Positions 1-32,000 of a stretch of DNA of 32,000 bases are shown here, one piece after another (position 1 is the first letter of the stretch; each line of letters begins with the position of its first letter). Both the position numbers and the translations under genes were made by a program. Under the pieces are notes generated by a model. It saw only the letters and a program-made list of their open reading frames with translations. It had not been told where the DNA came from and did not search any database. Location of the stretch: assembly GCA_963816325.1 (NCBI GenBank), contig CAWFKC010000003.1:19643-51642 (forward strand), written 5' to 3'. This DNA comes from an uncultured Actinomycetota bacterium (GTDB taxonomy: Bacteria > Actinomycetota > Actinomycetes > Propionibacteriales > Nocardioidaceae).

Positions 1-1239
1 GTCTCGTTCATCATCGCCGGCGTCGCCAGTGCCTGCGCCGCCCTGTCCTACGCCGAGTTCGGCGGCCTCATCCCGCAGGCGGGCTCCGCCTACACCTACG
101 GCTACGCGGTGCTCGGCGAGGTCGTCGGGTGGTTCATCGGCTGGGACCTGCTGCTGGAGTACACCGCGATCGTGGCGGTGGTCGCCATCGGCGTCTCGCA
201 GTACATCACCTTCTTGCTCCAGGCCTTCGGGCTCGACCTGCCGGCGTGGATGCTGGGCGCGCCCGGTACCGGCCACGGGCACCGCGTCGACCTGTTCGCG
301 ATCCTGCTGTGCCTGGGGGTCGCCTGGCTGCTCAACCGCGGCATCCGCAGCAGTGCCCGGATCGAGACCTACCTGGTCTTCGTCAAGATCGCGATCGTGC
401 TCGCGGTCGTCGGAGTGGGCGCGTTCTACGTCAGCTCCGACAACCTCACGCCGTACTTCCCCTTCGGTCTCAGCGGTGCCGCCACCGGCGCGGCGACCGT
501 CTTCTTCGCCGTCTTCGGGTACGACGCGATGAGCACAGCCGCCGAGGAGTCCAAGGAGGCCGAGCGCAACCTGCCCAAGGCGATCGTGCTCTCGCTGGCG
601 ATCGCGATGGTGCTCTACCTGCTGGCCGCCACCGTGCTCACCGGCATGGTGAAGTACACCAACCTCTCCCCCACCGCGGCGTTCAGCGAGGCGTTCGACA
701 CCGTGGGCCTGCCGCAGTTCGCGAAGGTGGTCGCGTTCGGCGCGATCATCGGGATCATCACCGTGCTGTTCTCGTTCACCCTCGGGGCCTCGCGGGTGTG
801 GTACGCGATCAGCCGCGACGGCCTGCTGCCCGCCTGGTTCTCGCGCACCAACCGGCACCACTCGCCGTACCGGCCGGTGTGGCTGGTGGGTGTGATCTCC
901 GCGGCGATCGCCGGCTTCGTGTCCATCGGCACCGCAGCCGAGCTGACCAACATCGGCATCCTGCTGGCCTTCGTCGTGGTCTCGGCGGCCGTGATCGTGC
1001 TGCGCTACCGCTCGCCGCACCTGCCGCGGACGTTCCGGACGCCGTTCATGCCGGTCACGCCGCTGCTCGGCATCGCCTTCTCGCTGTGGTTGGTCAGCAA
1101 GCTGCAGTGGGAGACCTGGGTGCGGTTCGCGGTGTGGTTCGTGATCGGGATGGTGGTCTACGCCCTCTACGGCTACCGCAACAGCCGGCTCGGCCGCGGT
1201 GAGGTCATCGACGCCGACCCGGAGCAGGAGCTGCGCTGA
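1..1239 (+). CDS. Amino acid permease, APC superfamily (5' end outside window)
   Basis: Frame 1 is open from base 1 (VSFIIAGVASACAALSYAEFGGLIPQAGSAYTYGYAVLGEVVGWFIGWDLLLEY...) and runs into track ORF 109..1239. It has repeated TM-length hydrophobic segments. The SYAEF / GSAYTY / GWDLLLEY blocks are typical of APC/cationic amino-acid transporters. GC3 is near saturation. Confidence 0.85.
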   Translation, partial: VSFIIAGVASACAALSYAEFGGLIPQAGSAYTYGYAVLGEVVGWFIGWDLLLEYTAIVAVVAIGVSQYITFLLQAFGLDLPAWMLGAPGTGHGHRVDLFAILLCLGVAWLLNRGIRSSARIETYLVFVKIAIVLAVVGVGAFYVSSDNLTPYFPFGLSGAATGAATVFFAVFGYDAMSTAAEESKEAERNLPKAIVLSLAIAMVLYLLAATVLTGMVKYTNLSPTAAFSEAFDTVGLPQFAKVVAFGAIIGIITVLFSFTLGASRVWYAISRDGLLPAWFSRTNRHHSPYRPVWLVGVISAAIAGFVSIGTAAELTNIGILLAFVVVSAAVIVLRYRSPHLPRTFRTPFMPVTPLLGIAFSLWLVSKLQWETWVRFAVWFVIGMVVYALYGYRNSRLGRGEVIDADPEQELR

Positions 1240-1273
1240 GGCCCGCGCGCCCGCGCCGACCGGGCTCGGACGG

Positions 1274-2287
1274 TCAGGCGCCGGCGCGCTCGGCGGCGCG
1301 CAGGTCGCGCCGCAGCTCCGGCGGCAGCGCGAAGATCAGCGACTCCTCGGCCGAGTGCACGGACTCGGCGTCGGGGAACCCGCGCTCGGCGAGGTAGGCC
1401 AGCACGCCCTCGACGAGGTCGTCGGGCACCGAGGCGCCGGAGGTCACGCTCACCTTCGAGACGCCCTCCAGCCAGGCGTCGTCGATCTCTCCCGCGTCGT
1501 CGACGCGGTGGGCCGCCGCGGCGCCCGCCTCGAGCGCCACCTCGACCAGGCGCACCGAGTTGGAGGAGTTGCCCGAGCCGACCACGATCACCAGGTCGGC
1601 GTCGTGGGAGATCTCCTTGATCGCCATCTGGCGGTTCTGGGTGGCGTAGCAGATGTCGTCCGACGGCGGGTCGAGCAGCAACGGGAAGCGCTCGCGGATG
1701 GCGTCGACGATGGTCAGGGTCTCGTCGACCGACAAGGTGGTCTGGGAGAGCCAGGACACCTTCGCCGGGTCGCGGACCTCGACGTTCGCGACGTCCTCGG
1801 GAGACTGGACGAGGTGGATGCGCTCGGGCGCCTCACCGGAGGTGCCCTCGACCTCCTCGTGCCCGGCGTGGCCGATGAGCAGGATGTCGTAGTCCTCGCC
1901 CGCGAAACGGCGGGCCTCGTGGTGCACCTTGGTGACCAGCGGGCAGGTGGCGTCGATGGTCTTGAGGTGCCGCTCCGCGGCCAGCGCGTGCACCGCCGGG
2001 GACACCCCGTGCGCGGAGAACACGACCGTGGAGCCTTCCGGGACCTCGTCGAGCTCCTCGACGAAGATCGCGCCGTTGTCCTCCAGGTCGTGGACCACGT
2101 GCTTGTTGTGCACGATCTGCTTGCGCACGTAGACCGGCGCGCCGTACAGGTCGAGCGCCTTCTCCACGGTGATCACCGCGCGGTCCACGCCGGCGCAGTA
2201 GCCGCGCGGCGCTGCGAGCAGCACGCTTCGGCCCTCCGCCTCGCCGGCGGACAGTACGGGAGGAATCCCCAGGTCCGAGGTGCTCAT
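1274..2287 (-). CDS. ispH: 4-hydroxy-3-methylbut-2-enyl diphosphate reductase (housekeeping IspH/LytB)
   Basis: Track ORF 1274..3526 is over-extended. The homology-consistent start is ATG at 2287 ([11 protein letters not shown]...), giving 337 aa. The three cluster cysteines sit in IspH context ([33 protein letters not shown]), with HAGHEEVEG and GSGNSSNS. Confidence 0.95.
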
Positions 2288-2323
2288 GCCCCCATGGTAG
2301 GTGGTGTCCCCTAGGGTGCGTGC

Positions 2324-3616
2324 GTGGCACTCGACACCTCCCCCGAGCACCCGGCGCCGGTCCGGCAGATCGCGAACCTGATCTCCGGGTGGGTCGACCG
2401 GCTCGGCGCGGTGTGGGTGGAGGGCCAGATCGCCCAGCTCAGCCGCCGGCAGGGCATGAGCACGGTCTTCTTGACCATGCGTGACCCGGTCGCGGACGTG
2501 TCGGTGTCGGTCACCTGCTCGCGCCAGCTGTTCGACTCGCTCAATCCCCCTCTGGTGGAGGGCGCCAGCGTGGTCGTGCACGCCCGGCCCAGCTACTGGG
2601 CCAACCGCGGCACCCTGTCGCTGCGGGCCGACGACATCCGGATGGTCGGCCTGGGCGAGCTGCTGGCCCGCCTCGAGCGGCGGCGCCAGCTGCTGGCCGC
2701 CGAGGGGCTGTTCGCCCGCGAGCGCAAGCGCCCTCTCCCGTTCCTGCCGGGTTGCGTGGGGCTGATCACCGGCCGGCAGTCCGCCGCCGAGCGCGACGTG
2801 CTGGAGAACGCCCGCCGCCGGTGGCCGGCGGTGCGCTTCCGGGTGCTCAACACCGCGGTGCAGGGCCCTAACGCGGCGGGCGAGATGATGGACGCCCTCA
2901 AGACGCTCGACCGCGATCCCGACGTCGACGTGGTGGTGGTGGCCCGCGGCGGCGGGTCGGTCGAGGACCTGCTGCCGTTCTCCGACGAGGGCCTGGTCCG
3001 GGCCGTCTTCGCCGCGCGCACGCCCGTGGTCTCGGCGATCGGGCACGAGCCCGACACGCCTCTGCTGGACCTGGTCGCCGATGTCCGGGCCTCGACCCCC
3101 ACCGACGCGGCCAAGCTCGTGGTGCCCGACGTCGCCGAGGAGACCGACCGGGTCCGGCACCTGCGCGACCGCGCCCGCCGGGTGCTCGACGGCTGGCTGA
3201 GCCGGGAGCTGCACCAGCTCGCGTCCGTGCGCGCCCGGCCGTGCCTGGCCGACCCGGGCGGCACCCTCGAGGTCCGCGGCCGCGAGGTCGATGACCTGCG
3301 CGACCGGGCCCGTCGCTGCTTCGGGCACCAGCTCGACCGGGCCGGCACCGACCTGACCCACCAGCTCGCGCGTGTGCGCGGGCTGTCGCCGCTGGCCACC
3401 CTCAAGCGCGGCTACGCCGTCGTCCAGGACGAGGCCGGCCACGTGGTGACCAGCATCGAGCAGGCCACGGCCGGCGACCGGCTCGCGGTCCGGGTGCACG
3501 ACGGGCGGCTCGACGTCGCGGTCCACGACACGGCCCCCGCCGAGCTCTCGGAGCCCGACGCCCGGGGCTCGTCGGGGCCCGACGATCCGCGAAGCATCAA
3601 GGAGGAGAACGCGTGA
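2324..3616 (+). CDS. xseA: Exodeoxyribonuclease VII large subunit
   Basis: GTG start at 2324, 430 aa. It has an N-terminal OB-fold-like region ([25 protein letters not shown]) and a catalytic core ([30 protein letters not shown]). The stop overlaps the xseB start (GTGA at 3613-3616). Confidence 0.93.
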
Positions 3617-3834
3617 GCGAGCAGGAACGGCCGAGCTACGAGGAGGCCCGCGAGGAGCTCATCGAGGTGGTCCGGGCACTGGAGTCCGGAGGCACCGACC
3701 TCGAGGAGTCGCTGGCGCTGTGGGAGCGCGGCGAGCACCTCGCGCGGGTGTGCCAGGACTGGCTCGACGGCGCCCGCAAGCGGCTCGACACGGTGGTCGC
3801 CGAGCACGAGCCCGGGGCGGCCACCGACGGCTGA
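3613..3834 (+). CDS. xseB: Exodeoxyribonuclease VII small subunit
   Basis: 73 aa. [50 protein letters not shown] is the canonical XseB helical hairpin. It is translationally coupled to xseA. Confidence 0.93.
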
Positions 3835-3930
3835 GCCTCCGCTGGCCCCGTCGTCGGCCCCGTCGTCGGCCCCGCCGTTGAGCCCCGCCGTCGGCCTCCC
3901 GCCGTTGAGCCCCGCCGTTGCCTCCCGGGA
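3835..3930. repeat. GC-rich 12-14 nt tandem repeat array filling the xseB/DUF4245 convergent gap
   Basis: GGCCCCGTCGTC at 3844-3855 and again at 3856-3867, then GGCCCCGCCGTT (3868), GAGCCCCGCCGTC (3880), GGCCTCCCGCCGTT (3893), GAGCCCCGCCGTT (3907) and GCCTCCCGGGA (3920). Read directly from the sequence. Confidence 0.8.
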
Positions 3931-3931
3931 C

Positions 3932-4462
3932 TCAGCGCAGCGACCGCAGGAAGCCCGTCAGCTCCGCGCGCGGCACGTCGTGACCGACGAGGAGGGTGCT
4001 GGCGCCGCCGGAGCGGCGCACCAGCGCGAGGTCTCCCCCGGCGTCGGTCCAGGTCGCCCAGCGGTGACCGTCCACCACCAGCGGCTTGCCACGCTCGGCC
4101 GCCTGGTCGACGTACGTCGAGACCATGCTGCTCACCGACTGCTCGCCCTGCTCGAGGCCGACGTAGTGGCCCTTGCCGGTGAGGAGGCCGAGGTGCCAGT
4201 GCTGCTCCGCGCCGCCGGTGAACCGGACCGTCGTCGGCGTCCACCCCGCCGGCAGCGACGGCGGCACGAGCAGATGGAAACGGGCCTGTTGAGCGGCGTA
4301 CTTCGCGGGCGTGCGGTAGTCCACCGCGGGCGCCGCATCCGGCCGGTCCGGCCGGTTGAGCGCCTGGAGGGCGGCGACCCCGACGATCACTGCCAGCAGC
4401 ACGACGAGAGCACCGATCAGCCCCGACACCGACCGCTGGTACTTGCCCGCCTGCTCGCTCAC
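3932..4462 (-). CDS. DUF4245-like conserved actinobacterial membrane-anchored protein
   Basis: Proposed GTG start at 4462 (VSEQAGKYQRSVSGLIGALVVLLAVIVGVAAL...), giving a single N-terminal TM followed by a soluble domain (HWHLGLLTGKGHYVGLEQGEQ). Its position next to xseAB matches the conserved actinobacterial arrangement, as far as I recall. The upstream part of track ORF 3932..4732 is Arg/Pro-rich low complexity and was not included. Confidence 0.7.
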   Translation of the reverse strand: MSEQAGKYQRSVSGLIGALVVLLAVIVGVAALQALNRPDRPDAAPAVDYRTPAKYAAQQARFHLLVPPSLPAGWTPTTVRFTGGAEQHWHLGLLTGKGHYVGLEQGEQSVSSMVSTYVDQAAERGKPLVVDGHRWATWTDAGGDLALVRRSGGASTLLVGHDVPRAELTGFLRSLR

Positions 4463-4468
4463 GGATCC

Positions 4469-5200
4469 ATGATCGCAAGCCGGCCCCAACCCGGTTCCCA
4501 CGGGGCGTGGGCTGCCGCGGTGCCGGGTGCGCTGGTCGACGTCGTCGCCGTCCTCGCGCCGCTGGGCCTGCTGGCCTTCGCGTTCCTGCACCCGCGCGGT
4601 GGGTGGAGGCGGCCGCGGGGGTCCTGGCCGCCACCGTGGTGCTGGGCGTGGGCGCGGTCGGAGCGGCCGGGTCCGGCACGCGGCCGGCGCGGCGCGGCGC
4701 GTAGCGGGCTTCCTCGCCGCGATCCTGGTCATCGCCGAGGTCTGTGCCGCCGAGGGTCTGTTCCTGGCACTCGGTGCCCTGGGGTGGCCCGGGCGTCCGC
4801 GGGCCGGCCGCGGGCGATGCTGCTGTTGACCTTCGCGGTGGCGGCCGCCGCCGCGGCCACGCTGTCCGGCTACTCACTCCGCCGCGGCCGGGTCACGCCC
4901 GCGGGCGCTCGGGGCCACGGTGCTGGCCAACGTGGTGACCAACCTGCCGGCCACCCTGCCGCTGGTCCCGCTGGTCGCGCCGCTGGCCACCACGGCGGTG
5001 CTGGCCGCGCTGGTCGGGCTGAACGTCGGCTCCTGACTCACCTACCCCGGCTCGCTGGCGAACCTGCTGTGGCGCCGCACGCTCGTCCGGGCCGGCCGGG
5101 CGCCGTCGGTGGGCGACTTCCACGCCCTGTCCGCGCTGGCGACGGCGCCCGCGCTCGTGGCGGCGGTGGTGGCGTTATGGACCTGGAGCGCGGTGCCGGG
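4469..5200 (+). pseudogene. Decayed ArsB/NhaD (SLC13-like) permease relic with frameshifts, an internal deletion and an in-frame TGA
   Basis: Permease-like pieces are spread over three frames. Frame 2: VDVVAVLAPLGLLAFAFLHPRGG. Frame 1: VEAAAGVLAATVVLGVGAV. Frame 0: GFLAAILVIAEVCAAEGLFLALGA. Frame 2 again: LLLTFAVAAAAAATLSGYSL. Frame 0 again: VLANVVTNLPATLPLVPLVAPLATTAVLAALVGLNVGS*LTYPGSLANLLWRRTLVRAG, with TGA at 5034-5036. GC3 stays about 100% on both sides of the stop. The NNLPA...GxNxGxxLTxxGSLAxLLW pattern is the ArsB/NhaD C-terminal signature. The total length of about 730 bp is well short of the roughly 1.2 kb expected. Confidence 0.55.
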
Positions 5201-5225
5201 CGGCGGGCGAGAGCGCGCGAGGCCG

Positions 5226-6191
5226 TCACCCGTGCAGAGCCGGGACCAGCTCCTGCTCGGCGAAGCGAAGGAAGTCCGCCTGGTGCTCGTCCCCGATCTG
5301 GACCACCGCGACGTCGGTGAAGCCGGCCTTCTCGAAACCCCGGACCGCGTCCACGATGGCGTCCACGTCCGGGCCGCACGGGATGGACCCGGCCACATCC
5401 TCCGGCCGGACGAACTGGGTGGCCCCGGCGAACGCGGACGGCCCCGGGAGCTCGGCGTTCACCTTCCAGCCACCGCCGAACCAGCGGAACTCGCGGTGCG
5501 CGCGCTCGACGGCCCGGTCCCGGTCGGGGTCCCAGCAGATCGGCAGCTGGCCGATCTTGCGCGACTCGCGGCCGCCGGCCGCGTCGTCCCAGGAGCTCAC
5601 CAGCGACGGCTCCGGCTCAACGGCGATGAGGTGGTCCGCCTTCGGCGCGAAGCTCCGGACCGACTGCTCCCCCGAGACGGCCACGCCGATCCGGACCGGC
5701 TCCTGCGGCAGGTCCCAGAGCTTGGCGGAGTCGACGCGGAAGTGCTGCCCGGCGAAGTTCACGTAGCCGCCGTCGAGGAGACCGCGGATGATCGTCAGCG
5801 CCTCGTCGAGCATCTCGTGGCGCACGTTGACCGGCGGCCAGCCACGACCGACCACGTGCTCGTTGAGGTTCTCCCCGGCGCCGAGACCGAGGGTGAAGCG
5901 GTTGTCGCTGAGCAGCCCGATGGTGGCGGCCTTCTGGGCGACGAGGGCCGGGTGGTAGCGCAGGATCGGGCAGGTCACGTAGGTCATCAGGTCGACCCGC
6001 TCAGTGACCTGGGAGACCGCGCCGAGCATGCTCCAGGCGTAGCCCGCGTGGCCCTGCTCCTCCAGCCACGGGAAGTAGTGGTCGCTCATCACCTCGAAGT
6101 CGAAGCCGGCCTGCTCGGCCGCCGCGGCGTAGCGGACCAGTTCGCGCGGCCCGGACTGCTCGGTCATCAACGTGTAGCCGTACCTCGGCAT
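5226..6191 (-). CDS. LLM-class F420-dependent oxidoreductase (luciferase-like, G6PDH-related subfamily)
   Basis: 321 aa, with a GAAGGGAGAG Shine-Dalgarno upstream of ATG 6191. MPRYGYTLMTEQSGPRELVRYAAAAEQAGFDFEVMSDHYFPWLEEQGHAGYAWSMLGA and LGLGAGENLNEH are typical of the TIM-barrel LLM family members annotated as F420-dependent. Confidence 0.85.
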   Translation of the reverse strand: MPRYGYTLMTEQSGPRELVRYAAAAEQAGFDFEVMSDHYFPWLEEQGHAGYAWSMLGAVSQVTERVDLMTYVTCPILRYHPALVAQKAATIGLLSDNRFTLGLGAGENLNEHVVGRGWPPVNVRHEMLDEALTIIRGLLDGGYVNFAGQHFRVDSAKLWDLPQEPVRIGVAVSGEQSVRSFAPKADHLIAVEPEPSLVSSWDDAAGGRESRKIGQLPICWDPDRDRAVERAHREFRWFGGGWKVNAELPGPSAFAGATQFVRPEDVAGSIPCGPDVDAIVDAVRGFEKAGFTDVAVVQIGDEHQADFLRFAEQELVPALHG

Positions 6192-6368
6192 CGACTCTCC
6201 CTTCGTCGCCTTCGTCGCCGGCCCCGTACCCCGAACGAGCAGCCACGATGCTCGGCCACGGCTCGCTCGCGCGTCCCCCGACGCGCGCGACGGGCGCCTC
6301 CACGGTCGATTGCCGCGGATGCGCCCGCCGTCACGACAGTGCGCCCGGTCAGACCCGGGGCGGTCGCG

Positions 6369-6473
6369 TCAGGCCCGGGTGCGGGCTAGATCCGCCATGA
6401 TGTAGTCGATCATCAGCGCAACCAGCGACGCTGCGGACAGGCTCAGCAGTGCGGCCCTGGGCTTCTTTCCCAT
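6369..6473 (-). CDS. Putative 34-aa small membrane protein
   Basis: Below the track length cutoff and read by hand: GAGGAGGA, a 4-nt spacer (CACC), then ATG, encoding MGKKPRAALLSLSAASLVALMIDYIMADLARTRA*. It has a basic N-terminus plus one TM-length hydrophobic stretch, and GC3 is about 80%. There is no homology evidence. Confidence 0.4.
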   Translation of the reverse strand: MGKKPRAALLSLSAASLVALMIDYIMADLARTRA

Positions 6474-6699
6474 GGTGTCCTCCTCGAGGATCTGCCGGGG
6501 TGGCCTCTCCACCCACGCGGAGTGCGCCCGTGCCCCGGATCACAGGTCCTAAACGGGGCCCCGGAAAGTCGCGCGCTGCTGGTCCACCCGGCGGGCCGAC
6601 TGTGAGCCGGGGCCCGCCGACGGGTAACTTCGCACCCGTCCGGTGCGCGGGCCTGCGCCCGCCCGGATGGCCGGGACGACAAGGGGTAATGAGGACAGC

Positions 6700-9225
6700 A
6701 TGGTGGCAACCGGTAGCGAGCACGTCGACCGCGGACCGTGGCGGGACGACGACTCGCAGGTGCCGCACCGGGTGCTGGTGCTCTCCGCCGACATGGGCGG
6801 CGGCCACAACGCCACCGCGAACGCCCTCGAGGAGGCCGTGGCCCGCCTGTGGCCCAAGGCCGAGGTGCGCCGCCTCGACTCGCTCGACGTCATGGGGCCC
6901 GGCATCGGCCCCCTGTTCCGCATGATCTACGTCGGCAACGTGGAGACCACGCCCTGGCTCTACGAGTTCTTCTACTCCAGCCTCTGGCGCAAGCGCTGGT
7001 TCGCCCGCGCCTCCAAGCGGTTCACCGGCAGCTGGTGCGGCCGGATGCTGAGGTCGCACCTCGAGGCGTTCGACCCGACGGTGATCGTCTCGACGTACCC
7101 CCTCGGCACCTCCGGGCTGGAGTGGTTGCGCCGGCACCGGGGACTCGCGGTGCCGGTCGGCGCCTGGATCTCCGACTTCGCGCCCCACCCGTTCTGGGTC
7201 TACGCCGGGATCGACGCGAACTTCGTGATGCACGAGGCCGCGCTCCCGGTGGCGCGGGCCGCGGAGCCGCGCGCCCGCGTGGAAGTGTGCGCCCCGCCGG
7301 TGGTGTCGAGGTTCCGCCCCGGCGACCCGGCGGCAGCCCGCCTCCGACTCGGCCTGCGGGCCGACGCCTTCGTCGTGCTGCTCTCCTCCGGCTCCTACGC
7401 CTTCGGCGACGTCGCGACCACGGTCCGGGCGCTGGTCGCGGCCGGCGACCAGGTCCAGGTCGTCGCCGCCTGCGGCAGGAACGCCGAGGTCAAGCGGGCG
7501 CTGGAGCAGATGGGGCTGCCTCGCGAATCCCTGGTCGCCCAGGGCTGGACCGACGACATGGCCGGCCTCGTGCAGGCCGCCGACGTGGTGCTCACCAACG
7601 CCGGCGGGGCCACCGCCCTGGAGGCGCTGGCGTGCGGCGTGCCGGTGCTCACAGCCTGCCCGATCGCCGCCCATGGCCAGGCCAACGCCGACCTGATGAC
7701 GGTGGCGGGACTGACCGAGCTGTGCGCGGACCACGAGCGCCTGACCGCGTTCGTGCGCGCCGCGGTCCGGGACCGCTCGGTGCTCGAACCGCTGCGCCGC
7801 CGCATCCGCGCCCACAACGACGCCCACGACCTCGAGAGCGGCCTGCGCCGGCTGGCGTACGTCGGGACCGGGCCGGGCTCGCCCCCGCAGGTGGACCGGC
7901 CGTGGCGGGCGCGCTCCGCCGACTCGTTCTTCGGACAGGTGGAGACCGCCGCGGTGCCGCAGGAGCTGGGCGCCGTGCTCGAGCTGGGCCGGCAGCACGG
8001 AGCCTCGCTGGCCGTCGAGGAGCTGCGCCGCGCGCTCGCGCCGCGGATCCCCGGGCTGCCTCCGGCCCGCCGCGAGCTGGTGCGTGGCCGCCGGCTCGGT
8101 TGGCGGCTGCACGGCTCCGCCGACGTCGAGGTGCACGTCCAGGAAGAGGTCGTCGACCCCGGCGCCCCGGAGAGCGCGGTGTGGGACGCGGTCGGCGACT
8201 TCTGGTCCCGGACGCTGCCCGAGGGCCGACCCTCGTGGGAGATGCTGCTGGTGCGCGGCCGCGCGCACGGTCCGGACCTGTTCGCGGTCAAGATGCACCA
8301 CTGCCAGGCCGACGGGATCTCCGCCCTCGGCCTCCTGGACCGGCTGCTGGACCCCGAGCCGGGCGACCGGCTCGTGGAGCGTCGCTCGGTCGCCTCGTCG
8401 GTGACGAAGCGGATGCGCAGTCGCTACCCGCTGATGGTGGCGCGCGGCCTGCTCGCCCTGGCCGGCCGCGGTCTGGCTCCGGCGCACCGGCTCAACGGCA
8501 GCCACGGCCGCGCCGACCGCGACTTCGTCGGCGTGCCGCTGCCGTGGTCGGAGGTGCGCCGGCTCGCCGGCGAGCTCGACCTGCGCCCCCACGAGCTGGT
8601 GATCGCCCTGGTCTCCGACGCCTTGGACCGGCTGCTGCGCCCGGCCGGGCTGCTGACCGCCGGCGCCTCGGGCAGCCGCCCGCTGCGCGCGATGGTGCCG
8701 GTCGCCATGCGGCCGGCGAGACTGGACCGGGTCGCGTTCAACTGGACCGGTTCGCTGGCCGTGGACCTGCCCACCGGGCCGATGCCGTTCCCCGAGCGCG
8801 CCCGGGTGGTCCGCGACGAGCTGCACCGCCGGGCCGGTCGCGGTGAGGCGCCCGCGGCGTCCGCGGTGATGGCCGTCGCCGGCCGGCTTCCCGCGGCCGT
8901 GCACCGCCGGGTGGCGCGCAGCGTCTACACCAGCAAGTTCTTCAACACCGTGGTGAGCTACATGCCGTCCGCACGCGGCCCGCGCAGCCTGGCCGGGGCT
9001 CCGGTGGAGGTGGTCTACCCGGTCCTCCCGCTGGCCCCGCGCGTGCCCCTGACCATCGGCGTGGTGGTCTCCGGAGGCGCGGTGGGCACCGGCATCCTGC
9101 TCGACCGCAGCCTCGGGGTGCGGCGCGAGGACGTGGAGGACGCCGTACGCTCCGCGTTCGCCGACGCCGGCGGGCGGCTGCCGGACCTCGCCGAACCACC
9201 GCAGGTCGTGGGCGGCGAGCCGTGA
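6700..9225 (+). CDS. Fusion protein: MGDG-synthase/UgtP-like GT28 glycosyltransferase (N-terminal) joined to a WS/DGAT acyltransferase (C-terminal)
   Basis: Within track ORF 6643..9225 I prefer ATG 6700 (GGGGTAATGAGGA upstream), giving 841 aa. GT half: VLVLSADMGGGHNATANALEEAV and NAGGATALEALACGVPVL...HGQANADL. WS/DGAT half, from about nt 7945: ADSFFGQVE, catalytic HHCQADG at 8296-8316, and FNTVVSYMPSARGPRSLAGAPVEVVYPV. No stop or frameshift separates the halves. Confidence 0.85.
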   Translation: MVATGSEHVDRGPWRDDDSQVPHRVLVLSADMGGGHNATANALEEAVARLWPKAEVRRLDSLDVMGPGIGPLFRMIYVGNVETTPWLYEFFYSSLWRKRWFARASKRFTGSWCGRMLRSHLEAFDPTVIVSTYPLGTSGLEWLRRHRGLAVPVGAWISDFAPHPFWVYAGIDANFVMHEAALPVARAAEPRARVEVCAPPVVSRFRPGDPAAARLRLGLRADAFVVLLSSGSYAFGDVATTVRALVAAGDQVQVVAACGRNAEVKRALEQMGLPRESLVAQGWTDDMAGLVQAADVVLTNAGGATALEALACGVPVLTACPIAAHGQANADLMTVAGLTELCADHERLTAFVRAAVRDRSVLEPLRRRIRAHNDAHDLESGLRRLAYVGTGPGSPPQVDRPWRARSADSFFGQVETAAVPQELGAVLELGRQHGASLAVEELRRALAPRIPGLPPARRELVRGRRLGWRLHGSADVEVHVQEEVVDPGAPESAVWDAVGDFWSRTLPEGRPSWEMLLVRGRAHGPDLFAVKMHHCQADGISALGLLDRLLDPEPGDRLVERRSVASSVTKRMRSRYPLMVARGLLALAGRGLAPAHRLNGSHGRADRDFVGVPLPWSEVRRLAGELDLRPHELVIALVSDALDRLLRPAGLLTAGASGSRPLRAMVPVAMRPARLDRVAFNWTGSLAVDLPTGPMPFPERARVVRDELHRRAGRGEAPAASAVMAVAGRLPAAVHRRVARSVYTSKFFNTVVSYMPSARGPRSLAGAPVEVVYPVLPLAPRVPLTIGVVVSGGAVGTGILLDRSLGVRREDVEDAVRSAFADAGGRLPDLAEPPQVVGGEP

Positions 9226-10130
9226 TCCCAGGTTTCCTCGTCGCCGTCCCGGCCGCGGTGGCCGCGGCCGCCGCCTTCGGGGGCGCCGGGGTCCTGCAGC
9301 ACCGCGCCACCCACCAGGCGCCGGACCGGCCGGCGCTCAGTCCCCGGCTGCTCCTCGACCTGATCAAGCTCAACGCGTTCCGCTCCGGCGTGATCCTCGG
9401 CGGTCTCGGCTTCCTGCTGCAGGTGGTGGCGCTGCGCTTCGGGCCGCTCGGCCTGGTGCAGCCCCTGCTGGTCACCGGTGTGCTCTTCTACCTGGTCTTC
9501 GGCGCCGCCTACGCGCACCGGCACGTCGACCGCGGGCTGGTCGCGGGCACGCTGATGGCGATCGCGGGGCTGACCGCGTTCCTCGTGGTCAGCCGCCCGG
9601 TGCCCGGTCACGGCGAGTTCGGCTCGGCCGCCGCGCTGCCGCTGGGCGTCGGGCTGATCGGCGTGGTGGTGCTCTGCCTGCTGGTGGCCAGCCGGGTCCC
9701 ACCGGCGATGCGGTCGGTGCCGCTGGCGGTGGCCACCGCGGTGTTCTACGGCGTCACCGCCGGGCTGGTGCGCAGCGTCACCGAGGGTGGGATCGGCTGG
9801 CAGGCGCTCCACCAGTGGGAGCTCTACGCGCTGGTCGTGGTCGGACCCACCGGGTTCCTGCTGAACCAGAACGCCTTCCAGCAGGGCAACGTCGGTGCGC
9901 TGGCACTCGGCACGATCACCGTGGGCGACCCGCTGGTGGCGATCGGCATCGGCGTGGCGTGGTTCGGCGAGGTCATCTCGACCGGGCCGTGGCACATCCT
10001 CGGCGAGATCCTGGCGCTCGCGGTCATGGTCGGCGGGGTCTTCCTGCTCGCCGCCCGCGCCCAGCGGCTCACCGAGCGGATGGAGGCGCAGCGCCCCGTG
10101 CCGCCCGGCATGTGCGGGGCCACCCCGTGA
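9222..10130 (+). CDS. Polytopic membrane protein (about 9-10 TM), DMT-superfamily-like
   Basis: 302 aa. The GTG start overlaps the upstream stop (GTGA 9222-9225). Hydrophobic segments of TM length are evenly spaced (FLVAVPAAVAAAAAFGGAGVL, GVILGGLGFLLQVVAL, LVQPLLVTGVLFYLVFGAAY ...). The family assignment is tentative. Confidence 0.7.
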   Translation: MIPGFLVAVPAAVAAAAAFGGAGVLQHRATHQAPDRPALSPRLLLDLIKLNAFRSGVILGGLGFLLQVVALRFGPLGLVQPLLVTGVLFYLVFGAAYAHRHVDRGLVAGTLMAIAGLTAFLVVSRPVPGHGEFGSAAALPLGVGLIGVVVLCLLVASRVPPAMRSVPLAVATAVFYGVTAGLVRSVTEGGIGWQALHQWELYALVVVGPTGFLLNQNAFQQGNVGALALGTITVGDPLVAIGIGVAWFGEVISTGPWHILGEILALAVMVGGVFLLAARAQRLTERMEAQRPVPPGMCGATP

Positions 10131-10879
10131 CCGTCCTGCGCGAGGCGTCGGTCCTGCTCACCGGCGCCTCCTCCGGCATCGGCCGCGCCGCCGCCGTCGC
10201 GCTGGCCGGCAAGGGCGCCCGGGTGACGCTGACCGGCCGGGACCGCGAGCGGCTGGAGCGGCTGGCGGCCGAGGTCGGCGGGCGGGCGGTCCCCGCCGAC
10301 CTCGCCGACCCTGCCGACACCGACCGGCTCGCCGAGGCCGTGCTCGCCGACGGGGTCCCCGACGCGGTGGTGCACAACGCCGGCGTCGGCCACGTCGGGG
10401 CCGCCGAGGCCACCGGCCCGGCCACCCTGGAACGGCTGGTCCGCGTCAACCTCGCCTCGGCGGTGCAGCTGACCCAGGCGCTGCTGCCCGGCATGCGCGC
10501 CCGCGGCGGCGGCCACCTGGTGTTCGTGACCTCGATCGCGGCCCACCTGGGCGTGCCCGGGGAGTCGGCCTACGCGGCGACGAAGGCGGCCCTGGCGGTC
10601 TATGCCGCGAGCCTGCGCAGCGAGCTCTGCGGTGCCGGGATCCGGGTCACCGAGGTGGCGCCCGGCATCGTCGACACCGAGTTCTTCGCCCGCCGCGGCG
10701 CGCCGTACGAGCGCCGCTTCCCGCGGCCGATGCCGGCGGCGAGGGTGGCCGACCGGCTGGTCGACGCGCTGGAGCGCGACCGGGCCGAGGTCGTGGTCCC
10801 GGCATGGCTGCGGCTCCCCATCGCGCTGAGGTCAGTGGCTCCGAACCTCTACGCGCGGATGGAGAGCCGCTGGGGCTGA
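10127..10879 (+). CDS. Classical short-chain dehydrogenase/reductase (SDR)
   Basis: Track ORF 9815..10879 is over-extended. The GTG at 10127 overlaps the upstream stop (GTGA), giving 250 aa. Motifs are VLLTGASSGIGRAAA (TGxxxGxG), HNAGV (NAG) and S...YAATKAAL (catalytic Ser-Tyr-Lys). Confidence 0.88.
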   Translation: MTVLREASVLLTGASSGIGRAAAVALAGKGARVTLTGRDRERLERLAAEVGGRAVPADLADPADTDRLAEAVLADGVPDAVVHNAGVGHVGAAEATGPATLERLVRVNLASAVQLTQALLPGMRARGGGHLVFVTSIAAHLGVPGESAYAATKAALAVYAASLRSELCGAGIRVTEVAPGIVDTEFFARRGAPYERRFPRPMPAARVADRLVDALERDRAEVVVPAWLRLPIALRSVAPNLYARMESRWG

Positions 10880-10903
10880 GCCCCTGTGCTCGACCGGCTC
10901 AGC
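10875..10903. terminator. Hairpin shared by the convergent SDR and hpnH 3' ends
   Basis: GCTGAGCC (10875-10882) pairs with GGCTCAGC (10896-10903) across a 13-nt loop. The two arms contain the two stop codons (TGA 10877-10879; TCA 10899-10901 on the plus strand). There is no U-tract, so a terminator role is only plausible. Confidence 0.35.
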
Positions 10904-11909
10904 TGCCGGCGGCCGCCCGGATGGTCTCCTTCAGCGAGCCCATCGTGGCCATCACGGCGGTCGGCTCGTAGCCGCAGTGCGCCATGCAGTTGCCGCAGCG
11001 CGGGTCCTTGCCGCGCCCGTAGGCGTCCCAGTCGGTGGTCTCGACGAGCTCCTGGTAGGTGGAGGCGTAGCCGTCCTCCATCAGGTAGCACGGCTTCTGC
11101 CACCCGAACAGCGAGTAGCTCGGGATGCCCCAGGCGGTGCAGCCGAAGTCGACCTTGCCCTCGAGGAAGTCCAGGAACAGCGGCGAGTGGTTGAGGCGCC
11201 ACTTCTTGCGGTTCCCGCCGGCGAACGCCTTGCTGAACAGCTCGCGGGTCTCGGCCACGCCCGGGAAGTGGTCCTGGTCGGGAGCCTTCTCGTAGGCGTA
11301 GGCCGGGGAGATCTGCATGTTGTCGACACCGAGCTCGTCGTTGCAGAAGTTCAGCACGTCGATGATGTTCTGCGGCGTGTCGTTGCTGAAGAAGGTGGAG
11401 TTGGTGTTGACCCGGAAGCCCTTCTCCTTCAGGAACTTGATCGCCTCGACTGCCTCGTCGAAGACGCCCTCCTGGCAGACCGACTCGTCGTGGCGCTCCT
11501 TGAGCCCGTCGAGGTGGATCATGAACGACAGGTACGGCGAGGGCTTGAAGTCGAACTTGTCCCACCACTTGCGGATCAGCATGGCGTTGGAGCACAGGAA
11601 GACGTACTTCTTGCGCTTGACCAGCTCGTTGACGAGCTTGTCGATCTCGGGGTGCATCAGGGGCTCGCCGCCGGCGATGGAGACCATCGGCGCACCGCAC
11701 TCCTCCATCGCGTCGAGCGCCTGCTGGACCGGCATCCGCCGGCGCAGCTCGTCGGCGGGGTGCTGGATCTTCCCGCAGCCCGCGCACTGCAGGTTGCAGG
11801 CGAACAACGGCTCGAGCTCGACGAGCAGCGGGAACTTGTCCCGCTTCTTGAGCTTCTGCTTCATCAAGTAGGCCCCGATGGCGAGGGACTGGCGTACGGG
11901 CATGCTCAT
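10899..11909 (-). CDS. hpnH: Adenosyl-hopene transferase, radical SAM (HpnH)
   Basis: 336 aa. It has the radical-SAM CNLQCAGCGK motif and extended HpnH-typical sequence (FPLLVELEPLFACNLQCAGCGKIQHP, SIAGGEPLMHPEI, FRVNTNSTFF, CTAWGIPSYSLFGWQKPCYLM, CGNCMAHCGYEP). The ATG overlaps the upstream stop (ATGA 11906-11909). Confidence 0.95.
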   Translation of the reverse strand: MSMPVRQSLAIGAYLMKQKLKKRDKFPLLVELEPLFACNLQCAGCGKIQHPADELRRRMPVQQALDAMEECGAPMVSIAGGEPLMHPEIDKLVNELVKRKKYVFLCSNAMLIRKWWDKFDFKPSPYLSFMIHLDGLKERHDESVCQEGVFDEAVEAIKFLKEKGFRVNTNSTFFSNDTPQNIIDVLNFCNDELGVDNMQISPAYAYEKAPDQDHFPGVAETRELFSKAFAGGNRKKWRLNHSPLFLDFLEGKVDFGCTAWGIPSYSLFGWQKPCYLMEDGYASTYQELVETTDWDAYGRGKDPRCGNCMAHCGYEPTAVMATMGSLKETIRAAAGS

Positions 11910-13414
11910 GCGGTGCGTACCTCCTTGGGTAGCGTGAATTTCACGTTCTCGGTGACCACCTCGCGGTTTCGGCTGCGCACCGGGCCCAGCCCCGCCAGCG
12001 CGTCGACCACGTCGTCGACCAGCGCCTGGGGAGCGGACGCCCCCGCGGTGATTCCTACTGTCTTCGCCCCCACCAGCCAGGAGAGGTCCACCTCGTGCAC
12101 GTCGTCGACGAGGTAGGCCGGCTTCCCGAGACGGGTTGCCGTCTCGACGAGCCGCTGGCTGTTGGAGGAGTTCTGCGACCCGATCACCAGCACCAGGTCG
12201 GAGTCCACCGCCACCGCGCTGAGCGCGTCCTGGCGGTTGGTGGTGGCGTAGCAGATGTCGTCGGTGGGCGGCGCCTGCAGCTTCGGGAACCGCGCACGCA
12301 GCGCCTCGACGACGCCCTCGACCTCGTGCGCCGACAGCGTGGTCTGCACGAGGTAGGAGACCCGCTCGGGGTCCTCCACCTCGACGTGCGCCACGTCCTC
12401 GGCGGTCTCCACGAGCACCGTGCGGTCGGGCCGCTCCCCCATCGTGCCCTCGGTCTCCTCATGGCCGGCATGGCCGATGAACACGATGGTGTCGCCGCGG
12501 TCGCCGAACCGGCGGACCTCGGTGTGCACCTTGCTGACCAGGGGGCAGGTGGCGTCGATGATGTCGAGGCTGCGGCGCTGGCCGTCCTCCCACACCTGGG
12601 GGGCGACGCCGTGCGCCGAGAAGACCACGGTGGCGCCCGGGGGCACCTCCGCCAGCTCCTCGACGAAGACCGCGCCGCGCTCCTGCAGGTCGTGCACCAC
12701 ATGCTGGTTGTGCACGATCTGCTTGCGGACATAGACCGGCGCACCGCGCTGCTCGAGCGCGCGCTCCACCACCTGGATCGCCCGCTCCACCCCGGCGCAG
12801 AACGACCGCGGCCCGGCCAGCAGCACCTCGCGCGGTGCTACCGCGTCCGCCCAGGCGAGCAGCGTGGGCGCGACCTCGCTGAGGCCGCGGAGCGCGGTGC
12901 GCATCCGGCCGACGGTGGCCGGGGTGAACAGCGGCTCGGCGGAGGTGTCGGCGACCACCCGCACCACCAGGCTCGGCCGCTTGCCGTCGAGCAGCCAGGC
13001 CGACTCCATGTCCACGGCCAGCGCCCCGGTGGCCGCCAGCGCCTCACGCGAAGCACCGCTGACCACCTTGGCGGCGCTGGTGACCGGACCGACCCAGACC
13101 CGGTGGCCCGCGCGGCGCAGCGCGGCGGCCGCGAGCGGCGCCCCCGGCACCGGGACCGCGGTCCCGTCGGGCCCGCGGACCTCGTCGGCCACCACCACGT
13201 CGCCCGGCTGGAGCCGCGCGTCGAGGGCGCCGGCGAGGCCGACGACGGCCACCGCGTCCGCGTCCTGCAGGCGCGCGCTCTGCGCGGCCCGGACGGAGCG
13301 TTTCTGGCCCATGCCGGTGCGCACGACGCTGCGCTCGGGGAGCGCGGGGGCGCCCCTGCGCAGAGCGCGTTCCTCCATGCGCATCGGAGTGCAGAAAACC
13401 ACGTTCGGTCTCAT
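11906..13414 (-). CDS. hpnG-ispH: Fusion protein: HpnG-like hopanoid-associated nucleosidase/phosphorylase (N-terminal, about aa 1-194) joined to IspH (C-terminal, about aa 195-502)
   Basis: Track ORF 11906..14902 is over-extended. ATG 13414 has a GGAAGGAG Shine-Dalgarno and an ATGA overlap with the shc stop, giving 502 aa. The N-terminal part is PNP_UDP_1-like (AVAVVGLAGALD, ALAVDMESAWL). The C-terminal part is a complete IspH ([50 protein letters not shown]). No stop lies between the domains. Confidence 0.88.
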   Translation of the reverse strand: MRPNVVFCTPMRMEERALRRGAPALPERSVVRTGMGQKRSVRAAQSARLQDADAVAVVGLAGALDARLQPGDVVVADEVRGPDGTAVPVPGAPLAAAALRRAGHRVWVGPVTSAAKVVSGASREALAATGALAVDMESAWLLDGKRPSLVVRVVADTSAEPLFTPATVGRMRTALRGLSEVAPTLLAWADAVAPREVLLAGPRSFCAGVERAIQVVERALEQRGAPVYVRKQIVHNQHVVHDLQERGAVFVEELAEVPPGATVVFSAHGVAPQVWEDGQRRSLDIIDATCPLVSKVHTEVRRFGDRGDTIVFIGHAGHEETEGTMGERPDRTVLVETAEDVAHVEVEDPERVSYLVQTTLSAHEVEGVVEALRARFPKLQAPPTDDICYATTNRQDALSAVAVDSDLVLVIGSQNSSNSQRLVETATRLGKPAYLVDDVHEVDLSWLVGAKTVGITAGASAPQALVDDVVDALAGLGPVRSRNREVVTENVKFTLPKEVRTA

Positions 13415-15312
13415 GTGCGGCTCCTTCCCAGGACGCGCCCCAAGGCGCTGATGGGGAACACGACTCGGTAGAGGTGGTAGGCGATGTAGAAGTCGCCGGG
13501 AAAGCCGGTGCCGGTGAACTGCGGCTCGTCCCAGCCGCCGTCCTCCCGCTGGTGGTCCACCAGCCACTGGACCCCGCGCGCCACCTCGCCGGTCTCCGTC
13601 TCGCCGGCCGCGTGCAGCGCGAGCAGCGCCCACGCGGTCTGCGACGGGGTCGACTCGCCGCGACCGCGCCAGGCGTCGTCCTCGTAGGACCTCAGGTCCT
13701 CGCCCCAGCCGCCGTCGTCGTTCTGGTGCCGGCGCAGCCAGTCCACGGCCCGCCGGATCGCGGGGTGGCTGCCCGGGATCCCGACCTCGACGAGGGCGGG
13801 AACCGCGGCACCGGTGCCGTAGACGTGGTTGGCGCCCCAGCGCCCGAACCAGGAGCCGTCGTCCTCCTGCTGGTCGAGCAGGTAGACCACGCCTCGTCGT
13901 ACGGCGTCGGAGTCGGCCATCCCCTCGCGGGCCAGCGACTCCACCACGTGGGCGGTGACGTCCGCGCTCGGCGGGTCGATGACCGCTCCGAAGTCGCAGA
14001 ACGGCAGCTTGTAGGCGATCTCGCGGGTGTTGTCGACGTCGAAGGCGCCCCAGCCGTCGTTGCCGGACTGCATGTCGACCAGCCACCGGACCGCGCGCCG
14101 CACCGCCGCGTCGGTGTCGGCGCCGGGGGCGCAGCGCCGCAGCGCCATGATCACCTCGGCGGTGTCGTCGGTGTCGGGGTAGAGGTCGTTGTCGAACTCG
14201 AAGGCCCACCCGGCGGCGGGGGTGTCCGGGCGCTTGACCGCCCAGTCGCCCTTGACGCGGATCTCCTCGCGCAGGAGGTAGTCGCGGGCCTGCGCCATCG
14301 CCGGGTGGTCGGGCTCGAGGCCGGCGTCGCCGAGCGCGACGGTGGCCAGCGCGGTGTCCCACACCGGCGACTGGCAGGCCTCGATCCAGCGCACCGGCCC
14401 CTCGGCGGACTGCTCGACGACGGTGAAGCGCTCCCAGCCCTCGATGCCGCGGGCCAGCACCGGGTGGTCCAGCGGGTAGCCGTAGGCGTGCAGCGCCATC
14501 AGCGAGTAGACCCACGGCGGCTGGATGCCGCCCCAGCAGCCGTCGGCCTCCTGCCGCTCGACCACCCAGTCGGCCATCTTGCGCAGCGCCTTGGTGCGCA
14601 GCGCCTTGACCGGCCGGCGCTCGTAGGCGTGCAGCGCCTTGTCGAGCCCGACGAACGCGCGCGCGAGCAGGTCGCGCTCCCGGGTGGAGGCGGCGGGCCG
14701 GCCGGTACGCAGCTCGTCGATGTCGACACCGAGGTCGCGGCGAGGGCGCAGCGCGGAGAGCATCGTGAGGGGGCCGACGGTCTGGCGGGCCCAGCAGGCG
14801 AAGTCGTAGAGGTTCAGCGGGACCTGCGGCGGCAGGAACACCAGCTCCGGCGGCAGCGCGGGCACGTCGTCCCAGGACCACTGGCCGAACAGCGCCAGCC
14901 ACATCTTGGTGAAGACCCGGAGCCCCTCGAGGCCGCCGGCGGCGAGCACCACCTCACGGGCCCGGCGCATGTGCGGCGCGTCGGGCGAGTCCCCGGCCAG
15001 CTTCAGGGCGATGTAGGCCTCGGCGGTCGTCGACGCGTCGGCCGGGCCGCCGTGGTAGATCGCCCAGGACCCGTCCTCGCGCTGGTGGCGCCGGATCCAG
15101 CGGGCGGTGGCCTGGGTCTGCTCCTCGGTGCGGATGCCGAGGAACTGACGCATCATCAGGTCCTCGGCGTCCATCGTCACGTTGGTCTCCAGGACGCCGC
15201 GCCAGTAGCCCTCGGCGTCCTGCCGGCCGAGCAGGTGCTGCACGGCCCGGTCCAGGGTCGCGTCCGCCTCGGGCACGTCGACGCACAGGTCTTCGCGCTC
15301 GGCAAGCGCCAT
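13411..15312 (-). CDS. shc: Squalene-hopene cyclase
   Basis: Track ORF 13411..16002 is over-extended. ATG 15312 (MALAEREDLCVD...) gives 633 aa. It has the DxDDTA motif (YPDTDDTAEV), multiple QW-type repeats (QREDGSW, QEADGCWGG, QSGNDGWG, QEDDGSWFGRWG, QNDDGGWG, QREDGGW) and GWAFEF. Confidence 0.96.
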   Translation of the reverse strand: MALAEREDLCVDVPEADATLDRAVQHLLGRQDAEGYWRGVLETNVTMDAEDLMMRQFLGIRTEEQTQATARWIRRHQREDGSWAIYHGGPADASTTAEAYIALKLAGDSPDAPHMRRAREVVLAAGGLEGLRVFTKMWLALFGQWSWDDVPALPPELVFLPPQVPLNLYDFACWARQTVGPLTMLSALRPRRDLGVDIDELRTGRPAASTRERDLLARAFVGLDKALHAYERRPVKALRTKALRKMADWVVERQEADGCWGGIQPPWVYSLMALHAYGYPLDHPVLARGIEGWERFTVVEQSAEGPVRWIEACQSPVWDTALATVALGDAGLEPDHPAMAQARDYLLREEIRVKGDWAVKRPDTPAAGWAFEFDNDLYPDTDDTAEVIMALRRCAPGADTDAAVRRAVRWLVDMQSGNDGWGAFDVDNTREIAYKLPFCDFGAVIDPPSADVTAHVVESLAREGMADSDAVRRGVVYLLDQQEDDGSWFGRWGANHVYGTGAAVPALVEVGIPGSHPAIRRAVDWLRRHQNDDGGWGEDLRSYEDDAWRGRGESTPSQTAWALLALHAAGETETGEVARGVQWLVDHQREDGGWDEPQFTGTGFPGDFYIAYHLYRVVFPISALGRVLGRSRT

Positions 15313-16328
15313 CAGTAGTCCCTTCCGCTCAACTTGTGGGTCAGCTTGGTGAGGTCCTCGTGGACGTCGGCGGGAAGGCCGAGCCCGTCGAGGATCCGCA
15401 GTGCCGCCTCGGACTCCCGTCGTACGGCGTCCTCGGCCCAGGACTTGCCGCCGGCCACCTCGATCAGGCGGGCCACCTCGGCCAGGTCGTCCTCGGACCA
15501 GGGCTCCTCGGCGGCGTACCTCTCGGCCAGCCGCTGCGCCTCCGGAGTGCCGGACGTCAGCGCGGCCACCACCGGAAGCGACTTCTTGCGCGCCCGCAGG
15601 TCGGACCAGACCGGCTTGCCGGTGCGCTCGGGAGCGCCCCAGATGCCGAGTAGGTCGTCGACGAGCTGGAAGGCCAGGCCGAGGTGCATGCCGTAGTCGG
15701 CCAGCCCCAGCGCGAGCGCGGCCGGGGCGTCGACCAGCACGGCACCGAGCGAGGCGGCGCACGCCAGCAGGGCGCCGGTCTTGCCCTCGGCCATCGCGAC
15801 GCACTCCTCGAGGCTGACCTCCTGGCGCGACTCGAAGGCCAGGTCCTCGGTCTGCCCCGCGATCAGCCTGCGGGTGCAGGCGTTGAGGCAGCGGATCGCC
15901 CAGGCGGTGGTCGGACCGCTGGTCTCGGCCAGGATCTCGTTGGCCAGCGCCAGCAGCGCGTCGCCGGCGAGGATCGCCGAGGAGGTGCCGAACGCCGACC
16001 ACGCGGTCGGCCGGTGCCGCCGCTCCTCGTCGCCGTCCATCACGTCGTCGTGCAGCAGCGAGAAGTTGTGCACCAGCTCCGCGGCCACCGCGGCGGGGAC
16101 GCCCGCCTCGGCGGGTGCACCGGCCGCGCGGGCGGACAGCACGGCGAGCACCGAGCGCACGCCCTTGCCGCCGCCGGCCCCGGGCTGCCCGTCGGCGTCC
16201 CAGTAGCCGAGGTGGTAGCCGCAGACGAACGCCGTGCGCTCGTCGAGGCGGTCCAGGGCAGCGCGCATCGACGGCTCGACGAGCTCGCGGGTGCGCTGCC
16301 AGATGTCCTGGCTGACGGTCTCGGTCAT
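15312..16328 (-). CDS. Polyprenyl diphosphate synthase (FPP/GGPP synthase family; hopD-type)
   Basis: ATG 16328 (MTETVSQDIWQ...) gives 338 aa. The first Asp-rich motif is LLHDDVMDGDEERRHRP and the second is FQLVDDLLG. The position between hpnE and shc matches my recollection of the Streptomyces hop cluster. Confidence 0.9.
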   Translation of the reverse strand: MTETVSQDIWQRTRELVEPSMRAALDRLDERTAFVCGYHLGYWDADGQPGAGGGKGVRSVLAVLSARAAGAPAEAGVPAAVAAELVHNFSLLHDDVMDGDEERRHRPTAWSAFGTSSAILAGDALLALANEILAETSGPTTAWAIRCLNACTRRLIAGQTEDLAFESRQEVSLEECVAMAEGKTGALLACAASLGAVLVDAPAALALGLADYGMHLGLAFQLVDDLLGIWGAPERTGKPVWSDLRARKKSLPVVAALTSGTPEAQRLAERYAAEEPWSEDDLAEVARLIEVAGGKSWAEDAVRRESEAALRILDGLGLPADVHEDLTKLTHKLSGRDY

Positions 16329-17686
16329 GGCGTCCTCACGATCTGGTGCTGGTCGGAGGTGTGGCCCGGGCCGCCGACCATGCCGCCGGCCATGAGACCA
16401 CTGCGGACAGCGCCCTCCATCGTGTCGGGCCACCCGGTGTCGGTCCAGGCGCCGGCCAGCACGAACCCGGGCCAGCGGGTCGCCGGTCCCGGCCGCAGCG
16501 CCCGGCTGCCGGCACGCTGCTCGAAGGTCGCCCGCGGCTCGCGGGTGACCCAGCTGTCGACGACGTTGGCCTGCGCCGCGGCCGGAAGCAGCGCGGCCAG
16601 CCCTCTCAGCTGCGTGTCCCGCAGGTCGGCGTTGACCTGGCCGAGCAGCGGGTTGGCGGCCGAGACCGACACGGTGAGGTACTGGCCGTCGACGCCCGCC
16701 GCGGCGGTCCGGTCGAAGAACCAGGGCACCGGCGACTCGATCGCGGCCGCGAACGGCAGGTCGGTCACGCGCCGGTCGTAGCGGACGTGCACGTTGTAGA
16801 TCGCCGACGCGCCCAGGCCGGCCCACCGGTCGCGGTCCGGGCAGGCTTCCGCGGGAGCGAGCTGGGCCGCCTGCTGGTGGGGGACGGCGAGCACCACGGT
16901 CGCGGCCTCGACGTCGCCGTCGGCGGTGCGCACGACGTAGCCCTCGTCGAGCCGAGCGATCTCCTGCACCTTGCGTCCGACGTGCCACTCGATGCCGACG
17001 CGGTCGAGCAGCGCGCCGGTGGCGGTGTGGTGGATCTCGGAGAGCGGCACCTGAGCCACGCCGATGTCGCCGGCGTCGGCCTCCTCGAGCAGGCCGACCC
17101 GGAACACCATCGCGGCCAGGGCCAGGGAGGCCTCGTCCACGCCGATGTTGAGCGCCGCGATCGTGACCAGGCTCCACAGGTTGGCCAGCGCCCGCTCGGT
17201 CTGCCCGTGCGCCCGCAGCCAGTGGCCGAAGGTCTCCTCGTCGGTGCGCGGGTCGGTGTAGTCGACCTTGCGCAGCGCGGTCATCGCCGTGGCCGCGCGG
17301 ACCCGCTCGAGCGGGCTCAGCGCGGTGTAGCGGGCCAGCGCCACACCGAGGTGCAGGGGTGCCGGGGTGTGCGGCGTACGGCGCAGGTGCAGCACGGAGC
17401 CGCCGGGGCGCACCACCGGGATGTCCATGCGCTCCTGCACCGGGACCAGCGAGTCGACGCCGAGCCGGCGCAGCAGCGCGCGGTAGCCGGTGTAGCACCG
17501 CAGCAGCACGTGCTGGCCGGTGTCGGCGGGGTGCCCGTCGCGCGCGAAGGAGTAGACCGCTCCCCCGAGACGCGGCCGTCCCTCCAGCAGCGTGACGGCC
17601 CAGCCCTGGTCGGCCAGCGTCAGCGCGGCGCTGGTGCCGGCCAGTCCGCCGCCCACCACCACGGCACGGTTGCCGGTCGCGGTCAT
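16325..17686 (-). CDS. hpnE: Hydroxysqualene dehydroxylase (FAD amine-oxidase/phytoene-desaturase family)
   Basis: ATG 17686 gives 453 aa. It has an FAD dinucleotide fold (AVVVGGGLAGTSAALTLADQGWAVTLLEGRPRLGG) and a C-terminal GFVLAGAWTDTGWPDTMEGAVRSG. It sits after hpnC/hpnD, with ATGA overlaps at both ends. Confidence 0.88.
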   Translation of the reverse strand: MTATGNRAVVVGGGLAGTSAALTLADQGWAVTLLEGRPRLGGAVYSFARDGHPADTGQHVLLRCYTGYRALLRRLGVDSLVPVQERMDIPVVRPGGSVLHLRRTPHTPAPLHLGVALARYTALSPLERVRAATAMTALRKVDYTDPRTDEETFGHWLRAHGQTERALANLWSLVTIAALNIGVDEASLALAAMVFRVGLLEEADAGDIGVAQVPLSEIHHTATGALLDRVGIEWHVGRKVQEIARLDEGYVVRTADGDVEAATVVLAVPHQQAAQLAPAEACPDRDRWAGLGASAIYNVHVRYDRRVTDLPFAAAIESPVPWFFDRTAAAGVDGQYLTVSVSAANPLLGQVNADLRDTQLRGLAALLPAAAQANVVDSWVTREPRATFEQRAGSRALRPGPATRWPGFVLAGAWTDTGWPDTMEGAVRSGLMAGGMVGGPGHTSDQHQIVRTP

Positions 17687-18540
17687 ACGGTCCCCCTCGC
17701 CAGCGCGCGGGCGGCCACCCGGAGCTTGTCGGGGGTGCTCAGCGAGACCCGGGTGTCGCGGATCCGCTCGGGGTCGGCGGCGATCTGGTCGAGCAGCCGG
17801 CGGTAGATGCCCGCCATCGCGGCGGTGCAGGCCGCGCTGCGCCGGTCGAGCAGCGGCAGCAGCTGCAGCCCCTCGTCGTACCAGCGCGCCGCCCGCTCGG
17901 CCTCGAAGCGCACCAGCGCGGCGAGGTTGGCCGGCGGGTCCACGAGCCGGCCGCGGGAGTCGACGTCGAGCGTGCACTCGAAGCGCTTGAGGTCCTCCTC
18001 CGGTAGGTAGATGCGACCGTTGACCCGGTCCTCGCGCACGTCGCGCAGGATGTTGGTCAGCTGCAGGGCCACCCCGAGGGAGTCGGCCAGGCCCCAGGCA
18101 CGGTCGAGCCGCGGCGGGGAGTAGACGCCCACGGAGAGCCGGCCCACGGAGCCGGCGACCCAGCGGCAGTAGCCGACCAGGTCGTCGAAGGTGCCGTAGC
18201 GGTGCACGGTCACGTCCGCGCGGCAGCCGGAGACGATCTCGTCGAAACCCTCGAGCGGCACCGGGAAGCGCTCCAGCACGTCGGCGAGCGCCTGCACGAC
18301 CGGGTCCTGCGAGGCCGGGTCGAGCGGGTGCAGCTGCTTCTGGACCTCGTCGAGGCCGGCGAGCTTCTCCTCGTCGGGCAGGTCGCCGTCGCCGATGTCG
18401 TCGATGCGCCGGGCCATCGCGTAGATCGCCGACAGCGCCTGCCGCTTCGCGGTCGGCAGCAGCCGGATGCCGTAGGAGAAGTTGCGGGCCTCGCTGCGGG
18501 TGATGGCCTCGCAGACGGCGTAGGCGGTCTCGAGCTTCAT
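17683..18540 (-). CDS. hpnD: Presqualene diphosphate synthase (squalene/phytoene synthase family)
   Basis: ATG 18540 gives 285 aa: YAVCEAITRSEARNFSYGIRLLPTAKRQALSAIYAMARRIDDIGD, YCRWVAGSVG, LQLTNILRDVREDRVNGRIYLP. The hpnC versus hpnD assignment rests on gene order and N-terminal motifs. Confidence 0.85.
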   Translation of the reverse strand: MKLETAYAVCEAITRSEARNFSYGIRLLPTAKRQALSAIYAMARRIDDIGDGDLPDEEKLAGLDEVQKQLHPLDPASQDPVVQALADVLERFPVPLEGFDEIVSGCRADVTVHRYGTFDDLVGYCRWVAGSVGRLSVGVYSPPRLDRAWGLADSLGVALQLTNILRDVREDRVNGRIYLPEEDLKRFECTLDVDSRGRLVDPPANLAALVRFEAERAARWYDEGLQLLPLLDRRSAACTAAMAGIYRRLLDQIAADPERIRDTRVSLSTPDKLRVAARALARGTV

Positions 18541-19367
18541 CCGGGCCTCCTCACCGACGCGGCGACAAGCGCGCCGAGGATCTCCCGGGAGGTGGGCTTG
18601 GGCACCCCCGCCAGCGTGTCGTAGCCGTGGCGCTTGATCCCGGCGGCGGCGGCGCGGCCACCGCTGATGTAGCCGGAGACCGCGAGGCGTGCCCAGCCGT
18701 GCAGCAGCGGCACCAGGAACGCGCCGGCGTCGATCCAGGCCAGGGCCCGGTCGGTCTCGAAGCCGACGAGGTCGACCAGCTCCGCACTCGCCCGCGGGGC
18801 GGCCAGCATCTCCTCGGTGACACCGAAGGCGCGCATGTCCTCCTGGGGGAGGTAGATCCGCCCGTCGCGGTAGTCCTCGGCGAGGTCCTGCCAGTGCTCG
18901 ACGAGCTGCAGCCCGGTGCAGACCCGGTCCGAGAGCGCGATCCGGTCGGGGTCGGCCGCGCCGAAGAGGTAGAGCACGATCTCGCCGACCGGGTTGGCCG
19001 AGAGCGCGCAGTAGCCGAGCAGGTCCTCGAAGGTCGGGTAGCGGGTGACGTGCTGGTCCTGGAGGTTGGCCTCGACCAGTCGCAGCCACGGGTCGGCGGG
19101 CACACCGGAGGCCTCGACCAGGGGAGCCAGGTCGCGGACCACCTCCAGGCGCGCGCCCCGTCCGTCGTACAGGCTGCGGACGTCGTCGGCGACGTCTCGC
19201 AGCGCGCGCTCGCGGTCACCGGTCGACTCGTCGCCGAGGTCGTCGACGTAGCGCGCGTAGCGGTAGAGAGCGAGCAGGTCGCGGCGCACCCCGGCCGGCA
19301 GGATCCGCATCTGGACCGGGAAGTTCTCGTGGTGCGCCTTCTGCTCGAGCAGCTCGGCCTGGGTCAC
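18537..19367 (-). CDS. hpnC: Hydroxysqualene synthase (squalene/phytoene synthase family)
   Basis: 276 aa. The GTG start overlaps the dxs stop (GTGA). Motifs are [47 protein letters not shown] and [22 protein letters not shown]. Confidence 0.85.
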
Positions 19368-21232
19368 GAGGCACCTCCGCGACCCTGCACGAGACGGAGC
19401 CGGCGGGACGGACCGGACAGCTGGCCGCAGACCTCCTTCACGTAGGTCGCGATCCCGTGACCGTCCAGGCCGAACCGGGTGAGCAGCTCGGCGCGCGAGC
19501 CGTGCGGCAGGAACTGCGTCGGCAGGCCCAGCGGGCGCACCGGCACGTCGAGGCCCGCGTCGGCTGCCGCGAGCGCGATCCGGCTGCCCACACCGCCGTC
19601 ACGGACGCCGTCCTCGACGGTCACGACGAGACGGTGCCGGGCGACGAGGTCGAGCACGCCCTGGCTCGGCGGGTGCACCCAGCGCGGGTCGGCCACGGTG
19701 CACTCGACACCGAGGTCGGCGAGGATGCCGGCCGCCTCCAACGCCGCCGGGGCGAGTGCGCCCACACTGAGCAGCAGCACGTCCGCCGATTCGTGCCGGC
19801 GCAGGACGTCCACGCCGTCGCGGCGCTCGACCGCGTCGATCGGCGCGCCGAGGGCGGCCTTGGGGAACCGCAGGGTGGTCGGGCCGTCGTCGACCGCGAC
19901 CGCCTCGGCCAGCTCCTCCTCCAGCGTGGCGGCGTCGCGCGGGGCGGCGATCCGCATGCCGGGGACGATGCCGAGCATGGCCAGGTCCCACATGCCGTGG
20001 TGGCTCGGGCCGTCCGGCCCGGTGATGCCGGCCCGGTCGAGGACCAGCGTGACCGGCTGGCGGTGCAGGCCGACGTCCATCATGGTCTGGTCGAAGGCGC
20101 GGTTGGCGAACGTCGCGTAGACCGCGACCACCGGGTGGCGTCCGCCCATCGCGAGCGCGGCCGCGGAGGTGAGCGCGTGCTGCTCGGCGATGCCCACGTC
20201 GAAGCAACGGTCCGGGTAGCGGTCGGCGAACTTCTGCAGGCCGGTCGGGCCGAGCATCGCCGCGCTGATCGCGACCACCTCGGGACGGGTCTCCCCGAGC
20301 CCGACGAGCGCATCGGAGAACGCGTGCGTCCAGGTGGGCCGCGGCGCCGCGGACGGCTTGCCGGTCTCGCGCTCCACAACCCCGACGCTGTGGAAGTGGT
20401 CGGCCTCGTCCTGCTCGGCGGGAGCGTAGCCTCGGCCCTTCTCGGTCAGGGCGTGCACCACCACCGGCCCGGAGCAGCCGCGGGCCTGCCGCAGCACGTC
20501 GTCGAGCGCGTCGAGGTCGTGGCCGTCGACCGGGCCGAGGTAGCCGAAGCCGAGCTCGGCGAAGACGCCCTCCGTGGAGACCGGCTGCTCCTCGTGGCGC
20601 ACGGGCGCGCCGCCGAGCAGGTCCTGGACGGCGGCGTAGCCGCTGCGGTCGCGCAGCCGGGCCAGGTGCTGGGCGAGTCCGCCGATGGTCGGCGAGTAGG
20701 AGCGGCCGTTGTCGTTGAGCACCACGACGACGCGACGGTCGGAGCGACCGAGGTTGTTCAGCGCCTCCCAGGACAGCCCTCCCGTCAGCGCCCCGTCTCC
20801 GACCACCACGACCACGCAGCGGTCCCGCTCCCCGGCCAGGGTGAACGACTTGGCCAGCCCGTCGGCGTAGGCAAGGGCCGTGGAGGCGTGGGAGTTCTCG
20901 ACCACGTCGTGCACCGACTCGGCGCGGCTGGGGTACCCGGAGAGACCGTCGGCCTTGCGGAGTGCGGTGAAGCCGTCCTTCCGGCCGGTGAGCATCTTGT
21001 GGACGTAGGACTGGTGGCCGGTGTCGAAGACGATGGGGTCGTGGGGCGAGTCGAAGACCCGGTGCAGGGCCAGGGTCAGCTCGACGACGCCGAGGTTGGG
21101 TCCGAGATGCCCGCCCGTGCGGCAGACCGACGCCACCAGCCGCTCGCGCAGCTCGGCGGCGGCCCGCCGAAGGTCGACGGGAGCCAGCAGGCGCAGGTCC
21201 GCCGGGCTGCCGATGTTGTCCAGGACGTTCAT
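19364..21232 (-). CDS. dxs: 1-deoxy-D-xylulose-5-phosphate synthase (first gene of the hopanoid operon)
   Basis: 622 aa: [45 protein letters not shown], ThDP-binding GDGALTGG...LNDNG, and DVGIAEQHA. Confidence 0.95.
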
Positions 21233-21342
21233 AGGGGGCGCTTTCTGCCGATCGCGATCGGGTTCAGGGCAATATTTGTATCTTACAACGAGACTTCTCT
21301 CCCAGGCACATTTGTATCGTCCTACGAGGCGTCCCGCAGCCC
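21233..21342 (-). promoter_or_regulatory. dxs/hopanoid-operon leader with paired 19-nt direct repeats, an inverted repeat and a 14-bp palindrome
   Basis: This is the most visibly AT-rich stretch of the window. ATTTGTATCTTACAACGAG (21274-21292) and ATTTGTATCGTCCTACGAG (21310-21328) match at 16 of 19 positions and start 36 bp apart. The proximal copy contains TTGTA-TCT-TACAA (21276-21288), overlapping a minus-strand TAAGAT -10-like hexamer (21280-21285). A perfect palindrome CCGATCGCGATCGG lies at 21248-21261, in the presumed 5' UTR. Confidence 0.5.
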
Positions 21343-21825
21343 TTACCCTCGTCCGCGCTCCTCATTCACTCCCTCGGACAGAAAGTCGCCGAACTCCTGC
21401 GACAGGTTCCCGAGGAACTCCGGCGAGATCCGCAACTGTTCGGCGATGCGCTCGAGCTGCTCGAGATGGACCTCCGAGAGCCGGGCGATCACGTCGCGGC
21501 CCTTGTCGGTCAGCTGCACTCGGACGCGGCGATGATCGGCGGGGTCGACGTACCGGGAGACCAGACCGAGTGCCATCACCCGGTTGGCCAGCTCGACGGC
21601 GCTGTGGTGCCGGATCAGCAGGTAGTGAGAGATGTCCCCGACGCTCGGCGGCTCCGGGCCCGGGTGCGCGCGGACGGCGAGCAGGAACTGGTGCTGCTGA
21701 GAGGTGAGCCCCAGCGCCGAGGACTGTTCGCCGCTCCAGCGCTGGAAGTTCCGCAGGGCGCAGTGGAAGATCAGCATGATCTGGTACTGCTCCTCGGTGG
21801 GCTCGGCCATTCCACTCCGTTCCAT
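21343..21825 (-). CDS. MarR-family transcriptional regulator
   Basis: 160 aa, or 155 aa if the second ATG at 21810 is used (it has the better GGAG spacing). The winged-helix region is [12 protein letters not shown]...[51 protein letters not shown]. It lies directly upstream of dxs on the same strand. Confidence 0.85.
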
Positions 21826-21922
21826 CCCGGCGCCGGTTACCTTGGGAGCACCCGCACCGTCCCCGTCGCCTCACGTGAAGGGCCCCCACGTGCCCCACCC
21901 GCCGAGCCTTCAAACCGTCCGC

Positions 21923-22537
21923 ATGCCGGCCAAGGTCCGCCTGGTGATCTCCGTGGCTCTCCACCTCGGGGAGTCGGTCGTGGTGCCGCTGGCGCTGTTC
22001 TACGCCGTCGTGACCGCGTTCGGACTCTACAGCGCACTGCTGGCCAGCCTGGGGTGGGCCTACTCGGCAGTAACGGTGCGGCTGGTCCGCGGCAGCACGC
22101 CGCCGATGGTGCTGCTGGTGACCACCGCGCTGGCCACGCTCAAGGCGGGCATCACCTTCGCCACGAACTCCTCCACGGCCTTCTTCCTCCAGCCGACGGT
22201 GGCCACCTACGCCTTCGCGGCCGCACTGCTGGTGAGCGTGCCGCTGGGGCGGCCGCTGATCCAGCGCCTGGCGAACGACTTCTGCCCGCTGCCGGAGGAG
22301 GTGGTGACCTCCGAGCCGGTCCGCCGCTTCTTCATGCGCCTCTCGCTGCTGTGGGCCGCGGTGCTGCTGGTCAACGCCACCGTGACGCTGGCGTTCCTGC
22401 TGTCGATGTCGGTGACCTGGTCGGTCCCGCTGGCCAGCGCCGCCTCCGTGCCGGCGTTCGCGGTCGGTCTGGTCGCCTCGCTGCTGTGGTTCCGCCGCTC
22501 GCTGCGCGACGGCGGCTTCACGCTCACCTGGGGCTGA
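21923..22537 (+). CDS. Polytopic membrane protein of unknown function (about 6 TM), divergent from the MarR gene
   Basis: The first in-frame ATG clear of the MarR gene is 21923, giving 204 aa (MPAKVRLVISVALHLGESVVVPLALFYAVVTAFGLYSALLASLGW...). It is hydrophobic throughout with high GC3. The upstream part of the track ORF overlaps the MarR gene and was rejected. No Shine-Dalgarno was seen, so the start is uncertain. Confidence 0.6.
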   Translation: MPAKVRLVISVALHLGESVVVPLALFYAVVTAFGLYSALLASLGWAYSAVTVRLVRGSTPPMVLLVTTALATLKAGITFATNSSTAFFLQPTVATYAFAAALLVSVPLGRPLIQRLANDFCPLPEEVVTSEPVRRFFMRLSLLWAAVLLVNATVTLAFLLSMSVTWSVPLASAASVPAFAVGLVASLLWFRRSLRDGGFTLTWG

Positions 22538-22619
22538 CCGACCCGGCGCTTCCGCCCCCTACGGACCCCCGACCCGACGCTTCTGCCGCCGGAACTCCGC
22601 CCGAGTCGGCGCTTCTGCC
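22538..22619. repeat. Three degenerate 19-nt direct repeats (period 31-32 nt) upstream of the HTH-TOBE regulator gene
   Basis: CCGACCCGGCGCTTCCGCC (22538-22556), CCGACCCGACGCTTCTGCC (22569-22587) and CCGAGTCGGCGCTTCTGCC (22601-22619). The third copy runs into the imperfect palindrome CTTCTGCCTCG/CGAGGCGAAG. Confidence 0.7.
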
Positions 22620-22758
22620 TCGCGAGGCGAAGACCCGCAGCCGGCTAACCGAACCGGGGAGGGAAGCGAAGCCGCACCTCGGGCCGTTGAAGCGCTGCGT
22701 GAACGCGGATGCGGGCTGTTGATGGCGTGATCGACCGCAGATGCGGCAGACTGCCTGC

Positions 22759-23157
22759 ATGCACTCCTACCGGGTTGCCGAGGCCGCCGACCTCCTCGGC
22801 GTCAGCGACGACACTCTCCGGCGGTGGGTCGAGGCTGGACGACTTCCCGCCTCCCGCGGCTCCGACGGGCGTACGACGGTCGCCGGCCCCGACCTCGCCG
22901 CGTTCGCCAAGGACCTCGCCGACACCGGGCCGGACGGCGTCACTCGCGCCGCATCGGTGAGCGCGAGGAACCGGATGCGCGGGATCGTCACCGCCGTCAC
23001 CAAGGACACCGTGATGGCCCAGGTGGAGATGGTCTGCGGTCCCTACCGGATCGTCTCGCTGATGAGCTCCGAGGCCGCCGACGAACTCGGTCTCGAACCG
23101 GGCGTGCTGACCATCGCCTCGGTGAAGTCGACCAACGTCGTGGTGGAGCTGCCATGA
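22759..23157 (+). CDS. HTH (MerR/excisionase-type) + TOBE/Mop domain protein, putative molybdate-responsive regulator
   Basis: ATG 22759 (MHSYRVAEAADLLGVSDDTLRRWVEAGRLPA...); an in-frame ATG at 22741 is also possible. The C-terminus SARNRMRGIVTAVTKDTVMAQVEMVCGPYRIVSLMSSEAADELGLEPGVLTIASVKSTNVVV is a Mop/TOBE fold sequence. The stop overlaps the modA ATG. Confidence 0.85.
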   Translation: MHSYRVAEAADLLGVSDDTLRRWVEAGRLPASRGSDGRTTVAGPDLAAFAKDLADTGPDGVTRAASVSARNRMRGIVTAVTKDTVMAQVEMVCGPYRIVSLMSSEAADELGLEPGVLTIASVKSTNVVVELP

Positions 23158-24128
23158 GGCGCCGCGCAACCGGGGGTCCGACCGCGCCCGCGGCGGCGCA
23201 AGCGCCGACTCGGCGGGATTTCGCGGGGCACAAGCGCTCGGCGCAAGCGCCGACTCGGCGGGATTTCGCGGGGCACAAGCGCCGGCTCGGGGCGCAAGCG
23301 CCGACTCGGCGGGATTTCGCGGGGCACAAGCGCCGGCTCGGGGGTGGGCGCCGGCGGGTGGTCGGGCGGGGGGTGGTCGCGGCGGTGCTCGGGCTCGCGG
23401 CGCTGGCCGCGGTGACGGGCTGCAGCGACGGCAGCGCGGCGTCGGCCGGGAGGCACACCACGCTGACCGTGCTCGCGGCGTCCTCCCTGACCGAGTCGTT
23501 CGACGCGCTCGCCACGACGTTCGAGAAGCAGCACCCCGGAGTCGACGTACGCCTCACCTACGACTCGAGCGCCACCCTGGCGCAGCAGGCGGTCCAGGGC
23601 GCCCCCGGCGACGTGCTCGCCACCGCCGACACTCGCACCATGAGGACGGCCGTGGACGGCAAGGCGATCGCCGGTACCCCCCGCCGGTTCGCGACCAACC
23701 GGATGGTGCTGGTCGTCCCCCGCGCCAACCCCGCGCACCTGCGCGGGGTTACCGGGGTGTCCGCCCCCGGGGTCACGTTCGTGATGTGCGACCCCTCCGC
23801 GCCGTGCGGGGCGCTCGGTCGCCAGGTGCTGGCGCTGGCCGGGGTGCACGCGCGGCCGGCCAGCCTCGAGCCGGACGTGAAGTCGGTGCTGACCAAGGTG
23901 GCCCTCGACGAGGCGGACGCGGGGCTGGTGTACGCCACCGACGCCGCGAGCGCGCGCGCCAAGGTGCGCTCGTTCCCGATCCCGAACACCTCCGAGGCGG
24001 TCAACACCTACCTGATCGCGCCGGTGGCCTCGGCCGGTGAGCCGGACCTGGCCCGGGCCTGGGTACGCCTGGTCACCTCCCGGCACGGCCAGGACGTGCT
24101 GCGTGCCCACGGCTTCGGGCGGCCATGA
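23154..24128 (+). CDS. modA: Molybdate ABC transporter substrate-binding lipoprotein (start uncertain)
   Basis: LTVLAASSLTESFDALATTFEKQHPGVDVRLTYDSSATLAQQAVQGAPGDVLATAD and LVYATDA are ModA-typical. A lipobox is present (LAALAAVTGCSDG). ATG 23154 gives an ATGA overlap with the regulator gene but a roughly 66-aa pre-signal extension containing the tandem repeat. Alternative GTG starts at 23358 or 23373 give a normal lipoprotein signal peptide. Confidence 0.85.
   Translation: MRRRATGGPTAPAAAQAPTRRDFAGHKRSAQAPTRRDFAGHKRRLGAQAPTRRDFAGHKRRLGGGRRRVVGRGVVAAVLGLAALAAVTGCSDGSAASAGRHTTLTVLAASSLTESFDALATTFEKQHPGVDVRLTYDSSATLAQQAVQGAPGDVLATADTRTMRTAVDGKAIAGTPRRFATNRMVLVVPRANPAHLRGVTGVSAPGVTFVMCDPSAPCGALGRQVLALAGVHARPASLEPDVKSVLTKVALDEADAGLVYATDAASARAKVRSFPIPNTSEAVNTYLIAPVASAGEPDLARAWVRLVTSRHGQDVLRAHGFGRP
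23196..23343 (+). repeat. Three tandem copies of an identical 42-nt unit (offsets 45 and 51 nt) in the modA 5' region
   Basis: GCGCAAGCGCCGACTCGGCGGGATTTCGCGGGGCACAAGCGC occurs at 23196-23237, 23241-23282 and 23292-23333. Copies 2 and 3 are each followed by CGGCTCGGGG. Each unit contains the palindrome CGCCGA-C-TCGGCG. In the modA frame each encodes AQAPTRRDFAGHKR. Confidence 0.95.
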
Positions 24129-24937
24129 CCGCCGGCGCCCGGGCCGGGGGGCTCGGCCGGCCGCCCGCGCGACTGCTCCTGCCGGCAGCGTTCGCCGTCG
24201 CACTGCTGGTGCTGCCGCTCGTCTCCCTGCTGCAGCACACGCCGTGGGCCGGGCTGCCGCAGCGGCTGGGAGATCCGGCGATCCTCGACGCGCTGCGGCT
24301 CTCGCTGGTCACGTCCGCGGTCGCCGTCGCGCTGTGTGTGGTCCTCGGGCTGCCGCTGGCCTGGCTGCTGGCGCGGGTGCCGTTCCCCGGACGCGGCCTG
24401 CTGCGAGCACTGGTCACCGTCCCGCTGGTGCTTCCTCCCGTGGTCGCCGGCGTCGCGCTGCTCACCGCGTTCGGCCGCAACGGCCTGGTGGGCGGGCCGC
24501 TGGCGCAGTGGTGGGGCGTGACGATCCCCTACACGACGGCCGCGGTCGTGCTCGCGCACACGTTCGTGGCGCTGCCGTTCTTCGTGCTCTCGGTGGAGGG
24601 CGCCATCCGGGCCGCGGAGCCTGAGTACGACGTGGTCGCGGCGACCCTCGGCGCGGACCGCTGGACGACCTTCCGCCGCGTCACACTGCCGCTCGCCCTG
24701 CCCGGCATCGTGGCCGGGGTCGTGCTGGCCTGGGCCCGGTCCATCGGCGAGTTCGGCGCGACGATCACCTTCGCCGGCAGCTTCCCGGGCACCACCCGCA
24801 CCATGCCGCTGGCCGTCTACACCGCCCTGCAGACGGACTTCGAGGCGGCCATGGTGCTCAGCGTCATCCTGCTGCTGGTCTCGGTCGTGGTGCTGGCGCT
24901 GCTGCGCGACCGCTGGCTCGACCAGGCGGCCCGGTGA
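24125..24937 (+). CDS. modB: Molybdate ABC transporter permease
   Basis: 270 aa, with an ATGA overlap with modA. It has MetI-like TM domains with the EAA-type loop (AATLGADRWTTFRRVTLPLALPG) and FGATITFAGSFPGTTRTMPLAVY, typical of ModB/CysTW. Confidence 0.92.
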   Translation: MTAGARAGGLGRPPARLLLPAAFAVALLVLPLVSLLQHTPWAGLPQRLGDPAILDALRLSLVTSAVAVALCVVLGLPLAWLLARVPFPGRGLLRALVTVPLVLPPVVAGVALLTAFGRNGLVGGPLAQWWGVTIPYTTAAVVLAHTFVALPFFVLSVEGAIRAAEPEYDVVAATLGADRWTTFRRVTLPLALPGIVAGVVLAWARSIGEFGATITFAGSFPGTTRTMPLAVYTALQTDFEAAMVLSVILLLVSVVVLALLRDRWLDQAAR

Positions 24938-26025
24938 CGCCGGCGAGCGGAGTGCGCCGAGGGCCCGGGCTCGACGCCCACGTGGTGGTGCGCCGGCCCG
25001 AGCACACCCTCGACGTGCACCTCACCGCCGCGTCGGGCGACGTGGTCGCGGTCATCGGCCCCAACGGTGCGGGCAAGTCGACGCTGCTGAGGGCACTGGC
25101 CGGGGTGGTCCCGCTCAGCGAGGGCCGGATCCGCTGCGGCGACCGCACCTGGGAGAGCCCCGGGACGCGGGTGCACCCCCAGGACCGCGACGTCGGGATG
25201 GTCTTCCAGCCGCAGCTGCTCTTCCCGCACCTCGACGCACTCGCCAACGTCGCCTTCGGCCCGCGCAGCCGGGGCGTCGGCCGGCGGGAGGCCGCGGACC
25301 GGGCCCGCGACTGGCTGGAGCGCCTCGGGGTCGGCGACCTCGCCACCCGGCGGCCACGCCAGCTCTCCGGCGGCCAGGCCCAACGGGTGGCGATCGCGCG
25401 CGCGCTGGCCACCCGCCCGGGGCTGCTGCTGCTCGACGAGCCGCTGGCCGCCCTCGACGTGGGGGTCGCGATGGCGCTGCGCGTGGAGCTCACCGCCCAC
25501 CTCCGGGCGTACGACGGGGTGACGATCCTGGTCACCCACGACGCGCTGGACGCGATGACGCTGGCCAACCGGGTGCTCGTACTCGACGCCGGCCGGGTCG
25601 CGCAGGAGGGCACGCCGCAGGAGGTCGCGCGGCGGCCGCAGACCGACCACGTGGCCCGGCTGGTGGGGCTCAACGTGCTGCGCGGCACGAGCACCGGGAC
25701 CGACGTACGCCTCGACGACGGGACCACGCTGGTGTCGACCACGACCGCCGACGGCGAGGTGAACGCCTGCTTCAGCCCCACCGCCGTCACCCTGACCGTG
25801 GACGAGCCCACCGGGTCGGCCCGCAACCGCTGGCCCGGCACGGTGACCTCGGTCGCCCCGCACGGCGCCGCGGTCCGCGTGCACCTCGACGCGGTCTCCG
25901 GCCTGATCGCCGACGTCACGCCGGAGTCCGCCACCGGTCTGGGGCTGGCCCCGGGGCGCCGGGTGTGGGCGGCGGTGAAGGCGACCGAGATCACGGTCTA
26001 CGCCCCGTCCAGAACGCTCGGTTAG
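24934..26025 (+). CDS. modC: Molybdate ABC transporter ATP-binding protein with C-terminal TOBE domain
   Basis: 363 aa, with a GTGA overlap with modB. Walker A is GPNGAGKST, the signature is LSGGQAQRVAIARAL, and Walker B is LLLLDEP. A C-terminal Mop/TOBE-like segment is present (NRWPGTVTSVAPHGAAVRVHLD...VWAAVKATEITVY). Confidence 0.9.
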   Translation: MTPASGVRRGPGLDAHVVVRRPEHTLDVHLTAASGDVVAVIGPNGAGKSTLLRALAGVVPLSEGRIRCGDRTWESPGTRVHPQDRDVGMVFQPQLLFPHLDALANVAFGPRSRGVGRREAADRARDWLERLGVGDLATRRPRQLSGGQAQRVAIARALATRPGLLLLDEPLAALDVGVAMALRVELTAHLRAYDGVTILVTHDALDAMTLANRVLVLDAGRVAQEGTPQEVARRPQTDHVARLVGLNVLRGTSTGTDVRLDDGTTLVSTTTADGEVNACFSPTAVTLTVDEPTGSARNRWPGTVTSVAPHGAAVRVHLDAVSGLIADVTPESATGLGLAPGRRVWAAVKATEITVYAPSRTLG

Positions 26026-26034
26026 GATCCGGAC

Positions 26035-27066
26035 ATGGCTGAGACCCCGCTGTCGACCGGTTTGTCCGCCGCGCACGAGGCGCCCGACCGCAACCTGGCC
26101 CTGGAGCTGGTGCGCGTCACCGAGGCGGCCGCGATGGCCGCCGGACGCTGGGTGGGTCGCGGGGACAAGAACGGTGCGGACGGCGTGGCCGTCAACGCGA
26201 TGCGCACGCTGATCTCCACGGTCGGGATGCGCGGCACCGTGGTGATCGGCGAGGGCGAGAAGGACAACGCCCCGATGCTCTACAACGGCGAGCAGGTCGG
26301 CGACGGCACCGGGCCGGAGTGCGACGTCGCCGTGGACCCGATCGACGGCACCACCCTGGCCGCCAAGGGCATGATGAACGCGATCTCGGTGATGGCGGTC
26401 GCCCCGCGCGGGTCGATGTACGACCCCTCGGCGGTCTTCTACATGGAGAAGCTGGTCACCGGCCCGGAGGCGGCGGACGTCGTCGACATCCGCTACCCGG
26501 TCGCGGAGAACATCCACCAGGTGGCCAAGGCCAAGGGCAGCCGTCCCGAGGACGTCACCGTGGTGCTGCTCGACCGGCCGCGGCACGGCACCCTCGTCGA
26601 GGAGATCCGGTCGGCCGGCGCGCGGATCAAGTTCATCAGCGACGGCGACGTGGCGGGCGCGATCATGGCGGCACGCCCCGACACCGGCATCGACCTGCTG
26701 CTCGGCATCGGCGGGACGCCCGAGGGCATCATCGCGGCCTGCGCGATGAAGTGCCTCGACGGCGTGATCCAGGGCCGGCTGTGGCCCACCGACGACGAGG
26801 AGCGTCAACGCGCTGTCGACGCCGGCCACGACCTCGACTCCGACTCCGTGCTCACCACCGACGACCTGGTCACCGGCGACGACATCTTCTTCGTGGCCAC
26901 CGGGATCACCGACGGCGAGCTGATGAAGGGGGTGCGCTACCGCGCCGGTGGCTGCAGCACCCACTCGCTGGTGATGCGCTCGCGCAGCGGCACGATCCGC
27001 TCCATCAGCTCCGACCACAAGCTGCAGAAGCTGCGCTCGTACGCCGCGATCGACTTCGAGGGCTGA
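26035..27066 (+). CDS. glpX: Class II fructose-1,6-bisphosphatase
   Basis: 343 aa: [78 protein letters not shown], and [16 protein letters not shown]. Confidence 0.95.
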
Positions 27067-27071
27067 ACCGG

Positions 27072-28004
27072 ATGCATGCTGGCACGTTCGTGGTGGTCGG
27101 CGAGTCGCTGGTGGACATCGTGCTGCCGGCCGACGGCGAGCAGGCGCTGGCCCCGGGCGGGTCCCCGCTCAACGTCGCGGTCGGCCTGGCCCGGCTGGAC
27201 GTCGACACCCTGCTGGTGACCCAGCTCGGCGACGACGAGCACGGACGGCTGGTGGCCCAGCACGCCACCGGCAGCGCGGTGCGGCTGTCCGACACCGCCG
27301 TCGCGCCGGGCCGCCGGACCAGCACGGCCACCGCGCGGCTCGACCACGCCCACGCCGCGACCTACGACTTCGACCTGACCTGGGACCTCGAGCAGCACCG
27401 GCTGCCCGAGGACACCATCGGGGTGCACGTCGGCTCGCTCGGGGCCGTGCTGCGCCCGGGCCGGGAGGCGGTGCTGGACCTGCTGACCCAGGCCGAGGGC
27501 GGCTTCGTCTCCTACGACCCCAACATCCGGCCGGCGTTCGTGACCGACCCCGCCGCCGCCTGGCGCGACCTCACCGAGGTGGCCGCGCACGCCCGACTGG
27601 TGAAGTGCTCCGATGAGGACCTCGCCGTGCTGCGCCCCGGCCAGGAGGAGTCCTCGCTGGCGGCGGAGCTCCTCGCCGCCGGGCCGACCGAGCTCGTGGT
27701 GGTCACGCGGGGCGGCCGGGGCGCCACCGCCTACCGGCGCGACCTTCGGGTCGACGTACCCGCCCCGCCGACCACCGTGGTCGACACCGTCGGCGCGGGC
27801 GACTCGTTCATGTCCGCACTGCTGGCGATCCTCGCCGACTGGGGGCTGCTCGGCCTCGGCGAGGGCTCCCTGGAGGCGCTTTCCGAGCCCCGGCTCGCGC
27901 TGCTGCTCGAAGGCGCGGCGCAGGCGGCCGCGGTGACCTGCTCGCGGCGTGGGGCTAACCCACCGACGCGTCGGGAACTGCCGCCAACGTGGCCTGCCGG
28001 CTGA
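27072..28004 (+). CDS. PfkB-family carbohydrate kinase (fructokinase-like)
   Basis: ATG 27072 within track ORF 26319..28004 gives 310 aa: VVVGESLVDIV, GGSPLNVAVGLARL, the conserved DTVGAGDSF anion-hole motif, and VVVTRGGRGA. Confidence 0.85.
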   Translation: MHAGTFVVVGESLVDIVLPADGEQALAPGGSPLNVAVGLARLDVDTLLVTQLGDDEHGRLVAQHATGSAVRLSDTAVAPGRRTSTATARLDHAHAATYDFDLTWDLEQHRLPEDTIGVHVGSLGAVLRPGREAVLDLLTQAEGGFVSYDPNIRPAFVTDPAAAWRDLTEVAAHARLVKCSDEDLAVLRPGQEESSLAAELLAAGPTELVVVTRGGRGATAYRRDLRVDVPAPPTTVVDTVGAGDSFMSALLAILADWGLLGLGEGSLEALSEPRLALLLEGAAQAAAVTCSRRGANPPTRRELPPTWPAG

Positions 28005-28818
28005 CCTGGGCGGCACGCCGGGCGTTGTCCTCGGCCAGCGTCGAGGTCACGATGTCGAGCACGACCGGGTCGAACGCCATCCCGAGGTGGCTGGTGGAGA
28101 CCTCCACGGTGCGGGCCTGCGGGTCCAGACAGCTGCGCCAGTCGATGATCCCGTCGCGGCGCGAGTAGACCGACGTGAACGTCACGTCCCTGGGCAGCGG
28201 GGTGCGTGCCTGCTCCCAGCTGAGCTGGGCGCACTCGCCGGAGGTGCAGTCCTCCCCCATCATCCCGCCGAGGCCGGCCTTGCGGAGCTTGATGATCAGG
28301 GCCAGGTCCAGCAGCAGCAGCGAGTGCGCGGCTCCGGGGGCCAGGATCGGGCTGCCGAGCGTCACGATGCCCTCGACCAGGTCGGGACGCCGGGCGGCGA
28401 CGCCTCGGGCCAGCAGGCCGCCCAGGCTGTGCCCCACGATGCTCACCCGACGCTCGCGCTTGATCGCGATCGCCTCGATCCGTCGCTCCAGGGTCTCCGA
28501 GGCCTCCTGGGTGCAGCCGACGTTGGCGTGCATGGTCGAGCGGTACGTCCGGTGGCCCGCCTGTCGGAGCTGCCTCGCCATCAGCGACAGCGTGCCGTCA
28601 CCGGCCATGAACCCCGGCACGAGCACCACCGGGCCGAGCCCCCGCTCGGGAGTGCGGCCGGCATACGGCGTGGTCCGGCGCGTGCGTCCCTCGCTGCGCC
28701 GGCGCCGGACGTAGTGGGCCGCCTCGACCACCGCGCTGCCCTCGCGGGCGAGCGCGCGCAGTCCGGTGGGCCCCGCGAAGCCGGGGGGGCAGAGAAACGC
28801 GCCGAGAGGGGATGCCAT
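27955..28818 (-). CDS. Alpha/beta hydrolase, lipase/esterase-like
   Basis: ATG 28818 (MASPLGAFL...) within track ORF 27955..29814 gives 287 aa. It has the nucleophile elbow VSIVGHSLGGLLA, with VVLVPGFMAGDG upstream. The 3' end overlaps the kinase 3' end by 50 nt (convergent). Confidence 0.75.
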   Translation of the reverse strand: MASPLGAFLCPPGFAGPTGLRALAREGSAVVEAAHYVRRRRSEGRTRRTTPYAGRTPERGLGPVVLVPGFMAGDGTLSLMARQLRQAGHRTYRSTMHANVGCTQEASETLERRIEAIAIKRERRVSIVGHSLGGLLARGVAARRPDLVEGIVTLGSPILAPGAAHSLLLLDLALIIKLRKAGLGGMMGEDCTSGECAQLSWEQARTPLPRDVTFTSVYSRRDGIIDWRSCLDPQARTVEVSTSHLGMAFDPVVLDIVTSTLAEDNARRAAQVSRQATLAAVPDASVG

Positions 28819-28953
28819 GGTGTGACGGTAACCACAAAACGGGCGTTCCATGCGTCGCCACGCATAAACGCGAACCCGCGGCCTAGGCCAGGCCCCGGTG
28901 ACCCGGACCATGGCTAAACTCGCCGGCAACCTCCGTCCCCCCGAAAGGTGGCC

Positions 28954-29892
28954 ATGACTTCGTCGCGCGTCCCGGTTTCCGAGGAGCACTTCGCGCCGCT
29001 CCCCTCGGGCATCGACCTGTGCTACCAGACGTTCGGCGACCCGTCCGGCGAGCCGCTGCTGCTGGTGATGGGTCTCGGCGGTCCGATGACGTGGTGGAGC
29101 CCGGAGTTCTGCACGATGCTCGCGGAGCAGGGCTTCTTCGTGATCCGCTTCGACAACCGCGACGTGGGCCGGTCCACGCGGGTGCGCGCCCGGGTGACCC
29201 GCCGGATGATCGTGCGCACCTTCCTCAGCGGCCGCGGAAAGCCGCCCTACACGCTGCAGGAGATGGCCGACGACGCGTTCGGCCTGCTCGACCACCTGCA
29301 CATCGAGGCCGCCCACGTGGTCGGCATCTCGATGGGCGGCATGATCGTGCAGACCATGGCGATCAGCAACCCGGCACGGGTGCTCACGCTCACCTCGATC
29401 ATGTCCACCACCGGCCGCCGCAGCGTCGGCTGGCAGGACCCGAGGCTGCTGCCGCTGCTGCTCACACCGCGAGGCCGCTCCCGTGAGGCCTACGTCACCC
29501 ACTCCTCGCGGCTGTGGAAGATGATCGGCTCGCCGTTGTACCCCGACACGCCCGAGGCGGTGAGCGACCGCGCCGGCGAGACGTGGGACCGCGGCGTGAG
29601 CGCGGCCGGGGTGGCCCGGCAGATGGCCGCGATCCTCTCCCAGCCGGACCGCTCGCGCCGGCTGCGCAGCCTGCGGGTGCCGACGCTGGTGATCCACGGG
29701 ATGAGCGACAAGATGGTGCACGTCTCCGGCGGTCGCGCCACCTCGCGCTCGGTGCCCGGCTCGGAGCTGCTGCTGGTGCCCGGCATGGGGCACGACGTCC
29801 CGGTCGAGCTGCACGAGACCTTCGTCGAGGCGATCCGGCGCAACGCCGACCGGGCGTCCGGGGGCCGCCCCGCCCGCGCGTCCGGCTCCTGA
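28954..29892 (+). CDS. Alpha/beta hydrolase fold protein
   Basis: ATG 28954 has GAAAGG 5 nt upstream; GTG 28948 is also possible. 312 aa: PLLLVMGLGGPMTWW, nucleophile elbow HVVGISMGGMIVQ, and C-terminal PTLVIHGMSDKMV...PGMGHDVP (Asp/His of the triad). Confidence 0.85.
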   Translation: MTSSRVPVSEEHFAPLPSGIDLCYQTFGDPSGEPLLLVMGLGGPMTWWSPEFCTMLAEQGFFVIRFDNRDVGRSTRVRARVTRRMIVRTFLSGRGKPPYTLQEMADDAFGLLDHLHIEAAHVVGISMGGMIVQTMAISNPARVLTLTSIMSTTGRRSVGWQDPRLLPLLLTPRGRSREAYVTHSSRLWKMIGSPLYPDTPEAVSDRAGETWDRGVSAAGVARQMAAILSQPDRSRRLRSLRVPTLVIHGMSDKMVHVSGGRATSRSVPGSELLLVPGMGHDVPVELHETFVEAIRRNADRASGGRPARASGS

Positions 29893-29904
29893 GGGCCCGG
29901 AGCG

Positions 29905-31548
29905 CTACTGCGCCGGGGGCTTCCGCGCCGCCGCCTTCTTCCCGGCCGTGCTCTTCGCCGCAGCCTTCTTCGTGGCCGTCTTCTTCATGGCCGTCTTCTT
30001 CGTGGCGACATTCTTCGCCGCGGGTCCCTGTGCCGCAGCCTTCTTCGGAGCGGGGGTCGTCTCGGCGGCGTTCGGGTCGGCGGGGTTCGTCTCGGCGGGC
30101 ACCAGCGCGACCAGCTCGGTGATCGCGTCCTGGAGGTAGCCGATCAGGTTCCACACGTCCGGCACCATCTCCCGGCACACGATCAGGCCGAAGTCGAGGT
30201 CGCCGTCGTAGGAGAACAGCGTGATGTTCAGCCCACCGGTCATGTCCGTGACCGCCGACACCGGGTAGATGCCCTCCACCTTGGCGCCGGCGATGTAGAG
30301 CGGCAGCTGCGGACCCGGCACGTTGCTGACGAACAGGTTGAACAGCAGCCCCGGCACGGTCGCGAGCTTGAACAGCGCGCGGGCGGCCAGCCCCGACAGC
30401 GCGGTCGGGATCAGCGTCGAGAGGTCCTGCAGCAGGGAGGCGGGCACCGCCTCGAAGTGCTGCTTGGCCTCCCGCATCGAGGAGCGCATGAAGCGCAGCC
30501 GCTCCTCGGGGTCGACCAGGTGCGTGGGCAGCTCGGCGAGCATCACCGAGACCTGGTTGCCGTGCGAGCCGCGCTGGTCGTCGGTGCGGACGGAGACGGG
30601 TACGGCGGCCACCAGCGGTGTCCGGGGCAGGGCGTCGTGGTCGAGCAGCCAGCGGCGCAGAGCGGCCGTGGTCAGCACCATCACCACGTCGTTGACGGTC
30701 ATGTCGAAGTGGTTCTTGACCCGCTTCACGTCCTCGAGCGGCAGCGACCCGAACGCGAACCGGCGGTGGGCGGTGATCGTGCCGTTGAGCGGTGTGCGTG
30801 GGGGCTTCAGGTTCCGCCCGTGAGTCTGGGGCGCGTCCTGGCCGACCAGCCGCCCCACGGCGCCGGCGGTCTCGCTGAGCAGCCGGGCGCCGGGGAAGTT
30901 GGTGGCACCGGGCAGCTCATCGACGTACGCCAGCGACTTGGGCACCGACCGGGCCAGCTCCAGCGGGTTCAGCGCCAGCGCCGTGACTCCCCGCCGCACC
31001 AGGTCGAGGGTGCTCGGCATCCGTCGGGGCACGAACGGCTCGTCGGGGGGCGGCACGTCACGCGGCTCCACGGTGAGGTCCATGAGCGTCTCGAGGATCT
31101 CCGCTCCGGAGACGCCGTCGATCGCCGCGTGGTGGATCTTGGAGTAGAAGGCGACCTTGCCGTCCTGCAGGCCGCTGATGACGTAGGCCTCCCACAGCGG
31201 GCGGCTCCGGTCGAGCTGGCGGGCATGGATCCGGGCCACCTGCTCGCCGAGCTGCTGCGGGGTCCCCGGCACGGGCAGCGCCAGCTCGCGCAGGTGGAAC
31301 TCGATGTCGAAGTGCGGGTCGTCGACCCAGTAGGGGCGGCCGAGCCCGAACGGCATCTCGACGAGCCGCTGGTGCAGCGGCGGCGCCAGGTGCAGACGTG
31401 GCTCGAAGATCGCGCGGACGCTCTCGAGGTTCCACACCCCGCCCGGCGCCGTGGACGGGTCGAGGACCACGAGGCTGCCGACGTGGCCGACGGTGGTCGG
31501 CGACTCGACGTTGAGGAACTGGGCGTCGAGCGAACTCAGCTGTCGCAT
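29905..31548 (-). CDS. WS/DGAT acyltransferase with a Lys/Ala-rich basic C-terminal tail
   Basis: 547 aa: MRQLSSLDAQFLNVESPTTVGHVGSLVVL, catalytic HHAAIDGVSG (HH codons at 31129-31134), and FNLFVSNVPGPQLPLYIAGAKVEGIYPVS. The last roughly 50 aa are PAPKKAAAQGPAAKNVATKKTAMKKTATKKAAAKSTAGKKAAARKPPAQ. Confidence 0.92.
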   Translation of the reverse strand: MRQLSSLDAQFLNVESPTTVGHVGSLVVLDPSTAPGGVWNLESVRAIFEPRLHLAPPLHQRLVEMPFGLGRPYWVDDPHFDIEFHLRELALPVPGTPQQLGEQVARIHARQLDRSRPLWEAYVISGLQDGKVAFYSKIHHAAIDGVSGAEILETLMDLTVEPRDVPPPDEPFVPRRMPSTLDLVRRGVTALALNPLELARSVPKSLAYVDELPGATNFPGARLLSETAGAVGRLVGQDAPQTHGRNLKPPRTPLNGTITAHRRFAFGSLPLEDVKRVKNHFDMTVNDVVMVLTTAALRRWLLDHDALPRTPLVAAVPVSVRTDDQRGSHGNQVSVMLAELPTHLVDPEERLRFMRSSMREAKQHFEAVPASLLQDLSTLIPTALSGLAARALFKLATVPGLLFNLFVSNVPGPQLPLYIAGAKVEGIYPVSAVTDMTGGLNITLFSYDGDLDFGLIVCREMVPDVWNLIGYLQDAITELVALVPAETNPADPNAAETTPAPKKAAAQGPAAKNVATKKTAMKKTATKKAAAKSTAGKKAAARKPPAQ

Positions 31549-31626
31549 GCGTCAGTTCTACCCGATCACCCAGCGCCCCGCGTGGCCGCGCCCTGCGACG
31601 CCCTGTCGGCGCGGAGATCGGCCGCG

Positions 31627-32000
31627 TCAGCCGACGACGAGCACCGGACTGGGGTCGACGCCGAGGCGGACGCGACTCTCGGGCGTCAGCCGCACCGCCA
31701 GGCTGCTGGGCAGCTGCGCCATCACGTCCTGGCCGTCGTCGAGGCGGGTGAGGACGCGGGAGGTCGGGCCGAGGAACGACACCGCCACCACGCGCGCGTT
31801 GCCGTCGTCGGCCGGCTCCACGGTGACCGCCTCCGGGCGGACCAGCGCGACCCCTCGGCCCGACGTCAGCGAGCCGTCGACGGTCGGCACCCGGCAACCG
31901 AGCACGGTGACCTCGCGGCCGTCGACGTCGCCGGAGAGCTTGTTGCTCAGACCCACGAACTCCGCGACGAAGCGGGTCGAGGGGCGGGCGTAGAGCTCGT
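31627..32000 (-). CDS. ABC transporter ATP-binding protein, C-terminal part only (5' end outside window)
   Basis: The reverse frame reads ELYARPSTRFVAEFVGLSNKLSGDVDGREVTVLG...RVVAVSFLGPTSRVLTRLDDGQDVMAQLP...: the ELYxxPxxxFVAxFxG block followed by a TOBE-like domain, as in CysA/PotA/MalK-type importer ATPases. Confidence 0.75.
   Translation of the reverse strand, partial: ELYARPSTRFVAEFVGLSNKLSGDVDGREVTVLGCRVPTVDGSLTSGRGVALVRPEAVTVEPADDGNARVVAVSFLGPTSRVLTRLDDGQDVMAQLPSSLAVRLTPESRVRLGVDPSPVLVVG

Follow-up and report, generated by a model that had tools for sequence, protein, structure and literature searches.

UgtP/YpfP, a processive diacylglycerol beta-glucosyltransferase (PDB 9wde), and plant MGD1 (4wyi, 4x1t) are glycosyltransferases of the GT28/MGDG_synth type. 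His155 of MGD1 is essential and has been proposed as the catalytic base, and the H155A mutant is inactive (PMC12022483). The wax ester synthase/diacylglycerol acyltransferase (WS/DGAT) family includes Acinetobacter AtfA/AbWSD1 (7nxg), Marinobacter Ma-WS/DGAT (6chj) and the mycobacterial Tgs enzymes. Our literature search found no paper on a GT28-WS/DGAT fusion and no characterised enzyme of this architecture, and no chain among the solved structures covers both domains, in agreement with a preliminary description of this DNA, which knew of none.

Hopanoids are the bacterial counterparts of sterols, and some of the most abundant molecular fossils derive from them. The known enzymes tailoring the hopanoid side chain come mainly from Proteobacteria. 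According to a 2025 preprint, some Actinomycetota are without known downstream hopanoid-modifying enzymes, and a 2026 review assigns no enzyme to the step from ribosylhopane to bacteriohopanetetrol (BHT).

The window, that is, the whole 32,000-nucleotide stretch of DNA that was analysed, carries a gene joining the two enzyme types. Its features are as follows.

6691..6695, + strand: Shine-Dalgarno sequence GAGGA, 4 nt upstream of ATG 6700, read from the sequence
6700..9225, + strand: fusion gene of 841 codons and a stop codon, encoding a GT28-type glycosyltransferase followed by a WS/DGAT-like acyltransferase (ORF, Pfam, homologs, database entry, AF2)
6757..7863, + strand: GT-B glycosyltransferase (GT) half, residues ~20-388, MGDG_synth plus Glyco_tran_28_C (Pfam, sequence and fold matches)
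6796..6807, + strand: G-loop GGGH, residues 33-36
7597..7686, + strand: donor-site signature T-N-A-G-G...E308...P-I-A-A-H-G-x-A-N, residues 300-329, subclade-specific by alignment
7864..7911, + strand: inter-domain linker, residues ~389-404
7912..9165, + strand: WS/DGAT-like acyltransferase (AT) half, residues ~405-822, WS_DGAT_cat plus WS_DGAT_C (Pfam, sequence and fold matches)
8296..8316, + strand: catalytic motif HHCQADG (HHxxxDG), residues 533-539, by motif conservation

The open frame on the + strand spans 6643..9225 and would give 860 aa if read from GTG, and 841 aa if read from the ATG at 6700. This ATG is the likely start, because the Shine-Dalgarno sequence precedes it and homologs start at the equivalent Met. 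The identical 841-aa protein has already been called as a gene in NCBI/ENA, and the GC content by codon position (0.77/0.54/0.95) backs the coding strand. An antisense ORF of 851 aa (6349..8904) was rejected as a high-GC artefact. The preliminary description had proposed a single uninterrupted frame of 841 codons at 6700-9225, which the sequence confirmed. All the motifs it quoted were found where it had placed them, including VLVLSADMGGGHNATANALEEAV (residues 25-47), NAGGATALEALACGVPVL...HGQANADL (residues 300-332) and ADSFFGQVE (residues 407-415). Its two-domain layout was also right, but the boundary it put at about residue 415 actually lies at about residues 389-404 (nt 7864-7911). This linker differs in length among homologs (alignment columns 480-540) and is the least confident internal part of the AlphaFold (AF2) model (pLDDT ~74 in block 391-400), which as a whole reached a pLDDT of 92.9 and a pTM of 0.92 and packed the two domains confidently.

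The four domains that the preliminary description had expected from an HMM scan (MGDG_synth, Glyco_tran_28_C, WS_DGAT_cat and WS_DGAT_C) all scored above their Pfam gathering thresholds. In the GT half, MGDG_synth reached 45.3 bits (threshold 25) and Glyco_tran_28_C 32.1 bits (threshold 22). The solved relatives UgtP (9wde, E=2e-23) and MGD1 (4wyi, E=3e-16) were matched by sequence, and a Foldseek search with the AF2 model matched MGD1 4x1t (E=7.8e-16, TM (target) 0.75). The GT half shares with these enzymes the GT-B fold, both domains, a GGGH loop with the essential His and the lipid-acceptor enzyme type. His36 aligns with MGD1 His155, and G33, G35 and H36 were invariant among 118 sequences. 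In contrast, the donor site is different. The T-K-x-G lysine and the G-Q-E motif of UgtP/MGD1 are absent from the GT half and are replaced by Asn300 and Ala-His-Gly, and the protein stays far under the UgtP equivalog model NF010135 of NCBIfam (diglucosyl diacylglycerol synthase; 114.8 bits versus a cut-off of 500). This N...HG form was present in 134 of 142 full-length members. Residues N300, H325 and G326 are invariant and also occur in stand-alone and deacetylase-fused glycosyltransferases of the same subclade, which indicates a functional alternative donor site.

The AT half was described beforehand as a complete WS/DGAT-type domain with HHCQADG at 8296-8316, and our results agreed: WS_DGAT_cat scored 65.6 bits (threshold 23.6), WS_DGAT_C scored 40.0 bits (threshold 20.7), and the motif is in place. 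H534, D538 and G539 were invariant and H533 was at least 90% conserved (n=118 sequences). The structures 6chj and 7nxg were matched by sequence and by fold (Foldseek with the AF2 model, E=1.1e-24 and E=2.1e-22, TM (target) 0.75 for both). The proposed alignment of the C-terminal block with the canonical stand-alone WS/DGAT at 29905-31548 was also borne out (26% identity over the full domain, E=1e-26). This stand-alone enzyme passes TIGR02946 (wax ester/triacylglycerol synthase family) with 469.8 bits, whereas the fusion, at 166.8 bits, is under the trusted cut-off of 309.95. The AT half is a divergent WS/DGAT-type acyltransferase that presumably uses acyl-CoA. Almost all of the roughly 140 members keep both the GGGH-type and the HHxxxDG motif.

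Sequence, profile and fold agree, confirming that a GT28/MGDG-synthase-type glycosyltransferase and a complete WS/DGAT-type acyltransferase are fused in one polypeptide. The best explanation of the sequence and the model is a genuine bifunctional enzyme with two rigidly packed catalytic domains, whose activities are predicted. More than 110 full-length homologs have the same architecture, some of them in complete genomes. A search of reference genomes gave 233 matching stretches; in each of the best 80 loci the match extends over both halves. The preliminary description had considered that the architecture might be common and already functionally assigned. It is indeed common in Actinomycetota, where the fusion belongs to a large and widely conserved family, but its database names are only generic.

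A translationally coupled operon, fusion-DMT-SDR, begins with the fusion and adjoins a complete hopanoid cluster.

9222..10130, + strand: DMT-family polytopic membrane protein, 302 aa (NF038012 DMT_1, 98.7 bits versus a cut-off of 50)
10127..10879, + strand: classical short-chain dehydrogenase/reductase (SDR), 250 aa (adh_short, 148.8 bits)
10899..11909, - strand: hpnH, adenosyl-hopene transferase (TIGR03470, 506 bits versus a cut-off of 225)
11906..13420, - strand: hpnG-like nucleosidase/phosphorylase (PNP_UDP_1) plus ispH (LYTB) in one ORF, start approximate (domain scan)
13411..15318, - strand: shc, squalene-hopene cyclase, start approximate (SQHop_cyclase_N 422.8 bits, SQHop_cyclase_C 461.6 bits)
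15312..21232, - strand: remaining hopanoid/squalene cluster, with a polyprenyl synthase, an hpnE-like amine oxidase, two SQS_PSY genes (hpnD, hpnC) and dxs (Pfam)

The GTG start of the DMT gene overlaps the TGA stop of the fusion (GTGA), and the GTG start of the SDR overlaps the DMT stop in the same way (GTGA). The SDR gene and hpnH are convergent, with stop codons 19 bp apart. For the hpnG-ispH ORF, 35 of 45 loci gave a single in-frame tblastn match that extended over the two domains. No hpnO aminotransferase was found among the window ORFs scanned. The fusion matched no model of the named Hpn families (HpnA-P, R) in the NCBIfam scan, and a 2025 microsynteny study does not report it among its families.

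Synteny was quantified in the best 80 loci (species-level) and in a subset of 44 whose flanks each extend for at least 9 kb. A DMT gene was found near the fusion in 72/80 loci (42/44 with full flanks), an SDR gene in 66/80 (36/44), and hopanoid genes in 55/80. Among the full-flank loci, hpnH or shc lay within 10 kb in 31 of 44; the other 13 had no hopanoid gene within this distance, and they showed no shared alternative lipid context beyond DMT and SDR. The linkage was kept in Micromonospora despite a relocated DMT, through an inversion in one locus (L049), and despite inserted unrelated genes. In Amycolatopsis (L072, L074, L078, L079) and three further loci (L039, L045, L050) the hopanoid cluster lies on the other side of the fusion. 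Our results showed that the hopanoid linkage is conserved across many families and orders and several rearrangements.

The converse test started from hpnH in 48 evaluable metagenome loci. An AT of the fusion subclade was found beside hpnH in 7 of them, and these ATs matched the fusion family more closely (179-182 bits) than canonical WS/DGAT (43-102 bits). Two of the hpnH loci (L150, L151) carry an SDR and a degraded fusion in which only the AT is retained and the GT half is a short remnant. Another (L124) carries an SDR, a PAP2-WS/DGAT fusion, a GT4 glycosyltransferase and an HpnL-like LPG_synthase_TM protein. The same slot in other hpnH loci was occupied by a PMT_2 glycosyltransferase (11/48) or a MacB/FtsX exporter (17/48), so the position looks like a variable tailoring/transport slot. 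In other lineages, non-orthologous counterparts of the fusion operon's toolkit thus lie next to hpnH.

We suggest, at about even chances, that the fusion has an accessory role in hopanoid tailoring, adding a sugar and an O-linked acyl group to a C35 bacteriohopanepolyol. HpnH and HpnG would make ribosylhopane, and the SDR may reduce its open-chain aldehyde to give bacteriohopanetetrol. The AT half would esterify a side-chain hydroxyl, following the logic of a wax synthase with the hopanoid as the "fatty alcohol", and the GT half would put a sugar from a UDP-sugar on another hydroxyl. The DMT protein could flip or export the acyl-glycosyl hopanoid. We infer the acceptor, the donors, the reaction order, the regiochemistry and the roles of SDR and DMT. 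The preliminary description had named diacylglycerol (DAG) or a generic membrane lipid as the acceptor; it recognized the lipid GT and AT types correctly but overlooked the hopanoid context. Because the operon adjoins hpnH and this linkage is conserved, a bacteriohopanepolyol acceptor is better supported than DAG. Consistently, neither half reaches the cut-off of its canonical model, DAG-glucosyltransferase or WS/DGAT. Against the hopanoid reading, no report of an acyl-glycosyl hopanoid in the carrier taxa was found in the literature. A wider proposal, which we put forward tentatively, is that the operon is the missing actinobacterial pathway after ribosylhopane, with the SDR as the long-sought ribosylhopane reductase yielding BHT, the fusion turning BHT into acyl-glycosyl bacteriohopanepolyols and the DMT protein flipping the product to the outer leaflet.

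The next reading, to which we give a smaller though appreciable probability, is a glycerolipid enzyme. The GT half would glycosylate DAG as UgtP/MGD1 do, and the WS/DGAT half would acylate this glycolipid on its sugar or its glycerol, or make or consume DAG; the hopanoid proximity would be co-regulated membrane remodelling only. The closest characterised homologs of both halves do use DAG, namely the DAG glycosyltransferases UgtP (9wde) and MGD1 (4wyi) and the DAG/alcohol acyltransferases 6chj and 7nxg, which weighs against the hopanoid reading. Relatives of each half are also fused to PAP2_3 phosphatases (P0212 for the GT, L124 for the AT). Such fusions suit the supply of DAG from PA, and fit it at least as naturally as hopanoid chemistry. 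The 13 full-flank loci away from hopanoid genes favour the glycerolipid reading, and the GT-subclade relatives fused to a CE4 deacetylase, which do not adjoin hopanoid genes, weigh against the hopanoid one; the synteny itself could partly reflect co-regulation of membrane-lipid genes rather than a shared pathway. Against the glycerolipid reading stand the hpnH/shc linkage retained across orders and rearrangements and the non-orthologous form of the same toolkit recurring beside hpnH. Both halves are far under the canonical family cut-offs, the UDP-sugar site is systematically unlike that of UgtP/MGD1, and a canonical WS/DGAT is already present in the window. Moreover, a GT and a DGAT would compete for DAG and not act in sequence, so that the glycerolipid reading leaves the fusion unexplained.

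It is improbable that another isoprenoid or secondary-metabolite alcohol is tailored, such as a C30 carotenoid derived from squalene, a polyprenol or a non-membrane glycolipid of the surfactant type, on the precedent of the acylated carotenoid glycosides of CrtQ/CrtO or CruC/CruD. Acyl-glycosyl isoprenoids are a recurrent natural-product theme, WS/DGAT enzymes of Marinobacter accept isoprenoid alcohols, and the adjoining cluster makes squalene via hpnC, hpnD and hpnE. The most consistent neighbours, however, are hpnH, hpnG and shc, the genes of the C35 hopanoid side chain, and not carotenoid desaturases; no CrtN- or CrtP-type gene was seen in the window ORFs scanned. Still less probable is that only one half is catalytic and the other is a degenerate membrane anchor, a substrate-binding module or a regulatory module. 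The replaced donor-site residues of UgtP/MGD1 and the two loci with a decayed GT half and a persisting AT (L150, L151) would fit this, but the replacement residues are invariant and common to GTs of the same subclade, and the catalytic motifs of both halves are kept nearly throughout the family. An assembly or annotation artefact joining two separate genes, a concern of the preliminary description, has a negligible probability and is refuted by the conservation data: the one relative at 90% identity or above that is annotated as two genes (a MAG, L088) owes its split to one in-frame GAG->TAG change, which lies within the AT domain and not at the domain boundary, the apparent stand-alone ATs (P0148, P0149) are truncations at a contig edge, the AF2 model packs both domains confidently, and the more than 110 collinear full-length homologs, complete genomes included, rule it out.

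With its GT-AT fusion, transporter and reductase, the conserved hopanoid-linked operon is a testable candidate for two gaps, downstream modification in actinobacteria and the step from ribosylhopane to BHT. The hopanoid reading predicts a new family of hopanoid conjugates, which surveys of soil bacteriohopanepolyols may miss or misassign. If the wider proposal is true, acyl-glycosyl bacteriohopanepolyols would be an undescribed lipid class, the bacterial counterpart of acylated steryl glycosides, and unrecognised soil biomarkers. Even with a glycerolipid acceptor, a large family with generic annotation only would gain its first functional assignment, and the fusion would exemplify two interfacial lipid enzymes fixed within a single rigid polypeptide.

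Compared with UgtP/MGD1, the fusion has an attached acyltransferase and a genomic context of hopanoid rather than glycerolipid genes. Its AT half shares domains, HHxxxDG and fold with the WS/DGAT family, but forms a distinct subclade found beside hpnH and fused to GT28 or PAP2. In concept the fusion resembles HpnI/HpnK of Burkholderia and Rhodopseudomonas, a BHT-GlcNAc transferase and a deacetylase encoded with hpn genes, which likewise combine a GT and a sugar-modifying enzyme on the BHT side chain (2026 review; Schmerk 2015, as cited elsewhere). In contrast, the protein families are unrelated, the partner activity of the fusion is predicted to be acylation and not deacetylation, and the sister GTs that do carry a CE4 deacetylase stand apart from hopanoid genes. 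The acylated isoprenoid glycosides, such as staphyloxanthin (CrtQ/CrtO), carotenoid glycoside esters (CruC/CruD) and the acyl steryl glucosides of plants and Helicobacter, carry both a sugar and a fatty acyl group on a lipid that is polycyclic or isoprenoid, which is the product logic proposed for the fusion. These systems use separate enzymes of other families (GT2, GT4 and GT1; membrane-bound or PldA-type acyltransferases), whereas the fusion has GT28 and WS/DGAT domains in one polypeptide. No Frankia homolog of the fusion was found among the matches listed. The phenylacetate monoester of bacteriohopanetetrol described from Frankia, an actinobacterium, carries its acyl group on the BHT side chain and offers a precedent for the hopanoid O-acylation proposed for the AT half.

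The preliminary description had read the GT28-type glycosyltransferase (GT half) and the WS/DGAT-like acyltransferase (AT half) at 6700-9225 (+), hereafter the fusion, as one uninterrupted 841-codon gene, and this reading was upheld. The ATG at 6700, within the open frame 6643..9225 (+), is backed by a GAGGA ribosome-binding site 4 nt upstream and is equivalent to the start methionine of the homologs. The identical 841-aa product is already a called gene without a name in NCBI/ENA, on a 143.7-kb contig. Codon-position GC contents (0.77/0.54/0.95) showed that the strand and frame of the fusion are coding, and an 851-aa antisense ORF was discarded as the usual high-GC artefact. All of the motifs quoted earlier were recovered in place, including HHCQADG at nt 8296-8316. 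A terminator-like GC hairpin with a T-rich tail inside the ORF, at the linker/acyltransferase junction (7903-7921, +), was not significant, because one was found versus 0.5 expected by chance.

The possibility that the fusion is an assembly artefact was refuted by its homologs, which share the architecture. A similarity search of public proteins returned 445 matches at E<=1e-10, and nearly all of the best 120 of these are 780-905 aa long with identical domain architecture. Their sources are Nocardioidaceae, Actinopolymorpha, Sinomonas, Intrasporangium, Antricoccus, Micromonospora, Plantactinospora and Actinocatenispora. When a single genome per species was scanned, 233 matching stretches were found; the best 80 loci, in all of which both halves are spanned, extend the range to Arthrobacter, Amycolatopsis, Saccharopolyspora, Gandjariella, Microlunatus and Streptosporangiales. 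Representatives at 50% identity, searched exhaustively, gave about 30 full-length clusters. The database names are generic only, e.g. 'wax ester/triacylglycerol synthase domain-containing protein' or 'MGDG synthase family glycosyltransferase'. A Frankia homolog, sought as a link to the BHT-phenylacetate acyltransferase (BHT, bacteriohopanetetrol), was absent from the matches listed.

All of the apparently split cases were explained by a stop codon or by contig edges. In a Nocardioidaceae MAG (L088, at least 90% identity), NCBI annotates two genes because a TAG replaces GAG in frame. This TAG (1294-1296) is the codon equivalent to window 7981-7983, inside the acyltransferase domain and not at the domain boundary, and reflects a sequencing error or, alternatively, a recent inactivation. 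Two seemingly stand-alone acyltransferases, P0148 and P0149, are truncations at the edges of short contigs (positions 52 and 7). Both begin exactly at the domain boundary and still have the DMT-family membrane protein (DMT) of the fusion operon downstream, followed in P0149's contig by its short-chain dehydrogenase/reductase (SDR). The family consensus at this boundary is 'WPMRxADAFF' (WRARSADSFF in the window, residues 402-411), and in most homologs a methionine stands precisely where the acyltransferase domain begins. In truncated contig-edge genes, gene callers take this methionine as the start, which accounts for the false stand-alone forms. No true split form of the fusion was found, and there is therefore no Rosetta-stone evidence either way. 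In a Streptosporangiales MAG (L051), a second, stand-alone acyltransferase-like ORF of ~411 aa (12529-13764, +) directly follows the fusion gene. Two MAGs labelled 'Candidatus Melainabacteria' (L070 and L071) carry the actinobacterial-type block in full, with fusion, DMT, SDR, hpnH and shc; their taxonomic label or binning is probably wrong.

The four Pfam domains predicted in the preliminary description all scored above gathering thresholds in a Pfam scan:
residues 36-183, MGDG_synth, 45.3 bits
residues 231-353, Glyco_tran_28_C, 32.1 bits
residues 407-583, WS_DGAT_cat, 65.6 bits
residues 681-820, WS_DGAT_C, 40.0 bits
The boundary between the halves exists as described, but at about residues 389-404, slightly before the position first estimated. 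By sequence, the GT half matched the solved structures of UgtP (9wde, E=2e-23) and MGD1 (4wyi, E=3e-16). His36 of its GGGH loop is invariant in 118 homologs and aligns with His155 of MGD1, an essential residue proposed as the base for the acceptor hydroxyl (PMC12022483). In contrast to UgtP and MGD1, the nucleotide-sugar site of the fusion has an invariant Asn300 in place of Lys, and Ala-His-Gly (H325, G326) in place of Gly-Gln-Glu. The AT half matched Ma-WS/DGAT (6chj) and AbWSD1 (7nxg) and keeps HHxxxDG, with H534, D538 and G539 invariant in the 118 homologs. Both halves fell short of the family cut-offs, namely 114.8 versus 500 for the NCBIfam diglucosyl-DAG synthase (GT half) and 166.8 versus 309.95 for TIGR02946 (AT half). 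The AT half is only 26% identical to the canonical enzyme in the same window:
29905-31548 (-), canonical stand-alone WS/DGAT (TIGR02946, 470 bits)
28948-29892 (+), alpha/beta hydrolase adjoining the canonical WS/DGAT
The genome thus already owns an ordinary wax-ester/TAG synthase besides the fusion. The parts of the fusion belong to known superfamilies (GT28 GT-B and WS/DGAT), and both lie outside the canonical functional subfamilies.

An AlphaFold2 model built on the 118-sequence alignment reached pLDDT 92.9 and pTM 0.92. It indicates that the two domains are held in a fixed packing rather than as beads on a flexible linker. Foldseek matched the model to WS/DGAT and MGD1 for the respective halves (TM 0.75 each) and found no solved chain spanning both. 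The fusion is thus one rigid protein with two apparently competent catalytic domains.

The fusion is followed by two further genes on the same strand, a context overlooked in the preliminary description:
9222-10130 (+), DMT-family membrane protein (NF038012, 98.7 bits versus a cut-off of 50)
10127-10879 (+), classical SDR, third gene of the operon
At both junctions, fusion/DMT and DMT/SDR, the start codon overlaps the preceding stop (GTGA), which makes the three genes a translationally coupled operon. Just 19 bp beyond the stop of the SDR lies the stop of hpnH, on the opposite strand (TIGR03470, 506 bits). Upstream of hpnH on its own strand are hpnG-ispH, shc, a polyprenyl synthase gene, hpnE, hpnD, hpnC, dxs and a MarR regulator. 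The window ORFs scanned included no hpnO aminotransferase. Within this hopanoid cluster, two functions share one continuous ORF:
11906-13420 (-), hpnG-like nucleosidase/phosphorylase (PNP_UDP_1) joined to ispH (LYTB), ~504 aa
A single in-frame match across both domains was seen in 35 of 45 related loci, and likewise in most metagenome hpnH loci. This looks like a conserved HpnG-IspH fusion of actinobacterial hopanoid clusters.

On the other side of the fusion, neither an Rfam match nor a sigma-70-like promoter was found in the 500-nt upstream region. One gene on this side is divergent from the operon:
5226-6191 (-), F420-dependent LLM-class oxidoreductase (TIGR03557, 487.5 bits)
It stands upstream of the fusion only in L001, the closest relative, and is therefore probably unrelated to the fusion. 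The divergent intergenic region also holds a 31-codon hydrophobic ORF (MGKKPRAALLSLSAASLVALMIDYIMADLAR; ~6386-6478, -), which is preceded by a strong GAGGAGG ribosome-binding site and conserved (90%) only in L001.

The window's neighbours were used as tblastn queries against 80 genome loci carrying the fusion, 44 of which extend 9 kb or more on each flank. DMT was present in 72/80 loci (42/44 with full flanks) and SDR in 66/80 (36/44). Any hopanoid gene was found in 55/80, and hpnH or shc in 31/44. The 80-locus counts underestimate the linkage because many loci are truncated. The association was kept through rearrangement: in Micromonospora, DMT is relocated upstream on the other strand; in Amycolatopsis, L039, L045 and L050, the hopanoid cluster is found on the opposite flank; and in L049 it is inverted. 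It also persists where genes are inserted between SDR and hpnH, as in L008, L048, L064 and L073; as extra tailoring genes the candidates scanned in the last three were rejected, being regulators, a defence gene, a methyltransferase and an FAD-binding protein. In the 13 full-flank loci without nearby hopanoid genes, DMT and SDR are the only shared features.

The converse view came from 80 metagenome loci fetched via hpnH (74-84% identity), 48 of them with at least 2.5 kb beyond hpnH. The canonical trio of fusion, DMT and SDR was found in 4/48, and variant modules in three more (L150, L151 and L124). In L150 and L151, an SDR and a 532-aa WS/DGAT-like protein (L150 8619-10217 and L151 6539-8137, -) stand beside hpnH. 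This protein keeps a remnant of ~40 residues homologous to GT-half residues ~99-142, and appears to be a fusion with a decayed GT domain. L124 (2557-7755, beside hpnH) has an SDR together with a 732-aa PAP2_3-WS/DGAT fusion, a GT4 glycosyltransferase and a member of LPG_synthase_TM, the family that includes HpnL; it is a non-orthologous version of the trio toolkit. The acyltransferases of these three loci score 179-182 bits to the fusion family, versus 43-102 bits to the canonical WS/DGAT. Of the genes that accompany the hopanoid-linked acyltransferases, SDR is the most constant, occurring also in L124 and in the GT-less L150 and L151. In hpnH loci that lack the trio, this place is often taken by a PMT_2 (GT-C) glycosyltransferase (11/48 loci; L127, L131, L134 and others) and/or a MacB/FtsX-type ABC exporter (17/48; L114, L126, L131, L138 and others), which may be alternative hopanoid tailoring or transport modules. 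With trio, variants, PMT_2 or MacB/FtsX genes in one place, the region after hpnH behaves as a variable tailoring/transport slot. The trio is thus one accessory module, present in a minority of actinobacterial hopanoid clusters.

Based on this conserved neighbourhood with genes for the C35 hopanoid side chain, we propose that the module tailors bacteriohopanepolyols, and we give the proposal with all of its steps about an even chance. The SDR would act as a reductase on ribosylhopane in its aldehyde form, yielding BHT, the AT half would esterify a side-chain hydroxyl with acyl-CoA, the GT half would attach a sugar, and DMT would flip or export the product. The SDR at 10127-10879 is a candidate for the ribosylhopane-to-BHT reduction, a step without an assigned enzyme and 'predicted to be nonenzymatic' according to a 2026 review. 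Since L150 and L151 keep the acyltransferase and SDR with only a GT remnant, the acyltransferase is suggested to act on the lipid itself and not solely on the sugar added by the GT half.

The main rival is the glycerolipid acceptor (DAG) of the preliminary description, which we regard as possible but rather doubtful. It agrees with the substrates of the nearest characterised homologs. The PAP2 fusions, seen among relatives of the GT half and in L124, also speak for it, as they fit a supply of DAG from PA. However, a glycerolipid acceptor leaves unexplained the hopanoid linkage, the SDR, and why two enzymes competing for DAG should be fused.

Relatives of the GT half are fused to CE4 polysaccharide deacetylases, N-terminal NAD-dependent UDP-sugar epimerases or a PAP2_3 phosphatase (P0155, P0160, P0161, P0216, P0235, P0238 and P0212). 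The Asn/His-Gly donor signature of the GT half is common to stand-alone glycosyltransferases and CE4-deacetylase fusions (among the latter, the motif was read in P0155 and P0161). P0153, a stand-alone GT relative with 47% identity, proved to be a true gene of one domain in an unrelated context. These features define a modular glycolipid-tailoring subclade of GT28, and its sugar donor may be other than UDP-Glc or UDP-Gal. That some partners are deacetylases is a hint of an N-acetylhexosamine donor in the sister group. An analogy of the GT-CE4 relatives with HpnI/HpnK was rejected, as hopanoid genes do not adjoin them. In L083, a GT-CE4 fusion (9317-11110) is adjoined by a remote DMT homolog (8347-9243, -; 26% identity, E=3e-7); next in order come another CE4 gene and a dTDP-sugar isomerase. 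GT and DMT may be a core pair with interchangeable tailoring domains.

The fusion protein matched no named Hpn family in the NCBIfam scan, and no relevant paper emerged from literature searches on the GT28-WS/DGAT architecture or on its tie to hopanoids. In a microsynteny study of hopanoid loci from 2025, only hpnT and hpnS were reported, both confined to diderm bacteria; the study also described some Actinomycetota without known downstream hopanoid modification enzymes. Conjugates catalogued in reviews include BHT-glucosamine, BHT cyclitol ether and glucuronosyl-BHT; an acyl-glycosyl hopanoid is not among them, and none comes from the carrier taxa. In conclusion, the fusion is a widespread bifunctional architecture, so far uncharacterised, whose link to hopanoids had not been reported before. 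Its interest is moderate to high, because it opens two questions to direct test: the way in which Actinobacteria tailor hopanoids, and the identity of the ribosylhopane-reducing enzyme.

Follow-up and report, generated by a model that had tools for sequence, protein, structure and literature searches.

A three-gene cassette adjoining the hop operon of an uncultured actinobacterium, a candidate system for decorating and moving extended hopanoids

The window, i.e. the whole stretch of 32,000 nucleotides analysed here (contig CAWFKC010000003.1, from an uncultured actinobacterium of the Nocardioidaceae), carries at positions 6700-10879 a module of three translationally coupled genes, which encode a fusion of an MGDG-synthase-like GT28 glycosyltransferase with a WS/DGAT-type acyltransferase (GT28::WS/DGAT), a DMT-family membrane protein and a classical SDR. 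On balance, the module is probably an undescribed system for decorating and moving C35 (extended) hopanoids, the substrates and products of which we infer. A lipid or hopanoid tailoring/export role had been suggested by the first-pass annotation from gene position, and this reading is supported by the conserved adjacency of the module to hpnH/shc.

Gene organization of the module and of the hop operon

The features predicted are as follows.

6474..6699, plus strand: intergenic region upstream of the module, with ribosome-binding site GAGGA at 6691-6695 (from the sequence)
6700..9225, plus strand: GT28 (MGDG-synthase/UgtP-like)::WS/DGAT-like acyltransferase fusion, 841 aa, ATG start at 6700 (Pfam, NCBIfam)
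6760-7818, plus strand: GT domain of the fusion, approximately aa 21-373 (Pfam)
7906-9216, plus strand: acyltransferase domain of the fusion, approximately aa 403-839 (Pfam)
9222..10130, plus strand: polytopic membrane protein of the DMT family (302 aa; about 10 helices), putative flippase or exporter of lipids (NF038012)
10127..10879, plus strand: classical SDR, 250 aa, putatively NADP(H)-dependent, candidate reductase for the HpnG product (adh_short)
10866..10914, no strand: hairpin that covers the two convergent stop codons, lacks a U-tract and may be a bidirectional terminator (strand folding)
10899..11909, minus strand: hpnH (adenosyl-hopene transferase), last gene of the hop operon (TIGR03470, 506 bits)
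11906..13417, minus strand: hpnG::ispH fused ORF, PNP_UDP_1 plus LytB (Pfam, translation)
13411..15330, minus strand: shc (squalene-hopene cyclase), start approximate (Pfam SQHop_cyclase_N/C)
15312..21232, minus strand: polyprenyl synthase, hpnE, hpnD, hpnC and dxs, internal boundaries approximate (Pfam)
21704..22537, plus strand: membrane protein of the DUF3159/VC0807 family, gene divergent to the hop operon (Pfam; NCBIfam NF041646, 78 bits)

The three module genes are joined by GTGA start/stop overlaps at 9222-9225 and 10127-10130, and the stop codon of the SDR gene (TGA, 10877-10879) faces that of hpnH (minus strand, 10899-10901) across a gap of 19 bp (10880-10898); in each of these particulars, i.e. 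the module coordinates, the overlaps and the convergent gap, the first-pass annotation held when checked against the sequence. The hairpin that it had placed at 10875-10903 has real 8-bp arms (GCTGAGCC/GGCTCAGC, at 10875-10882 and 10896-10903), which form part of the longer stem at 10866-10914 (dG -37.3 kcal/mol, z = -2.4; six of 200 shuffled sequences folded as well). No sigma-70 consensus promoter was found in the upstream region (6474..6699), which is uninformative because the host is an actinobacterium of 73% GC.

The genes of the hop operon (minus strand) run in the order dxs-hpnC-hpnD-hpnE-polyprenyl synthase-shc-hpnG::ispH-hpnH; the hpnG::ispH fusion is also a single gene (503-513 aa) in Jatrophihabitans and Micromonospora. 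Among the candidate ORFs scanned with Pfam or NCBIfam (selected among ORFs of 200 aa or more), there were no domains of the HpnI/J/K/O/P/R/N type (GT2, YdjC, B12-radical SAM, class-III aminotransferase and MMPL), consistent with the earlier observation that the window is devoid of hpnI/J/K/O/P and of the HpnN exporter. A separate, canonical WS/DGAT (242 bits) is encoded elsewhere in the window. The DUF3159/VC0807-family protein is possibly a fourth member of the system, given its recurrent linkage to the module or hop operon: tblastn matches to it adjoin the module in seven other loci (L026, L039, L063, L072, L074, L078 and L079), and in Amycolatopsis its gene and that of the SDR form one operon.

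Predicted properties of the three proteins

For the glycosyltransferase half of the fusion, the Pfam domains MGDG_synth (PF06925; 45.2 bits, gathering threshold 25) and Glyco_tran_28_C (PF04101; 32 bits, threshold 22) are predicted. Its stretch SADMGGGHNATA aligns with SDTGGGHRASA of MGD1 and TANYGNGHVQVA of UgtP (PDB sequence alignment), comprising the GGGH loop and the catalytic His, and residues G33, G35, H36 and E308 are invariant in 53 homologs. The C-terminal motif TNAGGATALEA, compared with T-K-[AP]-G-x-x-T-x-x-E, retains E308 and the Gly residues as invariant positions, and the Lys of the 'T-K-x-G' motif of MGD1/UgtP corresponds to an invariant Asn300 (homolog alignment). The predicted fold is GT-B, with a match to MGD1 4x1t (AF2 model, Foldseek; TMt about 0.76), and the fusion matches UgtP 9wde (E 2.8e-22) and MGD1 4wyi. 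This half has the Pfam pair, fold and GGGH loop of UgtP (YpfP; Bacillus/Staphylococcus) and plant MGD1, and of their C-terminal ...E motif it keeps the Glu; unlike these enzymes, with which its identity is about 20%, it carries Asn in place of the Lys and is fused to an acyltransferase. The fusion does not reach the diglucosyl-DAG synthase equivalog PRK13609 (114.8 bits, cutoff 500). UgtP and MGD1 use a UDP-sugar donor and a primary hydroxyl group of a membrane lipid; for the window protein, a BHT-type polyol rather than DAG is proposed as acceptor.

The acyltransferase half matches WS_DGAT_cat (65.6 bits, gathering threshold 23.6) and WS_DGAT_C (39.9 bits, threshold 20.7). Its sequence HHCQADG represents the HHxxxDG motif and aligns with HHSLVDG and HHAMVDG of 6chj and 7nxg, and H533, H534, D538 and G539 are invariant in the 53 homologs. 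Motif, both Pfam domains and the two-lobed, condensation-like fold (Foldseek to 6chj, E 1.8e-23, TMt 0.76; 7nxg, TMt about 0.76) are those of AtfA of Acinetobacter (7nxg), the Marinobacter enzyme (6chj) and mycobacterial Tgs. The model for canonical wax ester/TAG synthases, TIGR02946, was not reached (166.8 bits, cutoff 309.95), and these comparisons place the domain in a divergent subfamily outside the canonical WS/DGATs. By sequence identity it is nearer to PAP2-fused WS/DGATs (32%, E 6e-36) than to the canonical copy in the window (26%), of which it lacks an internal segment (70 gap positions). Also unlike canonical WS/DGATs, domains of the window type are always fused, to GT28 or to PAP2_3, and paired with a DMT gene. 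The AF2 model of the whole fusion (pLDDT 89) has a pTM of 0.88, which suggests a fixed two-domain architecture of the GT28 and WS/DGAT halves.

The membrane protein matches NCBIfam NF038012 ('DMT family transporter') with 98.7 bits (cutoff 50) over 267 of the 276 profile positions, and Pfam EamA below its cutoff (19.1 versus 28.2 bits, single repeat); hydropathy indicates 9-10 segments (AF2 pLDDT 90.4), and no sequence or structural match to solved transporters was detectable. Its gene is paired with the X::WS/DGAT gene in nearly all loci, PAP2-fused variants included, and this pair is the conserved core of the module. A small polytopic protein beside an inner-leaflet lipid-modifying enzyme is also found with ArnE/ArnF (DMT/SMR-like) and with the MprF flippase domain and HpnL (LPG_synthase_TM); the window protein would be a putative flippase of this kind.

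The SDR (Pfam adh_short, 148.9 bits) contains the cofactor loop TGASSGIG, the motifs HNAG and TSIAA, and the catalytic S...YAATK. After beta-2 it reads VTLTGRDRERL, which resembles the pattern ATGRRQERL of the NADP-dependent YdfG; with a basic residue directly after beta-2 as the criterion, the SDR may thus prefer NADP(H). NCBIfam and similarity searches revealed no diagnostic similarity to any characterised enzyme. None of the Hpn models of NCBIfam matched the three module proteins, and HpnH and HpnG, as controls, were matched in the same scan.

Linkage to hpnH/shc and related cassettes

The comparative check showed that the module co-occurs with shc/hpnH and stays adjacent to them: hop genes (hpnH/shc) lie within 10 kb in 56 of the 80 species loci with the fusion, and in 56 of the about 72 loci that are informative, i.e. 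have enough flanking sequence. The module is thus not confined mostly to genomes lacking shc, a distribution that the first-pass annotation had named as speaking against its reading. The linked loci belong to at least six orders (Propionibacteriales, Micrococcales, Micromonosporales, Pseudonocardiales, Mycobacteriales and Nanopelagicales); their genes come in at least five arrangements, including two that are co-directional with hpnH. A canonical convergent arrangement is found in 34 loci, and a Micromonospora-type arrangement, with the DMT gene moved upstream, in 11; in the Amycolatopsis type, SDR-DUF3159 adjoins hpnC and the DMT-fusion pair is divergent, loci L044 and L049 have a co-directional hpnG::ispH-hpnH-fusion-SDR order, and L038 and L048 represent further types. 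On its opposite flank, the module has no conserved neighbours (no other gene family is present in more than 11 loci). In L144 and L145, a WS/DGAT with a decayed GT remnant and the SDR are retained beside hpnH. Conserved microsynteny with shc/hpnH is the criterion by which hpnL/M/S/T were defined, and by this criterion the module, with the loci, orders and arrangements given above, qualifies as hopanoid-associated. The fusion loci are not phylogenetically independent, and many are from related soil MAGs.

About 16 of the informative fusion loci (about one-fifth) are not hop-adjacent, e.g. in Actinopolymorpha alba and L082. Conversely, of 80 related hop operons in metagenomes, only about 12 include the module, which is an accessory to hop operons and absent from most related ones. 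The component that tracks hop linkage is the SDR, present at 55 of 56 hop-linked versus 8 of 16 unlinked fusion loci (Fisher p about 1e-5, on near-identical provisional counts and uncorrected for phylogeny). This covariation is also seen within the Micromonosporaceae, where L036 and L045 have neither SDR nor hop linkage, and among the related hop operons examined, loci without WS/DGAT had no SDR beside hpnH.

In Jatrophihabitans sp. DSM 45814 and in metagenome locus L118, hpnH is followed by genes for an SDR, a PAP2_3::WS/DGAT, a GT4 and a protein of the LPG_synthase_TM domain type, to which the MprF flippase and HpnL also belong; this last protein fills the slot held by the DMT protein in the window. 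This cassette is a non-orthologous replacement with the same enzyme set, beside hpnH. PAP2_3::WS/DGAT+DMT pairs that are unlinked to hop genes and have no SDR were found in Actinomadura madurae, an Acidothermus MAG and a Streptosporangiaceae MAG (three of the five PAP2-type loci examined lie away from hop genes), and the core pair of X::WS/DGAT and DMT may therefore have a hopanoid-independent activity. PAP2, elsewhere fused to WS/DGAT, is a separate gene in 12 of 12 Micromonospora loci; PAP2 together with DGAT also suits a PA-to-DAG-to-TAG route. A PAP2_3::WS/DGAT relative is encoded in Frankia and Parafrankia, and no GT28-type fusion was among the Frankia matches listed. Frankia is reported (Berry et al. 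1993; Rosa-Putra et al. 2001, the latter cited in PMC10301674) to contain phenylacetate and propionate esters of bacteriohopanetetrol (BHT), which, like the product proposed below, are acyl esters of BHT in an actinobacterium; we know of no acyltransferase gene assigned to them.

Proposed function and alternative explanations

In the mechanism proposed, the adjacent shc-hpnG::ispH-hpnH genes would supply the cassette with C35 hopanoids, and the NADP(H)-type SDR would reduce the open-chain aldehyde of ribosylhopane (the HpnG product) to BHT. At the cytoplasmic face, the WS/DGAT half would esterify a side-chain hydroxyl with acyl-CoA, and the GT28 half, relatives of which glycosylate the primary hydroxyl of diacylglycerol, would move a sugar from a UDP-sugar onto that end of the side chain which resembles glycerol. 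The resulting acyl-glycosyl-BHT would be the hopanoid counterpart of MGDG or of acylated steryl glycosides, and the DMT protein would flip or export this bulky product to the outer leaflet. In favour of this reading are the intact catalytic motifs, a linkage to hpnH that withstands rearrangement, the covariation of the SDR with hop linkage, the retention of WS/DGAT and SDR in L144 and L145 and the second, non-orthologous cassette; against it count the Asn300 in place of Lys and the lack of diagnostic similarity of the SDR to characterised enzymes. That all parts hold jointly, i.e. an NADPH-dependent SDR converting ribosylhopane to BHT, a fusion that builds acyl-glycosyl-BHT as a new lipid class, with hopane and one acyl chain as two 'tails' and the sugar as head group, and a DMT protein that flips it outward, we consider unlikely.

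In this scheme, the SDR is a candidate for the missing ribosylhopane-to-BHT reductase. An enzyme for this conversion is not known, and a 2026 review gives the step as 'predicted nonenzymatic' and phosphoribohopane as never observed (PMC13459092); a 2025-26 survey described Actinomycetota as without downstream hopanoid-modifying enzymes. With the cassette in so few of the related hop operons (about 12 of 80), a general role of the SDR as the reductase that forms BHT is excluded.

The cassette resembles HpnI/HpnK/HpnJ (BHT-glucosamine, cyclitol-ether) and HpnO (aminotriol) as a set of accessory genes, clustered with hpnH/hpnG, whose products would modify the C35 polyol side chain and among which is a glycosyltransferase for BHT. 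The families differ (HpnI, GT2; HpnK, YdjC-like; HpnJ, B12-radical SAM; HpnO, aminotransferase), the known sets have no acyltransferase or SDR whereas the window cassette has both, and the known genes are mostly from Pseudomonadota, Acidobacteriota and Cyanobacteria whereas the cassette is actinobacterial. As in the wax-ester pathway of AtfA and Acr1, the latter an SDR-type acyl-CoA reductase, a reductase would yield a primary alcohol that a WS/DGAT esterifies; however, the proposed substrate is a hopanoid sugar-aldehyde, not fatty acyl-CoA, and the proteins are not orthologous at the sequence level. Acylated steryl glycosides (plant SGT plus acyltransferase; cholesteryl-acyl-glucoside of Helicobacter) share with the proposed product a polycyclic triterpenoid, a sugar and an acyl group, but their enzymes are unrelated (GT1/GT4 and other acyltransferases) and sterols are glycosylated at the C3-OH, not at the side chain.

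The first-pass annotation had considered an unrelated acylated glycolipid equally plausible; the linkage to hop genes weakens this alternative, which we now regard as possible though rather doubtful. It would have the cassette make and export an acylated glycosyl-glycerolipid (e.g. acyl-hexosyl-diacylglycerol from DAG or MAG), with hopanoids not as substrates and hop adjacency due to shared membrane remodelling, co-regulation or co-transfer. Both fused domains derive from diacylglycerol-using families (UgtP 9wde and MGD1 4wyi; WS/DGAT 6chj and 7nxg), which counts against the hopanoid reading, the core pair lies off-hop in about one-fifth of the GT28-type and three of five PAP2-type loci examined, and the recurring PAP2 could supply DAG from phosphatidate. 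A glycerolipid product leaves unexplained, however, that the SDR is present essentially only when the system is hop-adjacent, that in L044 and L049 the fusion and the SDR have been inserted behind hpnH and in its direction, that the SDR adjoins hpnC in Amycolatopsis, and that an independent GT4/PAP2_3/LPG_synthase_TM version occupies the same spot at hpnH; pure co-regulation, moreover, rarely keeps adjacency through so many rearrangements across orders.

The intact HHxxxDG motif, and the SDR-type acyl-CoA/aldehyde reductases that accompany wax synthases in Acinetobacter, would also suit an ordinary storage enzyme for triacylglycerol or wax esters with a helper SDR that makes fatty alcohol (Acr1/AtfA-type). 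This is improbable with an acyltransferase far under the NCBIfam WS/DGAT cutoff (166.8 versus 309.95) and a separate canonical WS/DGAT already in the window; storage lipids can be made without a fused glycosyltransferase and without a coupled DMT membrane protein, and the hop linkage would remain unexplained. Finally, inherited synteny or hitch-hiking without functional meaning draws on the relatedness of the loci, many of them from related soil MAGs, but is disfavoured to the point of being hardly credible: the linkage extends over at least six orders and at least five arrangements, with no such conservation on the other flank, a random gene would lie within 10 kb of an operon of about 11 kb in a 5-10 Mb genome in well under 1% of cases (arithmetic) versus 78% observed, and a non-orthologous cassette has come by convergence to lie at this position beside hpnH.

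If all parts of the proposed mechanism did hold jointly, widespread soil Actinobacteria (Nocardioidaceae, Micromonospora, Amycolatopsis and Arthrobacter relatives) would have a hopanoid-tailoring pathway of their own, and the PAP2_3/GT4/HpnL-like cassette of the Frankiales would be a parallel version of it, possibly the one behind the BHT esters of Frankia.

Gene layout and encoded proteins

The window (approximately 73% GC, actinobacterial) carries the hopanoid (hop) operon on the minus strand, in the order dxs, hpnC, hpnD, hpnE, polyprenyl synthase gene, shc, hpnG::ispH and hpnH. The cassette comprises three plus-strand ORFs that are chained by GTGA start/stop overlaps (9222-9225 and 10127-10130), and its last gene is convergent with hpnH, with 19 bp between the two stops.

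Genes of the cassette and the adjoining end of the hop operon
6700-9225, plus strand: fusion gene (GT28::WS/DGAT), 841 aa; ATG start with GAGGA upstream
9222-10130, plus strand: ORF for a hydrophobic membrane protein (DMT), 302 aa
10127-10879, plus strand: ORF for an SDR, 250 aa
10899-11909, minus strand: hpnH (TIGR03470, 506 bits), convergent to the SDR gene

The first-pass annotation had proposed this overlapping three-gene module, its end 19 bp from the hpnH stop and a shared hairpin at that end; all of this is borne out, the former two by the ORF coordinates and stop-codon positions, and the palindrome is part of a longer stem (10866-10914; -37.3 kcal/mol, z = -2.4; 6 of 200 shuffles fold equally well). 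It had also placed the known tailoring genes (hpnI/J/K/O/P) and HpnN outside the window, which holds for the candidate ORFs scanned (picked among ORFs of 200 aa or more), among which no HpnI/J/K/O/P/R/N domain was detected with Pfam or NCBIfam. No sigma-70 promoter-like site was found in a promoter scan, the sigma-70 model being regarded as uninformative at this GC content; the same scan, uninformative in this GC range, placed one terminator-like site inside the fusion gene. The region upstream of the module and those upstream of the hop operon and the MarR gene share only one 9-mer, which is not convincing as a common operator motif.

The fusion protein combines MGDG_synth and Glyco_tran_28_C domains (aa 21-373) with WS_DGAT_cat and WS_DGAT_C domains (aa 403-839), all above Pfam gathering scores; the NCBIfam cutoffs for canonical WS/DGAT (166.8 vs 310) and for diglucosyl-DAG synthase (114.8 vs 500) are far from reached. 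The nearest solved sequences are the processive DAG glucosyltransferase UgtP (9wde, E 2.8e-22) and plant MGD1, and, for the acyltransferase side, the Marinobacter and Acinetobacter WS/DGATs. In residue alignments, SADMGGGHNATA corresponds to the MGD1 GGGH loop bearing the catalytic His, TNAGGATALEA to TKAGPGTIAEA (Asn in place of Lys), and HHCQADG to HHxxxDG; residues G33/G35/H36, E308 and H533/H534/D538/G539 are invariant among 53 homologs of 45-85% identity. The AF2 model (pLDDT 89, pTM 0.88) matches 6chj, 7nxg and 4x1t (TMt about 0.76 each). Because of the invariant residues, the confident model and the fold matches, both halves look catalytically competent and rigidly associated.

The fusion represents a protein family with 445 matching proteins at E ≤1e-10; the best 120 of these are almost all full length with both halves, a few being partial sequences, and the fusion homologs among them carry generic names only. 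In a scan of one genome per species, 255 species encode the fusion. The fused acyltransferase domain is farther from the canonical WS/DGAT of the window (26% identity, 70 gap positions) than from WS/DGAT domains fused to PAP2 (32% identity, E 6e-36). This canonical, stand-alone WS/DGAT (29905-31548, minus strand; WS_DGAT_cat, 242 bits) has a histone-H1-like C-terminal tail rich in Lys/Ala, and it gives the organism an ordinary TAG/wax synthase besides the fused one.

The membrane protein, with approximately 10 helices, passes the NCBIfam model NF038012 'DMT family transporter' (98.7 vs a cutoff of 50); no informative neighbor was found among solved structures. The SDR is of the classical type (TGASSGIG, HNAG, Ser and YAATK present), and its motif TGRDRERL after beta-2, which we take to be an NADP(H) pattern, suggests NADP(H) as the cofactor; comparison of its sequence with characterized enzymes and NCBIfam gave no diagnostic similarity.

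Several other genes of the window were noted. The hpnG::ispH gene of the hop operon is one ORF (PNP_UDP_1 + LytB; 11906-13417, minus strand), and the same fusion is annotated as one gene of 503-513 aa in Jatrophihabitans and Micromonospora; xseA adjoins a second ispH, a housekeeping one (1274 to approximately 2290, minus strand; 57% identical to the hop copy), and orf1199 (371 aa, 1199-2314, plus strand) was rejected as a novel gene, being the antisense shadow of this housekeeping ispH. A MarR-family regulator gene (21343-21870, minus strand) is located directly upstream of dxs, and the AT-rich gap between them (approximately 21270-21330) contains two copies of a ATTTGTATC...ACGAG-like element that may be an operator of the hop operon. 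A 34-aa hydrophobic ORF (MGKKPRAALLSLSAASLVALMIDYIMADLARTRA; 6372-6473, minus strand) with a strong GAGGAGGA RBS is divergent from the fusion gene and is conserved (85%) only in the closest relative, locus L001. The TIGR03557-family F420-dependent LLM oxidoreductase upstream of the module (5226-6191, minus strand) is probably not part of the cassette, since it is conserved at this position only in L001.

Linkage to the hop operon

For comparison, 80 of the 255 fusion-carrying species loci were fetched and searched by tblastn with the proteins of the window. Hop genes are found within 10 kb of the fusion in 56 of these loci; of the 24 others, about 8 cannot be judged because their flanks are short, which leaves about 72 informative loci (78% hop-linked). 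The co-occurrence and adjacency with shc/hpnH for which the first-pass annotation had proposed a check are thus found. Hop adjacency spans six actinobacterial orders, and the linked loci comprise Propionibacteriales (Nocardioidaceae, Actinopolymorpha, Microlunatus), Micrococcales (Arthrobacter terrae, other Micrococcaceae, Intrasporangium, Dermatophilaceae, Amnibacterium), Nanopelagicales, Micromonospora, Pseudonocardiaceae (Amycolatopsis, Saccharopolyspora, Halosaccharopolyspora, Gandjariella) and one Mycobacteriaceae MAG.

Arrangements of the cassette relative to the hop operon
Canonical, 34 loci: fusion-DMT-SDR convergent on hpnH
Micromonospora type, 11 loci: fusion-SDR convergent on hpnH; PAP2 and DMT in a divergent upstream operon
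Amycolatopsis type, 4 loci: hpnC, a PucR regulator, then SDR-DUF3159 on the hop strand; divergent DMT-fusion pair
Loci L044 and L049: hpnG::ispH-hpnH-fusion-SDR on one strand with short gaps
Loci L038 and L048: arrangements that differ again from the other types

The arrangement in L044 and L049 looks operonic because of its single strand and short gaps. When all ORFs of the loci were clustered without bias, nothing conserved emerged on the opposite flank of the cassette, where the largest family occurs in 11 loci. In a genome of 5-10 Mb, the chance that a random position falls within 10 kb of an approximately 11-kb operon is estimated at well under 1%; the raw count is inflated by shared ancestry, but the many independent rearrangements that retain the linkage argue for selection keeping it. 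Two MAG contigs labelled 'Candidatus Melainabacteria' (L070, L071) carry a Pseudonocardiaceae-like cassette and an actinobacterial-type hop operon, and their label or binning is probably wrong.

The fusion-DMT pair is kept everywhere, including the hop-unlinked loci of Actinopolymorpha alba and L082, and the component that tracks hop genes is the SDR, which occurs in 55 of the 56 hop-linked loci vs 8 of 16 informative unlinked loci (Fisher p ~1e-5, from near-identical provisional counts, with loci counted without phylogenetic correction). The same SDR pattern is seen within Micromonosporaceae, of which loci L036 and L045 have neither the SDR nor hop genes. In a reciprocal scan of 80 metagenome loci with HpnH 74-84% identical to that of the window, all have shc-hpnG::ispH-hpnH and about 12 (about 15%) have the cassette, which is therefore accessory to the hop operon; an SDR adjoining hpnH without WS/DGAT was found in none of the 80. 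A role of the SDR as universal BHT (bacteriohopanetetrol) reductase was rejected, as most related hop operons lack it.

Three of the metagenome loci (L118, L144, L145) have only the SDR and the acyltransferase half. In L144 (8619-10217, minus strand) and L145, the protein has a short decayed GT28 remnant ('PDLVLSTHSSTTAGLDWLRRHRG') that leads into an intact WS/DGAT; it is still beside the SDR and hpnH, and there is no DMT, which suggests that some lineages can do without the glycosyltransferase half.

In many related hop operons without the cassette (L108, L125, L130, L133, L143 and others), hpnH is directly followed by other genes: a PMT_2/GT-C membrane glycosyltransferase (14 loci), a MacB/FtsX-type ABC permease (21 loci) and its ATPase (12), or a PLP-dependent decarboxylase (L093, L104, L109); L095-L098 have nothing but a distant NIPA/DMT-like protein, in convergent orientation to hpnH. 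As the cassette is accessory and other hop operons carry different genes at this position, the actinobacterial hop operon seems to have a variable tailoring/transport region at its 3' end. Two further families were observed nearby. A DUF3159/VC0807-family (IspZ/YciB-like) membrane protein (21704-22537, plus strand, in the window) recurs beside the hop operon or cassette in L026, L039, L063, L072, L074, L078 and L079, in one operon with the SDR in Amycolatopsis, and may be another actinobacterial membrane protein associated with hopanoids. PucR-family (HTH_30) regulators adjoin the cassette in distant lineages (L078, 6087-7283; L144, 10292-11563; L164, 13964-15141) and may be dedicated cassette regulators.

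A second gene set beside hpnH

In metagenome locus L118 (2560-7755), the fusion partner of the WS/DGAT is a PAP2_3 membrane domain; the genes that follow encode a GT4 glycosyltransferase and an LPG_synthase_TM protein, a domain type shared with the MprF flippase and HpnL. Jatrophihabitans sp. DSM 45814, a complete genome, has the same layout (L163, 9126-14896): the SDR is convergent on the hop operon (hpnC-hpnD-hpnE-pps-shc-hpnG::ispH-hpnH), and PAP2_3::WS/DGAT-GT4-LPG_synthase_TM follows. Since this cassette has the same enzyme set beside hpnH, a reductase, a WS/DGAT, a glycosyltransferase and a polytopic membrane protein have been assembled there twice, from components that are in part unrelated.

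The PAP2_3::WS/DGAT family has 107 matches (Jatrophihabitans, Frankia, Parafrankia, Acidothermus, Actinomadura, Spirillospora). The members in Actinomadura madurae and in one MAG each of Acidothermus and Streptosporangiaceae are hop-unlinked and have no SDR; in these, a homolog of the DMT protein of the window (28-30% identity) again follows PAP2_3::WS/DGAT. PAP2 domains recur with WS/DGAT and DMT: Frankiales and Streptosporangiales have the fused form, and a separate PAP2 gene is present in 12 of 12 Micromonospora loci. In the latter (Micromonospora rubida, L167, 7158-9893, and 11 others), the stand-alone PAP2 phosphatase gene and the DMT gene are accompanied by one for a second EamA-like protein, in an operon divergent from the fusion.

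Proposed function and significance

Soil bacteria have extended hopanoids among their major membrane lipids, and geohopane biomarkers derive from these hopanoids. Frankia reportedly contains BHT acyl esters (phenylacetate, propionate; Rosa-Putra 2001, cited in PMC10301674), and we know of no gene assigned to them; monoderms, to our knowledge, lack HpnN. Streptomyces coelicolor without hpnO (orf18) is reported to accumulate both ribosylhopane and BHT (Liu et al. 2014). A 2025-26 microsynteny survey of shc neighborhoods gives hpnL, hpnM, hpnS and hpnT only. A full-text search for literature linking hopanoids with WS/DGAT or MGDG-synthase-type enzymes returned none, and no description of the fusion or cassette was found, including under MGDG synthase plus wax ester synthase and acylated BHP glycosides. 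The conversion of ribosylhopane to BHT is 'predicted nonenzymatic' in a 2026 review, with no enzyme assigned; the review adds that phosphoribohopane, the product to be expected of HpnG as a phosphorylase homolog, has never been seen (PMC13459092). According to the most recent genome survey, Actinomycetota stand out as making ribosylhopane but lacking downstream modifying enzymes (10.1101/2025.07.29.667474).

The hop-associated gene set is real, conserved and previously undescribed, with strong comparative evidence behind it, and it is built from known enzyme families. We lean towards a cassette for hopanoid side-chain tailoring and translocation, with every substrate assignment inferred. As the SDR is found where WS/DGAT and hop genes meet, its most economical role would be to turn the HpnG product into an alcohol for the acyltransferase, i.e. 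NADPH-dependent reduction of ribosylhopane to BHT, which would mirror the logic of a reductase plus wax synthase. BHT ends in a glycerol-like triol, and once acylated it would be similar to diacylglycerol, which GT28 MGDG synthases naturally use as acceptor; this would be a reason for a DAG-type glycosyltransferase and a DAG-type acyltransferase to be fused. Since the donors UDP-sugar, acyl-CoA and NADPH are all cytoplasmic, the bulky amphiphilic product would need flipping, putatively by the DMT protein in the window cassette and by the MprF/HpnL-type protein in the Frankiales version.

A less probable, though still serious, alternative is that the core of WS/DGAT fused to GT28 or PAP2_3, together with DMT, makes and exports an acylated glycerolipid and is merely co-localized with hop genes. 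The hop-unlinked occurrences of the core pair and the DAG-family ancestry of both fused domains speak for it, and the recurring PAP2 domains fit a supply of DAG from phosphatidate; they are, however, equally compatible with dephosphorylation of phosphoribosylhopane, and the usual outward-facing topology of PAP2 is a problem for both. An acylated glycerolipid leaves the SDR pattern, the operonic insertions after hpnH and the convergent second cassette unexplained; if it is nevertheless the product, the cassette encodes an uncharacterized bifunctional GT::acyltransferase of wide distribution, together with its own transporter. A function in ordinary TAG or wax storage is poorly supported and improbable, and synteny without meaning, likewise poorly supported, is more improbable still.

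As a putative hopanoid tailoring cassette kept beside hpnH, the gene set gives concrete candidates for both gaps, the BHT reductase and actinomycetotal hopanoid modification. It would supply a hopanoid acyltransferase and glycosyltransferase from families not before tied to hopanoids, and a candidate hopanoid flippase for monoderms. It also predicts new structures of the hopanoid polyols (BHP), possibly in soils, and culturable carriers exist.

Follow-up and report, generated by a model that had tools for sequence, protein, structure and literature searches.

A gene joining an HpnG-like nucleosidase to a second IspH in the hopanoid operon of Actinomycetota

The 32,000-nucleotide stretch of DNA analysed here (the window; contig CAWFKC010000003.1, from an uncultured bacterium of the Nocardioidaceae) carries two copies of ispH, one of which shares its reading frame with an upstream sequence resembling the adenosylhopane nucleosidase HpnG. 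IspH performs the last step of the MEP pathway and HpnG removes adenine from adenosylhopane, and these steps are not consecutive. The locus therefore raises the question of whether the two enzymes are truly encoded as one protein and, if so, whether their union reflects joint expression, a physical or functional coupling, or an activity of IspH other than HMBPP reduction.

The fusion gene and its operon

The gene occupies positions 11906..13414 of the minus strand, as a single ORF of 502 codons plus a stop that encodes the Pfam domains PNP_UDP_1 and LYTB. Translation from 13414 to 11906 meets no internal stop. Moreover, GC3 stays at 0.82-0.98 in each 50-codon window of the gene, the domain junction (codons 151-225) included, so one coding frame runs along its whole length. 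A Shine-Dalgarno-like GGAAGGAG, read off the sequence at 13421..13428 (minus strand), lies six bases ahead of the ATG at 13414. This start codon shares an ATGA with the shc stop, as does the stop of the fusion gene with the hpnH ATG (11909). By eye, there is no convincing ribosome-binding site ahead of V197 that could serve an internal start for the IspH half. The in-frame fusion proposed by the initial annotation is borne out by translation and GC3, its start signals are as it described them, and its domain boundaries and all the motifs it quoted are present in the translated protein. The 502-residue product is confirmed as a genuine join of HpnG to a complete second IspH.

All genes of the surrounding operon lie on the minus strand, in the order dxs, hpnC, hpnD, hpnE, polyprenyl synthase, shc, fusion, hpnH, and each gene junction overlaps by 1-4 bases. 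At the head is dxs, for DXP synthase (19364..21232; DXP_synthase_N, 316.7 bits, plus transketolase domains). It is followed by two squalene/phytoene synthase genes, one hpnC-like (18537..19367; SQS_PSY, 194 bits) and one hpnD-like (17683..18540, ATG at 18540; SQS_PSY, 229 bits), by an hpnE-like amine oxidase gene (squalene-associated FAD desaturase; 16325..17686, ATG at 17686; Amino_oxidase, 145.8 bits), and by a polyprenyl diphosphate synthase gene (15312..16328; polyprenyl_synt, 188.8 bits) whose ATG at 16328 overlaps the hpnE stop. The fusion gene is flanked by shc, for squalene-hopene cyclase (13411..15312, ATG at 15312; SQHop_cyclase_N, 425 bits, and SQHop_cyclase_C, 464 bits), and by hpnH, for the radical SAM adenosylhopane synthase (10899..11909; TIGR03470, 506 bits with a cut-off of 225). 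A sequence scan found no promoter- or terminator-like site between dxs and hpnH, which is weak evidence at 73% G+C, and the sole terminator-like match of the scanned region is upstream of dxs. As this shared operon already ties hpnG and ispH together, the 'Rosetta stone' argument for coupling that had been drawn from the fusion adds little.

The two halves of the protein

Residues 1-194 (12833..13414, minus strand) make up the HpnG-like nucleosidase domain. Whether this region matches PNP_UDP_1 or HpnG had been put forward as a check on the fusion; Pfam PNP_UDP_1 is found at residues 29-140 with 44.7 bits, above the cut-off of 25.1. The best NCBIfam match is TIGR03468 (HpnG, hopanoid-associated phosphorylase), which comes out ahead of all other families in 22 of 22 N-domains (E-value 5.7e-25 at best), with PRK07077, MtnN and futalosine hydrolase ranking lower. 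However, its curated cut-off of 187.1 bits is not reached, either by the full fusion protein (69.6 bits) or by the N-domain alone (73.3 bits). The proposed assignment to HpnG is thus upheld by operon context and best family but not by the curated threshold, and on the former two grounds the identification holds as a putative one. Like HpnG proteins, the domain has a PNP_UDP_1/MTAN-type fold, keeps the MTAN-type acidic and arginine residues, and is found in the hop-operon context expected of HpnG, with shc upstream and hpnH directly downstream. Unlike them, it is roughly 20-40 residues shorter (about 190 versus 212-232) and is covalently attached to IspH.

The N-domain profile matches MTA/SAH nucleosidase structures, with D135-M-E137 aligned to the E-M-E of MTAN, and R152 and D156 to its R...SD. 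Among the fusions, E14, E137 and R152 are invariant, and D135 and D156 are conserved in at least 90%; E14 lies within an [AP]-[ML]-x-x-E motif whose register with MTAN E12 we infer by eye. These residues at catalytic positions make the domain look active. An alternative assignment as an MtnN orthologue was rejected, since NF004079 and TIGR01704 score 22-25.6 bits (cut-off 169), and only the fold is shared. In Methylobacterium, R. palustris and S. coelicolor, where the gene is orf14, knocking out hpnG reportedly leads to a build-up of adenosylhopane.

Residues 195-502 (11909..12832, minus strand) make up the IspH domain. Pfam LYTB (PF02401) covers residues 197-473 with 313 bits (cut-off 24.5) and profile positions 1-266 of 267, while TIGR00216 gives 312 bits (cut-off 187.85) and NF002188 gives 421.3 bits, just above its cut-off of 420. 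The domain aligns end to end with E. coli IspH (E 5e-100; 51-52% identity over the full length; PDB 3KE8, 3F7T, 3SZU). Foldseek on the AF2 model superposes it on 3KE8/3SZU with a TM of 0.95 and an rmsd of 1.7 A, and the three-domain trefoil fold is predicted to be shared. The complete motif set noted earlier is present, with the [4Fe-4S] cysteines C206, C290 and C388 aligned to C12, C96 and C197 of E. coli. Similarly, H235, H268, H318, E320, T358/T359, S416, N418 and S460 align one-to-one with H41, H74, H124, E126, T167/T168, S225, N227 and S269, which (T168 aside) are the substrate and proton-relay residues of E. coli IspH, their register having been checked by alignment. In 116 fusions, this whole set is invariant together with C206 and C388, and C290 is conserved in at least 90%. 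With canonical residues and a canonical predicted fold, the IspH half looks active as an HMBPP reductase. It keeps the cluster cysteines and all substrate-binding residues of E. coli IspH, and differs from it in bearing a 194-residue N-terminal enzyme domain and in being a second copy, dispensable in some lineages, beside a housekeeping ispH. The bifunctional IspH/ribosomal protein S1 family (NF000907) was rejected as a classification: the score is 221 bits (cut-off 624), the S1 domain is absent, and the extra domain is an N-terminal PNP_UDP_1.

The housekeeping ispH (1274..2287, minus strand) adjoins xseA and scores 310 bits with LYTB and 557 bits with NF002189 (cut-off 444). The relatives of its product are Nocardioidaceae IspH proteins, 84-100% identical. 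It shares 57% identity with the fused half, in agreement with the earlier estimate of well over half of residues. Fused IspH domains from 69 genomes all (69/69) score higher against the fused IspH of the window than against its housekeeping IspH. In Thermoleophilia and Acidimicrobiia, however, the two comparisons differ by just 1-3% identity, so that a single origin of the fused IspH is plausible but unproven.

In the AF2 model of the whole protein (mean pLDDT 93.4, pTM 0.88), a helix at residues 165-191 continues into the IspH strand at 195-201 with pLDDT 96-97. The domain junction, where L178 and W188 are invariant or nearly so, is thus predicted to be rigid, holding the two modules in a fixed arrangement without a flexible linker.

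Distribution and reduced forms

Database architectures contain the combination of PNP_UDP_1 and LytB that the initial annotation suggested looking for: all but a few of the best 120 matches carry both PF01048 and PF02401 in about 500 residues. No database entry is identical to the 502-residue protein itself. The taxa among these 120 include Nocardioidaceae, Micromonosporaceae, Pseudonocardiaceae, Streptosporangiaceae, Nakamurella and Intrasporangium. At the level of species genomes, the full fusion (488-537 residues) is present in 69 of 78 assessable loci, and the 69 genomes span three classes of Actinomycetota, with Frankia, Thermoleophilia and Acidimicrobiia included. The gene directly downstream is hpnH in 65 of the 69; shc is upstream on the same strand, also in 65, and directly adjacent in 50. 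The HpnG-IspH fusion is therefore widespread in Actinomycetota. In a library of 50%-identity representatives the N-domain family is large, with 467 members at E <= 1e-30; the library was unsuitable as a census of architectures because full fusions merge into few clusters. In line with the initial annotation, our literature search found no paper describing a fused form.

Two kinds of reduced protein also occur. In Saccharopolyspora and Nonomuraea, proteins of about 200 residues that consist of the N-domain only are encoded between shc and hpnH, and some Solirubrobacterales have them in the same operon slot. They carry an acidic '..EEV' tail that could be what is left of the PKEV motif at the IspH C-terminus. 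This reading is ambiguous, since the bases concerned also make up the GGAGG ribosome-binding site of hpnH, although E. coli IspH, too, terminates in PKELR. Eroded forms, found in Micromonospora zhanjiangensis and others, consist of the N-domain, strand 1 of IspH and the last IspH subdomain, D3, and have lost the cysteines. Their deletion junctions vary from sequence to sequence, and their N-domain catalytic residues are still invariant. Mean pairwise identity among them is 46% for D3 versus 55.5% for the N-domain, and the AF2 model of an eroded form is compact (pLDDT 88.2, pTM 0.87). A neighbour-joining tree of 240 N-domains was set aside as a guide to the direction of architectural change: the three states are interleaved in it, with about 31 changes, and many of its 'N-only' metagenome proteins may end at contig edges, so we based our reading on complete genome loci and the variation among deletion junctions. 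Since some lineages have HpnG alone or HpnG with D3, HpnG is, judged by gene content, the function that has been kept, and the IspH catalytic core is accessory and can be done without.

Separate ispH genes beside hpnH, which the initial annotation noted for other hopanoid loci, are indeed documented for other phyla, namely in Alphaproteobacteria (Rhodomicrobium, ispH-hpnH-hpnG-shc) and subdivision 1 Acidobacteria. There, too, the last MEP step is linked with shc, hpnH and hpnG, but those taxa have separate genes in another order, whereas the window encodes a single polypeptide. Other MEP and hopanoid genes are known to be fused (IspDF, HpnCD). Like these and IspH-S1, the present gene merges adjacent or co-regulated pathway genes into one ORF, although the partner domain differs; as in IspDF, the steps joined are not consecutive.

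Interpretation and significance

We consider it probable that the protein is bifunctional, that both of its activities are canonical, and that its IspH half is an accessory copy for precursor supply within a translationally coupled hopanoid operon. The gene would encode one rigid two-module enzyme. Its N-module, an actinobacterial HpnG by family, position and conserved catalytic residues, would take adenine off the adenosylhopane made by HpnH, and its C-module, fully canonical in residues and fold, would be an ordinary [4Fe-4S] HMBPP reductase. Alongside the dxs of the operon, the fused IspH would give extra MEP-pathway capacity when the hopanoid genes are on. The fusion most likely originated when two adjacent operon genes were joined in an ancestor within Actinomycetota. 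Later, the HpnG module probably became structurally dependent on D3, and several lineages would then have deleted the IspH catalytic core, leaving D3 or nothing. Because of these deletions, HpnG would seem to be the indispensable half, and the IspH activity an accessory one that duplicates the housekeeping copy. We found no sign of new chemistry in the sequence of either half, and the locus appears, on present evidence, to reveal no new reaction or system.

Several other explanations must be weighed against this one. The long ORF could have been an artefact, in which an assembly or sequencing frameshift merged two genes, or its N-terminal part could be a dead, non-catalytic leftover. One related locus (L059) does have the two halves in different frames, and the N-domain is short and below the HpnG cut-off. 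However, the two halves share one frame in 69 independent species genomes, as they do in over 100 protein clusters, and GC3 is continuous through the junction, so the artefact is already contradicted by the comparative data; invariant residues at catalytic positions, in a domain kept where IspH is lost, speak against a dead leftover, and we give this explanation the least weight of all. A more serious, though still unlikely, proposal is that the fusion is no accident of adjacency but serves a functional coupling, with the IspH module, or at least D3, needed by HpnG. For instance, it might offer a surface for docking or for oligomerisation, interact with HpnH or the membrane, or sense redox or Fe-S status and so link side-chain processing to precursor supply. 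The fixed arrangement in the AF2 model, the conserved junction residues, and the in-frame retention of D3 where D1 and D2 have been independently deleted, in eroded forms that still conserve it and are predicted to fold, all favour such a coupling; a rigid interface and repeatedly retained D3 could point to a role of the fusion beyond co-expression. Yet the pTM is a prediction, Proteobacteria and Acidobacteria keep two separate genes, and the N-domain-only proteins in the same operon slot mean that HpnG can exist without any IspH part.

The initial annotation also asked whether IspH enzymes of hop clusters act beyond HMBPP reduction. The fused IspH might have come to act on another substrate, in the synthesis of the hopanoid side chain, for example by reducing ribosylhopane or phosphoribohopane to bacteriohopanetetrol (BHT). 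The literature names no established enzyme for the step from ribosylhopane to BHT, ispH is linked with hop clusters in several phyla, and IspH, a reductase that transfers two electrons and binds phosphate in its pocket, is here covalently tied to the enzyme making the proposed new substrate. Nevertheless, the cluster ligands and HMBPP-contacting residues are all invariant or nearly so, the close superposition on E. coli IspH gives no hint that the pocket has been remodelled to take a C35 lipid, and repeated deletions have removed the catalytic core and left HpnG and the remaining operon intact. The presence of dxs, moreover, fits precursor supply. The data thus argue against the suggestion, and we regard a new substrate as very improbable. 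Similarly slim are the chances of its boldest version, in which the IspH module turns the HpnG product into BHT and core-eroding lineages have switched end products. A milder version would make D3 a structural partner that actinobacterial HpnG cannot do without.

The clean natural series from full fusion, to HpnG with a vestigial IspH subdomain, to HpnG alone may serve as a model for the structural entrenchment of a fused partner. The main practical value of the finding would lie in correcting annotations. The fusion proteins are labelled only "IspH" in databases, and the HpnG half is therefore overlooked; the reverse error is also found, in that 200-residue HpnG-only proteins are misnamed IspH. 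Because the N-domain falls far under the TIGR03468 cut-off, TIGRFAM-based hopanoid surveys will miss HpnG in Actinomycetota. A recent survey that used TIGRFAMs for HpnG, I, J, K and O reported Actinomycetota without downstream side-chain modification enzymes. Correcting the HpnG assignment would change the set of bacteria for which synthesis of extended C35 hopanoids is predicted, and this prediction feeds into the interpretation of biomarkers and the biology of the Frankia symbiosis.

Fusion gene and operon context

The gene at window positions 13414-11906 (minus strand) translates into 502 residues without an internal stop and with all the motifs quoted in the initial annotation, and its ATG is preceded, at a spacing of six bases, by the Shine-Dalgarno-like sequence GGAAGGAG. 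ATGA overlaps occur at both ends, between the ATG and the shc stop, as had been claimed, and between the fusion stop and the hpnH ATG. GC3 is 0.82-0.98 per 50-codon window, the domain junction included, so that a single frame is coding throughout. The fusion is the seventh of eight genes in a minus-strand run (dxs, hpnC, hpnD, hpnE, polyprenyl synthase, shc, fusion, hpnH), in which all junctions overlap by 1-4 bases, and a scan found no promoter-like or terminator-like sites between dxs and hpnH. With dxs at its head (19364-21232, minus strand) and the fused ispH, the operon thus places two MEP-pathway genes beside the enzymes leading from squalene to adenosylhopane. A dxs gene also lies near the fusion in Asanoa, Rugosimonospora and some Acidimicrobiales and Pseudonocardiales loci.

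Directly past the operon, and convergent to hpnH, are three plus-strand genes (6643-10879). One encodes a short-chain dehydrogenase (SDR; about 10100-10879) and another a membrane protein (9222-10130); the third (GT-WS/DGAT; 6643-9225) codes for an 860-residue protein in which an MGDG-synthase/GT28-like glycosyltransferase is joined to a WS/DGAT acyltransferase. This trio also follows hpnH in Saccharopolyspora, Nocardioidaceae and Prauserella (related loci L001, L004, L017, L032, L041, L047, L082 and L084), and of the 70 loci with enough flanking sequence, 21 have the SDR and 13 the GT-WS/DGAT. The three are candidate genes for tailoring the hopanoid side chain by reduction, glycosylation or acylation. 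The operon and its neighbours are bracketed by the conserved housekeeping pair ispH-xseA (1274-3616) and glpX (26035-27066), between which L084, a 90%-identical relative, has the same layout; the hopanoid cluster may have been inserted into a region of the chromosome that is conserved.

Conserved residues in both halves

Pfam bears out the initially annotated domain identities, with PNP_UDP_1 at residues 29-140 (44.7 bits) and LYTB at residues 197-473 (313 bits), and sequence alignments reveal conserved putative catalytic residues in both halves. Alignment of the IspH half to E. coli IspH extends over the whole length (E 5e-100), and the NCBIfam scores of this half are 312 bits for TIGR00216 (cut-off 188) and 421 bits for NF002188 (cut-off 420). 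The E. coli positions are matched by the cysteines of the cluster (C206, C290, C388) as well as by the residues for the substrate and the proton relay (H235, H268, H318, E320, T358, S416, N418, S460), all of them invariant or nearly so across 116 aligned fusion proteins. An AlphaFold2 model superposes on E. coli IspH structures with a TM-score of 0.95 and an rmsd of 1.7 Å. Its identity to the housekeeping IspH (1274-2287, minus strand, adjoining xseA) is 57%, in agreement with the earlier estimate of well over half. This half would carry out HMBPP reduction and, together with dxs, raise the supply of precursors upon expression of the operon. One curiosity, in view of the adenosine-processing domain to which IspH is fused here, is that E. 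coli IspH was crystallised with adenosine hemisulfate present (PDB 9ql0, 2026).

HpnG (TIGR03468) is the best family for the N-terminal domain, yet its score of only 70-73 bits falls far short of the cut-off (187 bits), and it ranked top but below the cut-off in all 22 family members tested. The domain's profile matched structures of MTA/SAH nucleosidases (MTANs), whose E-M-E motif corresponds in the profile alignment to D135-M-E137, and whose arginine and catalytic aspartate correspond to R152 and D156. E14, E137 and R152 are invariant, and D135 and D156 are conserved in at least 90% of sequences. HpnG is still termed a putative phosphorylase in the literature, and a phosphorylated product has never been observed; the likeness of this residue set to the water-activating residues of hydrolytic MTANs hints that the enzyme is a nucleosidase and not a phosphorylase. 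The domain would depurinate adenosylhopane.

Distribution and alternative architectures

Both Pfam domains were found at about 500 residues in nearly all of the best 120 database matches (57-90% identity). Named matches among these, from Nocardioidaceae, Nakamurella, Intrasporangium, Actinopolymorpha, Micromonospora, Plantactinospora, Prauserella, Pseudonocardiaceae and Streptosporangiaceae, are all labelled simply IspH. With each species represented by one genome, a scan detected relatives of the N-terminal domain in at least 472 genomes. Among its best 80 loci, 78 were assessable and 69 of these carry full fusions of 488-537 residues, including some in Frankia, Pseudofrankia, Amycolatopsis, Pseudonocardia and Thermomonospora as well as in Solirubrobacterales, other Thermoleophilia and Acidimicrobiia. 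In 65 of the 69, hpnH is directly downstream; likewise in 65, shc precedes the fusion on the same strand, in 50 of these as its immediate neighbour. The fusion is real and widespread.

The same slot also holds other architectures. Saccharopolyspora, a Nonomuraea and some Solirubrobacterales have only the N-terminal domain (about 200 residues) between shc and hpnH, which supports positional orthology of this domain with a stand-alone HpnG-type gene. A remnant form of about 290-340 residues occurs in Micromonospora zhanjiangensis and about 20 further protein clusters. It comprises the N-terminal domain, the first strand of IspH and, of the IspH subdomains, just the third (D3) with the C-terminal tail; the cysteines are lost and the SxNSSNS motif is degenerate. 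Since the deletion junctions vary (a 'PRSVCAGVERAI' stub, a 'CYATTN.Q' stub, or nothing), these erosions look independent. The catalytic residues of the N-terminal domain are invariant in the remnants, where mean identity is 46% for D3 vs 55.5% for the N-terminal domain, compared with 62% and 50% in full fusions; judging from these identities, the D3 remnant is still maintained and moderately conserved. Structures were predicted with pLDDT 93.4 and pTM 0.88 for the full fusion, where helix 165-191 runs straight into IspH strand 195-201, and with pLDDT 88.2 and pTM 0.87 for an eroded form. Together, the architectures, remnant conservation and structure predictions point to HpnG as the constantly selected function and to a dispensable catalytic core of IspH; D3 may be a structural partner acquired by the HpnG module.

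The initial annotation had also raised a role for the IspH half beyond HMBPP reduction, which the unchanged substrate-contacting positions and the repeated loss of the core argue against. The earlier observation is thus confirmed and its interpretation partly supported: the fusion and its domain identities hold, the extra chemistry does not.

An 820-residue metagenomic protein, P0326, combines an HpnE-type amine oxidase (13-437), an HpnG-like domain (482-591) and a C-terminal LytB half (653-788). As hpnE is directly upstream of the fusion gene in Solirubrobacterales, this triple fusion seems to be another case of neighbouring genes having been joined, and it is consistent with the HpnG-IspH fusion itself having probably originated in that way. 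At locus L059 (6001-7219, uncultured Actinomycetota), the N-terminal ORF stops after 249 residues and IspH-like sequence follows in another frame, so that the locus is a pseudogene with a frameshift or else contains an error of sequencing.

Consequences for annotation

Separate ispH genes in hopanoid clusters, mentioned in the initial annotation, are documented in Rhodomicrobium and subdivision 1 Acidobacteria, whereas in the window the ispH of the operon is fused to HpnG. Other fusions known from these pathways are IspDF and HpnCD. Full-text searching turned up no description of an HpnG-IspH fusion, which can be seen in databases and is apparently an undescribed variant of known enzymes. Several proteins of 200 residues in which PF01048 is the only domain also carry the IspH name in JGI or NCBI (e.g. 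P0190, P0221 and many JGI entries), apparently transferred from fusion proteins. According to a recent survey in which HpnG, I, J, K and O were annotated by TIGRFAM, Actinomycetota lack the enzymes that modify the side chain downstream. A domain that reaches about 70 bits where the cut-off is 187, inside a protein named IspH, is exactly what a survey of this type would miss. The main use of the finding is in annotation, and as an example of domain entrenchment.
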